Source of the DNA: a bacterium
GTDB taxonomy: Bacteria; DRYD01
Length of the DNA: 58,936 bases
Direction: 5' to 3'
Assembly (NCBI GenBank): GCA_039630415.1
Contig: JBCNVB010000004.1
Coordinates: forward strand, 1 to 58,936
Shown here: piece by piece, positions 1-58,936 of the stretch
Layout of the letters: each line of letters starts with the position of its first letter
How positions within the stretch are numbered: position 1 is the stretch's first letter
Made by a program: the position numbers and the translations under genes
Notes under the pieces: model-generated
What the model was told of the DNA's origin: nothing
The model's database searches: none
What the model saw: the letters and a program-made list of their open reading frames with translations, nothing else

Positions 1-267
1 CAATAGAAGAATTATATTCTATAAAAGTTCTTATAAAATACAAGAAAGGTTTTCCGGTGATTGTTATAAAAGATTTAAAGAAATTCTTTTCAGTGATTGA
101 GGTTATTTGTTGACTCGATGAGGTATAAAATCTCCTTTGGCCCTGTAACGACTGGAGGCGTGTTTGCCGAAGGATCTGGTGAGTGAGCCAGGTCAAAACG
201 CCGCGCTCCTCATCAGGTGAGGATGAAGAGATGGTGCCTGTTTAAGAGGGAAACATAAGAAAGGGTG
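1..267 (+). mobile_element. Group I intron (IA-like), 3' part, inserted after 23S rRNA position U2449 (E. coli numbering)
   Basis: Sequence upstream of AACAGGC (268) is not 23S domain V and ends in G267 (terminal omega-G). R-like CCUGUAACGACUG at 142-154. Extra stems between P7 and P3' (157-202). P8 UCAUC/GAUGA at 210-226. S-like AAGAGAUGGU at 226-235. Confidence 0.85.
3..186 (+). pseudogene. C-terminal fragment of intron-encoded LAGLIDADG homing endonuclease (I-SceI-like), 5'-truncated by window, frameshift near 105-111
   Basis: Frame 3 reads IEELYSIKVLIKYKKGFPVIVIKDLKKFFSVIEVIC* (stop 111-113). Frame 1 continues VDSMRYKISFGPVTT...* (stop 184-186). Together they resemble the I-SceI-family C-terminus (PIIYI...F...I....MxYKL). 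Confidence 0.65.
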
Positions 268-718
<451 letters not shown>

Positions 719-768
719 CCTTAACTCTTATCCCTTAAAATTTTCTACTAAATCTAAACTATTAAACT

Positions 769-3486
769 GTGGTGTCCCTACTACTCTCGATAATTAGAAA
801 TTTCTTACTATACACAATCACAATTAGTTTTTTTAGTCTGTTCAATTTTACTTACTCTCAAAGTATAAAATATCAAATACACGAAACTGATATCAATGGT
901 GATAGAGAATCAGATTTGATTTTCTTCATAGATTCTTTTAAACCACAAGAATGTTCTGCATCTTTTCACGAAGAAATATCATTGATGTATAGGTATAAAG
1001 ATTACCTATATCTGATAAATAAAAAAGGGAAATCGATAGCAAGATATAGGAATAATCGACTAGATGTTGACTTTGGAAAAAAATTTAAACGAGTTATAGA
1101 AAATATAAGGTCTAGAACCAAAATAAACATATCTGATAATCAGCTTGAAATACTCATAATAAACGATTATTTATATTTTCTAATTACCATACATGATTTT
1201 GATAAACTAGTAAAGGAAGTAATCTTGTGTAAACTAACAATGGACTTAGAATTTGTAAAGGACTTCTATGAACAAGGAGTTCTTAGACTGAATTTTAAAA
1301 AGCAAAAATATTACAAAGTTGGAAAAGAAGATGTCGTGGTAGACAAGAATGATGATGTGTATCTCTTTTTCATTACTAGAAAGAAGTTATCGGATGAGCA
1401 GAAGCTATTGAAGATTTTAAAGATATCTAGTGATGTTAAAAAGAATGAAGTTACCACGGAAGAAATAGATACGACAATAGAGTATCCATACGAATGTATT
1501 TTTAGCGCGAATAGTTTTGATCTTGATAATGATAGTATTATTTATTTTATAGATTACAAGAAAGAAAAAATACTGGGTGTGGATTTAGTAAATAAAATCA
1601 CAAAAAAAGTAGCTGATATAAAAAGACCTAGATGTTTGCTTTCTAGGTTTTACATAGATTACCAAATCAAAAGCATATTTTTAACCTATGTTGACTATAA
1701 TCAAACATACTTGTATGTGGAAAAAATATGTAAAGAATCCGGTAGTATACAACAAATTGTAGTTCATGAGATAAAAAAATATAACAACTTGAAAAATAAA
1801 GAAAGTATTGACATAGATGTACAAGAAATAACTTATTTGAATGGCTTGATTTACTTATTGTATAATGTGTACTATGATGGCGAATTATATTCCAACGTAC
1901 TTTTATTTGATATTAGGAATAAGATTAAAAGGGATATACCATTATCGAAATTACTATACTATAATTCAAAAGAAATGCAGGAAGATATATACATTCCTAA
2001 GAGGCTTTTAGTTGATAAACATGATATTTGGGTTTCAGGAGTGTATTTAAAGAAAAAAAACTTTAGACATAATTTTGTATCAAAAATTAATTTGAACGGA
2101 GGTTTACAGTTTAGGTTAATCACGAAAGATACTTTTGAGTATATTTTTAATACTTACCGTGATTTTGAGGTTAGAAAGATTATGAAATTGAATGATGGTT
2201 ATCTTGTTGGTATATCTAAGAATGGTATAGAACACTTGATACGTTTAAAGAGTGATTTTACTGTAGATTTTAATTTTGCCCAAAGAGGAATATTTACTCT
2301 TCCAACGATGCAGATTGCTCAATCTGTTATTCAGCGTCCAATTTATTATTACAACATAAAGTATGATAATGTTGAATTTCAGAATAATTTGTTATGGATA
2401 GATCAAGACCAAGGGGGGAATATATACATTCTGGGTTTTATTTCCAGCGATGAGTATCGTAAAGAATTCTATTATTTGCTAAAAATAGATCAAAAAGGAA
2501 ATATTGATAAAAATTTTAACAAAACTGGATTTATGATACTAGGTAATTTGGTCAATCAATATAAAAGAAAAGAAGTATCAGAAAATGAATATAAAATATT
2601 CCTAAATGGGCAGCAGTTATACATTATTAATATTTTGCGTTTCTACTCGTATAAGGGAACATTTAAAAAACTAAAATCAAAAAAGCTAAACAATGTAATG
2701 TTAATTTGTTGCAATACGGGAAAAATAATTCGTATCACTGGAATTGATAATACAAGTATTCCTTTCAGATATGACTTTGTTAGTGATACGCAGATGGTAT
2801 CAGATGGAATGTTTATTACTCTTGAGGATCGAAGTCGATATAGAACGTTTTTAGTTAAAATAGATAGTTCTGGAAAATTGGATAAAACCTTTGGTAAGGA
2901 TGGATGCATAGTGCTTGAAGGTATGTATCAATCAAAACTAATTTACAATCAAGATAATAATACTTTCCTAGTGACTTTTCACAATCCTAAGAAAAACCAT
3001 ATAATCCATGCGTTTAAAATGGATGAAAAAGGAAATATCGATAATACTATTGGAATAGTTACTGTGGATAAATTAGTTAGTATTTTCACAAGAATTATGA
3101 ATACAATTTTTACTTTCCTGTTTAAAATTCAAAGTATAAACCTTGTATATGTTACAGATGGTGTGCATATTTCTGATAGAAAATTTTTGTTATTTGTCCT
3201 TGCTTTAGAATACAAAGAAAACAAACACTGGATTGTGGAAATTGATTATTCTGAAGGGAAAAGGCGAATCAAGTATAGAGACCTAAGTAAATTAAAAGTG
3301 AAAATAGAGCAAATAGTGGAATCTACATATTCAATACAAGTAAAAGATATAGATATTAATCGTGTAATAATGTTTAAAGATGCTCATGAAAAACAAAAAA
3401 TTGTATTCAATCTGTCCTTTTCGGGTAAGAAGAATGATTCAAGTGGAATTTATTCAGAAGCAATACTCCAATTTTCTCTAAACTAG
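769..3486 (+). CDS. Large secreted beta-propeller protein with delta-60-like repeats
   Basis: 905 aa, hydrophobic N-terminus, recurring L...G.lDk.Fg..G units (DFNFAQRG, GNIDKNFNKTG, GKLDKTFGKDG, GNIDNTIG). Confidence 0.6.
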   Translation: MVSLLLSIIRNFLLYTITISFFSLFNFTYSQSIKYQIHETDINGDRESDLIFFIDSFKPQECSASFHEEISLMYRYKDYLYLINKKGKSIARYRNNRLDVDFGKKFKRVIENIRSRTKINISDNQLEILIINDYLYFLITIHDFDKLVKEVILCKLTMDLEFVKDFYEQGVLRLNFKKQKYYKVGKEDVVVDKNDDVYLFFITRKKLSDEQKLLKILKISSDVKKNEVTTEEIDTTIEYPYECIFSANSFDLDNDSIIYFIDYKKEKILGVDLVNKITKKVADIKRPRCLLSRFYIDYQIKSIFLTYVDYNQTYLYVEKICKESGSIQQIVVHEIKKYNNLKNKESIDIDVQEITYLNGLIYLLYNVYYDGELYSNVLLFDIRNKIKRDIPLSKLLYYNSKEMQEDIYIPKRLLVDKHDIWVSGVYLKKKNFRHNFVSKINLNGGLQFRLITKDTFEYIFNTYRDFEVRKIMKLNDGYLVGISKNGIEHLIRLKSDFTVDFNFAQRGIFTLPTMQIAQSVIQRPIYYYNIKYDNVEFQNNLLWIDQDQGGNIYILGFISSDEYRKEFYYLLKIDQKGNIDKNFNKTGFMILGNLVNQYKRKEVSENEYKIFLNGQQLYIINILRFYSYKGTFKKLKSKKLNNVMLICCNTGKIIRITGIDNTSIPFRYDFVSDTQMVSDGMFITLEDRSRYRTFLVKIDSSGKLDKTFGKDGCIVLEGMYQSKLIYNQDNNTFLVTFHNPKKNHIIHAFKMDEKGNIDNTIGIVTVDKLVSIFTRIMNTIFTFLFKIQSINLVYVTDGVHISDRKFLLFVLALEYKENKHWIVEIDYSEGKRRIKYRDLSKLKVKIEQIVESTYSIQVKDIDINRVIMFKDAHEKQKIVFNLSFSGKKNDSSGIYSEAILQFSLN

Positions 3487-4550
3487 TTTTTCATATTCAG
3501 TACCTTTAATAGCATTTCTTCTTCTTCATTTGTTTTAATGACATATACAGGGATTTTACTTTTACTACTTGAAATTAAAATTTCGTTGTTTTGATTTTTT
3601 TGCGGATCAATTTCTATTCCGAGTGGTTTTGTTTTTTCACATACCATGTTTCTTATTAAGCTACTGTTTTCTCCAATTCCTCCAGTAAACACTATTCCAT
3701 CAATGCTATCAAAGAGAATATAGTAAGAGCCTATATACTTTGCTATTCTATATACGAAAGCTTCCATTGCTAAAATGGAAAGGTCTTCATTAGATAAATA
3801 TCTTTTTTCGAGTTCTTTAAAGTTGTTTATTTTTGCTAAGGAAACCAAGCCGGAATTGAAGTAGAAATATTCTTCATTAATCTTGTGTGATTTTAATAGA
3901 TACAAAACTAAGCCTGGATCAATATCTCCTGGTCTGGTTTGCATTATTAATCCTTCTAATGGAGAAAATCCCATTGAAGTATCTATACTTTTACCCTCTT
4001 TTATAGCACATATACTGCATCCTGAGCCCAAATGAAGAATGATTAAATTTGGACTATTCTTGGATAAAAGTTCACACATTTTTCTCAAAACATAGGAGTA
4101 AGATATTCCGTGGAAACCATATTTTTTTAATCCTTGTTTGTAAAAATCAATATCAATTCCATATACTCTAGCATATTCTGGAATAGTTGAATGGAAGTCA
4201 GTATCAAAGACTGCATAATGAGTTTTTTCAGGAAAACGTTTCATTAGAAATTCAATACCTTTTAGCGATATTTTATTATGTAGCGGATTTATTTCAGCTA
4301 AGAATCTTAAAATATTTAATCCATTTTCATCTATTAAGAATGGACTTTTATAGTCCATACCGTGAACTACACGATGAATAATAACATCTGGTAAAATATT
4401 TATTCTACTAAGTAGATTTTGCAGGATTTGTTCAGTATTAGAAATGTTAAAATCTGATATAGTATATTTTTCAATTAAAGAAATATCTTGTTTATAAAGT
4501 GCGGCTTTAAGTGATGAACTACCGTAGTTTAAAACTAGATAAGTCCTCAT
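3483..4550 (-). CDS. ackA: Acetate kinase
   Basis: NYGSSSLK, HRVVHG, FDTDFH, YGFHGISY, HLGSG, FTGGIGENS, TNEE motifs. Confidence 0.97.
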   Translation of the reverse strand: MRTYLVLNYGSSSLKAALYKQDISLIEKYTISDFNISNTEQILQNLLSRINILPDVIIHRVVHGMDYKSPFLIDENGLNILRFLAEINPLHNKISLKGIEFLMKRFPEKTHYAVFDTDFHSTIPEYARVYGIDIDFYKQGLKKYGFHGISYSYVLRKMCELLSKNSPNLIILHLGSGCSICAIKEGKSIDTSMGFSPLEGLIMQTRPGDIDPGLVLYLLKSHKINEEYFYFNSGLVSLAKINNFKELEKRYLSNEDLSILAMEAFVYRIAKYIGSYYILFDSIDGIVFTGGIGENSSLIRNMVCEKTKPLGIEIDPQKNQNNEILISSSKSKIPVYVIKTNEEEEMLLKVLNMKN

Positions 4551-6933
4551 ACTCTGGTTTATCTACTCCATTTTCATAGGCAAATTTGAGAGCCTCTATT
4601 TGTATGTTTTTGAGGAAATCTATGTATTTGGCACTTTTATGCTTTACTTTTTGCACTCTTTTTATTATGTCAATTGCAATGCTAAACCTATCTATTTGGT
4701 TTATTATTGCTAATTGTAAGGGCGTTGTAATTCCTCCTCTACCTCTTAAGAAAGGTACTAAATGTTGAGCATCTATACCTATCTTTCTGTTTTCCCTATA
4801 ACCTCTTACATGTAAGTTACTATGATTTTTCCTTTTATATGTTAGTCTATGTATTAACCAAGGATATCCATGGAAATTGAATATTATTGGTTTATTTTCT
4901 GTAAAATACACAATAAAATCATCCTCTTTTAATCCGTCTGGATGCTCGTTTTCGGGAGATAATCTGAGTAGATTAACTATGTTAACAAACCTTATTTTAA
5001 TTTCTGGAAGCAGTTCTTTTATTATCTTATAAGCAAACATATTTTCTTTAGTGGGGATATCTCCACAGCTAACTAAAACGACATCTGGATCTTCTGGGTC
5101 ACTAAATGAATCAAATATTCCTAATCCTTTAATAAAGTGATTATAAGCTTGATCTATTGATAGGTACTGAGGATGTTGTTGTTTATCACATATGATAATA
5201 TTAATTCTGTTTGTTGTTTGGAGACAAAAATGTATACAGGTAAGTAAAGTGTTTGAATCGCAGGGGAAATAAACTCTAACTACTTGCGGCCATTTATCTA
5301 CTATTGAATTAATGAATCCTGGGTCTTGATGAGTAAATCCATTATGATCTTGTCTCCATACAACAGAGGTTAGTAGAATGTTAAGAGAACTAATAGGTTC
5401 TCTCCAGGGTACGTCAGAAGAAATGTCTAACCATTTACCGAATTGGTTAACCATGGATGAGATTATTGGAGCGAATCCTTCATAGGTGCTTAATATACCA
5501 TGTCTACCTGTTAGTATATATCCTTCAAGCCATCCTTCAACGGTATGCTCAGAAAGAATTTCCATAGTTCTTCCGAATGAATCTAAATATCCTTCATCTT
5601 CATCTTCTGGATTTTGTTTTAACATCCATACTTTGCCATACTGGAATACTTTTTGAAGTCTGTTTGATGCTGTTTCATCAGGTCCAAAAACTCTAAAATT
5701 ATTAGGATTATCTTTTATTACATCTGCTAAATAAATACCTAAGTTATAGGTATTTGAAAACTTTACTTTACCTGGGGATTCTATATCTATGCTATATTTC
5801 CTTATTTCTGGTAATTTTAGGGGTTTTCTTACTTTTCCTCCATTTGAGTAAATATTTTCTCCTATTTTTTTGGTAGGTATTAATTCTAGGAGATTTTGTT
5901 TAATTTTTCCGTGTTTGTCGAATATTTTATGTGGTTCATAGCTTCTAAGCCATTCTTCTAGTAGAGCCAATTCTTCTGGATTAGTTTTGCAGTTTGGGAG
6001 AGGTACTTGATGTGCTCTCCAGTATCCTTCAATGAAGTGATTTTTGAATTTGCGGGGAGCTGTCCAACCTTTTGGAACTCTAAGTATAATCATAGGGAAT
6101 TTAGCATAGAATGGTTTGTTTTTGCTTCTTGCTTCTTCCCAAATATTTTTTATTTTTTCTATGCAGTACTCCATTGTATTTGCCATTTTTTCGTGTATAT
6201 CTTCACTATAGTCTACAAGTATTGGTTCGTAGCCATATCCTTTAAACAAATTCAGTAACTCTTCGTCTTCTATTCGGGCAAAAATTGTAGGGTTATTTAT
6301 TTTATAGCCATTTAGTGAGAGAATTGGTAATACTGCACCATCAGTAACGGGATTTACGAATTTGTTTGAATGCCATGATGAAGCAAGTGGACCTGTTTCT
6401 GCTTCTCCATCTCCTACAATTGCAATTACGATTAAGTTAGGATTATCAAATATTGCTCCAAAGGAGTGGGATAGAGTGTAACCTAGTTCTCCACCTTCTT
6501 GTATGGTGCCTGGTAATTCTGGGGTACAGTGACTTCCTAATCCACCAGGAAATGAGAATGATTTGAATAGATTTCTTAACCCTTCTTCATCTTGACTGAA
6601 ATGAGGATAATATTTAGACAGAGTTCCTTCGAGATATAGTGGAGCTATGTAACCTGGTGCGCCATGACCAGGACCAACAACTATCATACAATCTATATCA
6701 TATTTCTTAACAACTCTGTTAGCATGAGTATAAACAAAACTGATACTTGGACTTGCACCCCAATGACCTAACAACCTGTCCTTTATATGTTCTGGCTTAA
6801 GAGGAATTTTCAAAAGAGGATTATCTTTCAAATATATCATTCCTACACTTAAATAGCAGCAAGCTTTAAAGAATTGGTCTATTAAAATTAGTTCGTTTTC
6901 TGTTAACTTCTGTGTCAAGTTTCTTCCCACCAT
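4519..6933 (-). CDS. xfp: Xylulose-5-phosphate/fructose-6-phosphate phosphoketolase
   Basis: RLLGHWG, EGGELGY, GDGEAETG (TPP binding), LNGYKI, QDHNGFTHQDPG. Confidence 0.97.
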   Translation of the reverse strand: MVGRNLTQKLTENELILIDQFFKACCYLSVGMIYLKDNPLLKIPLKPEHIKDRLLGHWGASPSISFVYTHANRVVKKYDIDCMIVVGPGHGAPGYIAPLYLEGTLSKYYPHFSQDEEGLRNLFKSFSFPGGLGSHCTPELPGTIQEGGELGYTLSHSFGAIFDNPNLIVIAIVGDGEAETGPLASSWHSNKFVNPVTDGAVLPILSLNGYKINNPTIFARIEDEELLNLFKGYGYEPILVDYSEDIHEKMANTMEYCIEKIKNIWEEARSKNKPFYAKFPMIILRVPKGWTAPRKFKNHFIEGYWRAHQVPLPNCKTNPEELALLEEWLRSYEPHKIFDKHGKIKQNLLELIPTKKIGENIYSNGGKVRKPLKLPEIRKYSIDIESPGKVKFSNTYNLGIYLADVIKDNPNNFRVFGPDETASNRLQKVFQYGKVWMLKQNPEDEDEGYLDSFGRTMEILSEHTVEGWLEGYILTGRHGILSTYEGFAPIISSMVNQFGKWLDISSDVPWREPISSLNILLTSVVWRQDHNGFTHQDPGFINSIVDKWPQVVRVYFPCDSNTLLTCIHFCLQTTNRINIIICDKQQHPQYLSIDQAYNHFIKGLGIFDSFSDPEDPDVVLVSCGDIPTKENMFAYKIIKELLPEIKIRFVNIVNLLRLSPENEHPDGLKEDDFIVYFTENKPIIFNFHGYPWLIHRLTYKRKNHSNLHVRGYRENRKIGIDAQHLVPFLRGRGGITTPLQLAIINQIDRFSIAIDIIKRVQKVKHKSAKYIDFLKNIQIEALKFAYENGVDKPEYEDLSSFKLR

Positions 6934-8375
6934 ACTTCCCTCCTTATATCCATTCTATATAAGTCAATGAAATTTAGTTGGTTAAACGTGTTATAAACAA
7001 TTGAGTTCAAAGAATCCAAAAAGAATAACTGAGTAAAAAGGTTGATTTCTTCATCATAGAATATTGTTTTTGCTATATTTGTTCTGTTGTCAATGTATCT
7101 AATTTTTTTGAAATATAAATCAATTATAAATGTTCTTTCATCTGTGTAGATACATTCGGATATTTTACCTTTTAATTTTTCGCGTTCTTTTTGATCGGAA
7201 CTGAATAATAGGGAATAACTTTTACCGGTTTTTAAATCTACTTTTCTTACCACAGAATACTCTATGTCTGCTACATAGATGAAGTTATTTTCTAGATGAA
7301 CGTTGTTTATGTTACCCCATATAGTTTGTTTCCATATACCGTCAGTTGGTTTACGAGTATACCTTGATTTTTGACCACTTACATTATATGAAAGTATATT
7401 TAATTCCTCATTTGTTGATACATATTGAGGGAAGTTATGTTTAAGTATATATATTGTATTGTGGTCCCATACGACAATATTTTTATGATTGATTCTTATT
7501 TTTTTTAAATCTAAATCTGTTAATTTTTCATTTACGGTACTCAGCTCAAATTCTTCTAAAATTTCTATTTCTTTCTTATCAAATGTATACTTATTTAAAA
7601 CTAACTTATTATCAATGGTTAGTAACACTAACAAAATATCATTGTGATTAATTGGAAGAAAATCTAATGATTTTACAAACCTATTAATTGTTATGCTTTT
7701 CTGTTTTTCTAGGGTTTGGTTTACAAAAAGGTACATACTAATTTTTGACTCTATACCAATATTTTTCAATCCAACAAGTAGGTATCCTTTTCTAAAGGGT
7801 TTTATCCTGATATCTTTAACTAAATGGCAAAAATTGGTAGGAATATTAAAATAGGTGTACTTATTCGGTACTGTATTTGTTACTTCTGGTCCTATTTGGT
7901 TATGGATATGAAAAACCATTTCGTTATTCTTTTTCAAAAATAGATAGGCTAAATCGTATCCGGTGGAAGGATCTGTATCAAATATTTTAAAATTACTTTC
8001 TCTATTTGATAATACCGAATTTTTTGATATTTGTAAGGAAAAAAAGTCTGTTGTTTGGTAAATAGGAAATGGCAAGTTATGAATTAAATATTCTTCATAA
8101 TGCTTTACTTTATGGGGAATTATACAGGCTATGGTTAATTTACTAGAGTCAATATCTTTGCCATAGTGTGAAAAAAAATGATCAATAAACTTAAAGATCA
8201 TTCTTGTGTTGGGAGAAGAATAGTTTAGAATTAAGATATCATTGTTGCTACAAATATCGTCAAAATTTACAGGAGTATTTAGAGGAATTAGTTTAACTTC
8301 TTTAATATGATTGACTTTTTTTTCTGGTTTATTTTCTGGTTTATTTTCTAGTTTATTTTCTAGTTTATTTTTCAT
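6915..8375 (-). CDS. Hypothetical protein with C-terminal NHL-like beta-propeller segment
   Basis: 486 aa ORF overlapping both neighbours. IYVADIEYSVVRKVDLKTG resembles an NHL repeat. Confidence 0.55.
   Translation of the reverse strand: MKNKLENKLENKPENKPEKKVNHIKEVKLIPLNTPVNFDDICSNNDILILNYSSPNTRMIFKFIDHFFSHYGKDIDSSKLTIACIIPHKVKHYEEYLIHNLPFPIYQTTDFFSLQISKNSVLSNRESNFKIFDTDPSTGYDLAYLFLKKNNEMVFHIHNQIGPEVTNTVPNKYTYFNIPTNFCHLVKDIRIKPFRKGYLLVGLKNIGIESKISMYLFVNQTLEKQKSITINRFVKSLDFLPINHNDILLVLLTIDNKLVLNKYTFDKKEIEILEEFELSTVNEKLTDLDLKKIRINHKNIVVWDHNTIYILKHNFPQYVSTNEELNILSYNVSGQKSRYTRKPTDGIWKQTIWGNINNVHLENNFIYVADIEYSVVRKVDLKTGKSYSLLFSSDQKEREKLKGKISECIYTDERTFIIDLYFKKIRYIDNRTNIAKTIFYDEEINLFTQLFFLDSLNSIVYNTFNQLNFIDLYRMDIRREVWWEET
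8320..8370. repeat. 12-bp tandem repeat (about 4 copies) encoding N-terminal NKLE/NKPE units
   Basis: TTTTCTGGTTTA x2 then TTTTCTAGTTTA x2 on the + strand. Confidence 0.85.
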
Positions 8376-9222
8376 AAAACTTTTCTATCCATCTTTGTAA
8401 AATATTTTTATTGCCTATGAGGGTAAATTTACTATCTGACTTTTTTATGCTAATAGATTGTTGAGGTTCAAGAATAAGTTTATCTTGACCATCTGTTAAA
8501 ACAATAGCATTTTTCTTATCTTTATTTGTTACCAATATATTTTGGTCCTTAATTAGTTGTGGTCTGTATTTTAATGAATGAGGAGCAATGAAAGATATAC
8601 CTATTAAATCCTCGAACTTTGTATCTATGTATATTCCATTTATGGATAAGAAATAACCTGTAGAACCAAAAGTAGTAAAGACTATTATCCCGTCACATAA
8701 TTCCTCTAGATTAACTGAATTGACAGAATAGGATAGCTTTATTGTCTTATAATGAATGTAAGGCTTTATAACTACATCCCCTACAAAATAGTGATTATCA
8801 TTAACTAACCAGAAAAATCCTTCTACAAGATTATCATTTTGATAATCTGTTATTACCATTTCTAATAAGTCAATTTCATCATTTAAGAATTGATCTATAA
8901 GATGCTTAGGGTAAAAGCAATAAAAGCCTTTGTTACCAAAGTTGAATGAAATGGTATATATATTAGATTTTTTCATGAACTCTGCTGTAATGGAAAGTGA
9001 GGAAAATAAACTACCATCTCCGCCAAGATTTATTAGCAAAATGTCATCAGTTTCATCAATCTTACCAACACTATCTTTAAAGATAGATATTTCTCTTCTA
9101 CTTGTTATATCGATAGGTATGAGACACTTATATTTGCTCTTTATCTTTCCATAAAAAGATTTTACAACAGAAAAATCAACGTTTATGGAATTGTAAAATA
9201 TGATTATTCTATCAATTTTCAT
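8365..9222 (-). CDS. nadK: NAD kinase (divergent)
   Basis: LGGDGS, FGNKGF, DGIIVFTTFGSTGYFLS, DGQ motifs. Confidence 0.85.
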   Translation of the reverse strand: MKIDRIIIFYNSINVDFSVVKSFYGKIKSKYKCLIPIDITSRREISIFKDSVGKIDETDDILLINLGGDGSLFSSLSITAEFMKKSNIYTISFNFGNKGFYCFYPKHLIDQFLNDEIDLLEMVITDYQNDNLVEGFFWLVNDNHYFVGDVVIKPYIHYKTIKLSYSVNSVNLEELCDGIIVFTTFGSTGYFLSINGIYIDTKFEDLIGISFIAPHSLKYRPQLIKDQNILVTNKDKKNAIVLTDGQDKLILEPQQSISIKKSDSKFTLIGNKNILQRWIEKFYEK

Positions 9223-9242
9223 AGTTTCTATATGAGCAGATA

Positions 9243-10004
9243 TTACATGACCTTTAATGGTATAAGATCAAAGAGTGTAGATGGAATATATCTACATTCA
9301 GAATTTAGAGTAGTGATTTTTAGTATAAAATTGTTTTCTATACTAGACAATAGTTCTTCATCAATTTTTGAAAACAAATAGTTCATTTTTATATTGGATT
9401 GAATTATAAATTTTGTGTTAGAGATTTTTATCGCTGTTCCAATAACTTTTTGGTTATTATAGGTTTTTTCAAAACTATAAATATTCTCAAAACAATCGAA
9501 ATTAATATATTTTTTTTGACTTTTGTTTATTTGTATATCTTGTTTTTGTGCATCTTTAAGTGTTGTTATTAGGGGAGATATTGAGTCCCATAGTAAATCG
9601 CTAATAAAAGAGTGTATTGATTCGATAAGATTAGTTCTATAGTTAACATTTAGCTTATCTAGAATGTTCAGGGAAGAAACCATACAAAAAGTTAGATCCT
9701 TTTTAGGGTAGTGAAACACTGCTTTCCCACCAGTTATTCTTCTTACAAAAAACCACTTGTTAAATTCTTTCTTTATTTCTTCTGGAATCATTTTTTGAAA
9801 ATATCCTAGGGTAATGGTATGGTTTGAAAATGTGTAGAATCTGCCTATTACTGATTCATCTGGATTTGAAACCAATTTTTCAAAGTTTTCAAATATATAT
9901 CCATCTATTTTCATATTCCAGAATCCGGTATAGCTATTTCTCTTAATTAATATGAAATCCAGTTTATTGTTTGTTTTAGTAGAGGGTAACGTAAGCTTCT
10001 TCAT
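9243..10004 (-). CDS. Lipoate-protein ligase/octanoyltransferase family protein (LplA/LipM-like)
   Basis: NMKID, TITLGYFQ, RRITGGKAVFH, KVIGTA motifs. Confidence 0.85.
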   Translation of the reverse strand: MKKLTLPSTKTNNKLDFILIKRNSYTGFWNMKIDGYIFENFEKLVSNPDESVIGRFYTFSNHTITLGYFQKMIPEEIKKEFNKWFFVRRITGGKAVFHYPKKDLTFCMVSSLNILDKLNVNYRTNLIESIHSFISDLLWDSISPLITTLKDAQKQDIQINKSQKKYINFDCFENIYSFEKTYNNQKVIGTAIKISNTKFIIQSNIKMNYLFSKIDEELLSSIENNFILKITTLNSECRYIPSTLFDLIPLKVM

Positions 10005-11028
10005 CGTAATATAGATCTCTTTCTAATTTGTACTCCCTATCTGGATCAAATAAAGGATTTGGTTTGTCTACTAGTTCTAGTCTGTGAAAAGCTGAGTTAT
10101 ACCAAGGTTTATCTGGCTTAGCTAAATTCAAACCTAACTCAGTGAAAACCCTGTAACCTTTGGAAACTATATCATCCGGGTTCAACTCATAAAGTTGGAA
10201 CTTATCTAGTATATCGGTAATAACGAAATTCATCTCATAAAGATTTTTATGTATTTTATACCACTTCTTATATGAAGCTTCTAAATGTGTTAAACCAAAG
10301 TAAGCAACTCCATTTTCCTTCAGCATCGAAGAACCTCTGGAAATGAAAAGACTAATACCTTGTATAGTTTCAACAGGATCTGTCAAGAAAACATCAAAGC
10401 TATTTCTTAAATTTTTATCTACCTTCCACTCAACGTTATAGCATACTGCTTCAACATTAGACAAGCTAAGATCTTTGCATTTTTGATTTATATAATCCAC
10501 TATTCTTGTGTCTGCTTCCAATACTAGAACTCTCTTTGGTAATTTGGCCATTCCTAGAGCTATTGAGGTTAAATCATCGTCACCTATTAGAACTATGTCT
10601 TTATTTTCCAAGTCGCCCTTGTAATACATAAAAGTTATTCTACTTATGACGGTGTCTAAATTGACTACTCCTTGATCATATTCTGGTATTGCTTTGGGTC
10701 TATCTACTATTTTTTCTGAAAAGTCTTTCAGAAGTTTTGAAAATATCTTTATCTCTAATCCTTTACCATTACAATTTGCACATCTAACACTTGTATACTT
10801 TAGTTTAAGTAGGTTTTGTACTAGTTCAGTTCCTTTATCAGTCAGATAAAACTTATTCTGATTATAGCTTATTAGATTGTTTTTCATCAGATTTTTAATC
10901 GAATCAATAGTATTTTTTGCTGTATCAAATGATTCTAGTAGTATATCCCAGTATGTTTTGGGTTCTTGCGATAGCATTCTTAGGATTATATACTCTGTTT
11001 TGTTTTGATTTAGTATATCGGCTTTCAT
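9976..11028 (-). CDS. bpsA: Branched-chain polyamine synthase (N4-bis(aminopropyl)spermidine synthase)
   Basis: CxxCxGKG, RPKAIPEYDQG, GDDDLTSIAL, FLTDPVET signature of the DUF43/BpsA family. Confidence 0.92.
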   Translation of the reverse strand: MKADILNQNKTEYIILRMLSQEPKTYWDILLESFDTAKNTIDSIKNLMKNNLISYNQNKFYLTDKGTELVQNLLKLKYTSVRCANCNGKGLEIKIFSKLLKDFSEKIVDRPKAIPEYDQGVVNLDTVISRITFMYYKGDLENKDIVLIGDDDLTSIALGMAKLPKRVLVLEADTRIVDYINQKCKDLSLSNVEAVCYNVEWKVDKNLRNSFDVFLTDPVETIQGISLFISRGSSMLKENGVAYFGLTHLEASYKKWYKIHKNLYEMNFVITDILDKFQLYELNPDDIVSKGYRVFTELGLNLAKPDKPWYNSAFHRLELVDKPNPLFDPDREYKLERDLYYDEEAYVTLY

Positions 11029-11033
11029 GAATA

Positions 11034-12005
<972 letters not shown>

Positions 12006-13820
12006 CTATATTCCAGCTATACACACTATTCTTTCTTGGTCGAGATTTATTGCATCTATAACTGACTTAAATACTTCTTCTCTAGAAAAAGCTCTTCCAT
12101 TCCATTTGAGTATTCTTTTGTTTATAAGTATTCCCGTTTCTTTTCTTATCAGATTTGCTAACTGACCAGAGTAATTGGATTCTATTGATATGAGCATTTT
12201 AGCTTTTTTAAGAATAGGTAGTATTTCTTTAGCTGGAAATGGTTTAAGAAGTATTATTTGTAAGAAGTTGGTTTTATAGTATTTGTTTATCTCTTGTAAT
12301 GAATCTAGTACTGGTCCTTTAACAGAACCCCAGCCTACTATAGTGTACTCTGCGTCTTCTGGACCATAAAGTTTGTATTTTAGGTTATCTGGTAATTCTT
12401 CTAATATTTTGTTGATTTTTCTCATTCTTTTATCGAACATTTGAGTTCTGTTGTTAGATTCTTCACATATGTGCCCTAGTTCATCGTGTTCATCACCGGT
12501 ATTCCAGAAAGCTCCTTGCCCTAAAACTATTCTTGGAGATATTCCGTCTTCCACAAACTTAAATCTTTTGTATTTACCCTCTTTCTGTATGATTTGTTCT
12601 AATTCTTGATCTGATAGTAGTTTACCCCTATCTATTTTGATTTTGGATATATCGAATTTAGGTACTGTTTGTATGCTGTTAGCTATTGATTTGTCTGATA
12701 GAAATACGACGGGTAGTTGGTATTTTTCTGCTAGGTTAAAGGATTCTGCAGCCAAATAAAAGCTTTCTTCTATATCACCTGGGCTTATTACAATTCTTGG
12801 GAATTCTGAGTGTCCTGCATGCATACTAAATTCAAGGTCTCCTTGTTCATGTCTTGTTGGTAGCCCGGTTGAAGGTCCTCCTCGTTGGTAGTTAAATATC
12901 ACAACGGGTACTTCGTTAATACCTGCCCAACCTTGAGCTTCTGCCATTAAGCTAAATCCAGGACCTGAAGTAGAGGTAGCACTTCTAACGCCTGTTAGTG
13001 CCGCTCCGATTGCCATACATACTGCTGCTATCTCATCTTCGGTTTGCACAACCAAAACTCCGTATTCAGGATGTGCTTCTAGATATTCACTTTCATCACT
13101 TGCAGGAGTTATTGGATAGTATGTTTGAAATCTACAACCTCCTGCTATTTTACCTATGGCTGTTGCTGTTGTTCCTGAAGTAAGAACTAGTTCTTGTTTG
13201 TTGTCTATTGGTTTTAGCTCATAAATGGATTTCTTATCGTACTCATTATTTTTTATGTATTCATATGCTAGTTGAGCTGCAAAGAGATTTATATCCAATA
13301 ATTTGGCTCTTCGTCCTACAAAGATTGTTTCTAAAGTTCTCTTTAGATACTCTAAATCAAGATTAAGTATTGCTAATGAAGCAGCAACAGTTATAACGTT
13401 TCTCATTATTTGTAGTTTAGAAAAATCTTTTTCTCTTTGATACTTAATAGCAGCTTCTTTTATTATTTGATTAAACGGTACGGGAACTAGGAGAAATTTG
13501 TTGTTATCTATTTCGAAATTTATTTCCTTGTCGTAAATGATAACTCCATTCGGGACCACGTTATCTTTATGTAGTAGAAGTGTTTCTTTTTCAAAGGTTG
13601 CTAAGATATCTATGTTATCTGAGTGTGAACGTATAGGTGTATCTGATATGCATACTGGGTAGTAGCTATGAGCACCTTTTATATTTGAATGATATTCTCT
13701 TTTCCCGTATACATATAATCCTATTGAGCTACAGGTTCTTGCGAATGTGATTGCTGAGGAATCTACTCCACTACCTTGTGGACCACCTATTAACCAATTC
13801 AGATTATTTATTTTCTTCAT
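12006..13820 (-). CDS. korA: 2-oxoacid:ferredoxin oxidoreductase alpha subunit (fused gamma-alpha)
   Basis: GGPQGSGV, YYPITPAS, EDEIAA, TSGPGFSLM, QRGGPSTGLPT. Confidence 0.93.
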   Translation of the reverse strand: MKKINNLNWLIGGPQGSGVDSSAITFARTCSSIGLYVYGKREYHSNIKGAHSYYPVCISDTPIRSHSDNIDILATFEKETLLLHKDNVVPNGVIIYDKEINFEIDNNKFLLVPVPFNQIIKEAAIKYQREKDFSKLQIMRNVITVAASLAILNLDLEYLKRTLETIFVGRRAKLLDINLFAAQLAYEYIKNNEYDKKSIYELKPIDNKQELVLTSGTTATAIGKIAGGCRFQTYYPITPASDESEYLEAHPEYGVLVVQTEDEIAAVCMAIGAALTGVRSATSTSGPGFSLMAEAQGWAGINEVPVVIFNYQRGGPSTGLPTRHEQGDLEFSMHAGHSEFPRIVISPGDIEESFYLAAESFNLAEKYQLPVVFLSDKSIANSIQTVPKFDISKIKIDRGKLLSDQELEQIIQKEGKYKRFKFVEDGISPRIVLGQGAFWNTGDEHDELGHICEESNNRTQMFDKRMRKINKILEELPDNLKYKLYGPEDAEYTIVGWGSVKGPVLDSLQEINKYYKTNFLQIILLKPFPAKEILPILKKAKMLISIESNYSGQLANLIRKETGILINKRILKWNGRAFSREEVFKSVIDAINLDQERIVCIAGI

Positions 13821-13947
13821 GGTAATTCTCCTTTCTTTATACTTAGTGAGCTATTCAAAAGAATTTACTGCACTTCCATATAGAATTAGACATACTCTTC
13901 TAAAACCCTTTATTCTTATTGAATATTGAACTAAGCGGGATAGTTTG

Positions 13948-14802
13948 CTAGACAATGAAATAAATGAAAGTGGAAATGAAGATAGAGAAAATGAGGCTAT
14001 CCAGTCTATCGAGAACTCCTCCATGACCAAGTATAATTTTACCCGATTCTTTAACATTCGATACTCTCTTTATTAACGACTCAAAAAGATCTCCAAAAGG
14101 ACAAAGTAAAGAAATGCAAGCAATCATGAGTAATATTTTGTAGTTACCTAATTCATATATGTGTAAATACTGTGCTACAAGTATTCCTGAAATTATACCT
14201 CCCAAAACTCCACCTATGTAGCCTTCTAAGGTTTTATTGGGACTTATATTTGTAAAGAACTCTTTTTTACCAATGATTTTTCCAGTAAAGTAAGCAAAAA
14301 TATCGTGAAAATAATTACTAACAACTACCAAGAGGAATAGTAAACCATTTTTTATCTGGAAAAGTATGATAGATAAAGCTAATGAGGAAATAAAATAGAA
14401 ATACAGAAAAAATTCGAAAACAATTCTATCTAAAATCTGTTTATTTGTATAACTTGATGAGATCAAAATATTCTTGATCATAATAATAACAGCAATGAAA
14501 ATTATTCCCATAACATATGGAAAAAGAATCTGTAGGTTTAGGTAGGACAAATTGGAAATCAAAGGATAATCTTTAAGGTGTGTTATTACTAATATGTCCA
14601 ACCACGCTGTAATAGCTATCCACAACAAAGTATCAACGTATTCTTTAAACATTTTTTTTAATTCAAATATAGACAAGATTTGAAAAATTATTACGATAAA
14701 GTAGAAGAGAGGCTTATACTGGAAAACTGAAAATAGGAATACCAATCCCAAAAATAAACCTGATAAGATTCTCAATGTAAATTTTTTGGGATCTTTTATC
14801 AT
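13948..14802 (-). CDS. cdsA: Phosphatidate cytidylyltransferase
   Basis: Multi-TM; DIFAYFTG, ISPNKTLEG, GDLFESLIKR, GHGGVLDRLDS. Confidence 0.95.
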   Translation of the reverse strand: MIKDPKKFTLRILSGLFLGLVFLFSVFQYKPLFYFIVIIFQILSIFELKKMFKEYVDTLLWIAITAWLDILVITHLKDYPLISNLSYLNLQILFPYVMGIIFIAVIIMIKNILISSSYTNKQILDRIVFEFFLYFYFISSLALSIILFQIKNGLLFLLVVVSNYFHDIFAYFTGKIIGKKEFFTNISPNKTLEGYIGGVLGGIISGILVAQYLHIYELGNYKILLMIACISLLCPFGDLFESLIKRVSNVKESGKIILGHGGVLDRLDSLIFSIFISTFIYFIV

Positions 14803-14811
14803 TAGAGGGAC

Positions 14812-16269
14812 TTATAATTCCTCATGTTTAGGTAGCATAGCTGGGAATAAGATTATTTCCCTTATAGAGATTTGATTGGTAAGGATCATTACTATTCTAT
14901 CTATACCAAAACCAAGCCCTCCTGTAGGTGGTAAGCCATATTTTAGAGCTGTTAGATAATCTTCATCATATTCGTGAGCTTCTTCTTCTCCTTTTTCTTT
15001 GAGAGCTTTTTGTTGTATGAATCTTCTTTCTTGTTCATATGGATCATTCAGTTCACTAAATGCATTGGCTATCTCAAAGTTAGCTACGAATAATTCGAAT
15101 CTTTCCACGTACATTGGGTTATCTGGTTTAGATATAGCCAGGGGAGAAATTTCAACAGGATAATCCAAAACAAAAGTTGGATTTACTAGTTCTTTTTTAA
15201 CTAATTCATCAAAAGCCTTATCTATTACATGACTAACTACTTGGTTTGTAATGTGTAATTCTTTGCATATTTTTTCCAAATAATCTTTGTCTGACCTTAT
15301 TTTCTCTATGTCTACACCTTTTTTGTATAACTCTTCGGGGAAAGATACTTTTTTGAAAGGTTTTGAGAAGTTTATTTTTGTACCTTGATATTCTATTTCA
15401 AATGTATTGTGGATGTGGTAGACTAATTTGCTTATTATATCTTCTGTTAGGTTTATCATATCTGACAGATCTGCATATGCTTGATAAAGTTCCAATATTG
15501 TAAACTCCGGATTATGTTTAGTTGATATTCCTTCATTCCTAAATACTTTACCTATTTCATATACCTTTTCAAAGTTACCGACGATTAATCTCTTCAAATA
15601 TAGTTCGGGAGCTACTCTCAGGAACATCTCTGTACCTAGAGCATTATGAAAGGTTTTAAACGGTCTAGCTAAAGCTCCTGTAGGTATTATGTTTAGCATT
15701 GGAGTTTCTACTTCCATAAAACCTAGACTATCCAAATAATTTCTGAAGAACTTTATTATTTTGTTCCTGAGTATAAAATTCTTCTTTACTTGAGGATTTA
15801 CAAAAAGGTCAACGTATCTATGTCTATATCTTATTTCTGGATTTTTTAAGCCATGCCATTTTTCAGGTAATTCAAGTAAACACTTTGCTAAGAAATCATA
15901 GTCTTTTAAATGTATAGTTAATTCACCAGTTTTTGTCCTGAATAGAAATCCTTCCACCATAATCCAGTCGCCGTTGTCTATATTATCTTTGAATATGTCA
16001 AACTTTTCATTTAGTTCATCTTTTTTTAAGTATATCTGTATTTTTTCTTGCTGTCCAAGGAGATCAGCAAATATACTTTTTCCATGGTGTCTGGTATTCA
16101 GTATTCTACCTCCTACTATAAAATTATCACCCGGTAAATTTTCTTGATCTTTGTATAGTCTCTTTAGTTCATCTACAGTAGTATTAGGTCTTCTTTTGAG
16201 AGGATACCCAAATGGGTTAAAGCCGGATTTTCTGAGGTTATCCATGTGAATAATCCTGTAGTTATCCAT
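14812..16269 (-). CDS. lysS: Lysine--tRNA ligase (class II)
   Basis: OB-fold N-terminus, RVAPELYLKRL, FRNEG, HNPEFT, GLGFGIDR. Start placed at the ATG after a GGAGGTG Shine-Dalgarno. Confidence 0.97.
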   Translation of the reverse strand: MDNYRIIHMDNLRKSGFNPFGYPLKRRPNTTVDELKRLYKDQENLPGDNFIVGGRILNTRHHGKSIFADLLGQQEKIQIYLKKDELNEKFDIFKDNIDNGDWIMVEGFLFRTKTGELTIHLKDYDFLAKCLLELPEKWHGLKNPEIRYRHRYVDLFVNPQVKKNFILRNKIIKFFRNYLDSLGFMEVETPMLNIIPTGALARPFKTFHNALGTEMFLRVAPELYLKRLIVGNFEKVYEIGKVFRNEGISTKHNPEFTILELYQAYADLSDMINLTEDIISKLVYHIHNTFEIEYQGTKINFSKPFKKVSFPEELYKKGVDIEKIRSDKDYLEKICKELHITNQVVSHVIDKAFDELVKKELVNPTFVLDYPVEISPLAISKPDNPMYVERFELFVANFEIANAFSELNDPYEQERRFIQQKALKEKGEEEAHEYDEDYLTALKYGLPPTGGLGFGIDRIVMILTNQISIREIILFPAMLPKHEEL

Positions 16270-16405
16270 AAATATCTGAGCACCTCCGGGCTTAGAGTTG
16301 GTCAACATTATTATTTTTTATATAATTTCTTTGGATTACCTTTCTAAAATTAACTCAAATTAGAGGAGTTGCATAGAAAAATACTTAAATACGAACTATA
16401 GACTT

Positions 16406-17155
16406 ATGATACTCCGAACAGGTTTCTTTTGTTCCACATCGGATAATACCCTAAACACGAACAGAAAATTAAGGCTGGAAAGCTTAAATTATGATAATGT
16501 CCTTAAAACTTTTACCAAAAATTTAATAGATCTAAAACTATTGCTAGAATACTCTCATAAAATTGGATTTGATGTATTTAGAATAGGTAGTAATTTCATT
16601 CCATAACTCACCCAATCAAAAAGTAGTAGAACAGTCTATTAGGGAGTTGGAGTATCATACTTTCATTCTTGACACTTTGGAAACAGATTTAAATTCCATA
16701 ATAATAATCCATGTTGGTGGAGTATATGAAAATAAGCAAAAGGCTATTGAAAGATTTATAAGTACGATTGAAAAATATCCAGGTATAAAGAAAAGATTAA
16801 CAATTGAAAATGATGATAAGTTATATTCGGTTAGGGATGTTTTGGAAATATCCAAGCAAATTAAAATTCCAGTAGTTTTTGATTACTATCATCATTTATT
16901 AAACTTTTCAGAATTTGACTTGTATGAGCTGATTAATACATGGAAGGGTAGAATTCCTAAGTTCCATATATCCAGCCAAGGAGAAAAAAATACCAACATT
17001 CGCAATATCTGGATAAACAAGATTTTGTACAATTCATAGAATTTTTATCTCCTTTATCAAGTAGTGATATAGTTATAGACATAATGCCGGAAGTTAAGAT
17101 GAAAGAAAAATCCTCTATAATGGTATTGAATTGGATCAGGGAATGTAAGATATAA
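16406..17155 (+). pseudogene. uvsE: UV damage endonuclease UvsE pseudogene
   Basis: Fragments carry FRIGSNFIP, NSPNQKVVEQSIRELEYH, IHVGGVY, IENDD, VFDYYHH, PKFHISSQ, DIMPEVKMKE. Internal deletion with stop at about 16604 and a frameshift at the A-run 16984-16990. Confidence 0.85.
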
Positions 17156-17283
17156 GTCATATAAACATGTTAAAAAAAAGTAAAATATTTTTGTTGAAAT
17201 GTCTAGGTAGTTTTATCGTATTTATAAATACCTAGGAAATTACCAGAATTTTGGTAAAAATAATTAAGAGGAGGTGTAACAAG

Positions 17284-18372
17284 ATGGGTGATGATTCTGA
17301 TAAAACTGAAGAGCCGACGGAGCATAAACTGCAAGAAGCTAGAAAAAAGGGACAAGTTTTAAAAAGTCAAGACGTTGTAATGTTTGTAGTAATGGTTGGA
17401 TCTTTTGCTGTTTTGATAGCCTATTCAAAAACAATTGCTCTTAAGGTAGTGGAATTCAGCAAAGATATATACCTGGGAGAATTTTTCAGGAATGCTGTAA
17501 ATAGTGATAATTTAATAGCCTTTCTAACAGGTGCTTTTATTAAGTCTTTGATACTTTTCGCAATAGCAGTTTTACCAATTGCTATGATAGCCTTATTGGC
17601 TGGTATTATAGGTAATTTAGCTCAAATCGGGTTCCTATTTACCTTTGAACCTCTATCTCCAAAATTTAGTAAAATAAACCCAGTAGATGGGTTTAAAAGA
17701 ATATTTTCCAAAAAATCTCTAGTAGAACTATTGAAAAATGTACTAAAAATAGGTACGATATCTATTCTGGTTTATATGCTTATAAAGTCAAATATAAAGT
17801 TGTTTATGGACTTTCCAAGAACGTGGGACTTTATACCTTTTTTAAATGAGTTTAAGAAAATCATAGAGAAAATGATTTGGCAGGTTATAGGTGTATTTGT
17901 TTTACTCGCAGCTTTTGATTATTTTGTGCAAAAAAAATTTTTTATGAAAGATATGAAAATGTCATTTAAGGAATTAAAGGATGAATACAAGGAGTTAGAA
18001 GGTGATCCACACGTAAAGGCTAAAAGGAAGCAAATGGCAAGACAAATGGCTATGGGGGGAGGAATTGGAGGAGTCAAGGATGCTACGGCTGTAGTTACTA
18101 ACCCAGTTCATTACGCTGTAGCTTTAAAATATGAACATGGACAAATGCAAGCTCCCCAAGTAGTAGCTAAAGGAGAACGATATTTTGCCCAATTGATAAA
18201 AGAAATAGCTGAAAAATCTGAAATACCTATTGTAGAAAATGTAGAACTTGCCCAAATGCTTTACTCTAAATGCAAGGTAGGTGATTATATACCTGTAGAA
18301 CTGTATCAAGCTACTGCGGAAGTACTGGCTTTCGTATACAAAATGAAAAAAAAGAAAAAACTTGTTCGATGA
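17284..18372 (+). CDS. flhB: Flagellar/type III export switch protein FlhB (SctU family)
   Basis: KTEEPTEHKLQEARKKGQV, EGDPHVK, TNPVHYAVAL, PQVVAKG. ATG at 17284 follows GAGGAGGTG. Confidence 0.93.
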   Translation: MGDDSDKTEEPTEHKLQEARKKGQVLKSQDVVMFVVMVGSFAVLIAYSKTIALKVVEFSKDIYLGEFFRNAVNSDNLIAFLTGAFIKSLILFAIAVLPIAMIALLAGIIGNLAQIGFLFTFEPLSPKFSKINPVDGFKRIFSKKSLVELLKNVLKIGTISILVYMLIKSNIKLFMDFPRTWDFIPFLNEFKKIIEKMIWQVIGVFVLLAAFDYFVQKKFFMKDMKMSFKELKDEYKELEGDPHVKAKRKQMARQMAMGGGIGGVKDATAVVTNPVHYAVALKYEHGQMQAPQVVAKGERYFAQLIKEIAEKSEIPIVENVELAQMLYSKCKVGDYIPVELYQATAEVLAFVYKMKKKKKLVR

Positions 18373-18418
18373 TAATAATGATTCTTATGGAAATAAAAAA
18401 ATTTAATGGAGGTAAGAA

Positions 18419-20563
18419 ATGTTAGGGGCAGGTCAAGCTATTAACATAGGGGGACAAAAAGTTCCTTTAGATGTGTTTATACCTGTATCAATACTATTGG
18501 CAGTTTTACTTATCATAGTTGAACTGCCGGCTTGGCTGGTAGACACTCTATTGATAACGGATATAATTGTTTCTATTCTGGTTATTTTGATGGCGGTATA
18601 TGTAAAAAGTCCTCTTGACTTTGCTGTATTCCCAACCTTAGTACTTGTTGAAACCATTTTTAGGTTAGGTTTAAATATAGCTGCTACTAGACTTATTTTA
18701 GCAAAGGGTCATATAAAAGATCCTCGAACGGGTGATCCTGTTGGAGCAGGTCATGTAATCCCAACTTTTGCTAAATTTGTAGCAGGTGGAAATCTGGTCA
18801 TAGGATTTGTTTTGTTCCTGATGATAGTTGTGGTTCAGTTTATTGTGATAACCCAGGGAGCAGAGAGAATTGCTCAGGTTGCTGCAAGATTCACCTTAGA
18901 CGCAATGCCTGGTAAGCAAATGGCAATAGACGGGGAACTACATGCAGGTCTTATCACACCTGAAGAAGCAAGAAGGAGAAGAAAAGAAATAGAAAGAGAA
19001 ACAGACTTTTACGGAGCTATGGACGGTGTCGGTAAATTCGTTAAGGGTGACACAATAGCCAATATTATCATCCTTGCTATTAGTATCATTGGTGGAATAC
19101 TCATGGGATTCACTTATTTTAGAAGTTACTTTGAAGGTGGAATTGTAGATATACTTCAAACTTATACAATTCTTACTATAGGAAACGGTTTGGTATCTAT
19201 ATTACCTTCTTTCTTAGTATCTACTGCAATGGGTATAATAGTATCTAGAGCAGCTTCTGAATCGAATCTAGGTGAAGATGTAATAAGCCAATTAACTGGT
19301 CAACCTAGAGCTTTGCAAATAGCTGCAGGATCTGCAGCTTTTCTAGCATTATTATCTCTAATGGGAATGGGGTTACCAGTTTTGCCTTTATTAGGATTTG
19401 CGGCATTATTCTTCATCTTATCCATGAAAGCTAAACAACAAGAGGTTCAACAACAAATTGTAAAAGAAGAAGCCAAGAAAGAACAAAAGAAAGAGGAACA
19501 AAGAAAACCAGAAAGTGCTATGGTTTATACCACGGTAGAAACTATTTCTTTAGAGCTTGGAAGAATGCTGCTTGGGCTGGTAGATGAACAACAGGGCAAA
19601 AAATTAATGGAAAGAATACCCTCTGTTAGAATAAGTATAGCTAAAGAGATGGGAATAGTTATACCTGGAATCTTAATAAACGATAATATGGATTTAAAGC
19701 CAAATTCATACGTTGTAAAAATAAAGGGAGTAAAAGTTGGTCAGGGAGAGGCATATATAAATAAGTTCTTAGCAATAGGGCCAGAAAATGTTGTAAGACA
19801 GCTAAATGGTAATCTAACAGTAGAACCAGCTTTTGGAATGCCAGCTGTTTGGATAGACCCTCAAGATAAACCCCAAGCTGAAAGACTGGGATGTATGTTA
19901 TTTGATGCTGTATCTGTAATAAGTTCACACATAACCGAGATAATAAAAAATAACGCAGCTGATATTTTGGGTAGGCAAGAAACCAGCATTCTGGTAGAAA
20001 ATCTCAAGAAAACTCACCCTGCGGTAGTAAAGGATGTAATACCTGAGCAGATAAGTCTGGGAGAATTACAAAGAGTCTTACAAAATCTATTAAAGGAAAA
20101 GGTACCTGTGAGAGACTTAGTAACGATCATAGAATCTTTGAGTGATGCTGTAAGATATACTAGAGATATAGCTGAGTTAACAGAATTTGTAAGAATTGGA
20201 TTATCAAATTCTATTTCATATATGTTATCCAAGGATGGGGTTATATATGCTGCAGCTTTAGATCCCAATCTAGAGCAATTAATTCTTGGTAGCCTACAGA
20301 AAAATGAGTTTGGTACATTCCCTGTTCTGGATCCTAATGTTAGTCAAGCTTTACTTATGTCAGTAGCAGAATTTATGAGATTTGCTACTAATAATGGATA
20401 CCAGCCAATTATCATTACTTCTCCAACCGTAAGAAGACATTTCAGAAAAATAATTGAAAGAAACTTTGGTCAGATATTCGTAGCATCATTTGCAGAAATA
20501 GCTACTAACTACCAAATCAAGAATATCTATGTTATCAAAGTAGAAATTCCTACACAAGTATGA
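18419..20563 (+). CDS. flhA: Flagellar/type III export gate protein FlhA (SctV family)
   Basis: ARFTLDAMPGKQMAID, FYGAMDG..KFVKGD, 714 aa. Confidence 0.95.
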   Translation: MLGAGQAINIGGQKVPLDVFIPVSILLAVLLIIVELPAWLVDTLLITDIIVSILVILMAVYVKSPLDFAVFPTLVLVETIFRLGLNIAATRLILAKGHIKDPRTGDPVGAGHVIPTFAKFVAGGNLVIGFVLFLMIVVVQFIVITQGAERIAQVAARFTLDAMPGKQMAIDGELHAGLITPEEARRRRKEIERETDFYGAMDGVGKFVKGDTIANIIILAISIIGGILMGFTYFRSYFEGGIVDILQTYTILTIGNGLVSILPSFLVSTAMGIIVSRAASESNLGEDVISQLTGQPRALQIAAGSAAFLALLSLMGMGLPVLPLLGFAALFFILSMKAKQQEVQQQIVKEEAKKEQKKEEQRKPESAMVYTTVETISLELGRMLLGLVDEQQGKKLMERIPSVRISIAKEMGIVIPGILINDNMDLKPNSYVVKIKGVKVGQGEAYINKFLAIGPENVVRQLNGNLTVEPAFGMPAVWIDPQDKPQAERLGCMLFDAVSVISSHITEIIKNNAADILGRQETSILVENLKKTHPAVVKDVIPEQISLGELQRVLQNLLKEKVPVRDLVTIIESLSDAVRYTRDIAELTEFVRIGLSNSISYMLSKDGVIYAAALDPNLEQLILGSLQKNEFGTFPVLDPNVSQALLMSVAEFMRFATNNGYQPIIITSPTVRRHFRKIIERNFGQIFVASFAEIATNYQIKNIYVIKVEIPTQV

Positions 20564-22200
20564 ATACCTACTTAATATATTTGTCAAATACAAATAAGCT
20601 ATCAAAGGAAGAATTACTAGGAAAAGTGGTAAATATTGAATTACTTAGACCACTGCTAATTAAAACAAATAAACGCGTAAAATTAAATTCTGACTTAATT
20701 TTGAATAAATCCAAATTTCTTGATAGGATATTGTCTGATCCTAAGAAGCAGTCATTTGTAATAAAAGACAAAAGTGTACTCGGAATAGATGATCAAGAGC
20801 TAACTAAAAGAATATCCTCGTTCAAAATAGTAAAGGATGATTTTATTTCTATTGAGAGGTTTGAAAATGAGCAAAGTCTACAAGAATCAATAGATAAAGT
20901 AGATTTGATGTATTTTTTTTTTAAATTAGGTATAACTTTTTACGAAAAATTCTGTAGTGAAGTAAAGGTTCATAATACTAATTGCTACGGGATTAAGCTA
21001 ATTCTGGATAATCTTGAGTACTGCATTACCTCAAGGAAATTTATAAATCAAATTGATTTCTATACTTTTGATGAAAAAGGTACTATAGAGAATGATGATG
21101 CTATAGGATTTGCTAAGCTCCAAAATGGATATGAAATTTATGTAGCAATAGCTGATTTATCTGAAGTATGGAATATTTATTTGGATAGATTAACTTTAGA
21201 ATTTCCCCAAAGTATATATACGATTGATTCTAAGTTTTATATGCTTCCCAGAGATTTTATAGAAATGCTTTCCCTAAGAGAAAATAGAAATCGACCTGCT
21301 TGGGTTTTCATTCTAAAGGTTGATAAAAATTTTGATATTAAAGATTACTATTTTGAACCAACCATAGTAAATGTGAGAAAAAATTTCACTTATTCTCAAG
21401 GTAATAAAATTCTGAAACAGAATGAATTCATGTATAAAATTGCATTTAATTTGCTAAAGAAAAGGTTAAATAACGGAGCTATATATTTTCAGGATATTGG
21501 AGGTATGAAGTTTATTATACAAGAACTTATGATTTTCATAAACTATGTTTGTGCCAAAATACTTCATAAGGATGGAATCCCTTACATATCTAGAACGATT
21601 ACTATACCGACAGAGCTAAAAAATGAACTAAAAAAATATGCAGGTAGAATATACGACTTAAGAGATAGGGACTCTAAAATTATGTTCTATAGGGTTCTCA
21701 ACTTGCTAAGCTATGCTAGGTATGATGTTGGAAATTACAGGCATGAAATACTAGGATTAGATAGGTATACTCATGTAACAAGCCCTCTTAGAAGATATGT
21801 TGATGTTATAAATCAAAAACAATTGATATCTTTTTACTATAACTTTGATGAATTTTTCACTTATGAAGAATTGAAAGATATATTGGGTATTATAAATCCT
21901 TTACTCCAAAGATATAATATTTGTACAAGAAACTATAATAAGGTGCAAAAGCTAATAAGTTATGTGGACAAGCTTTTAAATAGTAATTCTCAAGAAGTGC
22001 AGTTCCCTTACTATATACTTTGTGAAGATGTTTTCATTATCTTGGAAGAAATAAAGCAAGAAATAAATGTAGGTAAAGTCTTTTTTTTAAAGAATAGAAT
22101 AGTAAACCAAGATACGTTGATTTTAAGTAAGAACTATGTTATTGAAGTGATAATGAATGAAATAAGAAGGATAGAGAGGGAACTTGAGGGAGGTGAATAA
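20560..22200 (+). CDS. RNB-domain exoribonuclease (RNase II/R family)
   Basis: TFD....ENDDAIG, VAIAD, HEILGL..YTHVTSPLRRYVD. Confidence 0.85.
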   Translation: MNTYLIYLSNTNKLSKEELLGKVVNIELLRPLLIKTNKRVKLNSDLILNKSKFLDRILSDPKKQSFVIKDKSVLGIDDQELTKRISSFKIVKDDFISIERFENEQSLQESIDKVDLMYFFFKLGITFYEKFCSEVKVHNTNCYGIKLILDNLEYCITSRKFINQIDFYTFDEKGTIENDDAIGFAKLQNGYEIYVAIADLSEVWNIYLDRLTLEFPQSIYTIDSKFYMLPRDFIEMLSLRENRNRPAWVFILKVDKNFDIKDYYFEPTIVNVRKNFTYSQGNKILKQNEFMYKIAFNLLKKRLNNGAIYFQDIGGMKFIIQELMIFINYVCAKILHKDGIPYISRTITIPTELKNELKKYAGRIYDLRDRDSKIMFYRVLNLLSYARYDVGNYRHEILGLDRYTHVTSPLRRYVDVINQKQLISFYYNFDEFFTYEELKDILGIINPLLQRYNICTRNYNKVQKLISYVDKLLNSNSQEVQFPYYILCEDVFIILEEIKQEINVGKVFFLKNRIVNQDTLILSKNYVIEVIMNEIRRIERELEGGE

Positions 22201-22202
22201 CT

Positions 22203-23708
22203 TTGGTTCAACTATTTTTATTTGTCTTTTTAATGGTAGCATGTATTTTCAGTATATATTTAGTTTCTTGTGGAATGAAAACTTCAGGGGTTGTACTGGT
22301 TCCCGGTGTTGTTATATCTGGTCAACCACCTGTTTGGAGTATATCTACATTTAAGCAAACTTTATCTCCTGAACCACCTGAAATAGCTTTTGGATATCTT
22401 AACAATACTTTTGAACCATTTAAATTTGTTAACTTAAATATTACACAAAATTTTATTTCTTTTGAATATTCAACTGCTTTTGGTAACGCTATACAAAATA
22501 AAAAGGTTATAATATGGGGTTCAGGATGGAGATTTTGCAATACTAATGCTAATTTTAGGGACATATTCTGGGTAGGAAAGATTGTAGATATTTCTTCAAA
22601 CACAAGCATAATTACTTTTAGTTTTGCTGGTAATCAGTATAAAACGATAGGGGGAACTAATTTTGTAGCTAGATTTATAACACCAAGCTTTTATAGTAAT
22701 TTGGAGAGTTCTGCTAGTAATACTTTAGTATTTGCAAAGACAACTTCTGGAAACTATACGCAAGCTGATTTCAATAATCCCAATGAAGATTTTAGAAGTG
22801 TAGCATTTATTAATGATAACACTAATAATTCTCTTGGTGTAGTCGTAGGAAGAAATATAGTTTTCTATTCTAGAACTAACGAGAGTATAAATCTTACTAA
22901 TTGGCGGAATGGTCTTAATATTAACATAACCAATAGACCTTCAGATTTTATTGCTTTTGATACTGTTCCAGCAAGTATTAGTCAAACAGGCTTTTTAATC
23001 GTTGGTTCAAATATTTCAGAGACAAGTGGTTTGTTGACTTTTTTTACTACTAGTACAAATAATTGGTCTTCTAATTTTATTGATACATTTGCACAGATCA
23101 TAGGTGCAAATAATTACCCTCTGTATTCTTCAGACTTTATCTTTATAAATGTTGGTGCTGCTGTAGCTGTGGGAAGAAATATTATAATTTTCTGGAATGA
23201 TAGTAACCTTGATCAAAGGATTGATCCCAATGACGTTTTCATTTTTCATAGAGAAAATAATGTTAGTTTTTATGGTGGTTGTGTAATAAAGGATAATGCT
23301 AATAATAATACGATAATAGCAGTGGGTTATGATGATCAACTTCAGGAGGGAGTTATCTATAGAGGTCAAGGTACAGGTTCTAATTACTCTTTTAATCAAC
23401 CCCCACAAAAAGTTAATATAAGTTCACTGGGTTTAGATTTGAGAAATATTATTTTCTTTGATGTAGCTAGTATCCAGAATAATGTGTATGTAGTTGGTTG
23501 TGATTTTTCTAACTGTGATTTAAAGCCATATCCTCAATCTAATCCTAATTTACCTAAAGTAACGAAATCTTTCATCTTCAATGCTACTGCTTTTCCTGCT
23601 TTGACTGATAATCATATACTTGATACTTTTAGAGATGTAAGAGGATTGATAATTAGAAGTTCTGATGGAGGGCAAGTATTTACCCTTTTTGCTGATCAGA
23701 TAAGATAA
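22203..23708 (+). CDS. Putative lipoprotein, beta-rich surface protein
   Basis: Hydrophobic N-terminus with LVSC lipobox-like motif. Asn/Ser/Thr-rich, with VAVG-type propeller blades. Confidence 0.55.
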   Translation: MVQLFLFVFLMVACIFSIYLVSCGMKTSGVVLVPGVVISGQPPVWSISTFKQTLSPEPPEIAFGYLNNTFEPFKFVNLNITQNFISFEYSTAFGNAIQNKKVIIWGSGWRFCNTNANFRDIFWVGKIVDISSNTSIITFSFAGNQYKTIGGTNFVARFITPSFYSNLESSASNTLVFAKTTSGNYTQADFNNPNEDFRSVAFINDNTNNSLGVVVGRNIVFYSRTNESINLTNWRNGLNINITNRPSDFIAFDTVPASISQTGFLIVGSNISETSGLLTFFTTSTNNWSSNFIDTFAQIIGANNYPLYSSDFIFINVGAAVAVGRNIIIFWNDSNLDQRIDPNDVFIFHRENNVSFYGGCVIKDNANNNTIIAVGYDDQLQEGVIYRGQGTGSNYSFNQPPQKVNISSLGLDLRNIIFFDVASIQNNVYVVGCDFSNCDLKPYPQSNPNLPKVTKSFIFNATAFPALTDNHILDTFRDVRGLIIRSSDGGQVFTLFADQIR

Positions 23709-23713
23709 TTTTT

Positions 23714-24760
23714 ATGTTCAATCCGCTAAAAAGCAACAGAGAAAAAGCTAGATTTTTCTTGATGTTGAATGTGGCACTTAGGGCAGGGTTACCTTTGTAT
23801 AGAACTCTTAACATAATGAAAGACAGTTTACCGAATTATTGGAAAAACGTAATCCAAGTATTATCGGAAAATATAAGACGAGGATACTCTCTGTATCAAT
23901 CGATAGCTCCGTTTAAGGAAATTTTTGAACCGGTTACTTTAAAATTAATCGCGGTAGCTGAGAATACAGGAAAACTTGATAATATTTGTATCTATTTATT
24001 TGAATATTATCAAACGAAGGATAGGGTATTAACAAAAATAGTTTCCGCAGTGACTTATCCAATATTTATCGTTATTTTTTCGTTGATAATAAGCTATATG
24101 ATTCTAGTTTTTGTTTTTCCCGTAATTGTTAATATGTATGCTGAATTCGCAGCTAATTTACCTTTGGTTACTTTGGTTTTGAAAAAGCTTGTCGATACTC
24201 TTAGTTTGAAGAATATCTTAGTATTTGTATCTATCTTTGTTGTTGTTTTTTTTCTTATGTACTTATTAATAGGTAGAGAAAGAATATTTTACATAATTGA
24301 GGACATATTGCTTTTACTACCGATTATTTCAAAAGTGTATAGTAAATTTATAGTCAACAATTTTCTATATGCTTTTGTTTTATGTATAAAGAGTGGATTA
24401 AGTATGTCAGAGGCTATAAAACATTCTCTTAGTGTATTACCAGCCAATGTTCAAAGGAGACATTTTTACGATGTATACTCTAGAATTTCTGAAGGTCAAT
24501 CTCTATCGAGTATTCTCAAAAATAAACCCTATTTTAATAAAGTTATAATCAACTTTATAAGTAGTTACGAAGAAACAGGAAACATTGATATAGTTGATAA
24601 GCTCATTAATTATTTGACGTTTGATATCAACATGTTTTTGGATAGAGTTATAGTTTTAATAGAACCCTTATTGATTTCTTTTATATCGATATTCGTGTTT
24701 TTTATAGCAGTTGCTGTTCTTATACCTATGATGAGTATATCGTTTCAGTTAGTACAATAA
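23714..24760 (+). CDS. Type II secretion system F / PilC family protein (divergent paralogue)
   Basis: AGLPL, AENTGKL, SAVTYP, EETG, LIEP; two T2SSF domains. Confidence 0.88.
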   Translation: MFNPLKSNREKARFFLMLNVALRAGLPLYRTLNIMKDSLPNYWKNVIQVLSENIRRGYSLYQSIAPFKEIFEPVTLKLIAVAENTGKLDNICIYLFEYYQTKDRVLTKIVSAVTYPIFIVIFSLIISYMILVFVFPVIVNMYAEFAANLPLVTLVLKKLVDTLSLKNILVFVSIFVVVFFLMYLLIGRERIFYIIEDILLLLPIISKVYSKFIVNNFLYAFVLCIKSGLSMSEAIKHSLSVLPANVQRRHFYDVYSRISEGQSLSSILKNKPYFNKVIINFISSYEETGNIDIVDKLINYLTFDINMFLDRVIVLIEPLLISFISIFVFFIAVAVLIPMMSISFQLVQ

Positions 24761-24790
24761 GTACCATATGGTTGTTATAGTTAAACTTTT

Positions 24791-25936
24791 GTGATAGGAA
24801 TAGTTTTTTTTGCTATTGAATTAGGAAATAATTTAATGGGACCCAACGTTGTATTTTATAACATACTTAAGAGTTTAGCTACATATTCTGATCTATCTAC
24901 GAGGTTGAAGTATTTTTTTGTTTTCAATAAAGATTATAAGAAATCTGATTTATTTAATCTAATCAATTCAATCGGAGAAATTATATTTGTTAATGTTAAA
25001 AGCTATGTTACTTTGTTTAGTGATGTATATGTACTGAAAAAACAGATTATTAACAAATATAAACATATTAAGTTAAGGTTTTTATACCCTAAACCCATAC
25101 TATTACCTGTAAATGTTGAGCAATATGCCTTCTTGTATGATCTACCATTTGAATTACTTTATTTTGGTAAGACAATAAAATATATAAAGCAACAGTTATT
25201 GTTTAAAAGAATTATTTGGAATAGGTTAAAGAAAATCTTTACTATATCTCATTCCTCTTTTAATGATATTAAAAGTTTATTAGGTTTGAAGAACGTTGAT
25301 TGGATACATTTAGGAGTAGATCAGGAGATATTTAGAATTTTACCTGAGAAAGACTACAAACCTTATGTGGATTCAATTTTCAGGAGTAGGGGTATAGACG
25401 TTTATGATGGATACTTTTTCTATCCTCTTGGTAAAATATGGAGAAGAAAAAATCTAGAAAACTTAATTTATGCTTTTAGAATATTGCATCAAACTTTAGA
25501 TCAAAAAATTTACTTAGTAATTACTGCGAATAACCTTGATAGTCAAGATTCATATGTTAGAAAGGTATTATCTATTCCTTGCCAGGAAGTTATTTGGATC
25601 AAAACTTTAAGTACGGATGATTTGGTAAAACTATATAATGGTTCTTTAGCTGTTGTATATCCTTCTTTTTATGAGGGTTTTGGGTTGCCTATTATTGAAT
25701 CACTTAGTTGTGGGAAAAACATCTTATGTTCTAACATAAATGTTTTCAAAGAAATATATCCCGATAATGAATTCTTGTTTGAACCTAACAATGTAGAGGA
25801 TATTTACAAATGTATGTTGAACTTCTATTATAAGAAGGATAAACTAGTTACTAATAGAATTCTACTCAGAGAAAAAGCAACAAGGTTTAGCTGGAAAAAT
25901 ACAGTAGACAATCTAATAACTAAAATGGGAGAGTAA
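24791..25936 (+). CDS. Glycosyltransferase family 4 (GT-B)
   Basis: RKNLENLI, YPSFYEGFGLPIIESLSCG, FSW near the C-terminus. Confidence 0.92.
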   Translation: MIGIVFFAIELGNNLMGPNVVFYNILKSLATYSDLSTRLKYFFVFNKDYKKSDLFNLINSIGEIIFVNVKSYVTLFSDVYVLKKQIINKYKHIKLRFLYPKPILLPVNVEQYAFLYDLPFELLYFGKTIKYIKQQLLFKRIIWNRLKKIFTISHSSFNDIKSLLGLKNVDWIHLGVDQEIFRILPEKDYKPYVDSIFRSRGIDVYDGYFFYPLGKIWRRKNLENLIYAFRILHQTLDQKIYLVITANNLDSQDSYVRKVLSIPCQEVIWIKTLSTDDLVKLYNGSLAVVYPSFYEGFGLPIIESLSCGKNILCSNINVFKEIYPDNEFLFEPNNVEDIYKCMLNFYYKKDKLVTNRILLREKATRFSWKNTVDNLITKMGE

Positions 25937-25940
25937 AACT

Positions 25941-26369
25941 ATGGATAAAAAGACGAAAGAGTTTGTAAACCAAGAACAAAAGTGGTACCTGATAGATGCA
26001 ACTAACAAGCCTCTTGGTAGATTAGCAAGTAGAATAGCATACATACTTATTGGTAAGCATAAAGTTACCTATAGTCCATCATATGCGGGTGGAGATCATA
26101 TTGTTGTAATAAACTGTTCAAAAATAAAACTGACGGGTAAAAAAATGTTACAATCTAAGTATTACCGTCACTCTGGACATCTAGGTAACTTAAGAGAATA
26201 TACTGCTGAATACATGTTAAAAAATAAACCTGAACAACTATTGAGATTAGCTGTATCTAAAATGTTACCCAAAAATAAACAAAGAAAAATAATGCTCAAA
26301 AGGTTGAAAATATATAGATATGAATCTCACAAACACGCTGCACAAAACCCTCAAAAACTGGAGGTGTAA
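25941..26369 (+). CDS. rplM: 50S ribosomal protein L13
   Basis: WYLIDA...LGRLAS, GKHK, YYRHSG, MLPKN. Confidence 0.98.
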   Translation: MDKKTKEFVNQEQKWYLIDATNKPLGRLASRIAYILIGKHKVTYSPSYAGGDHIVVINCSKIKLTGKKMLQSKYYRHSGHLGNLREYTAEYMLKNKPEQLLRLAVSKMLPKNKQRKIMLKRLKIYRYESHKHAAQNPQKLEV

Positions 26370-26371
26370 AG

Positions 26372-26755
26372 ATGTACTACGCAACAGGTAGAAGAAAAGA
26401 AAGTACTGCTAGAGTATATCTCAAACCAGGAAAAGGAGAAATACTTATAAATGGTAAACCTCTTGATCAATACTTTAGAATGAGAGAAATTTATCAAATA
26501 AAAGTAAGAAAGCCACTTGAAGTCTTAGGTTTACTTAACAAATATAGAGCGGATTGTTATGTAAAGGGAGGAGGAACTACTGGTCAAGCTGAATCAATTA
26601 GCCTGGGTATAGCAAGATGTTTAGCACAAATCTCTGAAGAATACAAAAAAATACTCAGAAAATTTGATCTATTAACAAGAGATCCAAGAGAAGTTGAAAG
26701 AAAGCACTACAATAGGCATAAGGCAAGAAAGGCTCATCAATGGCATAAGAGGTAA
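26372..26755 (+). CDS. rpsI: 30S ribosomal protein S9
   Basis: ATGRRKESTARV, GGGTTGQA, LTRDPREVERK. Confidence 0.98.
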   Translation: MYYATGRRKESTARVYLKPGKGEILINGKPLDQYFRMREIYQIKVRKPLEVLGLLNKYRADCYVKGGGTTGQAESISLGIARCLAQISEEYKKILRKFDLLTRDPREVERKHYNRHKARKAHQWHKR

Positions 26756-26759
26756 AACT

Positions 26760-27500
26760 ATGAAAAACAAACCAAATATATTCTTTCTCCTAACAATTGG
26801 ATGCATACTCCTTCTTATACTACTAAAAATATTTGCTAACCAACAGTATACTATGAAAAACACTTCAACACAAAATTTAAAGTCAATCAAATTATACTCA
26901 TCCGTAACCCATGCTACTCAAACATCACAAGTCCAAAATTTTATCAAAGTATGGCAGTTTCTATATAGCTTCAGGGATAATAAAACCTTAGCATACGAGC
27001 TAAAAAGAAAATTGGAAAAGCAAGATATAATGAAAATTATCACAGATTACCAGACACTATCTAATATTTTTAAGTCTCTGAACTATGATGAAAACCAAAA
27101 AAAGATGATAAATGAGATGTTCAAAAACGAAAAAGAATTTGTCGATTCAATAACTCAATTCTACTTGTATCTGATAATTTCTCAATTTAATGAGTCAAAA
27201 ATAAATGATCTAAAAAAACAAAAAGAATATATAAAAAGTAAGATCTATAGAATAGATCCCGGTCTCATAGAAAGAATCAAACAAAAAAACGACCCTGAAC
27301 TAAATAAAATACTTTCCGAAATAGACAAGCAACTTTATCAACCCAACCTTTCTGAAAGAAAAATAAAAGTTCTATTGGCAGAAATGGAAAAAATTGAAAC
27401 TATAATAAACGCTTACGAGCAGAGAAAAGATGATGAAATGTTTAAATGGATGATAGAGAACAGAGAAAAAGTGCTGAAGAGTTTAATTGTTAGAAGGTAA
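26760..27500 (+). CDS. Hypothetical membrane-anchored helical protein
   Basis: In-frame ATG just after the rpsI stop, N-terminal TM helix, charged helical body. Confidence 0.65.
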   Translation: MKNKPNIFFLLTIGCILLLILLKIFANQQYTMKNTSTQNLKSIKLYSSVTHATQTSQVQNFIKVWQFLYSFRDNKTLAYELKRKLEKQDIMKIITDYQTLSNIFKSLNYDENQKKMINEMFKNEKEFVDSITQFYLYLIISQFNESKINDLKKQKEYIKSKIYRIDPGLIERIKQKNDPELNKILSEIDKQLYQPNLSERKIKVLLAEMEKIETIINAYEQRKDDEMFKWMIENREKVLKSLIVRR

Positions 27501-27524
27501 ATATGGTAGGAGTGTGAGGTAAAT

Positions 27525-28745
27525 ATGCCAACTTATGTGTATAAGGTAAAAACCCCTGAAGGTAAAGAGAAACAGGGTGAGATAGTAGCAAAAAATGAAA
27601 AAGAAGCTAGAACACAGTTGATACGTCAAAAATTTCAAATAATCTATGTCCAACAAAAACCAGAAGTTACACCTATAGCAAAGATAGCAAATATCTTTAA
27701 ACCCAAAGTTAGTCAGCAGGCTATAACCATATTTTCAAGACAATTTGCTACGATGATAAATGCAGGATTATCCTTGGTAAGAGCTCTTGATATATTAGCT
27801 GAACAAACTGAAGATAAATTACTCAAAGCTGCTATTAGTGATATAAAAAAGGAGGTAGAAGCGGGTAAGGCTCTTTCATCTGCTCTCGCTAAGCATAAGG
27901 GTGTTTTTAATGACCTCTATATTAGTATGGTCAGAGCTGGTGAGATAGGAGGTATGTTAGACGAAGTTCTTGAAAGATTGGCGAACTTCATGGAAAAAGA
28001 TTTTCAACTCAAGAAGAAAGTCCAATCTGCTATGACTTACCCAATTATAATACTTTTCCTGGCAATAGGTATAGTCATATTTCTAGTAACCTACATACTT
28101 CCAACCTTCGTGAACCTATTCAAAGAAATGGAAGTTCAACTACCACTAATGACTCAAATATTAATAGTTGTTGTAGAAGCATTAAGAAGACCGGAAATAG
28201 TATTTACTGTTATTATTGCTCTTATAGTGAGTATTTTTGGTTTAAATTTATACTATCAAAATCCAACTGGAAGGAAGCAAATAGATTTGATAAAACTAAA
28301 CATACCTGTTTTTGGGCTTTTGAGTAAGAAAGTTGCAATAAGTAGATTTGCAAGAACGCTTGGTACATTGCTTTCGTCAGGTGTATCTTTAATGGCTTCT
28401 TTGGAAATAGTTTCCCAAGTTGCTGGTAATGCGGTTATATCTAGTGCTATAGACAATGTAAGGTCAAAGTTAAGAGAAGGTGAAAATTTGTCAACTCCTC
28501 TTACAGAAACAGGTATTTTCCCTCCTATGGTAACACAAATGATAGCTGTAGGAGAGGAAACGGGTAACCTTGATACCATGCTTAATAAGATAGCGGATTT
28601 TTATGATACTGAAGTTGAGTATACTTTATCATCACTTACCTCGCTTATAGAGCCTATAATGATAGTAGGTATGGGTGGAATAGTAGGTTTTATAGTTCTT
28701 TCAGTTTTCTTACCACTTTATCAGTTGATTACTGCAAGTTTTTAG
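27525..28745 (+). CDS. pilC: Type IV pilus platform protein PilC
   Basis: MPTYVYK..., FSRQFATMINAGL, RAGEIGG, SAMTYP, VGEETGNLD. Confidence 0.93.
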   Translation: MPTYVYKVKTPEGKEKQGEIVAKNEKEARTQLIRQKFQIIYVQQKPEVTPIAKIANIFKPKVSQQAITIFSRQFATMINAGLSLVRALDILAEQTEDKLLKAAISDIKKEVEAGKALSSALAKHKGVFNDLYISMVRAGEIGGMLDEVLERLANFMEKDFQLKKKVQSAMTYPIIILFLAIGIVIFLVTYILPTFVNLFKEMEVQLPLMTQILIVVVEALRRPEIVFTVIIALIVSIFGLNLYYQNPTGRKQIDLIKLNIPVFGLLSKKVAISRFARTLGTLLSSGVSLMASLEIVSQVAGNAVISSAIDNVRSKLREGENLSTPLTETGIFPPMVTQMIAVGEETGNLDTMLNKIADFYDTEVEYTLSSLTSLIEPIMIVGMGGIVGFIVLSVFLPLYQLITASF

Positions 28746-28753
28746 GGAAGTAT

Positions 28754-28825
28754 GCCCACGTAGCTCAGTGGAAGAGCGCATCCTTGGTAAGGATGAGGTC
28801 ACCGGTTCGATCCCGGTCGTGGGCT
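28754..28825 (+). tRNA. tRNA-Thr(GGT), CCA not encoded
   Basis: Acceptor stem GCCCACG/CGTGGGC, D arm, anticodon arm CATCC-TTGGTAA-GGATG, T arm ACCGG-TTCGATC-CCGGT. Confidence 0.97.
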
Positions 28826-28834
28826 ATATAAAAA

Positions 28835-30511
28835 TTGCTATTTATACTTGAATCCCCTTCAAAAGCAAAAACTATCTCCTCTATCCTCAAAAAAATGAAT
28901 ATCAAAAACTTTAAAATAGTTGCTACCATGGGGCATATAAAGGATCTCCCTAAAAATAACTTTGGATTATCTGTACAAAATGGACAAATAAAAGCAACAT
29001 TTACTTTTCTACCAAAAAAAAGAAGAATTATAGAAAGTATAAGTAAAATGCTTAACAACTACAAAAATGTAATTTTAGCTACTGATCCAGACAGAGAAGG
29101 TGAAGCTATATCTTTTCATTTGTATGATGAGCTATCAAAATATAATCGTGTTGTAAATTTCAAAAGGGCTTACATATATGAGATAACTGATTTTGGTATC
29201 AAAAAAGCTTTGGAAAATTTGGGAAGTATCAATTATTCTATGGTTGAGAGTCAAATTGCTAGAAGAGTTATTGATAGAATTATAGGTTACAAAATAAGTC
29301 CTATTTTGTGGAAAAAGTTTACAATTAAAGGACTAAGTGCTGGAAGGGTACAAACAGCTACACTTAAGCTAATTTACGATAGAGAAAAACAAATAGAAAA
29401 CTTTAAACCTCAAAAATACTACACGATTAGGTTCAAAATTTTAGCAAATAAACAAATCTTACAAGCTTATCTATTTAAAGATAAGCAAATTCTAACTGTG
29501 CAAACTATAGATGAACTGGATCAAATTAAAAATAGTATAGAAAAGCTAAAAAATAAGACTTTTTTAGTAAAACCTATGGTTTACAGTAAGGAGATTATAC
29601 CTCCTGATCCTCTTAAAACCTCTACTTTGCAACAGGAAGCGGCCAAAGTGGGTATAAATAATTCACAAACTATGAAGATAACTCAAAAGCTATATGAAGG
29701 TGTTTACATTCAAGGCAAGAAAGTTGGACTGATAACCTATCATAGAACGGATAGTATAAGACTTAGTGATCATGCTATTTCTATTGCTAAGAAAATTTTG
29801 CCTGAAGTAGTTGTTTACAATCGGAAAAATAAATCTTCTTTCGATGCTCATGAGGCTATAAGAATAACATCTACTTATGATTTACAAACTTTGCAAAGAT
29901 ACTTGTCCCCGCTTGAGTTCAAGGTTTATGGGATTATATATAGAAGGTTTTTAGCATCTTTGTCTCCTAGTTGTAAGTATCTTTATCAAGAAGTGAATAT
30001 TAGTGTAGGTCAGGGCATGTATATTTTGTATGAGAGTGCAAAGGTTATTGAAAAAGGTTTCTTAAATATTTTGCCAGACTATCTTGATAGAATGAATATT
30101 TTTAGAAACCCATTTATAGAATCTGATAAGGTGGAGATTAAGATTTTGGATTATTCGGTAGAGGAGCATTATACTAAACCTCCTTCAAGGTATACATTAT
30201 CCAGTATAATAAAGAAAATGGAGGAGGTAGGTATTGGAAGACCATCTACGTATTCTTCAACAATAGAAACTCTCAAAAATAGGAAATACATAGAAATTAA
30301 AAAGGGATCCATACACATTACTGAACTAGGAAAAAAGGTTGTAGAGTTTTTATTTGGACTTTATTCATCTTTCTTAAGTGTTGAATTTACCTCGTACTTA
30401 GAGCAAAAGTTAGATGATATTGAAAACTCAGACTACCAGCAGGCTAGGAAAATCGCTAATCAAGAAATGCTTAGAGTTTACAATATATTGAAAAGTAATT
30501 CTGGTGTATGA
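28835..30511 (+). CDS. topA: DNA topoisomerase I (type IA), short form without C-terminal Zn ribbons
   Basis: ESPSKAKTI, ATDPDREGEAI, SAGRVQ, ITYHRTDS, AHEAIR, GIGRPSTY. Confidence 0.95.
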   Translation: MLFILESPSKAKTISSILKKMNIKNFKIVATMGHIKDLPKNNFGLSVQNGQIKATFTFLPKKRRIIESISKMLNNYKNVILATDPDREGEAISFHLYDELSKYNRVVNFKRAYIYEITDFGIKKALENLGSINYSMVESQIARRVIDRIIGYKISPILWKKFTIKGLSAGRVQTATLKLIYDREKQIENFKPQKYYTIRFKILANKQILQAYLFKDKQILTVQTIDELDQIKNSIEKLKNKTFLVKPMVYSKEIIPPDPLKTSTLQQEAAKVGINNSQTMKITQKLYEGVYIQGKKVGLITYHRTDSIRLSDHAISIAKKILPEVVVYNRKNKSSFDAHEAIRITSTYDLQTLQRYLSPLEFKVYGIIYRRFLASLSPSCKYLYQEVNISVGQGMYILYESAKVIEKGFLNILPDYLDRMNIFRNPFIESDKVEIKILDYSVEEHYTKPPSRYTLSSIIKKMEEVGIGRPSTYSSTIETLKNRKYIEIKKGSIHITELGKKVVEFLFGLYSSFLSVEFTSYLEQKLDDIENSDYQQARKIANQEMLRVYNILKSNSGV

Positions 30512-31595
30512 ATCTATGTATATACTATTCCTTTCTAACGGTTATGGAGAGGATACGATAGCTTATTACATTATCAATAGTTTCCCTAGTAGCTTCAAAA
30601 ATAGAATATTGACTTTCCCTTTGGTTACTGAAGGTAAGATTTTTGAAGATAATGGTATTAAAAGAGTAGGTCCAATTAAAGTTTTTCCTAGTAGGGGTAT
30701 TAGTGGAATTTTCAATCTTAAGAATATGTTGCTAGATATCAAAAGTGGGTTAATTAAGCACATACTTAAGCAAATAAAATTTCTCAATAGTCTAGATGAA
30801 AATTATTATTTTGTAGCTGTTGGTGATATTTACCCTTTGAGTTTACTATATTTGTCTAACAAAATAGATAAAACCTTTTTTGTTGCTACTGCTAAATCTA
30901 TTAGAACTGAAAATTTTAATTTTTTCGAGATTTTTCTGATGAACAAAACTATTGCGAATTTTGTAAGGGATCAAGAAACTTATCAAAAGTTTGAAAAAAG
31001 AATAAAGAACCTATTTTTCGTTGGTAATCCTGTATTAGATATTCCCTATTATGAACCTCCTGAGGAGATCAGAAGTGCACTAAATAAAAGTAATTCTATC
31101 TTAATCTTTCCTGGTAGAGAGGACCAAGCTTTAAATAACTTAAAATTATTATTACCTTCAATAGAGGTTGGAGTGCAAAAAGGTTTTTTATTCTTTATCG
31201 TCGTGCCAAATTTTTATCCGATTGATCAGATAAGTGCTATAGTAGGTTATAAAGATGCTATTTTTGTAGTTGATTCAAGATATCTAGCGTACCTATTAAA
31301 GGAATGTTTTGTAGTTTGGGGATTTGGAGGTAGTGTTAATGAACAGGCTGCTGGCTTTGGAATACCAGTTATCTCCCTTGATCAAAAAAATTGGTATAGA
31401 AGGAGACAAAGAAAGCTTCTTGGCAACTCCCTTATTCTGGTTTCTAATTCATATCAGTTTATACAAAAAACTTTGGAGCTAAAACAAAACAAACAACTCT
31501 ACTTACAATTGAGTAATGAAGGTAGGGTAAGAATGGGTAAACAAGGAGGAGCACTTTCTATTGTTAATCTTATCCTTGAAAAAATTAATGTTTGA
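30504..31595 (+). CDS. Lipid-A-disaccharide synthase-related GT-B protein
   Basis: SNGYGED, AVGD, TAKS, GNP, EQAAGFGIP, GRVRMG..G. Confidence 0.75.
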   Translation: MYESMYILFLSNGYGEDTIAYYIINSFPSSFKNRILTFPLVTEGKIFEDNGIKRVGPIKVFPSRGISGIFNLKNMLLDIKSGLIKHILKQIKFLNSLDENYYFVAVGDIYPLSLLYLSNKIDKTFFVATAKSIRTENFNFFEIFLMNKTIANFVRDQETYQKFEKRIKNLFFVGNPVLDIPYYEPPEEIRSALNKSNSILIFPGREDQALNNLKLLLPSIEVGVQKGFLFFIVVPNFYPIDQISAIVGYKDAIFVVDSRYLAYLLKECFVVWGFGGSVNEQAAGFGIPVISLDQKNWYRRRQRKLLGNSLILVSNSYQFIQKTLELKQNKQLYLQLSNEGRVRMGKQGGALSIVNLILEKINV

Positions 31596-31685
31596 AAAAA
31601 CTATCAATTTTTCTTGGTTATTTAGATTTCTCAATAAAGGATAGTTCTTAATTATTGTATAAATTACAATTGAGGGTGAAATGTA

Positions 31686-32255
31686 ATGATAGAGATTAAA
31701 TTTTTGGGAAGAGGGGGACAAGGTGCTGTTACTGCTGCTAATTTACTAGTTCAGGCTGCCTTTATTGAAGGAAAATATGGATTGGCTTATCCTTCGTTTG
31801 GTGCTGAAAGAAGAGGTGCTATTCTTAATGCATATGCAAGGATAGATGATAAACCTGTTAATGTACATCAGCAAATCTATCAACCTGACATTGTCGTTGT
31901 TCTCGACAAAAAAATACTCCAGATGACAAATATCATAGAAGGACTAAAAAAAGGAGGATTTGTCATAATAAATACGGATAAAATCCCTGAGGGTTTACAT
32001 TTTGATGGCAATTTATTTATAGTTGACGCAACTAGAATATGTCTCGATTTGAATCTAATTATCTCAGGATGGCCAGTTGTAAATACTTCTATCCTCGGAG
32101 CTCTTTCTAAAGCAACCTCTATCGTAAAAATACAAACTATAATAGACGTAATACAAGAAACTTGGAAAGGAGAAATAGGTAAGAAAAATGCAGAAGCTTG
32201 CATGAGAGCTTATGAAGAAACTTATCAGGTTGTAATGAAACAATTAGTTGGATAA
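31686..32255 (+). CDS. porC: Pyruvate/2-oxoacid:ferredoxin oxidoreductase gamma subunit
   Basis: GRGGQGAVTA, FGAERRGA, NTSILGA. Confidence 0.92.
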   Translation: MIEIKFLGRGGQGAVTAANLLVQAAFIEGKYGLAYPSFGAERRGAILNAYARIDDKPVNVHQQIYQPDIVVVLDKKILQMTNIIEGLKKGGFVIINTDKIPEGLHFDGNLFIVDATRICLDLNLIISGWPVVNTSILGALSKATSIVKIQTIIDVIQETWKGEIGKKNAEACMRAYEETYQVVMKQLVG

Positions 32256-32268
32256 AAAGGAGGAGAAC

Positions 32269-32520
32269 ATGAAAGTACTTATACCTAAATCAAAAGCTAA
32301 CAAGGGTGCGGTTGGTAAAACAGGACTGTGGAGAACTTCTAAACCTGTAGTTAACCATGATAAGTGTATAAAATGTGTCATATGTTGGTCTTTTTGTCCG
32401 GAAAATACAATATTTAGGTTTGAGGATAATTCTGTTGGAATAGATTATGAATATTGTAAAGGTTGTGGGGTATGTGCTAATGAATGCCCTGTTAATGCAA
32501 TAGAGATGGTGGAAGATTAG
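32269..32520 (+). CDS. porD: Oxidoreductase delta subunit (2x[4Fe-4S])
   Basis: TGLWR..KP, CxxCxxC...CP, CKGCGVCANECP. ATG follows AGGAGG. Confidence 0.93.
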   Translation: MKVLIPKSKANKGAVGKTGLWRTSKPVVNHDKCIKCVICWSFCPENTIFRFEDNSVGIDYEYCKGCGVCANECPVNAIEMVED

Positions 32521-32529
32521 GAGGTTGGT

Positions 32530-33774
32530 ATGAGTATAATAGAGGAAAAAAAGACTGGATCTAATCTAAAAAACTTAAAGGTTGTTACTGCTAATGAAGC
32601 GGTTGCTCTAGCTGTAAAATGTGCTAGAGTAGATGTAGTTGGGGCTTATCCTATAAGTCCTCAAACGAGTATTATGGAGTATCTAACCAAGTATGTAGAA
32701 ACTGAAAATCTACCGATCGAAATAATAAGGGTTGAATCTGAGCATAGTGCTATGGCTGTGGCTATGGGCGCTGCTGCTGTTGGTGCTAGAGCTTTTACAG
32801 CTACTGCTTCACAAGGTTTACTGTATATGGCTGAGATGGTATACTGGGTAGCTGGTAGTAGATTACCCGTTGTTATGGCTATTGCTAGCAGAGCTATGGG
32901 AGCACCCTGGATACTCGGAAATGAACATACTGATATAATGTTACCCAGGGAATGGGGATGGATTGTGCTTTTTCCAGAAGATAACCAAGAAGTTTTTGAT
33001 ACAATAATACAGGCATATAGAATAGCTGATAAAACCCTAATACCCGTGATTGTTGGTTTGGATGGTTTTATTATGAGTCATACTACTATGCCTATATCCA
33101 TACCTGATCAAAGTATCATAGATAGTTTTATACCCAAAAATACTCCTAAGCCTTATGCACTGAATACAGAAAACCCATTTACTCATGGAAATGCTGTTAG
33201 TTCTAATCTTTATATGGAGTTTAGATACGATATATTCAGAACTATAGAGGAAGCTGAGGACTTGGTTGATCAAGTTGATAGAGAGTGGTATGAGCTAACG
33301 GGTAGAACTTATGGAGGAACAATACAAGAGTACATGCTTGATGATGCTGAAGTAGCTATTATTGTTATGGGGGCTTCTTCGGGTGATGCTAAACAGGCAG
33401 CTATGAATGTAAGACAAAAATATAACATAAAAGCTGGAGTAATTAGACTAAGAAGTATTAGGCCATTTCCTGTAAAGAGGCTTTCAAGAATAGCTAGCAG
33501 ATTAAAATGCATAGGTGTACTTGACAGAAATATGTCTCCTGGATTAGCTGGAATGATAGCTACTGAGGTTAAGTTTGCTCTTTATGAGCTAGAAAATAGA
33601 CCAATTATTCAGGCTTATATAGGTGGTTTAGGAGGAAAAGATATCAAAATAGAGGATTTTGAAAATATATATCTAGAGTTACATGAGATGATGCAGGGTA
33701 AGAGAAAAGTTGAAAAAGTGAGGTGGGTAGGGTTGGATTTATCTGCTGTGGAGGCTTATTTTGAGGAGGTGTAA
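32530..33774 (+). CDS. porA: Oxidoreductase alpha subunit
   Basis: AYPISPQT, ESEHSA, TASQGL, RPFP, GLGG. Confidence 0.93.
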   Translation: MSIIEEKKTGSNLKNLKVVTANEAVALAVKCARVDVVGAYPISPQTSIMEYLTKYVETENLPIEIIRVESEHSAMAVAMGAAAVGARAFTATASQGLLYMAEMVYWVAGSRLPVVMAIASRAMGAPWILGNEHTDIMLPREWGWIVLFPEDNQEVFDTIIQAYRIADKTLIPVIVGLDGFIMSHTTMPISIPDQSIIDSFIPKNTPKPYALNTENPFTHGNAVSSNLYMEFRYDIFRTIEEAEDLVDQVDREWYELTGRTYGGTIQEYMLDDAEVAIIVMGASSGDAKQAAMNVRQKYNIKAGVIRLRSIRPFPVKRLSRIASRLKCIGVLDRNMSPGLAGMIATEVKFALYELENRPIIQAYIGGLGGKDIKIEDFENIYLELHEMMQGKRKVEKVRWVGLDLSAVEAYFEEV

Positions 33775-33777
33775 GAG

Positions 33778-34677
33778 ATGACTTCTATAAAGCAATTACC
33801 GTATGAAGAGTATCTTTTAGCGGGAAATGGAAGTTGTCCCGGGTGTGGACTAACGATAGGTTTAAGAAATGTACTAAAGGCTGTTGGTAAGGATGTTTAT
33901 ATGGTAGTACCTGCTTCATGTAGTAGTGTTATTCAGTCACCTTTCCCGAATTCTTCTGTAACAGTACCTTTGTTAAATACGCCATTTGCTGCTGCAGCAG
34001 CTGCTGCTTCTGGGATGGTTAGAGCTCTTAGAGTTATGGGTAAAGATTCGGTAGTTATGGTTTGGGCTGGCGATGGAGGAACTTTTGACATAGGTCTAGC
34101 AACTGTTAGTGGTGCAGCAGAAAGAAACGAGGATATACTATACATATGCTATGATAATGAAGCTTATATGAATACTGGTGGGCATAGATCAGGAGCAACT
34201 CCCCTGGGTACATTTACTGGTACCACACCTACTGGAAAAAAAGAAAATAAGAAAAATGTACCCCTAATAATGGCAGCTCACAAAGTCCCCTATATAGCAA
34301 CCGCTAGCATAGCTTTTGTAACTGATCTATATGATAAGATTCTTAAGGCCAAGAATATAAAAGGATTTAGGTATATTCAAATATTTTCTCCATGTACTCC
34401 AGGATGGTTATTACCAACTGAAAAAAGTGTTGAGTCAGCTAAACTAGCAGTACAAACAGGTATTTACCCACTTTTCGAAATAGAAAATGGAGTTTTCAAA
34501 ATTAGCGCACCAAGTAAAGCTTATCTTAAAAAGGAAAAACGAAAACCTCTGCAAGATTATTTCAAAATCCAAGGAAGGTTTAAGAACCTAAAAGAAGAGC
34601 AGGTGAAAATGATAGAACAATGGATTGATGAGATGAATGAAGAATATGCTAATTTGGATGGTAAGAAAATAATCTAA
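33778..34677 (+). CDS. porB: Oxidoreductase beta subunit
   Basis: CPGCG, GDGGTFDIG, DNEAYMNTG, SPCTPGW. Confidence 0.93.
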   Translation: MTSIKQLPYEEYLLAGNGSCPGCGLTIGLRNVLKAVGKDVYMVVPASCSSVIQSPFPNSSVTVPLLNTPFAAAAAAASGMVRALRVMGKDSVVMVWAGDGGTFDIGLATVSGAAERNEDILYICYDNEAYMNTGGHRSGATPLGTFTGTTPTGKKENKKNVPLIMAAHKVPYIATASIAFVTDLYDKILKAKNIKGFRYIQIFSPCTPGWLLPTEKSVESAKLAVQTGIYPLFEIENGVFKISAPSKAYLKKEKRKPLQDYFKIQGRFKNLKEEQVKMIEQWIDEMNEEYANLDGKKII

Positions 34678-34682
34678 GGGTT

Positions 34683-34892
34683 ATGAATTTCGAAAAAGAG
34701 TTTGAAATTATAGAGAGGGATTTAAAATGTCCGCGATGTGGCGGAGTCGTAGTTGAATCTACTGATCTGGAAATAATGTTTTTCTACGAACATACCAGAG
34801 AATACTCTTGTATCATTTGTGGATACAGGTTTTGGATAGATCTGGATGAAATTATATCTAAGCTTAGTATTACTAAGAAGAAGGAAAATTAG
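34683..34892 (+). CDS. Small zinc-ribbon protein
   Basis: CPRCGG...CIICGY, 69 aa, directly after porB. Confidence 0.7.
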   Translation: MNFEKEFEIIERDLKCPRCGGVVVESTDLEIMFFYEHTREYSCIICGYRFWIDLDEIISKLSITKKKEN

Positions 34893-34934
34893 GTAAGTAT
34901 ATAATCGATATAGTCGATACAAGGGGGGAGTAAA

Positions 34935-36782
34935 GTGTTAAAAATGGTTAATCTAATAGCGGTAATGGTGGTTAGCCTAATAATGTTTGCTATTTGTTTG
35001 TTTGCAATCGGACAAAATAGAGTTAATTGTATGTTGATAGTTTTTAGTGATGCTACTGGTAGTTATGCTGGAAGTCCAATAGCTAAATTTATTTCTGGTA
35101 AGTTAAGTTCGGTTAGTCCTTTTTATTGTACTTTTGAGTCTGCCTATACCTATGATAACTTACCTTTAGCATTAGATAAGGCAAAATCGAAAGGTATGAA
35201 TGTGTTAGTTGGGGGTGTTATTACTGAAAGTAATGTAACGTATTCATATGTGCATCTTCCTGCGCCTGTTCCTGGGGGTGTAAGGGTTAGGAGTGCAACT
35301 GCTAGTATATCTTTTCAAGTTGATATGAGGAGTGTAAGTGATGGTGCTATTATTTTCAATAATAGTTACAGTGCTTCTGAAACAGTGAGTGATGTTGGTG
35401 CATGGGCTTGGACAAACTGGGGATATGTTGATATAGATTCATATACTTTCCTAAATAGTCCTATGGGTAAGGCTCTTTCTAAGGCGGCTGATAAATTTAT
35501 TAAAGACATAGAGCAAAATAAGAATACTATACTCAGTAAAATACCTTCATCGTATACTACCCAAGTTCCTTCTACGACTCAGGTTCCATCAATGCAGGTT
35601 CCATCAATGCAGGTTCCATCAACGCAAGTTCCATCAACTCAGGTTCCATCAGCCCAGAGTACTAATCCTATGCAGTTTGCTCAGGAAAACATTGTACTTG
35701 GTCAGTATGAGTTTGTTAAAGTATATGAAAATCATATGGTTAATTTACCTAAGGGAACTACATTTATAAATGGACTGGAGAACATTTCAAAAAGACATAT
35801 TCTAACGACCGATTTTGTACAGAAAATAGGTAGAAATGTCCCTGTATTTAAGTACAACTATGACTGGTTCTCCACTGTAACCCAACTTAAAACACCTAAT
35901 CTTAAAATACCTGTATGTATTGATTTTATGTGTGCTTTTTTAGAACAATATGGTAGAATAATTATGAGTAATATTGGTATATCTTATGGTAGAGTTAATA
36001 AAAGTACTTTTACTTTTGATGGAATTTATTTGATTTTCCAGGTTCCGTTGAACTATGATTTAGAAGAACAGGTACCTATTAATGTAGATGTGTTTTTAGT
36101 TAGTCAGGGGGATTTAAATTATAATTGGTATTACCATGCTATACATGCAAAGAAATCTAATTTTATGCCGATAGCGAAAGGGCAAGCAACTGTTAATAGA
36201 TATCTGGTTGCTAATAAAGATGTTCACTCTAGGATATTTATTACGGATAATAAATTAGTTGTTCAGATTGAGGATAAAATTCCTATAGACATTGATTTGC
36301 CTCCTGGAGTTATCAAGGTGAAGGATGGAGTTGTTTTAGTTGATGGTATTAGTAATGCTATATCAGGATTAGCTGTGTATAGGTTGAAGGTTTTACAAGA
36401 AAATACTTATACAAGCCAAGATACAAATAAAGTAGACGATATAGAATCTCGTTTATTATCGATGGGAGCAAGTGTTTCAAAAACGCAAGTAGCCTATACT
36501 GTCTCTTTTTATACTCAAATTTTGTTCTCCAGTGTAAGTTCGAGTAATGTGGTTAAAAATGATAACTTCGAAGACTGTATGGATTTAATAGATAAGCTTA
36601 TAATAGCTAGTGGTTCTTCGGATGTAAAGATTAGAATAAACTACAAGAATTCTTCTATCTATTCACGAATTAAAGCAGTTATAAATGATTATCTTTCTTC
36701 AGTTTCCTCTGGAAACTATACCATAAGATTTTTACCAGCCGAGAATGATTCAAAGACAATAACTTTTAGAATAAGTAGATGA
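34935..36782 (+). CDS. Secreted multidomain hypothetical protein with QVPS(T/M) linker
   Basis: Signal peptide, N-terminal domain loosely CsgG/TolB-N-like, low-complexity linker. Confidence 0.6.
   Translation: MLKMVNLIAVMVVSLIMFAICLFAIGQNRVNCMLIVFSDATGSYAGSPIAKFISGKLSSVSPFYCTFESAYTYDNLPLALDKAKSKGMNVLVGGVITESNVTYSYVHLPAPVPGGVRVRSATASISFQVDMRSVSDGAIIFNNSYSASETVSDVGAWAWTNWGYVDIDSYTFLNSPMGKALSKAADKFIKDIEQNKNTILSKIPSSYTTQVPSTTQVPSMQVPSMQVPSTQVPSTQVPSAQSTNPMQFAQENIVLGQYEFVKVYENHMVNLPKGTTFINGLENISKRHILTTDFVQKIGRNVPVFKYNYDWFSTVTQLKTPNLKIPVCIDFMCAFLEQYGRIIMSNIGISYGRVNKSTFTFDGIYLIFQVPLNYDLEEQVPINVDVFLVSQGDLNYNWYYHAIHAKKSNFMPIAKGQATVNRYLVANKDVHSRIFITDNKLVVQIEDKIPIDIDLPPGVIKVKDGVVLVDGISNAISGLAVYRLKVLQENTYTSQDTNKVDDIESRLLSMGASVSKTQVAYTVSFYTQILFSSVSSSNVVKNDNFEDCMDLIDKLIIASGSSDVKIRINYKNSSIYSRIKAVINDYLSSVSSGNYTIRFLPAENDSKTITFRISR
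35562..35654 (+). repeat. 15-bp intragenic tandem repeat (5 copies plus one 18-bp variant)
   Basis: CA(G/A)GTTCCATCANNN units encoding QVPSM/QVPST/QVPSA. Confidence 0.92.
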
Positions 36783-37516
36783 GGATTATGAAAAAATTTA
36801 TAGCTTTATTGATAAGTTTAGTTATAGTTGCTACATTTGCCTATCCTAAAAAAGTCTTGTACAAAAGGGGTTTATTTTTTCAAGATAAAAGATTGTTGGT
36901 AGTTTATGAAATATATGCTAGTGACAAAAAATCAAGAATGGAATTTGAAGATGTTGAAACTGAAACAAAAAGTATTATAATTACTCATTTTCATGATAAC
37001 CAGGTTATAGATATATATCTTGATCCTTTGGTTGGAGAGTACTATGTTGAGAAAACTCCTTTATCTGACTTTTATACTAATGAAGCTTTTATGCAGATAT
37101 CAAGAATTTCATGTATAATCAAGAATTCATATTATAGGTTCAAGGGTGAGAATTTTAGATCTATAGAACTAAAACCTGTAATAAAAGAGGGTGATAATTT
37201 AATTGAGATAGCTAGGATGATTATGATAAGCATAGGTGATATGTTCCCTGAAAAGTATTTGGATGAATATAAAAATATAATGTCAAATCATCTTAGGAAT
37301 ATAGATAGATCCCATTATGTAGGTACTTTATTAGCTGCACTTTTGTTTCCATATTTTAGTGATATAAAGGATATGTTACTTCAGGGTTATGTAGTGGTTA
37401 ATCTGAAAACTCCTGATAAAGTGGAGGATAGAGTAGAAAAGATTGATTTTATAGATTATAATGAGAATTATTTCATCATACCTAGGGGATATAAGAAAGC
37501 GAGAGATAAAAAGTAG
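36779..37516 (+). CDS. Secreted hypothetical protein
   Basis: Signal peptide; C-terminal F.IP.GYK motif as seen in DUF4412-like proteins. Confidence 0.55.
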   Translation: MRIMKKFIALLISLVIVATFAYPKKVLYKRGLFFQDKRLLVVYEIYASDKKSRMEFEDVETETKSIIITHFHDNQVIDIYLDPLVGEYYVEKTPLSDFYTNEAFMQISRISCIIKNSYYRFKGENFRSIELKPVIKEGDNLIEIARMIMISIGDMFPEKYLDEYKNIMSNHLRNIDRSHYVGTLLAALLFPYFSDIKDMLLQGYVVVNLKTPDKVEDRVEKIDFIDYNENYFIIPRGYKKARDKK

Positions 37517-37552
37517 AGTAATTGACAGTAGAGTGGATTGGGGGAAATATAG

Positions 37553-39391
37553 ATGAAGGAGGTTATAGTTGTAGGTGGTGGGCTTGCTGGTTTAATGGCA
37601 ACTCTAAGATTGGGGGAAAGGGGATATAAAATAAGGTTATTTTCAATCGTTCCTGTTAAAAGATCTCATAGTGTGTGTGCTCAAGGTGGTATAAATGCTG
37701 CTATCAATGCGAAAGGAGAGGGAGATAGCCCATTTTTGCATTTTTATGAAACTATATACGGTGGAGATTTTCTTGCAAATCAACCTCCAGTACTAGGAAT
37801 GACTGAGCTTGCTCCTAAAATAATCTATCTGTTTGATCGAATGGGAGTACCTTTTAATAGAACACCTGAGGGAAATATAGATTTTAGAAGGTTTGGAGGT
37901 ACTCTTTTTCATAGAACTGCTTTTGCAGGTGCAACTACTGGTCAGCAATTGTTATATGCTCTAGATGAGCAAGTTAGAAAACTTGAAGTTGATGGATTAG
38001 TTCAAAAATATGAACCTTTTCAACTACTTAGGCTAATCATAGACAAGGGTGTTTGTAAGGGAATAATTGCTATGAACTTGTATACAGGTGAGATCAAAGC
38101 ATATACTGCTCAAGCGGTTATTCTCGCTACAGGAGGACTAGGATATATATTCAAGCATAACACCAATAGTATAATAAACACTGGTTCTGCTGGAAGTATA
38201 GCTTATCAGCAGGGAGCGTTTTGGGCTAATCCGGAGTTTATACAAGTTCATCCAACTGCTATGAAAGGTAAAGATAAAAATAGGCTGATTTCTGAAAGTG
38301 TCAGGGGTGAAGGTGGTAGAGTTTGGGCTTATGATTCGGAAGGTAGAAAAAGATACTTCCTTGAAGAATGGTACCCAGGATATGGTAACCTTGTGCCCAG
38401 AGATATAGCAAGCAGAGCTATATATAGAGCTGTTTACGAACTGGGGTATCATACTGCTGAAGGAGAACCAATGGTATATCTGGATATTACCGATTTGGTT
38501 AAGCAAAAAGGTAAGGACTATGTTAAAGCGAAACTAGGAGGAGTTTTAGAAATATATGAAAAATTCTCTGGAGTAGATCCTTATACTAATCCTATGAAAA
38601 TATTCCCTGCTGTACATTATTCTATGGGAGGGCTTTGGGTAGACTATAATCAAATGACAAGCATACCTGGATTATTTGCGATTGGTGAGCAAGATTATGA
38701 ATATCATGGAGCAAATAGGTTGGGTGCTAATTCTCTACTTTCTTGTCTGTATGCAGGCTATATAATGCCTAATATAATCGATACTTATACTAAAAACTCA
38801 GATCCTATAGTTTCAGAAAATTCCATAAAGGAAGCCTTATCCTATGCTATTGAGGAAATTGAAAGTATCAAAAATATGAAGGGGGATATAAATCCATATA
38901 ACCTTGCTGAAGAATTTAGAACTGTAATGTCGGAGAAAGTTACAGTGATAAGAAATAAAGAGGGTTTGGAATATGCATATAAATTTGTCAAAGAGTGTTT
39001 AGAGAAATATAGAAACATTAATGCTTATTCATTTGATGGGGCATATTCTATTGTTTCGATATCATATATCAAACAATTAAAAGATATGATGATATTGGCT
39101 CTTGCGATAATAAAGGGTGCTTTGGAAAGGAAAGAGAGTAGGGGAGCTCATTATAGAACTGATTTTCCTGAAAGAGATGACCGAAACTATCTAAAAACCA
39201 CGAAGGCTAAGTTTAATCTTCAAACTTTGGAGCCAGAAATATCTTTTGAGTTGGTCGATACTTGTATAATCCAGCCACAAGAAAGAGAATATAAAAGTAG
39301 TCATAAAGAAAAAATACAAAAAGCTCTACATATATACGAACAATGCAAGGATAAAATAGAAAAAGTTAAGAAAGAAGTAATAAGAATTTAG
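37553..39391 (+). CDS. sdhA: Succinate dehydrogenase/fumarate reductase flavoprotein subunit (Bacillus type)
   Basis: GGGLAG, RSHSVCAQGGINA (covalent FAD His), QVHPT, SESVRGEGG, HYSMGG, HGANRLGANSL, ESRGAH. Confidence 0.93.
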   Translation: MKEVIVVGGGLAGLMATLRLGERGYKIRLFSIVPVKRSHSVCAQGGINAAINAKGEGDSPFLHFYETIYGGDFLANQPPVLGMTELAPKIIYLFDRMGVPFNRTPEGNIDFRRFGGTLFHRTAFAGATTGQQLLYALDEQVRKLEVDGLVQKYEPFQLLRLIIDKGVCKGIIAMNLYTGEIKAYTAQAVILATGGLGYIFKHNTNSIINTGSAGSIAYQQGAFWANPEFIQVHPTAMKGKDKNRLISESVRGEGGRVWAYDSEGRKRYFLEEWYPGYGNLVPRDIASRAIYRAVYELGYHTAEGEPMVYLDITDLVKQKGKDYVKAKLGGVLEIYEKFSGVDPYTNPMKIFPAVHYSMGGLWVDYNQMTSIPGLFAIGEQDYEYHGANRLGANSLLSCLYAGYIMPNIIDTYTKNSDPIVSENSIKEALSYAIEEIESIKNMKGDINPYNLAEEFRTVMSEKVTVIRNKEGLEYAYKFVKECLEKYRNINAYSFDGAYSIVSISYIKQLKDMMILALAIIKGALERKESRGAHYRTDFPERDDRNYLKTTKAKFNLQTLEPEISFELVDTCIIQPQEREYKSSHKEKIQKALHIYEQCKDKIEKVKKEVIRI

Positions 39392-39397
39392 AAAAAA

Positions 39398-40777
39398 TCA
39401 TAGTATCTTAAAAAAGGTATTATTGATAACAAAAAGTGTACTAAAAGCGATAGCCAGGGGCAGTAGGGTAGCGACCAGAGTCCACTTTGTACTACCTGTT
39501 TCTCTATAGATTGTCAATATAGTTGTAGTACAAGGATTATGAAGTATGGAAAATAGCATAACGCTTATAGCGGTTTTCCAATCCCATCCTCCATAAACTT
39601 TTAGTATTTCGTATATTGTGGAAAGTTCGTCAATCTCTACTAAATTTTTTGCTTGTGTATAAAGCATCAGCATTGCGGGTATTACTACTTCGTTAGCTGG
39701 CAGAGCTATTATGTAAGATAAGATTATAACTCCGTCTAATCCAAATAATTTCCCAAAACCATCTAAATATTCCACTATTGTTTTGGAAACGTTGAAGTAG
39801 TTAATAATCCAAACAAAAATTCCTGCGGGTATTGACATGTAAACTGCCCTGTATAGAACGAATAAGGTTCTATCGACTATGGAAGTATATATTATTCTGA
39901 TTAGATTAGGTTTTCTAAATGGAGGTATTTCTAAAATATAGAAACTTCCGAAGGATTTAAGGAACTTGGAAAATCCCAGTGAAAGAACTAATGTAAACAT
40001 GAGACCTATTCCTACAGCTAGAACGAGGCATAATGAAGCTAGTAGGGATACTATTAGTGGTGATTGTGTTGTAGCTAAGGTTGGTGCTATGAATAGAGTT
40101 GATAGGGTTATGAGTAGAGGCCATCTACCGTTACATGGCATAAAATTATTTGTAAGGATTGCGATTAATCTTTCTTTGGGGGATTTTATTATTCTGGTTG
40201 AAACAATACCTGCTGCATTACATCCAAATCCTACGATCATAGTTAATGCTTGATTACCTTGTACTCCAACGGATTTAAAAATTCTGTCCATGTTCAAGGC
40301 TATGCGTGGAAGTAGACCTAGATCTTCCAAAAAAGTGAATAGTGGAAAAAATATTGTCATTGGTGGTAGCATAACTGCTATTACTAATGCTGCTGATTTA
40401 TAAACTCCTTCTATCAAAAAGCTTATTAACAATTTAGGTAACCCAATTAAAGTTAGAAATTTCAACAATAATGTTTCTATATAGGAGAATACTGAAGTTA
40501 GTAGAGAAGAAATGTATCCTGCAAGGTATAGTGTTATCCAAAGAGCTATGCTAAGTAATGTAATTAGTGCAATTATTCCTCCTACTTTTGAGGTAAGAAA
40601 GGTATCAATGTATTTTTCTATTTTGCTTAAGGTATCTTCATTTTTTTTATATTCTACCACTTGGTTTAAGATGTTATCTATTTCCTGATACATATGTTCG
40701 ATTATTTTATCTCTAAATGTGTTATTGTATTGAACTCTATATTTTTCTGCTTTTTGGATAATGTCTTCGAATTTCAT
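39398..40777 (-). CDS. feoB: FeoB membrane (gate) half of a split FeoB
   Basis: LEDLGLLPR, GFGCNAAG, FMPCNGR, LEIPPFRKP, PANE, HNPC. Confidence 0.9.
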   Translation of the reverse strand: MKFEDIIQKAEKYRVQYNNTFRDKIIEHMYQEIDNILNQVVEYKKNEDTLSKIEKYIDTFLTSKVGGIIALITLLSIALWITLYLAGYISSLLTSVFSYIETLLLKFLTLIGLPKLLISFLIEGVYKSAALVIAVMLPPMTIFFPLFTFLEDLGLLPRIALNMDRIFKSVGVQGNQALTMIVGFGCNAAGIVSTRIIKSPKERLIAILTNNFMPCNGRWPLLITLSTLFIAPTLATTQSPLIVSLLASLCLVLAVGIGLMFTLVLSLGFSKFLKSFGSFYILEIPPFRKPNLIRIIYTSIVDRTLFVLYRAVYMSIPAGIFVWIINYFNVSKTIVEYLDGFGKLFGLDGVIILSYIIALPANEVVIPAMLMLYTQAKNLVEIDELSTIYEILKVYGGWDWKTAISVMLFSILHNPCTTTILTIYRETGSTKWTLVATLLPLAIAFSTLFVINNTFFKIL

Positions 40778-40790
40778 GTTTTTATTTTTT

Positions 40791-41561
40791 TCATGTTTTT
40801 ACTTTTATAGCTTTCTTTTTTAGGAGTTCTATTATGAATTTATCGCCTTCAAGGATTCTAAGGACTATCCATCTCAGGGCTGGGTAGTTTTTTAGTTCTG
40901 GATAGTAAGTTAGTATATCATTTTGTAGTTCGTCTATTATCTGTTGGAGTTTATCTGGGAATTGATATTTTATGGGTTCTACTTTCTTTTTGTTTTGTAT
41001 AATTTGGATTGACTGGTTTATTAGGGTTTCTACATTATATCCGGTGGAAGCTATGATTGGTATTATTGGTACGTTTAGCTTTTGTTCAAGCTTTGGGATA
41101 TCTATGTTTATTCCCTTTCTTTTAGCTTCGTCAATTAGATTAAGTGCTAGTATTACTTTTGATGTTATTTCGAAAACCTGATATACTAGGATAAGGTTTT
41201 TGTGTAGGTTAGTTGCATCTAGGATTATGATTGCTATGTCGTATGATCCGAGTAGGAGGAAGTTTCTAGTTACTTCTTCTTCTGGTGTGAAGGAGAGGAT
41301 GGAATATACACCTGGTAGGTCTATTATTTTGATGGTATATTTTTGGTCTTGTATTTTAAATTCGAAGAATCCTTCTATTTTGGATACGGTTTTGCCAGCC
41401 CAGTTGCCTACTCTTACGTTCATACCTGTTAAAAAGTTGAAAAGGGTGGATTTTCCTACGTTTGGGTTTCCTACTAGAGCCATAGTGTAGTCTATTTTCG
41501 TGTATTTTCTTATCCTTCTAAGTATTTGGCAGTTTTCACATTCGGGTCCAGGTTTTTTCAT
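40791..41561 (-). CDS. feoB: FeoB GTPase half of a split FeoB
   Basis: GNPNVGKST, VGNWAGKTV, DLPGVYS, NLIDEA; N-terminal CxxC. Confidence 0.9.
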   Translation of the reverse strand: MKKPGPECENCQILRRIRKYTKIDYTMALVGNPNVGKSTLFNFLTGMNVRVGNWAGKTVSKIEGFFEFKIQDQKYTIKIIDLPGVYSILSFTPEEEVTRNFLLLGSYDIAIIILDATNLHKNLILVYQVFEITSKVILALNLIDEAKRKGINIDIPKLEQKLNVPIIPIIASTGYNVETLINQSIQIIQNKKKVEPIKYQFPDKLQQIIDELQNDILTYYPELKNYPALRWIVLRILEGDKFIIELLKKKAIKVKT

Positions 41562-41563
41562 GA

Positions 41564-42553
41564 TTATATTTTTTGGACATATATTTTTTTTGATTGTTCT
41601 TTTCGTAGTGCTAAGAGTGTATTTCTTATTTTATACACTCTGGGGTCATCTCCTAACATATTGTTGTATACTGGCTGTATTATAGAGTTTCTTGATATTC
41701 CTAGTTCTAGTAATCTTCTTTTTTGTTCTCCTCTGATATAGAATGATATTCCTATTATTTTAGCTTTTTCATTTATTTTTAGTTTATCCAGGGTTGTTAT
41801 ATTTGATATATTTTGTTCTATTTCCTCAAAAAATTTTTGTATTTCTGCGTCTTGTTCTTGGCATACGTATATATTTGAGAATAGTATTGGATCTAGTTTA
41901 ATTATTTGTCCTTTGTTTGTTAAAATTTTGATGTATTCTGAAGATATTTGCAATGTTTTGATGTAGTCAAATGGTGCTAGATCAAGATCTACTATTTTTT
42001 TATATATCTCTTCTGGTTCATCTTCTATGTGAATTATTTTATAAATTAGATTAGTTTGTATTGATGATAGAGTATAGCATATTGGTTTTTCTCCTACTAT
42101 AATATCTCCATGTGGATCAACACAGTCATAGGTATTATCTTCTTTGTTGAATTCCTTATGTTCTTCTTTTTCTGCTATTTTATGGATTTCTTCTACTACT
42201 GTGGATGTATTTTCGAATAAGTATTTTTCTATATTTCTATGTTTTTGAATTATTTGACCTGCTATATATTTACCCTTGGAGGTTAGGGTTATATTTTCTT
42301 GGTCATATTCTATTATTTTTTCTCTAAACAGATTCTGGATGATATTAATTAATTTTTTGGGTGATATTTTGGAAAACAGGAATATAGTTTCAAGATTAGT
42401 CTTTTGATTATCTTCTGATTGTTTATATAGAAACTTAATTATATCTTCTGTTTTTTCTTTTGTACTAATGTTTATCTTGTTTACTATTTTCATTGCCAAT
42501 AGAATTAGAAGTACAAGTATACATGTTAGACCAATCAATGAGACAGATATCAT
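41564..42553 (-). CDS. DtxR/MntR-like metal-dependent regulator with FeoA domains and N-terminal TM helix
   Basis: LT.KG..IA....KHR..E, AEKEEH, DPHG, then FeoA-like RRLLELG...GDDPRVY.IR...LALR. Confidence 0.82.
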   Translation of the reverse strand: MISVSLIGLTCILVLLILLAMKIVNKINISTKEKTEDIIKFLYKQSEDNQKTNLETIFLFSKISPKKLINIIQNLFREKIIEYDQENITLTSKGKYIAGQIIQKHRNIEKYLFENTSTVVEEIHKIAEKEEHKEFNKEDNTYDCVDPHGDIIVGEKPICYTLSSIQTNLIYKIIHIEDEPEEIYKKIVDLDLAPFDYIKTLQISSEYIKILTNKGQIIKLDPILFSNIYVCQEQDAEIQKFFEEIEQNISNITTLDKLKINEKAKIIGISFYIRGEQKRRLLELGISRNSIIQPVYNNMLGDDPRVYKIRNTLLALRKEQSKKIYVQKI

Positions 42554-42897
42554 CTTATATATATTTTCTTAGGTTCAAACATGTATATTGTTTTAAATGA
42601 CTGTTGTTTTTGGGATTCTATGAATTTGAAGAATATATCCAAAGTTTTCAAGTAATTATCTATGTTTTTATTTTCTTTTGGGTATAGGGGGAAGATGTAT
42701 AGTTCATAGTTTTTCTGATTCGAATATAGTTTAATTTGTATGTATGTATTATAGTCTTGGAATGATTGTATTACGTAATTTTTGGGGTTGTAAGTTGAAA
42801 TTGGATAATTTTCGGAGTAAGATTTTAGGGAGAGAATTATGAGGATTATTAGTAATTGAAGTGTTATCAATGTGAATTTAGCTTTTGTAGATTTCAT
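42550..42897 (-). CDS. Small secreted hypothetical protein
   Basis: Signal-like N-terminus; lies between secY and the regulator on the same strand. Confidence 0.6.
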   Translation of the reverse strand: MKSTKAKFTLITLQLLIILIILSLKSYSENYPISTYNPKNYVIQSFQDYNTYIQIKLYSNQKNYELYIFPLYPKENKNIDNYLKTLDIFFKFIESQKQQSFKTIYMFEPKKIYIR

Positions 42898-42915
42898 TTA
42901 TAGGTTGAGTTATTT

Positions 42916-44355
42916 TTATTTTTTTACTCTGAAGACTTCTCTGGGGTTTACTGCTATTAAATATGCATTCATTTGTTTTAGAATATCGAGCACTACTCCT
43001 ACTATTATTAGCATTGAGCTTCCACTTATGTAAAGTCCTACTAAACCACCTAGTGATAGTTCTTGTATACCTGTTATTTTTGAAACTACAAAATTTACGA
43101 AATACATTATGTAAGGTGGTAGAATAGTTATCATGGATAGTGCTAATCCTCCGATGAAGGCTAATCTATATAGTGTATTTTCCAGGAAGTTTTTAGTTGA
43201 TTGACCAGGTTTGATTCCTCTTATTACTGCTCCTGACTTGTTAAGATAGTCTGTTAAGTCATCAACGTTAATTACTATGAATGTATAAAAGTATGAGAAT
43301 AGTATAATCAGTGATGCATAAACTATTGAGTGCCATATATTCCATCCTAGAGTATTTAGGAAGGTTTTTAGTATTTCTGGATTAAGCTCTGTAGGTATTA
43401 CTAAATTTGGTGGTACTATGGTTTGATACAGGAATTTTAAAACAGGGTTAGTTGAAAAAGTCTCTTGGTTAACTCCGAAAGATTGAAGGATTGTTATGGG
43501 GAAGTATAGTAGAGCTACTGCGAATATTATAGGCAGTACTCCAGCTGATATAAGAGGTAGAGGTAAGAAAGTGCTTTTTTGCTGAACTAGTTTGTTACCA
43601 GCTATTATTCTCTGTGTTAACATTATTGGTATTTTCCTTATTGATAGGGACAAGAAGGATACTACTGCTATAAAGAGTAGGAAGAAAAATATCTGAACTG
43701 CTGCTATAATTATAATATTTATGGGGCTTTGACCGATATTGAATGTTTCTAGAATGTAGGATGGTAATCTAAATAGGATTGAGATAAATATTATTACTGA
43801 GCTACCATTACCTATTCCTTTTTCGTTTATTTGATCTGCTAGCCACATTATGAATACGCTGCCTGCTATAAGGGATACTACTACTGTTAGTAGGCCTATG
43901 AAGGTATTGTTTGCAAATACTGCGGGATTAGCTTTATTAATCGCTGATACTGCAAAAAAAGATTGCAAAGTTGCTATTGCGATTGCGAGCCATTTAGTGT
44001 AAAAGTTTATTTTTTTTCTTCCTTCTTCTCCGTAATCTTTTTGTAAGCTTTTGAGTTGAGGTATACTTGCTATTAGTAGTTGCATTATGATTGCAGCATC
44101 TATGTAGGGTATTATTCCTAATGATATTATTGAGAAGTTATATAGTGCTCCACCTGTAAAAATACCGAAAAATGTGAATATTGTACCTTGATTTGTTATA
44201 AATTGTCGCCAGACTTCTAAGTTAACTCCTGGGGCTACTATGTTAGTTAGAATTACGAAAGTTGCTGTAGCATATATTAGAAATCTTATTCTATTTATTA
44301 ATTCTCTGTATTGAACGCTTTCGTATATTTTTTGCAGCTTAGGTTGAGTACTCAT
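42916..44355 (-). CDS. secY: Preprotein translocase subunit SecY
   Basis: SIISLGIIPYI.A.IIMQLL, G.EGRKK, WLADQINEKGIGNGSS, RKIP, AGVLPIIFA, GIKPG..T. Confidence 0.93.
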   Translation of the reverse strand: MSTQPKLQKIYESVQYRELINRIRFLIYATATFVILTNIVAPGVNLEVWRQFITNQGTIFTFFGIFTGGALYNFSIISLGIIPYIDAAIIMQLLIASIPQLKSLQKDYGEEGRKKINFYTKWLAIAIATLQSFFAVSAINKANPAVFANNTFIGLLTVVVSLIAGSVFIMWLADQINEKGIGNGSSVIIFISILFRLPSYILETFNIGQSPINIIIIAAVQIFFFLLFIAVVSFLSLSIRKIPIMLTQRIIAGNKLVQQKSTFLPLPLISAGVLPIIFAVALLYFPITILQSFGVNQETFSTNPVLKFLYQTIVPPNLVIPTELNPEILKTFLNTLGWNIWHSIVYASLIILFSYFYTFIVINVDDLTDYLNKSGAVIRGIKPGQSTKNFLENTLYRLAFIGGLALSMITILPPYIMYFVNFVVSKITGIQELSLGGLVGLYISGSSMLIIVGVVLDILKQMNAYLIAVNPREVFRVKK

Positions 44356-45262
44356 TGAAATGTTTTGCTATGTTGTATTTTTTTAGCTCTAATTTATTTA
44401 GTTCTATAGTTTGCAACGTTAGTCCTTCTAAGAGTGTAAGAAGGGATATCTTTAATGATTGTGTTTCTAGCTTAGAAAGTAAACTATTTATAAACCAAAG
44501 GGCTGTCTTTACACTTTTCTCTCTTTCTCTCAAAATAGGGTAGATTAGTGCTATATCTTCATCTTTTAGGGGTTGTATTTTTCTGTAAAATTTTATTAAC
44601 TCTTGAGTTTTAATTTGATATATTTGCTTTCTTGGATTTTTAATTTTTCTAATTGCTAGTAATGTAGATATAAAGCTTCCGCCGGTAAGAATTAGATCAG
44701 TTTTAGTTTGCAGCAGTTTATAAAATGATATAAAATCGTCTACTTCATTGAGATTTATATATTTAGATAGGCATCCAAATTTATACAAAAATTTGTGATA
44801 TTTTTGGTTTATTTTGGTTGTTATTTGTGTACTACCTCCACCCATATCTATGAGAGTATATTCAGGAATATACATTTCTAATGCTTTAGCTGTAAGAATT
44901 GATTCTTCTTCTTGATTTAGGATTTCGAACTTAATTTGTTGATTAGTAAAATCTTTCAACTTTTGTAGATACTTTTCGTTTATTTCTATGATGTAATCTT
45001 TTTGATTTGATGATCTATAAAACTCAGTACCTACTGCTCTTATTAGTGTTTGTTTTTTTCTTTTGGACTTTAGAATTTCATATAGACAGTCTATCATTAA
45101 TGACAACTTCTCTTCGTACTTTTCTAGTTTTAATTCTTCATTTATTTTATGGACAATTGAGTATTTTTTTACATATTTAAGGGTTTTATTAGCATAGATA
45201 GAAACCAGAAATTTGTTTGAATTACTTCCAAAATTTATTACACCGATTAGTATCTGAGACAT
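44339..45262 (-). CDS. Ppx/GppA family exopolyphosphatase-like protein
   Basis: INFGSNS, VGTE..R, IL..EEES, IDMGGGSTQ, TGGS, LLEG. Confidence 0.82.
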   Translation of the reverse strand: MSQILIGVINFGSNSNKFLVSIYANKTLKYVKKYSIVHKINEELKLEKYEEKLSLMIDCLYEILKSKRKKQTLIRAVGTEFYRSSNQKDYIIEINEKYLQKLKDFTNQQIKFEILNQEEESILTAKALEMYIPEYTLIDMGGGSTQITTKINQKYHKFLYKFGCLSKYINLNEVDDFISFYKLLQTKTDLILTGGSFISTLLAIRKIKNPRKQIYQIKTQELIKFYRKIQPLKDEDIALIYPILREREKSVKTALWFINSLLSKLETQSLKISLLTLLEGLTLQTIELNKLELKKYNIAKHFNEYST

Positions 45263-45423
45263 AATAATGTTTTTTATTTATTTTGCTTGTTTTACCTTTT
45301 CTATCGGTTGGCTTTTCACTATGAGTTATTTATTTTTATTCAGAAGGATGTTTGAAAGTTTTATAAAATAGTTTTATAAAAATCCCTTTATACTATAAAA
45401 AAATGGGGATGGAGGTAGGAAAA

Positions 45424-46233
45424 ATGCGAGAAATGGTTAGATTTATATTAGCAATTTTTATAATAATGTGCACTATTACTCCTATATTTGCCCAAGATTA
45501 CTTTAGGTATAATACCGTTAATATTAGAAACAATAAGTATTCGTTTAACATAAGTTTATGGAATACTAAGTTAACAGGAGAATTATTTGCTTCTTCTAAT
45601 TCATTTACTACTAGTTTGCAGGATGATTTGGGATTCGCGAGATATAAGGGATCCATACTTATAGATTTCAATTACAACCTTTCAAATATAAATAGTGTTG
45701 GATTTTCTATGTTCTTTACCTCACATAGAGCAGTTAGGACCTTGACAAGAGATATAACCCTACCTGCTACACCTAACGATGTTTCAATAAGTTCTGGAAC
45801 TACTGTATCCAGCAGCGTAAGATATTCTAGTATAGATATTTTCTACAGACAATATCTAACAAGGGAAGAAAGGTATGAATTTTATGGTACTACTGGTTTT
45901 AGACTTAATAACATGAAAGGTACTTTTTGTGGAAGTAACGTAGGTGCAGGTGTTGATTTTGATACACCTTTCATGTTCTTAGGCTTAGGAGGAAGTTTCC
46001 TACTGTCTGATAACTTCAGAACTAACTATAACCTCAAAGGGTTAAGCATATCCATGGGCGGGGAAAGAATAAGTTTTATAGAGTATCAACTAGACATAGA
46101 ATATGGTATAACATCCAACTGGGGAGTAACAATTGGATATAAATACAACAACACAAAATTTAATGATGATTTGGGAAAATACATGAAATATAGATATGAA
46201 GGTATGGTTTTTGGTGTATCAGGAAGATTTTAA
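45424..46233 (+). CDS. Outer-membrane beta-barrel protein
   Basis: Signal peptide, alternating aromatic/Gly strands, C-terminal Phe (GVSGRF). Confidence 0.75.
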   Translation: MREMVRFILAIFIIMCTITPIFAQDYFRYNTVNIRNNKYSFNISLWNTKLTGELFASSNSFTTSLQDDLGFARYKGSILIDFNYNLSNINSVGFSMFFTSHRAVRTLTRDITLPATPNDVSISSGTTVSSSVRYSSIDIFYRQYLTREERYEFYGTTGFRLNNMKGTFCGSNVGAGVDFDTPFMFLGLGGSFLLSDNFRTNYNLKGLSISMGGERISFIEYQLDIEYGITSNWGVTIGYKYNNTKFNDDLGKYMKYRYEGMVFGVSGRF

Positions 46234-46268
46234 CAAATATAATAACCACAAAAAGAGAGGTGAAATAA

Positions 46269-47171
46269 ATGAAGATTAGATCAGTAACAATGATAGTTAG
46301 TATAATTATAATGGTTTTCATGATGGTTACTAACATTGCTTTGTCTTACCAAGGGGGTATATATGAGCCTAAAGAACCACCGTTTTATAGAGGTTTTGAA
46401 ATTAGAATAAAGGGGTGGGCTTCTCAACTCACAGGAACTACTTCCTTTAATCCTAATGCAAGTTATAGCACAACAAGAGGTACTAGCTTTTCATTTCCAA
46501 ATACTTTTGATCTAAAAAATGTATATGGTTTTGGAGGAACTAGAACTTCCATACAAATAGAGGCAAGAAAAGAAATAAACGAAAACTCTTTTGCAAACAT
46601 ATGCTATTTCGCAGATACTCGAGAATCCCGTGTAAACTTAACTTCTGATGTGGCTTTTGTATGGAATCAAAAATCTCAACCTAGTGATACTACCCCAGGA
46701 ATAACATACTTGCCTCAAGGAACCGAACTATCAACTACAATTAAGATAAATACATTCGAGATAGGATATGGCTACTACATAGGTAAAAAATATCAAAAAG
46801 GTTATCTAGCTGCCTTGGTAGGGTTAAGATTTAACAATATTGCTATTGATTGGGGATATAGAGGACAAAGTATAAGTGGGGTTGACAGATATAGACGAAG
46901 AGGAGCTTCAGGATTTATAGGAATTGACGGTAGATACATGTTCAGTGATAATGTATCAGGCTACATCAAAATAAATGGTGGTGTAGTTGGGGGAGCAGGT
47001 AACAGAATAGGACAGTTTGAATACGAAATAGGCACTACCATAAAAATTACAGAACAACTGTCTGCAGAAATAGGATACAAATACGCAGATATTAAAGCTA
47101 GAGAAGAAATAGGTAGTAAAATAGCTATCAAACTACAAGGTATTAACGGAGGACTAGTATTTAAATTTTAA
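46269..47171 (+). CDS. Outer-membrane beta-barrel protein (paralogue of upstream gene)
   Basis: Signal peptide, same strand pattern (W...L.G, IGYKY), C-terminal GLVFKF. Confidence 0.75.
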   Translation: MKIRSVTMIVSIIIMVFMMVTNIALSYQGGIYEPKEPPFYRGFEIRIKGWASQLTGTTSFNPNASYSTTRGTSFSFPNTFDLKNVYGFGGTRTSIQIEARKEINENSFANICYFADTRESRVNLTSDVAFVWNQKSQPSDTTPGITYLPQGTELSTTIKINTFEIGYGYYIGKKYQKGYLAALVGLRFNNIAIDWGYRGQSISGVDRYRRRGASGFIGIDGRYMFSDNVSGYIKINGGVVGGAGNRIGQFEYEIGTTIKITEQLSAEIGYKYADIKAREEIGSKIAIKLQGINGGLVFKF

Positions 47172-47251
47172 TAGCTATACTTAGACTACCTTGCTACGCT
47201 TATCTTGCTACTAAAAATCTCTGTAGGCTAAAATGAATATGTAGTATCTTT

Positions 47252-50200
47252 GTGGGTACTTTTATTACAAATCAAAAACAAGACGGTGAAGAAATAACCC
47301 TAGAAAAAAGATTAAGATCTCTTATACCTCTTTCTTCAGAAATTAAGATTCTTGTTGGATTTTTCTACTTCTCAGCTATACCTGAAATTTATAAACCTTT
47401 GAAAGAAATTAGTAATGAACTTAAAGAAGGGCAAATCAAAATACTTGTAGGACTTGATATTGACAAAGGAATACACGGTATATATGAAGTATCAAAGAAG
47501 TACGATAGTATTGATCAAACTCGAATAAAGCAGAGTCTATTTGATTCTCTTAAAACAATTTTCCGTCATAGAGATTTTGATAAACAAGATGTATATGAAC
47601 GAATTGAATTATTTCTAAGGTTGCTAGTAGAAAGAAAAATAGTCCTTAAAAAGACTCCAAAACCGAATCATGCCAAGCTGTATCTATTTAAAATAAGGGA
47701 GCCAGATTCTAATCTCATTCCATGTTTATTTATCACTGGTAGTAGTAATTTGACAAGAGCTGGTTTAGAATCTCAAGAGGAATTTAATGTAGAGATCAAA
47801 GATTATGGATTTAAAGAAGCTGAAGAATATTTTGATAATCTTTGGAATCAGGCGGTTGAATTCGATGAACAGGATATTACAAAAATAGTTGACATAGTTA
47901 ACAATCAGACATTTTTCAGAAAAATATCACCTTTTGAAGCATATGCATATGTTTTAAAAAGCTATGTAGATTCTTTATCAGGAATAGAGTTAAATGAGGA
48001 TATAACTCATCTTTTGGAAAGAAAAGGTTACAAGATATACAATTATCAGATAGATGCTGTAAGGCAAGCTGTTTTATGTTGTCAAATGCATAATGGGGTT
48101 TTAATAGCTGATGTTGTTGGTCTTGGGAAAAGTATCATAGCTTGTCTCGTAGCAAAAGTTCTAGCAAAGAAGGGCATAGTTATTTGTCCTCCTTATTTGA
48201 TTGGTGATGAAAACAAAACTTCAGGTTGGAGAAAGTATATAGACGATTTTGAGCTTTGGGGATGGGATGTCAGAAGTTTAGGTAAGCTTAAGGAAACTCT
48301 AGAATACGTAAGAAGTAGACCTGATATTCAAATTGTAATAGTTGATGAAGCTCATAGATTCAGGAATGAAAATACTGAAAGTTATCATCTTTTGCGTGAG
48401 ATTTGTAGAGGAAAAATTGTGATCTTGCTATCTGCTACCCCCTTTAATAACAAACCATCTGATATTTTTTCTCTTATAAAGCTATTTACTATACCGAAAA
48501 AATCTTCAATTGTTTTCGATGAAAATTTGAAACAAAAATTTGATGAGTATGAAAATTTATTCAAGGATTTGGCATATATAAAAAACTACTATAATAGCAG
48601 TAGCAAGGAAAATTCTGAGCGTGCTAGGAAAAAGTATCAAAGAATTTTTAGCGATAATAAAGTTGACATAAAAAAGGTTACACGAAAATCCGAAGAGTTA
48701 GCTAGAAAAATAAGAAATATTCTTGAACCAGTAGTTATAAGAAGAAATAGGCTAGATTTGAGATATTATCAACAAGATATTGATTTACCTGAGGTTGAAG
48801 ATCCTATAAAAGAGTTTTTTGAATTATCTCCTGATCAATCAAGATTTTATGATGAAGTTATAGAATCTTTTGATGTAGGTTGGGAAAAGGGTAAGTTCAA
48901 AGGAGCAGCTTATCTACCAATACTTTATGAAAAAGGATTACTTTCTTCTTCTCTCGAAGATGAAGAAATTACTAAGCAATTCAAAGAAGATGATAATTTC
49001 CTTTTTCTCTATCAGAAAAACCTGTATAACTTAATGAGAAGGTTATTGGTTAAAAGATTTGAAAGTAGTTTCAACGCCTTTTATACAAGTATCCAGAGAT
49101 TCATTAAATTCCATGAAATTGCTATAGATTTCGTTAAAAAGACAAACAGATATATTTTGGATAAAAAACTCCTAGAACAAGTTAGTTCGTTAGAATATGA
49201 TGAGATTGAGGAAAAATTGATAGAGTATCAAAAAGAACTAGAAAAACTTAATAATGGCTCTTCCTCATATCATAAGGTATACGATTTAAATAAAAATGAG
49301 TTTGTAAAGAAGAAGGAATTCATTGATGATCTTGAAAATGATCTACAGCTTTTTAGAAACCTTAAGGAAAAAATGGAAAAGCTTAATCTTATGTCTAATG
49401 ATCCCAAGATAGAAAAGTTGAAAATGAAAATAAAAGAGTTTATCGATCATAAATACAAGATTGTTGTTTTTACCGAGTATATTGATACAGCTGAGTACGT
49501 GTATAACAGTCTTCTTAACTCCGACTTTGGTAAATACACTATAAAAGGTTATGGTAATCTGAGTGAAAACGAAATGAGAATGATATACAAAAACTTTGAT
49601 GCGCAATATCCTAATCAACAGGATGATTTCCATATTCTCGTTGCTACCGATAGACTATCTGAGGGTGTCAATTTAAATAGAGCGGGTGTAGTTATAAATT
49701 ATGATATTCCATGGAATCCTGTAAGAGTTATACAAAGGGTAGGGAGAATAAATAGAATTGGAAAGAAAGTTTATTCAAAGATATACATTGTCAATTTCTT
49801 TCCCACGGAAAAGGGAGCTGATATAGTTAGATCACATGAAATAGCGTCTACCAAAATGTTTATGATACATAAAATTTTGGGGGAAGATTCTAAGATACTA
49901 GACCCTGATGAAGAACCCAAACCATCTCTACTTTACGAGAAAATGAATACTTATCCAGAAGAAAAAGAAGAAAGTTTTTTAACCAAAGTAAGAAAAGAGT
50001 ACGATAGGATAAAAACGCAGTATCCTGAGATAATTAATAAAATATCAGATTTTCCTCCAAGAGTGAAAGTTTCTAAACTTGGTGAAAAAAATGAGCTGGT
50101 AGTTTTTGTAAAAAGGAATAAAGATATTTTTATTCGCTATATAGATTATGACCGTGCTAGTCCTTCAACAGTTTCCTTTGAAGATGTTTTCGATAAAATA

Positions 50201-50656
50201 AAATGTGACTATGATACTCCTTCCCTTAAAATGAGTAAAGATTTTTGGAAATATTATCAGATGACTTTAAATAAGTATCATTTAATCTTAAGTCATAATG
50301 CTCGTAGTAGTGCTTTAAATGTATTGCAAACTATTCTTATCAAATGGGACCAATTTCCTTTTTCAAAAGATTTTCAACAGTCACAGAAGTATAGGGAGTT
50401 TATAAAAAGGATTATTGAAGACATTAGAGAGTATGGAACCATCTCGGAATATGTTTTAAACAAAATAATTTCTTGGGGACGTATTATTAGCAACCAGCCA
50501 GAAAAATTAAAAGATCTATTACCAGAGATATCTGAAACTTTGGGGTTTGATTTCCTAGAAAGAACTATGAAGTTACAAAAGGAGTATGAAGAAGAGGTTA
50601 TAGTAGCAATAGAAAATTTATCCACTCCTGCTTATGAATCAGAGAGAAATAGTTGA
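47252..50656 (+). CDS. PLD-family nuclease fused to SNF2-type helicase (restriction-like subunit)
   Basis: N-terminal HAKLY...TGSSNLT (PLD HxK). Walker A ADVVGLGKS, DEAH, SATP, SEGVNL, YDIPWNP, QRVGRINR. Confidence 0.9.
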   Translation: MGTFITNQKQDGEEITLEKRLRSLIPLSSEIKILVGFFYFSAIPEIYKPLKEISNELKEGQIKILVGLDIDKGIHGIYEVSKKYDSIDQTRIKQSLFDSLKTIFRHRDFDKQDVYERIELFLRLLVERKIVLKKTPKPNHAKLYLFKIREPDSNLIPCLFITGSSNLTRAGLESQEEFNVEIKDYGFKEAEEYFDNLWNQAVEFDEQDITKIVDIVNNQTFFRKISPFEAYAYVLKSYVDSLSGIELNEDITHLLERKGYKIYNYQIDAVRQAVLCCQMHNGVLIADVVGLGKSIIACLVAKVLAKKGIVICPPYLIGDENKTSGWRKYIDDFELWGWDVRSLGKLKETLEYVRSRPDIQIVIVDEAHRFRNENTESYHLLREICRGKIVILLSATPFNNKPSDIFSLIKLFTIPKKSSIVFDENLKQKFDEYENLFKDLAYIKNYYNSSSKENSERARKKYQRIFSDNKVDIKKVTRKSEELARKIRNILEPVVIRRNRLDLRYYQQDIDLPEVEDPIKEFFELSPDQSRFYDEVIESFDVGWEKGKFKGAAYLPILYEKGLLSSSLEDEEITKQFKEDDNFLFLYQKNLYNLMRRLLVKRFESSFNAFYTSIQRFIKFHEIAIDFVKKTNRYILDKKLLEQVSSLEYDEIEEKLIEYQKELEKLNNGSSSYHKVYDLNKNEFVKKKEFIDDLENDLQLFRNLKEKMEKLNLMSNDPKIEKLKMKIKEFIDHKYKIVVFTEYIDTAEYVYNSLLNSDFGKYTIKGYGNLSENEMRMIYKNFDAQYPNQQDDFHILVATDRLSEGVNLNRAGVVINYDIPWNPVRVIQRVGRINRIGKKVYSKIYIVNFFPTEKGADIVRSHEIASTKMFMIHKILGEDSKILDPDEEPKPSLLYEKMNTYPEEKEESFLTKVRKEYDRIKTQYPEIINKISDFPPRVKVSKLGEKNELVVFVKRNKDIFIRYIDYDRASPSTVSFEDVFDKIKCDYDTPSLKMSKDFWKYYQMTLNKYHLILSHNARSSALNVLQTILIKWDQFPFSKDFQQSQKYREFIKRIIEDIREYGTISEYVLNKIISWGRIISNQPEKLKDLLPEISETLGFDFLERTMKLQKEYEEEVIVAIENLSTPAYESERNS

Positions 50657-53600
50657 AATAGTTCAAAATCTTGCAAGTAACTTTTCTATTAGTAATCTCA
50701 AATCTTTTATCTCTTGCAAGAAATTTAAGGAAAAGGAAGAAATATACTATCTTGATTCTGATAAGTTTACACGACCAGAAGAAATATTGGTGGTTGGTAG
50801 GCGTAAGTTAGGTTATCAAGATATTCGCGTATTTGCAATAAAGATTCCTGATTTGAATGAGAGAACTAGTAAAAAGAGACAGTATGAGTTAGCTAAAAGA
50901 ATGCTGGTAAGATTTCAGAGTGATGCTGGACTATTTTTCTTCTACAACGACCAAAAAATGTTCAGGTTTTCTTTTATTTACTCAGTTCCATTATATTTAA
51001 GAAGGCAGTATAGCTATTACAAAAGACATACTTATTTTGTCTCTCCTGATAAACCGAATAGAACATTTTGTGAAAACATGATAAAATGTAATTTTGATAG
51101 TTTAGATGAGATAAAGGAAGCTTTTTCTGTTTATCCTCTTACGAAAGAGTTTTTCACAGAAGTTAGGAATTGGTATGCTTGGATGCTTAAACTCCATAAA
51201 CAAGGTATTATACGCTTCCCTGGTGGTAAAATTGAGGAAAATTTAATTAGGCTTATTACGAGGTTAATTTTTATATGGTTTTTAAAGGAAAAAGGATTAG
51301 TTCCTGAAAGCATTTTTGATCCTGATTTTCTTAGCACGGTTGTTAAGAATTTTGCTAAAGATAGCAATTATTACAATGTTATTTTGCAGAATTTATTTTT
51401 TGCCACTCTTAATACGGAAGTAAGTGAAAGAAGATTTGCAGAAAATGGTGATTTTCTCATAAATCGAAATCATTTTGGTGTAAAAAATCTGTATAGATAC
51501 CAGGACAAACTTCTAATTTCTACAGAGGATTTCATTGATATTTTTAAATCTGTTCCGTTTATTAATGGTGGTCTGTTTTTATGTTTGGATGATGATAATG
51601 AATATATTGATGGATTTAGCCGTAATGAAAAGAAAAGGGCTGTACTACCTGATTTCGTATTTTTCAGTGATTATAGAAATGAAGATCTATCGGATTTCTA
51701 CGGAGAAAGTAAAATACAAAAGGTTAGAGGTTTAATCAATACTTTTAAGGACTATAACTTTACTGTTGATGAATCTTCACCGATAGATGTAGAGGTTTCA
51801 CTTGATCCGGAGCTTTTAGGTAATGTTTTCGAAAATTTATTGGCTTGTTATAATCCAGAAACTAGCACTACAGCAAGAAAATCTACGGGTTCATACTACA
51901 CCCCCAAGGAAATAGTTGACTTTATGGTTGATGAATCACTTCTAGAGTACTTAAAAGATAAAACGAGGATAGAGGAGTTAAAGTTAATCAAATTGCTTTC
52001 ATATAGTGATGATGATTTAGATTTGTCACTTGAGGAAAGGAAAAGTATAGTAAAAGCGATAGATAACTTGAAAGTATTAGATCCTGCAGTTGGTTCTGGG
52101 GCTTTTCCAGTTGGTATGCTTCATAAATTAGTTCATATCCTCAATAGAGTTGATCCAGATAACAGCCTATGGCTTGATATACAACTAGATAGAGCTAGAG
52201 AAGATATAAAAGTAGTCTCCGAATTAGGTGAAGAAATTGATATAAATGAATCTATAAAAGAAATAGAAAAGGATTTTGATGAGCTTTTGAATTATCCCGA
52301 TTATTCAAGGAAATTGTATATTATTCAAAACTGTCTATATGGTGTTGATATACAACCCATAGCGATTCAGATATGCAAGTTGAGATTCTTTTTAAGTTTA
52401 TTAGTAGATCAGAAGGTTGATTTTACGAAGCCTAATTTTGGTATAAGGCCTTTGCCTCATTTAGAGACCAAATTTGTTGCTGCAAATACTCTTATAAAAC
52501 TGGAAAGCGAGATTAATTTACAGCTTTTCACACAAGAAATAAAAAAGCTTGAAAAAGAGCTAAAACTGATATATAAGAAGCATTTTTCTGTTAAAACAAG
52601 AACCCAGAAAAAGAGGTTACAGGAAAAAGCCCAAAAAATACGTGAGAAAATGAGACATCTTTTAGAAAAGAAAAAGATAGGAAGTGAAGAAATCAAAAGG
52701 ATTGTAGAATTTGACATTTTTTCACAACATCAAGAAGCAGCTGATTGGTTCGATCACTTTTGGATGTTTGGTATCGACAGAAAATTCGATATAGTAATAG
52801 GTAATCCCCCAATATGTAAGGCAAGAAAAAATTAAAGATGTTAAGAATATTCTAAAACAACAAGGATACGAAGTTTTTGATTCCAAAGCGGATTTATATG
52901 TCTACTTTTTTGAAAAAGGAATAAACCTTCTAGAAGATGGTGGTATCTTGGCTTTTATATCTTCTAACAAATGGATGAGAGCTTCTTATGGAAAAAATCT
53001 AAGAAAAAAGTTGAAAGAAAAAAGTATACTAAAAATCATAGATTTCGGTGGATATCCTGTTTTTGAACAATCAGTAGATACCTGTATAGTTATTTTGAAA
53101 AACAAAAAATATCAAGAGAATCATGAATTTTATTTTGTTAATGTCCCATCAAACTTAAAAGATCACAAACACGCTATTAAATACATCTACGAAAATCAAA
53201 ATAGTATGAAGCAAAAAGATATGTTAACCGATATACTAGTTCTAGAAGATAGAAAAATTTTAGCAATAAAAGAAAAAATCGAAAAAATTGGTAAACCACT
53301 CAAAGATTGGAATGTAAGAATATATAGAGGTGTGTTGACAGGTTTTAACGAGGCTTTTATAATAGACACCGAGACTAGAGAAAAAATTTTGGAAAACTGC
53401 TTGACAAAAGAGGAAAGAGAAAGAACTGAAAAGATAATAAAACCGGTCTTGAGAGGAAGAGATATACAAAGATATTATTATGAATGGAAAGGGTTGTGGT
53501 TGATTGGAACATTTCCTTCTCTGAAACTAGATATAGAAAATTATCCATCTATAAAAAAATATTTTCTGGATAATTTTGATATTAGATTGCTGGAACAGTC

Positions 53601-54129
53601 TGGTAAAAAATATCCAATGTTAGGATTTAATGCAAGAAAAAAGACAAGTAATAAATGGTTTGAGACACAGGACAATATAGCTTACTATCAGGAATTTGAA
53701 AAAGAAAAAATAATTTGGCAAGAAATGACAAGGAGACCTTCATTTAGCTATGATTCGCAAAAGTTTTATACTCTTCAAACCTGTTATATACTAACAGGTG
53801 ATAAGATTTTATTTCTTCTTGCTGTTCTTAATTCCATAGTGTCATTCTTCTATTTAACAAAAATTTGTTATTCTTTATCTGATGTTTCTAATCGCTGGAT
53901 AAAACAATATGTGGAAAGAATACCAATACCTGAAATTAGAGAGGAAAATAAAATTTTAAGTACTGACATACAAGAGCTAGCTTCAAAAATAACCAAACTT
54001 AAGCAAAGCAATCATATGTATAATACTCAAGACTTAGAAAATCAGATAGATGATCTAGTATTCAAGCTATACAATTTGACAGATGAAGAAGGAAAAATAG
54101 TGAGGAAAACAATACTATATGATCAATAG
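50634..54129 (+). pseudogene. Eco57I/TaqI-like N6-adenine methyltransferase with C-terminal TRD; +1 frameshift in NPPY
   Basis: GSYYTP and LDPAVGSGAF. Removing one A at 52811-52812 restores GNPPYVRQE..ADLYVYF and joins the two ORFs into about 1164 aa. Confidence 0.88.
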
Positions 54130-54190
54130 TAAGGGATATAAAAAAGGAATAATGCCTAGCAGGATACTACTTAGAAACTAGTGCGTAACA

Positions 54191-54718
54191 ATGGATTTTG
54201 AAGAACAACTAGTAAAACAGATAAACTTTAATCAATTTATGAGTTTTTTACCAAACCATAGGATTAAGTTCAAAAGAAAAAAGCCTGGCCAAAATAAAGC
54301 AACTTCATGATTATCTGCATGATCTTATATCTTTAAAAAAACAAGTAATGGGTTTATCTGAAAGATGGGAAGTTTTTAGTCATTTGAAAGATCAGAAGAA
54401 TACTGGTTATGTAGACTTACTATCAGATAAGCCCAAACCATTAAAATTTTACTACCTTCCGATACTTGAAAGTTTAATAGAGTTAGGAGGTAGAGCAGAG
54501 GTTGAAGAGATACTTTCCAGAGTGTTTGTTAAGGTAAAAAAAGATCTATCAGAAAAGGATCTAGGTAAAGTAGGTAAAGGAGAAATGAGATGGAGAAATT
54601 TTGCTAGATGGGCAAGAAAAAAATGGTACAAGAGGGTTTACTTTCTTCAAACTCTCCCAGAGGAATATGGGAAATAACTGAAGAAGGTAAAAAATACTAT
54701 TATGAGCATAAAAAATAA
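54191..54718 (+). pseudogene. Mrr N-terminal winged-helix domain protein, frameshifted
   Basis: YYLPILESLIELGG, RWRNFARWAR. Adding one A to the run 54617-54623 gives MVQEGLL..NSPRGIWEITEEG. The 5' region is also disrupted. Confidence 0.75.
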
Positions 54719-54762
54719 GGTCTTTTGAATTTCCAAAATGGAAAGCTTTTGGCTAAAGCAAT

Positions 54763-56288
54763 TTACTTAATTTGTTTTACTTGGAATTGTTTTAGAGATT
54801 TAGAAGAAGAGTCAATTACTATTCCAATTGCGAAGATTTTCTCATAATGTAAGTATTTGTTAAAATACTGCCTAGCTAATATTTGTTCAATTGGTTGCCC
54901 TTTATCAACTTTGAACTCAAATATGTAAGCAGTGTTTTGATGTAAAACGGTTAAATCGATATTACCTGTAGAAGAGATATCTTCAGCTATAACGTTAAGT
55001 CCTGTTGCTACTAGAAAAACATAAAATACACTACAGTAAAAAGCTTCATATTGAGAAGTTCTTGTATACCACTGAAAAGGAATTTGTGCAAATAAATTGT
55101 TGAGAAAACCGGGCAGAAGATCTAAATCACTATTATCAAAAATAGCCTCAAGTTGCATGGAAATCTTCTCTTTGGTGGATGTGGAACCTGCAAAAAAGGA
55201 AGATAAAGTATCATTAAGAGAGATTTTGACTTCTAGATTGGGATATGATAGAACATATCTGGTTCGATTGTTTTTTACAAACTGATCTTTAATCGTCAGG
55301 TAACCTGTTTGGAAAAGCAGAGCTTCAGGTTCAATAAATTCAATATCAAAAGATTCTAGTAGTTTATCGGAAGAAAAGGTTTTTTCTAACTGTGGGATAT
55401 AAAACTGTTTTTGTTGGAGGACTTTTATTAGAAAAGAGGGAGTACCAGTTTCAAACCAATAGGGTAAGAATTGACGTTCTTGAAGATAGAGAAGTATATC
55501 AAATGGATTGTAAACGAGCTCTCCATTCCAATAGTAACCATTATACCACTCTTGGATTTTTTGCATTTCCTCCTGAGAGGTTATCAGATGACCAAAAGTG
55601 GATGATAATTCTTGTTGAGTATATCCACAAATAGTTGCGTAGTCTTTCGAAAGTGATATGTCTCTGAGTTGGTTAAGTCCACTAAAGAGAGAGACTTTGG
55701 CAAATTTGGAGATGCCTGTGATAAAGACAAATTTGAGATATTTGTCGAGAGATTTGATAGTTTGGTAAAGTCCTTTGAGAATTTCTCTGATTTCTTTGGC
55801 AATATCTGGAGTTTCAATGTTATCAAGTATAGGTTTGTCATACTCATCTATAAGTAAAACTACTTGTTTATTGAACTTCAGGTAAATTTTTTCAACGAGT
55901 TCTTTAACCGTCTAAAAAAGAGCTCTTCGTGAAGTTCTATGTTATACATACGGGAGTATTGATTGAGATATGAGAATATGTAAGAGAGTAATTCATATGG
56001 TTTTTTGATGATACCTTCGTCAAAAGAAAATCTGATAACGGGGAAGGTTTGACTCCAGTCCCAGTTATGTTCTAAAAATAACCCTTTGAAAAGTTCTCTT
56101 TTCCCTTCAAAAGCGTATTTAATGGTGTCAAGAAATAAAGATTTGCCAAACCTACGAGGGCGAGATAAAAAATAATAACTACCCTGATCTACTAGTTTTT
56201 TAATAAAATGAGTTTTATCAACGTAGTAATAATTATCAGATCTGATTTTTTCAAAAGAGCTAACACCAATCGGAAGCTTTTTATTCAC
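54763..56288 (-). pseudogene. AAA-ATPase-like/PD-(D/E)XK nuclease, copy 1, single -1 frameshift at about 55906
   Basis: KKLPIG, YYYVDKT, RPRRFGKS, IDEYDKP, YWFETGTP, E....G.ID....FEFK. The frame is open from about 55905 to 54763. Confidence 0.88.
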
Positions 56289-56394
56289 ACTAATAGAATA
56301 TGTTATGGGGGTAAAAAATCCTAGCTGGAGGTTTGACGCAAAATTTGTAGAAATATATATCACGAACCCTTGATATGAAAAAAACTACACACGG
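56289..56394 (+). promoter_or_regulatory. Putative CRISPR leader
   Basis: AT-rich ~105 bp directly preceding repeat 1, at the opposite end from the most degenerate repeat. Confidence 0.5.
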
Positions 56395-56553
56395 GTTTAA
56401 ATGTGCCAAAGAGGGATTTAAACTCCGGAATTGATGAGTATATCGATTAGCTGCGAATTCGTTTAAATGTGCCAGAGAGGAATTTAAACCTTAAATTGAT
56501 AAGCTAATCTATTATACATTTTGACTTTAAACGTGTCGAAGAAGAATTTAAAT
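56395..56553 (+). CRISPR. Orphan CRISPR mini-array: three 29-bp repeats, spacers of 37 and 35 bp
   Basis: R1 GTTTAAATGTGCCAAAGAGGGATTTAAAC (56395-56423). R2 (56461-56489) is 27/29 identical to R1. R3 (56525-56553) is 22/29. GTTT...ATTTAAAC ends resemble type I-B/III repeats. Confidence 0.8.
56511..56539 (-). promoter_or_regulatory. Sigma70-like promoter inside the array (TCGACA-N17-TATAAT)
   Basis: -35 at 56539-56534 within repeat 3, perfect -10 at 56516-56511 within spacer 2, 17-bp spacing. Confidence 0.45.
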
Positions 56554-56583
56554 TTCATGTCTATAGGTAGTTTAAATCGTAGA

Positions 56584-58107
56584 TTATTTGATTTTTTGGA
56601 TTCGGAAGTGTTTAACGGATTTGGAAGAGGAATCAACTACTATTCCAATCGCAAATATTTTCTCATAATTTAGGTATTTATTGAAGTACTGTTTAGTTAG
56701 TATCTGTTCAATAGGTTGTCCTTTATCTACTTTGAGTTCAAAAACGTAGGCAATATTTTGATGAACAACAGTTAAATCAATACTTCCAGTAGATGAGATA
56801 TCTTCAGCTGTTACATTAAGCCCAGTAGCAACCATAAAAACATAAAAAACTGTGCAATAAAAAGCTTCATATTGACTTGTATGAATATACCATTGGAAGG
56901 GAATCTGCGTGAAAAGATTGTTAAGAAATTCTGGTAATTTTTCCAACTCTAAGTTATCAAAAATATCCATCAACTGAAGAGTAAATTTTTGTTCAAGAGA
57001 AGTGGAGTTGACTAATAATGATGCTATTCTGGAATTGAAAGATAACTTAACCTCAAAGTTGGGATATGAAAGTACAAAGAAAGTTCGCTGATTTTTTACA
57101 AAAGTATCTTTGATAGTTAGATAACCTGTTTGGAAAAGTAAAGCTTCTGGTTCTATCGATTCTATATCAAAAGCATTAAGTAGCTCTTCAGATGAGACTA
57201 TCCTCTCTAGTTGAGGGATGTAATATTGTTTTTGCTGTAGGATTTTAATAAGGAAAGAAGGAGTACCAGTTTCAAACCAATAGTTTCTGAAATCCTTTTT
57301 CTGAAGATAAAGTAGTACATCAAAAGGATTATAAACATTCTCCCCTAGCCAGCTATAACCGTTATACCATTGTTTTATTGACTCTAGTTGATTATTGTCT
57401 ATCAAGTGACCAAAAGTGTTTATCAATTCATTTTCAGTGTATCCACAGATAGTTGAGTACTCTCTGTCAAGGGAGATATCATTTAGTTGATTAAGTCCAC
57501 TAAAAAGAGAAACTTTAGCAAATTTTGATATACCCGTGATAAATACAAATTTGAGATACTTGTCAAGCGATTTTATAGTTTGATAAAGACCTTTGAGAAT
57601 TTCTCTAATTTCTTTGGCGCTATCTAGATTTTCAATGTTATCTAGTATGGGTTTATCATATTCGTCAACTAATAATATTACCTGTTTATTGAATTTAAGA
57701 TATACCTTTTCTACAAGTTCCTTGAATCGTCTAAAAAAGAGTTCTTCATGAAGTTCTATTTCATACATACGGGAGTATTGATTGAAGTAAGAGAAAATGT
57801 ATGAAAGTAACTCTTGAGGTTTTTTTATGATGCCTTCGTCAAAGGACAATCTAATTACAGGGAAAGTTTGGCTCCAGTTCCAATTGTCCTCCAAAAACAA
57901 CCCTTGGAAAAGTTCTTTTCTACCTTCGAAAGCACATCTGATAGTATCCAAGAATAGGGACTTACCAAATCTTCGTGGTCTGGAAAGAAAATAATACTTC
58001 CCCTGGTCTACCAGTTTTTTGATAAAATGAGTTTTATCTACATAATAGTAATTGCTGGTTCTAATTTCTTCAAAAGAGCTGATACCAATAGGAAGCTTTT
58101 TATTCAC
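56584..58107 (-). CDS. AAA-ATPase-like/PD-(D/E)XK nuclease, copy 2 (intact)
   Basis: 507 aa; RPRRFGKS, VDEYDKP, YWFETGTP, AED...GSIDL...FELK. Confidence 0.92.
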   Translation of the reverse strand: MNKKLPIGISSFEEIRTSNYYYVDKTHFIKKLVDQGKYYFLSRPRRFGKSLFLDTIRCAFEGRKELFQGLFLEDNWNWSQTFPVIRLSFDEGIIKKPQELLSYIFSYFNQYSRMYEIELHEELFFRRFKELVEKVYLKFNKQVILLVDEYDKPILDNIENLDSAKEIREILKGLYQTIKSLDKYLKFVFITGISKFAKVSLFSGLNQLNDISLDREYSTICGYTENELINTFGHLIDNNQLESIKQWYNGYSWLGENVYNPFDVLLYLQKKDFRNYWFETGTPSFLIKILQQKQYYIPQLERIVSSEELLNAFDIESIEPEALLFQTGYLTIKDTFVKNQRTFFVLSYPNFEVKLSFNSRIASLLVNSTSLEQKFTLQLMDIFDNLELEKLPEFLNNLFTQIPFQWYIHTSQYEAFYCTVFYVFMVATGLNVTAEDISSTGSIDLTVVHQNIAYVFELKVDKGQPIEQILTKQYFNKYLNYEKIFAIGIVVDSSSKSVKHFRIQKIK

Positions 58108-58155
58108 AAAGATAAATTAGGTTTACGTTATTTTGATTCCTTCAAAAAAATCATA

Positions 58156-58936
58156 TTACTTAATTTTTTGAATTTGGAAATGCTTTATGGACTTAGAAGA
58201 AGAATCAACCACTATTCCAATTGCAAAAATTTTCTCATAGTGTAGGTATTTGTTAAAATACTGCTTGGTTAAGATTTGCTCAATAGGTTGTCCTTTATCA
58301 ACTTTGAATTCGAAAATATATACGGTATTTTGATAAAGAACTGTTAAATCGATACTTCCGGTAGAAGAAGTATCCTCTGCAATGACATTAAGTCCGGTAG
58401 CTACCAAGAAAACATAAAATACTGTACAGTAAAAAGCTTCATATTGACTTGTATGAGTGTACCATTGAAAAGGAATCTTTGCAAAGAGATTGTTCAAAAA
58501 TTCTGGTAGTTTTTCTAACTCTGAATTATCAAAAATGTTTATCAGCTCAAAAGTAAGCCTTTGTTTAAGTGAAGTGGAGTTAACAAATAATGATGCTATC
58601 CTAGAGTTGAGAGAAAGTTTAACTTCAAAGTTGGGGTAAGAAAGAATAAAAAAAGTTCGTTGATTTTTTGTAAAAGTATCTTTGATAGTTAGATAGCCGG
58701 TTTGAAACATCAGAGCTTCTGGTTCAATAAATTCGATATCAAAAGCACTTAGTAAATCCTCAGAGGATATTATTCTTTCGAGGGTAGGTATATAAAACTG
58801 TTTTTGTTGAAGTACTTTAATTAAGAAAGAAGGGGTACCTGTTTCGAACCAGTAGTTTCTAAAGTCTCTTTTTTGAAGATAGAGTAATACATCAAAGGGA
58901 TTATATACGTTCTCACCAAGCCAATTATACCCATTG
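58156..58936 (-). CDS. AAA-ATPase-like/PD-(D/E)XK nuclease, copy 3 (5' end outside window)
   Basis: Frame open to the window edge; C-terminal half closely paralogous to copies 1 and 2. Confidence 0.88.
   Translation of the reverse strand, partial: NGYNWLGENVYNPFDVLLYLQKRDFRNYWFETGTPSFLIKVLQQKQFYIPTLERIISSEDLLSAFDIEFIEPEALMFQTGYLTIKDTFTKNQRTFFILSYPNFEVKLSLNSRIASLFVNSTSLKQRLTFELINIFDNSELEKLPEFLNNLFAKIPFQWYTHTSQYEAFYCTVFYVFLVATGLNVIAEDTSSTGSIDLTVLYQNTVYIFEFKVDKGQPIEQILTKQYFNKYLHYEKIFAIGIVVDSSSKSIKHFQIQKIK

Follow-up and report, generated by a model that had tools for sequence, protein, structure and literature searches.

The window analysed here, i.e., the 58,936 nucleotides of contig JBCNVB010000004.1 (bacterial assembly GCA_039630415.1, forward strand), begins inside an intron, within the endonuclease gene of this element, and enters at base 268 the 3′ end of a 23S rRNA gene, whose first letters are AACAGG. 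Bases 268–718 are aligned by the bacterial LSU rRNA model of Rfam (LSU_rRNA_bacteria, RF02541) with a score of 448.8 bits over model positions 2476–2925, and in a BLAST comparison of bases 268–440 with E. coli genomes the first aligned record base is 458779 which, the annotated 23S gene occupying 456330–459233, corresponds to E. coli position 2450 (458779 − 456330 + 1). Since base 268 is the counterpart of position 2450, bases 1–267 constitute an insertion after U2449; thus both the resumption of the 23S sequence at A2450 behind a terminal G (base 267) and the insertion site L2449, which the first-pass annotation had read directly from the letters, are borne out by the alignment and by the E. 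coli numbering.

Very probably, these 267 bases represent the final third of a mobile group IA intron, endowed with the helices P7.1 and P7.2 and inserted in the peptidyl-transferase ring of the 23S rRNA; the parts recognized are collected in the table below. The source genome is an 89%-complete bin of 31 contigs and 1.40 Mb having a single 23S 3′ end, and a blastn search of the 31 contigs with four relatives' complete 23S genes yielded no 23S piece outside this contig, the missing 5′ half of the gene included. The 5′ exon, P1, P2, the 5′ strands of P3–P6 and most of the endonuclease are accordingly absent from the assembly, and introns of this type also account for the break of the rRNA operon in it.

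Table. Features of the intron and of its 3′ exon at the beginning of the window
Feature	Position	Strand	Remarks
LAGLIDADG_2 (I-SceI family) endonuclease gene tail, frame 3	3–113	+	TGA at 111–113; 5′ side cut by the contig start
Conserved endonuclease C-terminal peptide VDSMRYKISFGPVTTGGV, frame 1	109–186	+	Stop at 184–186; overlaps P6a′, P6′, J6/7, P7 and P7.1
P6a 3′ strand (132–141, CUCCUUUGGC) and P6 3′ strand (142–144)	132–144	+	5′ partners in the missing 5′ half
Classical R element (J6/7 and P7 5′ strand at 145–156), GUAACGACUGGAG	143–157	+	Columns 850–856 of alignment A2 nearly or fully invariant in 18 sequences
P7.1 hairpin, GGC/GCC	157–168	+	No non-standard pairs in R1 alignment
P7.2 hairpin, GAUCUGG/CCAGGUC	173–194	+	No non-standard pairs (R1); compensating changes relative to G004
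P3 3′ strand, GCCGCG	200–205	+	Partner CGCGGC in the missing 5′ half
P8 hairpin, UCCUCA/UGAGGA, 5-nt loop	207–223	+	Covariation among relatives
S element: J8/7 (UGAAGAGA) and P7 3′ strand	224–239	+	A2 and R1 alignments
Poorly conserved 3′ tail, with weak candidate P9 (UGUUU/AAACA) at 239–255	239–266	+	Non-standard pairs in R1 alignment
Terminal intron G (omega-G)	267	+	3′ splice site between 267 and 268; G in 18/18 aligned introns
23S rRNA 3′ exon	268–718	+	E. coli 2450 to the 3′ end, no other insertion; GC 0.603

Full copies in relatives and fold of the intron

The missing part of the element can be appreciated from its relatives. When 40 related genomes were searched at the DNA level and 23S loci from them were mapped against the intron-less 23S gene of genome G030, full insertions of 841 and 869 nt came to light at the same junction in G004, belonging to the same genus as the source, and in G009, belonging to the same family. 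In both, the 5′ exon ends with GGGGAT, the intron begins with AAC and ends with GGTG, and the 3′ exon resumes with AACAGG; written more extensively, the relatives have ...CCGGGGAT as the end of the 5′ exon, AAC(T/A)AACAGTTGTCCC ... AAAGGTG as the two ends of the intron and AACAGGCTTG as the beginning of the 3′ exon. Furthermore, in the full copies the GUU preceding the GUCCC of the intron, which pairs with the exon end in P1, can pair with AAC, the first bases of the 3′ exon, to form P10. The occurrence of the insertion varies among close relatives: within the genus it is present in the source genome and in G004 and not in G003, and within the sister genus of the same family it is present in G009 and not in G008.

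The fold, comprising P1, P2, P3, P4, P5, P6/P6a, P7, P7.1, P7.2, P8 and P9, was drawn by hand from G004, and 54 pairs of P1–P8 were scored in an alignment of 18 L2449 introns (A2). The fraction of paired cells amounts to 92.3%, as opposed to 78.7% after shuffling of the columns (none of 500 shuffles being as high) and to 39–47% when the 3′ partners are slid out of register. Changes on both sides of the pair occur in 33 of the 54 pairs, the carriers of this covariation being P2, P3, P4, P5, P6a and P8; indeed, they are found in 8 of the 13 pairs of P6/P6a (92.8% of cells paired), in half of the six pairs of P3 (95.6% paired) and in five of the six pairs of P8. P1 is invariant save for one G-C/G-U change and therefore constitutes neutral evidence, and P7.2 also covaries among the relatives. 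The P3/P7 pseudoknot core is supported by covariation. The window contains P7, P7.1, P7.2 and P8 completely, whereas of P6a, P6 and P3 it has the 3′ strand. The R and P7 elements, the extra stems, P8 and the S-like element suspected upstream of the exon have all been located. Within the R element, J6/7 is GUA (145–147) and the 5′ strand of P7 reads A148, C149 (bulged), G150, A151, C152, U153 and G154; in the relatives the guanosine-binding pair of P7 is, in 17 cases out of 17, a G-C pair accompanied by the bulged C.

The splice sites are equally characteristic. A U·G pair is present at the 5′ splice site of all 15 full copies, in which the exon end GGGAU faces GUCC(C/U) of the intron, and G is the last intron base of all 18 aligned sequences, that of the window being G267 followed by AACAGG. 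Together with the covarying P1–P8 fold, these features support the assignment to group I made at first sight. The assignment to the IA type is likewise supported by P7.1 and P7.2, which follow P7 and precede the 3′ strand of P3, an arrangement that Michel and Westhof are said to have indicated in 1990 as the mark of this subgroup. The definition of subgroup IA by the extra P7.1/P7.2 helices is echoed in PMC1995217.

Endonuclease gene and proposed pathway

In the full copies the P6a loop houses the endonuclease gene. The AAGGAG of this gene, which resembles a Shine–Dalgarno sequence, sits in the 5′ strand of P6a in the relatives, and according to the G004-based fold the end of the gene passes through P6a′, P6′, J6/7 and P7 into P7.1. 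The open reading frames of two relatives (P0002, from G004, and P0001) encode 204–211 amino acids and match the Pfam family LAGLIDADG_2 (PF03161) with E values of 5.8e-40 and 6.9e-45. Among the solved structures, the best matches of P0002 are 6x1j (E 2.7e-13) and several chains of I-SceI (E 3e-8 to 1e-7, residues 12–194), and both LAGLIDADG motifs can be aligned between the G004 protein and I-SceI (LLGDAYL with ILGDAYI and WFMDDG with WFMDDG). I-SceI is nevertheless a distant relative, having 235 amino acids compared to about 205 here, the other mitochondrial homologue 6x1j being closer. A protein search returned 278 relatives of the endonuclease at E ≤ 1e-10, nearly all of them unnamed metagenomic proteins or entries called “hypothetical protein.” As far as the family is concerned, the suggestion of an I-SceI-like enzyme is supported by the full reading frames of the relatives.

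The window itself contains approximately 36 + 18 residues of this protein, in two different frames. The frame-3 tail aligns to residues 149–169 of P0002 (BLASTP, E 1e-5), and the frame-1 peptide, whose portion overlapping the R element is MRYKISFGPVTTGGV, is identical to residues 187–204 at 15 of 18 positions (BLASTP, E 2e-10). As assembled, the reading frame is interrupted by a −2 frameshift, which lies approximately 17 codons short of where the endonuclease normally ends and appears in the A2 alignment as a 2-nt gap at about window base 107. Of the AT-rich reading frame running into the R element described in the first-pass annotation, the AT-richness is confirmed (GC 0.256 in bases 1–117), whereas the frame is split here and continues undivided into R in the relatives G004 and G009. 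Likewise, the LAGLIDADG_2 profile recognizes the relatives' full reading frames but not the window's own fragments of 36 and 29 amino acids, short pieces without a Pfam match that were placed only by their alignment to P0002 at the E values just given. Furthermore, with nothing more than a frameshifted tail at hand, the idea that this DNA might itself be a source of a meganuclease had to be abandoned in favor of the relatives, which are the source. The endonuclease of the window is either decaying or mis-assembled.

On the basis of the relatives' full copies, the following pathway can be proposed. The intron would be transcribed inside the pre-23S rRNA, where the exon end GGGAU would pair with the intron guide GUCCC to form P1 and a free guanosine bound in P7 would attack after U2449; the terminal G (base 267 of the window) would then enter the same pocket and the joining of the exons would restore GGGGAU-AACAGG. 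The I-SceI-family endonuclease of about 205 amino acids and two LAGLIDADG motifs, encoded in the P6a loop of the full copies, would, by analogy with I-SceI, cut the intron-less 23S genes at the same site, so that repair would copy the intron into them, the putative target of the enzyme being the intron-less sequence CCGGGGATAACAGGCTTGTGG. The missing 5′ part of the source locus should consist of an exon ending with ...CCGGGGAU, followed by AAC..GUUGUCCC (P1/P10), P2, P3–P6 and, inside P6a, an ATG preceded by AAGGAG.

Peculiarities of the window copy

In addition to the frameshift, the window copy departs from its relatives at the 3′ strand of P7, which reads UGGUGCCU instead of the UAGUCU or UAGUCA of the 17 other copies and is the only non-consensus strand among the 18 sequences. 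The bases concerned are U232, G233, G234, U235, G236, C237, C238 and U239, of which G236 and C237 are placed by Infernal as an insertion. Read without gaps, this strand would oppose G to G at the guanosine-binding pair, and the destruction of the P7 G-C pair had initially been considered; this interpretation was withdrawn, the difference being explained by the 2-nt insertion. Indeed, by bulging G236 and C237 the Infernal alignment preserves G150–C238 and retains all six P7 pairs, with a single U-A pair changed to U·G. Two further differences were noted: in place of the GAAA-capped P9 that most relatives possess, the window has a weak alternative, and in the minimum free energy fold of the isolated 3′ domain P7 is formed in five of seven relatives and not in the window. 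On the other hand, P7.1, P7.2 and P8 are intact and display compensating changes with respect to G004, and the fold has therefore been under selection. Because the 23S gene is essential and apparently present in single copy, the ribozyme of the window most likely still works.

An alternative, possible yet on the whole unlikely, is that the intron is real and its two indels, and perhaps its odd 3′ tail as well, are errors of assembly or consensus at the end of a contig; in the true copy the endonuclease would be intact and P7 canonical. Both anomalies are in fact 2-nt indels among the first 240 bases of the contig, whose break falls in a repeat-like element, the 23S genes of the relatives contain a paralogous intron with nearly identical core segments, a condition that invites tangles in the assembly graph, and the incomplete, fragmented nature of the bin has been mentioned above. 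However, no donor was found for the divergent stretch 225–267, for which the chimera test gave only chance-level matches in the genome and in all the fetched loci. In four public sequencing runs (X1, X2, X8 and X21), each containing less than 40% of the sampled words of the genome, the depth is zero on bases 1–117 and 164–264, and only sequences of relatives were recovered, such as a G004-like intron piece at 118–163; RNA reads gave no coverage of the source organism. The window intron sequence also had no match in two exact-pattern scans of metagenome contigs.

Still less probable is that the sequence is correct and belongs to a decaying element, in which the endonuclease is dead and the ribozyme impaired by the 2-nt insertion beside the guanosine-binding pair and by the loss of the GAAA-capped P9, the resulting 23S rRNA being poor, non-functional or dependent on a helper. 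The −2 frameshift that separates frame 3 (residues 149–169 of the homologue) from frame 1 (residues 187–204), the uniqueness of the P7 3′ strand and the failure of P7 to appear in the minimum free energy fold all point in this direction, and the loss of the endonuclease after fixation is, according to PMC6279837, what is expected in the life cycle of the omega intron. Against decay stand the intact helices with their compensating changes, which indicate that selection acted on the fold until recently, the possibility of retaining all six P7 pairs with the G236/C237 bulge, and a covariance score (92 bits, see below) falling within the range of the relatives. Moreover, the assembly has a single 23S 3′ end, and an essential gene present only once would not be expected to keep a dead ribozyme.

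As to the covariance models, the check recommended by the first-pass annotation gave a divided answer. The general group I model of Rfam (Intron_gpI, RF00028) had no match on bases 1–330 of the window at E ≤ 10 and, genome-wide, nothing above the cut-off, the best matches (15 bits) being located elsewhere. The same model did not match at E ≤ 1 the full copies present in loci L023 and L024, and none of the four insertions with an endonuclease in L024 was recognized by it; it is therefore insensitive to introns split by a reading frame, and its silence on the window says little. By contrast, a family-specific model (R1), for which 14 L2449 introns, the window excluded, supplied their 3′ domains, matches bases 129–273 with 92.2 bits (Infernal, E about 2e-20 to 2e-22), compared to 97 bits for a CPR copy absent from the model set (L039) and to 94–106 bits for paralogous introns at another 23S site in G004 and G008. 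The notion that the element does not belong to group I at all, being instead an RNase III-processed intervening sequence, a group II intron, an archaeal bulge-helix-bulge intron or an insertion element, could appeal to the missing RF00028 match and is nonetheless extremely improbable in view of the P1–P8 architecture with its P3/P7 pseudoknot backed by covariation, the U·G pair at 15 of 15 5′ splice sites, the terminal G in 18 of 18 introns, the classical R and S sequences, the LAGLIDADG endonuclease in a peripheral loop and the lack of a match of the other Rfam families in this region.

Distribution, known counterparts and hosts

rRNA GC content is linked to growth temperature, and since the GC content of the 23S exon (60.3%) is far above that of the rest of the window (31.5%), the sequence is consistent with the source organism being a thermophile, as the first-pass annotation had supposed. 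Two metagenomic runs from hot springs (X1 and X2) yielded one contig each with a G004-like piece of the intron; these contigs speak for the habitat of the relatives and not directly for that of the source organism.

A scan based on the endonuclease alignment and covering one genome per prokaryote species identified 21 endonuclease loci, two of which are again the sources of the queries; since two peptide patterns were used, this number is a lower bound. Comparison by blastn with an intron-less reference, combined with motif checks, indicated that 20 of these loci are interrupted at the 23S position equivalent to 2449, the exception being L048, in which an endonuclease with 34% identity lies in an insertion located farther downstream. 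The labels of the hosts include a Hydrogenobacter sp., three Thermocrinis and an Aquificaceae MAG (Aquificota), Pyrinomonas methylaliphatogenes K22 (Acidobacteriota) and an Armatimonadota MAG, and about ten of the 21 loci have a CPR host by label, L037 and L039–L047 carrying the same intron at L2449. One MAG labelled Gammaproteobacteria has an intron that is nearly identical to a Patescibacteria one.

The yeast mitochondrial omega intron (rnl, mL2449), which encodes I-SceI, sits at this very position 2449 of the LSU rRNA, and the 23S genes of the hosts of full-length copies share GGGATAACAGG, the exon junction, which is also the core of the site recognized by I-SceI. The likeness between the two systems consists therefore in the insertion point and in the LAGLIDADG_2 endonuclease with its two alignable catalytic motifs, whereas the host is here bacterial and apparently thermophilic; the comparison concerns the site and the protein. 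Through this element the omega/I-SceI system, a textbook case from mitochondria, is connected with free-living bacteria. For the fungal mitochondrial rnl introns at mL2449, which host rps3 and/or LAGLIDADG genes, the label “group IA type” is used in PMC6279837, so that both the site and the subgroup are shared with the element described here, in which P7.1 and P7.2 are present. The fungal introns differ in that they often carry rps3, whereas in the bacterial copies the endonuclease gene is the sole passenger, inserted in P6a, a helix in which its ribosome-binding site is also paired.

Bacterial 23S genes are already known to harbor group I introns that encode LAGLIDADG endonucleases, and the window element is a further example of them. 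The bacterial LSU introns with endonuclease genes listed in Table 1 of PMC1995217 are found only at L1917, L1931, L1951 and L2593, in agreement with the first-pass annotation, which placed them mainly at about 1917–1951 and 2593, and the proteins given in that table are single-motif LAGLIDADG enzymes of 143–189 amino acids. As far as the accessible text of the same article goes, the introns of Thermotoga, Coxiella, Simkania, Synechococcus and Thermosynechococcus resemble the window type in being of the self-splicing type, in residing in 23S domain IV/V, in having reading frames that extend into the ribozyme core, in the frequency of thermophilic hosts and in the possible presence of several introns per gene; they differ in their single-motif proteins, as opposed to an L2449 intron with a two-motif enzyme of the I-SceI type. 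In many 23S genes of CPR bacteria, group I introns, distributed over nine sites and accompanied by LAGLIDADG_1/_2 enzymes whose lengths are about 180 and 210 amino acids, are described by Tsurumaki et al. 2024 (PMC11270868), where the sites 23IS9, 10, 11, 13 and 14 are called new for bacteria and 23IS9–11 are placed between 1952 and 2593; L2449 may be one of the latter three. L2449 introns are indeed present in the CPR loci listed above, whereas the source organism and the Aquificota, Acidobacteriota and Armatimonadota hosts are not CPR. In the literature searched, subscription journals being outside its scope, no description was found of an I-SceI-type L2449 element in non-CPR bacteria; the articles on L2449 group I introns concern, by title and abstract, eukaryotic nuclear rDNA and none of them bacteria, the accessible texts on Thermocrinis yielded no mention of rRNA introns, and the matches listed for an intron at L2509–L2512 were all unrelated.

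Taken together, these data suggest, albeit tentatively and with somewhat less than even confidence, that a single ribozyme/endonuclease lineage, a bacterial counterpart of omega/I-SceI, is moving between unrelated bacteria, many of which are labelled as hot-spring organisms (Aquificota, Acidobacteriota, Armatimonadota, the low-GC lineage of the source and CPR), and that, by a jump within the 23S gene, it may have reached one new site at least, located after U2511, where its endonuclease has diverged. Were this the case, nature would offer enzymes of the I-SceI type whose hosts bear thermophile labels, as well as a pair of related enzymes that differ naturally in their targets. The full-length copies from which I-SceI-like meganucleases of heat-loving hosts could come are those of G004, G009 and the loci labelled Hydrogenobacter, Thermocrinis and Pyrinomonas.

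Two additional observations concern this part of the gene. Up to four endonuclease-bearing insertions surround the peptidyl-transferase centre in one 23S gene, that of G004. In run X8, sequences originating from relatives display an intron-less 2449 junction together with the beginning of an L2511 intron.

A paralogous intron after position 2511

The 23S genes of the relatives of the window's genome, G004 and G003 in the same genus and G008 in a sister genus of the same family, span 3.7-6.1 kb and carry four (G004), one (G003) and three (G008) insertions with an endonuclease ORF. Two of the four in G004 lie near E. coli positions ~1917-1951, their ORFs (154 and 189 aa) being of the single-motif LAGLIDADG kind, and the remaining two are found one each at 2449 and 2511.

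The insertion after U2511, present in G004 and G008 with the junctions GTCGGCT|CAGATTTGGGCC...AACGTG|CATCGC, is a second intron, paralogous to that at L2449; the two share the same ribozyme core, the L2511 introns scoring 94-106 bits with model R1 (a covariance model of the 3' domains of 14 L2449 introns, the window being left out), and the ORF belongs to LAGLIDADG_2 (E 3.9e-42), its product being 33% identical to the L2449 endonuclease (E 4e-32). The L2511 intron looks like the L2449 lineage transferred to a new site, with its endonuclease retargeted. A literature search for an intron at L2509-L2512 gave no paper on this site among the matches listed.

In five CPR 23S loci (L039, L043, L046, L047 and L048), R1 picks out several additional 3' domains of this ribozyme type in each locus, with as many as five to seven matches at E < 0.01; therefore, many 23S sites in CPR bacteria hold this ribozyme family.

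Overlap of the endonuclease gene and the ribozyme core

In the G004 intron, the AAGGAG ribosome-binding sequence of the endonuclease is one strand of helix P6a, and the final ~18 codons of the gene also encode P6a', P6', J6/7, P7 and P7.1, an arrangement which suggests that translation of the endonuclease and folding of the ribozyme are mutually exclusive. The conserved endonuclease peptide D/G-P-V-T-T-G is accounted for by this double use of the last codons as ribozyme strands.

Coordinates of introns, overlaps and genes
Feature	Location	Strand	Remark
23S gene, G004	L024 (G004:C3) 507-6592
23S gene, G008	L025 (G008:C7) 490-5771
23S gene, G003	L026 (G003:C22) 5907-9625
L2511 intron, G004	L024, local 23S 4990-5819
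L2511 intron, G008	L025, local 4117-4971
Gene/ribozyme overlap, G004 intron	L028 2379-2510 and 3079-3130
Gene/ribozyme overlap, window	window 132-162
905-aa ORF	window 769-3486	+	starts 50 bases past 23S end; no Pfam match
Acetate kinase	window 3483-4550	minus	next after 905-aa ORF
Phosphoketolase	window 4519-6933	minus	after acetate kinase

The rRNA operon of the window's genome

Directly past the splice site, the helix GGCGCgCC contains, at window 284, one additional G with respect to the Rfam consensus, and this G is absent from related hot-spring sequences (116/116 RNA reads and 2 contigs). No 5S rRNA was found within 6 kb after the 23S in the window. The last 60 bases of another contig of the same genome bin (C3) are GC-rich and read like the 5' third of 16S rRNA (...ACGGGGGGCAGCAGTGGGGAAT...), inside which the contig stops, so that the rRNA operon of this bin has two or more breaks.

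Follow-up and report, generated by a model that had tools for sequence, protein, structure and literature searches.

Proteins of the DUF1703 family join a PF09820 ATPase to a PF08011 PD-(D/E)XK nuclease (Knizewski et al. 2007), and the family has been described as prone to expansion and to recombination among its paralogues (PMC1913061, PMC6387759), one example being the 25 paralogues of Cardinium cCpun. It is very large, with at least 8000 members (all 8000 scored candidates pass), and the best 120 matches include five paralogues of Caldimicrobium thiodismutans. No tested function for it was found in the full-text literature. A review table assigns PF09820 to RdrA, PARIS1, and Old-tin (PMC10952713). 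Orphan CRISPR arrays are reported to be common and shorter than cas-linked arrays (PMC9071438). Mini-arrays, such as CreA of CreTA and those of Shmakov et al. 2023, are described in or beside cas loci, including 17–19% of type I-B loci; they have two repeats as a rule (only 12 longer cases are given), the second of which is degraded, and show partial matches of at least 10 nt (PMC10120712).

We analyzed a 58.9-kb stretch of DNA from an uncultured bacterium (58,936 nt, hereafter the window), in which three DUF1703 genes lie head-to-tail on the minus strand near one end. PF09820 and/or PF08011 (Pfam) was matched in every piece, so that a preliminary description of the sequence was correct in labeling them AAA-type ATPase/PD-(D/E)XK paralogues. 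Its count of three copies also stands, but its statement that their motifs are intact applies to copy 2 only. Copy 1 (54763–56285), encoding ATPase and nuclease, is broken by the loss of one base near 55895–55905, between Walker A and Walker B, into an N-terminal part at 55878–56285 and a C-terminal part at 54763–55887. Compared with copy 2, the lost base falls at K-E-L codons; the frame is unbroken in the ortholog from a related MAG (P0005). Copy 2 (56584–58107; 507 amino acids; PF09820, 9.7e-66; PF08011, 4.6e-12; Pfam) is the only whole copy of the three. Copy 3 (58156–58936, also with a Pfam match) is cut by the contig end and extends past 58936, so that its C-terminal 259 amino acids are visible and its Walker-motif region lies outside. 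Walker A (RPRRFGKS) and Walker B (DEYD) are found in copies 1 and 2, and the nuclease D...E.K motif in copies 1, 2, and 3. The copies form direct-repeat families whose starts are 1821 and 1572 nt apart and whose DNA identity is 69–82%, and the cluster may have been amplified through tandem duplication and recombination.

The fold model of copy 2 (pLDDT 90, pTM 0.88) has its nearest solved folds among STAND/ORC-type ATPases, including the archaeal ATPases 2qen and 2fna, NLRC4, MalT, Apaf-1, ORC/Cdc6, and Avs3/4. No match to copy 2 was obtained in PADLOC (at E up to 0.01), NCBIfam, or PDB sequence searches, and neither Pfam nor structural comparison revealed a domain of DUF1703 for binding RNA or processing repeats. 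Domain make-up and fold class are shown by these results; the proteins would probably work on their own, as ATP-driven, STAND/ORC-like oligomerizing nucleases of the kind found in defense islands.

A gap of 298 nt separates copies 1 and 2 and contains three 29-nt repeats and two spacers that do not recur elsewhere in the window. On the plus strand the layout would comprise a leader (56286–56394), repeat R1 (56395–56423, the reference copy), a 37-nt spacer S1 (56424–56460), repeat R2 (56461–56489, two mismatches to R1), a 35-nt spacer S2 (56490–56524, 20% G+C), and a degenerate distal repeat R3 (56525–56553, seven mismatches to R1 and without a stable hairpin), the period being 66 and then 64 nt. 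A search with R1 allowing up to three mismatches gave two matches against 0.00 expected (100 shuffles), and a degenerate repeat pattern gave three against 0.02; a purpose-written pair detector found no second CRISPR-like pair anywhere in the window. The repeat-spacer geometry is far beyond chance, and the three repeats and two spacers first noted in this gap were confirmed.

Both the repeat and the leader are related to those of a real array, on pCALNI01 of Calditerrivibrio nitroreducens (NC_014749.1, 33042–33396). R1 is identical to the pCALNI01 repeat at 18 of 29 positions, a value reached by 2 of 20,000 shuffles (reverse complement, 15/29), and leader positions 56311–56343 align locally to the pCALNI01 leader with a score of 28 against 18.0 ± 2.5 for shuffles (2 of 1000 reach it); the reverse-complement control was not significant. 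R1 also shares 17 of 29 positions with the type I-B repeat of Bacillus mycoides plasmids, and the similarity of the window leader to the two B. mycoides leaders was not significant. The preliminary description was also right to see in the gap a leader-like stretch and a CRISPR mini-array lacking cas genes. Because of the pCALNI01 match and the occurrence of the same repeat class beside type I-B cas operons, the array is probably a genuine type I-B-like one, and leader placement and the degenerate distal repeat suggest a plus-strand orientation, antisense to that of the nuclease genes.

No cas gene had been noticed in the 59-kb window on first inspection, and this was borne out within the ORFs covered: of the 58 that reach 90 amino acids, 46 were searched and gave no match to a Cas family, the other 12 being ten ORFs within longer opposite-strand ORFs, one 90-amino-acid ORF lying between the genes for two PFOR subunits, and one contained in copy 3. 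The only Cas-named matches (PADLOC, NCBIfam) were weak Cas3g helicase-domain similarities of an SNF2 protein. When the repeat was compared with 185,579 species-representative genomes, no array was found, only a single lone match without one, and no further copy turned up in any collection searched. With no cas gene seen and the repeat not found elsewhere, a parent type I-B locus is only assumed. The array would be a shrunken remnant or, at most, an outpost serving in trans a type I-B system whose genes lie elsewhere in the genome, in which case it would be transcribed from the leader and cut by a Cas6 only if one exists.

The R-M-like module reported as a neighbor is indeed present. A plus-strand gene at 47252–50656 encodes the SNF2 protein, a defense-type neighbor combining PLD (HKD) and SNF2 helicase domains (Pfam PLDc_2, SNF2-rel_dom, and Helicase_C) matched in PADLOC by DrmD (1.9e-37) and "HKD+Snf2" (3.3e-35), with all NCBIfam matches under the curated cut-offs. 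It is followed on the same strand by a type IIG-like restriction/methyltransferase gene (50634–54129), which has a one-base frameshift at its NPPY motif (about 52800–52815), and by a gene for a small protein (54348–54677) whose Mrr_N-like match is weak (E = 0.0008; 19.9 bits, below the Pfam cut-off of 29.5). Elsewhere, DUF1703 genes have as neighbors Cas1, Rpn nuclease, UvrD helicase, and a Piwi-domain protein at one locus, and at others BREX-2 plus cas1/cas2 or toxin-antitoxin genes. Among 21 plasmid records, a small, hand-picked sample confounded by taxon, 18 have no array within 10 kb of DUF1703; three have a CRISPR array within 10–20 kb, with other genes separating it from DUF1703. Set against the roughly 3% of plasmids reported to carry any CRISPR or cas locus (PMC9071438), three of 21 hand-picked records makes co-location look more than rare, a point against the reading favored below. 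The proximity itself fits defense-island clustering.

The mini-array and the DUF1703 cluster share a defense island, and a functional link between them finds no support in any result here. The reading that we favor, as the probable one, is that of a small array, orphaned or in decay, that shares its location with a cluster of STAND-like ATPase-nuclease genes, and we infer that their adjacency reflects a defense-gene hotspot rather than a guide-effector partnership. The fallback offered in the preliminary description, gene insertion into a decaying CRISPR locus, comes close to this in its decaying array beside genes.

Under an unlikely alternative, an intergenic unit of about 65 nt was duplicated in tandem and then diverged, and the resulting repeats have no CRISPR function; they would act either as promoter and 5′ UTR for copy 1 or, if copies 3, 2, and 1 form an operon in that order, as an RNA element between its cistrons. 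The two spacers show a weak mutual similarity (global score 7 against 3.2 ± 1.5; 57 of 2000 shuffles reach it), which is better explained by duplication of a single unit than by separate acquisition of each spacer. The best promoter-like site of the region, TCGACA-17-TATAAT (56511–56539, minus strand; a consensus match only, at 11/12), lies inside R3/S2 and is directed towards copy 1, and it is one of only five scoring at least 11/12 in the whole window on both strands. No terminator-like site was found between copy 2 and copy 1; the repeat termini are able to pair at −4.3 to −4.9 kcal/mol; and both the lack of a match to the Rfam CRISPR-DR families and the absence of other copies from the collections searched suit a non-CRISPR unit. 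However, the length, period, and both ends of the repeats match those of CRISPR repeats, some of them beside type I-B cas operons, the leader resembles that of a known array, and Tandem Repeats Finder reported no 65-nt tandem repeat at the array. The 48-nt junction between copies 2 and 3 is also without repeat or array, and such an element is missing from other DUF1703 tandem pairs, namely those on plasmids L002 (128-nt gap) and L017 (54-nt gap), which have no array between them. Several results do count against a plus-strand orphan array: the strongest promoter-like site is on the minus strand inside R3/S2, S1 and S2 resemble each other weakly, and neither spacer gave a match in phage or plasmid records (best E, 0.07).

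Quite unlikely, in our view, is a regulatory mini-array of the CreA/scaRNA type, in which an R2-S1-R1 RNA would direct a Cas complex from another locus to partly matching targets, for regulation instead of cleavage; candidate targets would be a T2SSF-family gene at 23714–24760 or the DUF1703 genes. S1 positions 9–22 and 23–37 are exact copies of two sites in this host gene (14 nt at 24729–24742, plus strand; 15 nt at 24143–24157, minus strand), and none of 200,000 random 37-mers shows two such abutting pieces of one gene. In a minus-strand reading of the array, the 5′ seed end of S1 would fall in the 15-nt match, and the promoter-like site is found just upstream; the degraded repeat, the length of the partial matches, and the type I-B-like repeat class also agree with described mini-arrays. 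Yet the plus strand is favored by the leader similarity and by where the degenerate repeat lies, and on that strand neither site matches spacer positions 1–8. Both matches fall within coding sequence and not in a promoter, and the two pieces are on opposite strands, an arrangement that, to our knowledge, no guide mechanism uses. Neither spacer matches the promoter regions of 54–59 kb, those of the DUF1703 and R-M genes included, over 10 nt or more, and no cas locus is nearby. S2 has no exact match of at least 12 nt elsewhere in the window. The junction of two host gene pieces in S1 is an oddity that an orphan array leaves unexplained.

The main proposal of the preliminary description, an undescribed system whose DUF1703 ATPase-nucleases would carry or be activated by RNAs of the adjacent array, might draw on the array's position exactly between two copies, on pCALNI01 (where this repeat class occurs together with DUF1703 in five copies and the annotation shows no cas gene), on loci L003 and L014 (where 1.7–4 kb separate DUF1703 from a short array that is accompanied by cas1 or cas1/cas2 but by no annotated effector genes), and on the lack of a tested function in the literature, but is very improbable given the STAND/ORC structural neighbors without a detected RNA-binding or repeat-processing domain, the antisense array beside a frameshifted copy, the absence of spacer matches to the promoters, the array-free junction and plasmid tandem pairs, the mostly array-free plasmid records with intervening genes in the remaining three, and the absence of DUF1703 from the main text of a preprint on CRISPR-linked genes (10.1101/270033).

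The array and the nuclease cluster can be compared with several known systems. Like the Avs STAND NTPase-nucleases and RADAR RdrA, the DUF1703 proteins are encoded in a defense island and have an ATPase fold nearest STAND/ORC, Avs3 and Avs4 included; they differ in their C-terminal nuclease, in having no TPR or other sensor domain, in low TM-scores (0.2–0.36), and in the lack of a PADLOC match, and membership is only a candidate one. With the CreA and Shmakov mini-arrays (PMC10120712) the window array shares its very short length, its degraded distal repeat, spacers within 20–60 nt, and partial exact matches of a spacer to a host gene, but it has three repeats, is not at a cas locus, and lacks both a seed-end match in the supported orientation and a nearby promoter target. 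The type I-B arrays of B. mycoides (NZ_CP035988.1, NZ_CP035986.1) have the same repeat length, period, and ends, but 8–13 repeats and a position directly downstream of a cas6-cas8b-cas7-cas5-cas3 operon. The six-repeat, cas-less pCALNI01 array has 29-nt repeats, a 64–66-nt period, GTTT...GGGATTTAAA-type ends, and a degenerate last repeat, all in common with the window array, as are DUF1703 genes nearby and the absence of cas genes (on the replicon and in 59 kb, respectively); it lies 4 kb from the nearest DUF1703 tandem pair, whereas the window array, which has only three repeats and a repeat sequence only 62% identical to that of pCALNI01, lies directly between two DUF1703 genes. The window copies differ from known DUF1703 genes in being tightly tandem, in belonging to a thermophile-like uncultured lineage, and in having R-M-type genes beside them, and no idea of a signal peptide or of secretion is applicable to them; they share with it the two domains, the RPRRFGKS, DEYD, and D...E.K motifs, the multi-copy habit, and recombination among paralogues.

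The 298-nt gap between copies 1 and 2 of the tandem DUF1703 genes encloses three repeats and two spacers, all on the plus strand. R1 (56395–56423) is the 29-nt reference copy, R2 (56461–56489) has 2 mismatches to it, and R3 (56525–56553), at the right end, has 7 (76% identity); the spacers S1 (56424–56460) and S2 are 37 and 35 nt long. The gap thus contains at least three direct repeats of 23–47 nt with regular spacing and similar spacer lengths, as in the generic definition of a CRISPR array, with a leader-like flank on the left and the degenerate repeat R3 at the far end on the right. When up to 3 mismatches are allowed, R1 has 2 matches in the window against 0.00 expected, and a degenerate repeat pattern has 3 against 0.02. 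The CRISPR mini-array proposed for this gap in the preliminary description is therefore borne out, its repeat and spacer geometry lying far above chance expectation. The repeat was not found elsewhere in the window, and a purpose-written pair detector returned no second CRISPR-like pair there. A weak terminal hairpin is possible for R1 and R2 (−4.3 to −4.9 kcal/mol), R3 cannot form one, and no CRISPR-DR family of Rfam was matched, either at the gathering threshold or at E values up to 10. A weak likeness between S1 and S2 (global alignment score of 7 versus 3.2 ± 1.5, a score reached by 57 of 2,000 shuffles) hints that one repeat-spacer unit may have been duplicated.

Plasmids encoding relatives of the DUF1703 proteins provided the decisive lead to the kinship of this array. 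The Calditerrivibrio nitroreducens plasmid pCALNI01 (NC_014749.1; loci L002 and L009) carries an array of six 29-nt repeats with a period of 64–66 nt. Its repeat is identical to R1 at 18 of 29 positions, a value reached by 2 of 20,000 shuffles of R1; the reverse complement of R1 reaches 15/29. The stretch at 56311–56343 aligns with the leader of the pCALNI01 array with a score of 28 versus 18.0 ± 2.5 for shuffled sequence (2 of 1,000 shuffles reach 28), and the reverse-complement control of this alignment was not significant; the resemblance supports the leader-like character ascribed to the left flank. A search with the pCALNI01 array led to the same repeat class on plasmids of Bacillus mycoides, where arrays of 8–13 repeats lie directly downstream of cas6-cas8b-cas7-cas5-cas3 and are annotated as type I-B. 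The B. mycoides repeat has the same length and period as that of the window and is identical to R1 at 17/29 positions; likeness between the window leader and the B. mycoides leaders was not significant. The R1–R3 repeat class appears to be type I-B-like, on the strength of its resemblance to repeats flanking type I-B cas operons. Repeat kinship, leader likeness, and the degenerate right-end repeat together mark the feature as a genuine plus-strand array of type I-B-like kind, in the order leader-R1-S1-R2-S2-R3, which runs antisense to the DUF1703 genes and converges on copy 2 from its 3′ side.

Some further features of these loci were recorded. Plasmid pCALNI01, of 58.7 kb, also carries two IS200/IS605 TnpA-TnpB pairs and three dynamin-family genes. 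Two of the B. mycoides type I-B arrays (L024, 11807–12617, and L025, 11820–12289) have unusually divergent repeats, which within a single array are 72%–96% identical to its reference copy. In the window, 27 nt just downstream of copy 1 (54673–54699) share 74% identity with the start of the leader (56297–56323), including a 14-mer with one differing base; this likeness (p ~0.06) is possibly a leader remnant or may be due to chance.

The array had been described as lacking cas genes, and this holds for the 46 of 58 window open reading frames (ORFs) of at least 90 aa that were scanned, none of which encodes a Cas family; the other 12 comprise 10 inside longer opposite-strand ORFs, one of 90 aa between the pyruvate:ferredoxin oxidoreductase (PFOR) subunit genes, and one within copy 3. 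PADLOC and NCBIfam returned only a generic Cas3g-helicase similarity, in the SNF2 protein, and a further mark of CRISPR loci, cas genes nearby, is thus absent in the window. A search of 185,579 species-representative genomes with the degenerate repeat pattern, in a collection from which the window's own genome is evidently missing, returned no array; the single match was a lone copy in an unrelated metagenome-assembled genome (MAG). Comparison of the spacers and of the whole gap with 50,697 phage and 72,556 plasmid records gave nothing significant, the best E value of 0.07 being at chance level. The open minus-strand frame of the array shares three 5-residue words with no protein of 36–116 aa in the protein collection, which is a weak negative, and the R1 sequence did not occur in the literature searched.

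Copies 1 to 3 belong to one family and lie head-to-tail on the minus strand, with start-to-start distances of 1,821 and 1,572 nt and DNA identities of 69%–82%. Copy 2 (56584–58107) is whole and encodes 507 aa with PF09820 (AAA-ATPase_like; 9.7e-66, 221.8 bits) and PF08011 (PDDEXK_9; 4.6e-12, 46.3 bits), both above the gathering score; the pieces of copy 1 and the visible part of copy 3 also exceed it for the parts present. The preliminary description counted at least three copies with intact motifs. Three copies are indeed there, with motifs wherever they can be seen: both Walker motifs (A, RPRRFGKS; B, DEYD) in copies 1 and 2, and the nuclease D...E.K motif in all three, by the motif definitions of PMC1913061, with R43–K49, D148–D151, D444, E457, and K459 invariant in family alignments. 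The claim is nonetheless only partly right, because copy 1 lies in two frames (55878–56285 and 54763–55887) and the contig end truncates copy 3 (from 58156 to beyond 58936), of which just the 259 C-terminal residues are visible. In the protein collection, the gene called on this contig (P0007, 374 aa) corresponds to the downstream piece of copy 1; P0005, from a related MAG, is an unbroken ortholog of copy 1. The closest relatives share 69%–80% identity and again occur several to a MAG contig.

The reading frame of copy 1 breaks near 55895, and the 59 kb contain three such apparent single-base breaks in all, each in a dispensable gene. A type IIG-like restriction/methyltransferase (50634–54129) reads as one gene with a single extra base exactly at its catalytic NPPY motif (~52800–52815), which could mark a pseudogene, an on/off switch, or an assembly error; the UvdE UV-endonuclease gene (16364–17039) lies in two frames that part near 16590–16606. 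Window positions 1–718 are the 3′ end of a 23S rRNA gene, within which the contig begins, and since it ends in a DUF1703 paralogue, both of its ends lie in repeated sequence. The SecY protein (42916–44355) is 68%–85% identical to proteins from MAGs only and at most 37% identical to that of any named taxon; this places the host in a deep-branching uncultured lineage of bacteria, and genes for branched-chain polyamine synthase, PFOR, phosphoketolase, and flagellar export suggest an anaerobic thermophile. In-frame tandem repeats occur in ORFs without a Pfam match at 35580–35651 (15 nt × 4.8 copies) and 8316–8371 (12 nt × 4.7 copies).

DUF1703 is the family of Knizewski et al. (2007; PMC1913061), characterized there by an unusual Walker A motif and a C-terminal PD-(D/E)XK domain, and both paralogue expansion and recombination among paralogues are described for it in PMC6387759. 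The family is very large, all 8,000 scored candidates from the protein collection passing at E ≤0.001, and is multi-copy in thermophiles: five paralogues of Caldimicrobium thiodismutans are among the best 120 matches. Modeled from a 60-sequence alignment, the fold of copy 2 reached a pLDDT of 90 and a pTM of 0.88. Foldseek comparison of this model with the PDB gave 17 matches at E ≤0.001, with low TM-scores of 0.21–0.36; the closest solved structures were the archaeal Walker ATPases 2qen and 2fna, followed by NLRC4, MalT, Apaf-1, ORC/Cdc6, and Avs3/4. The modeled ATPase module resembles a STAND or ORC-type AAA+ fold, at these low TM-scores. Copy 2 matched none of the families in PADLOC-DB 2.0 at E ≤0.01 and had no match in NCBIfam or PDB sequence searches, and the literature searched reports no tested function for DUF1703. 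We infer that DUF1703 proteins are putative ATP-driven, oligomerizing nucleases of the kind found in defence islands, which would act without the array.

The locus is best read as a small type I-B-like array, orphan or in decay, that shares a defence island with a cluster of DUF1703 genes. By tblastn, the family occurs in 59 plasmid records, of which 21, hand-picked as the best matches plus a spread of taxa, were fetched. Real arrays lie within 10 kb of DUF1703 (20 kb for pCALNI01) in 3/21 records. Notably, pCALNI01 bears five DUF1703 genes, including a tandem pair, together with the window's repeat class, and has no annotated cas gene. The array of pCALNI01 is ~4 kb from a DUF1703 gene; that of Hydrogenophilus pTH1 (L003, NZ_AP018559.1) is short, lies 1.7 kb away, and adjoins cas1; and that of a Sphaerotilus plasmid (L014, NZ_CP035707.1), also short, lies ~4 kb away and adjoins cas2-cas1-cas2, the latter two having no annotated effector genes. 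The array is adjacent to a DUF1703 gene in none of the three. About 3% of plasmids bear any CRISPR or cas locus according to PMC9071438; the 3/21 exceeds this background, in a sample that is small, author-chosen, and confounded by taxon. Plasmid neighbours of DUF1703 include a Piwi-domain protein, a UvrD helicase, an Rpn nuclease, BREX-2, and toxin-antitoxin pairs, and clustering in defence islands is the simpler reading of the proximity between DUF1703 and arrays. The other repeat clusters returned by the detector on these plasmids are not CRISPR: those of L011 and L021 are replication-origin iterons, and those of L009 and L023 are simple tandem repeats.

A second reading starts from the composition of S1, which consists of 8 nt followed by abutting, exact pieces of 14 and 15 nt with a seamless join. 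The 14-nt piece copies 24729–24742 on the plus strand and the 15-nt piece copies 24143–24157 in reverse complement, so that both sites lie, on opposite strands, in one T2SSF-family gene (23714–24760). In a control of 200,000 random 37-mers from the window, 11,511 had one exact match of at least 14 nt elsewhere and none had two non-overlapping matches of this kind within 1 kb. Ordinary spacer acquisition does not explain the join of two host-gene fragments. An inverted T2SSF-family allele with S1 as its junction would fit 29 of the 37 nt and was rejected as a full explanation, the first 8 nt being mismatched. The array might thus be a working guide-like RNA gene without local cas genes, S1 directing a Cas complex encoded in trans, or the flanking DUF1703 proteins, to the T2SSF-family gene, an interpretation to which we give very little credence. 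If S1 is read on the plus strand, its first 8 nt are matched at neither site, so that the seed logic of type I systems predicts no binding; with a minus-strand reading, the seed would fall on the 15-nt piece, and a promoter-like site (11/12, a consensus match only) lies just upstream on that strand, inside R3/S2, as one of only five in the window. The T2SSF family forms pilus or secretion platforms, which are common routes of phage entry; if the guide-like reading were true, pilus or secretion expression would be tied to the defence island, and the recurrence of the repeat class with DUF1703 clusters on the cas-less pCALNI01 would be more than coincidence.

The broader proposal of the preliminary description, a new system in which the nucleases are linked to or controlled by CRISPR-derived RNAs, did not find support. 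The 48-nt gap between copies 2 and 3 contains no repeat and does not significantly resemble the gap between copies 1 and 2, and homology among these two gaps and the stretch downstream of copy 1 was not significant. Two other tandem DUF1703 pairs are separated by 128 and 54 nt, with no array in either gap. No spacer match of at least 10 nt occurs in the promoter regions of 54–59 kb, where the only 10-mer match is inside the coding region of copy 1, and nothing in the literature searched connects DUF1703, PF09820, or PF08011 to CRISPR. Derivation of the repeat from native sequence surviving once between copies 2 and 3 was rejected, as no similarity was found there. A faint likeness of that 48-nt gap to the pCALNI01 leader (6/300 shuffles) was noted and is not relied on.

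With its orphan CRISPR array next to a multi-copy family in a defence island, the locus is one more of its kind, useful for annotation and unsurprising. Three observations may merit a survey: the recurrence of DUF1703 among defence genes, with short arrays or cas1/cas2 modules nearby in the three plasmid records; the related repeat and leader on a cas-less plasmid with five DUF1703 copies; and the seamless join in S1 between two fragments copied exactly from a single chromosomal gene.

The neighbours of copy 2 match PADLOC models for DrmD or HKD+Snf2 and for type IIG enzymes, and the region 47252–54129, with a PLD (HKD) and SNF2 helicase followed by the type IIG methyltransferase, resembles DrmD/DrmMI of DISARM and the PADLOC candidate “HKD+Snf2.” It has no DrmA, DrmB, or DrmC partner, and its NCBIfam matches all lie far below the cut-offs. 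The regulatory mini-arrays of Shmakov et al. are described in PMC10120712 as lying in or beside cas loci, usually with two repeats, and as partially matching nearby promoters at the seed end of the spacer, with a PAM. In contrast to these and to CreA, the window array is neither within nor beside a cas locus, and its spacers have no 5′ seed match of at least 10 nt in the promoter of a nearby gene. On these two grounds we do not assign it to the crRNA-like regulatory mini-arrays; what it shares with those of Shmakov et al. is its small size and its decay.
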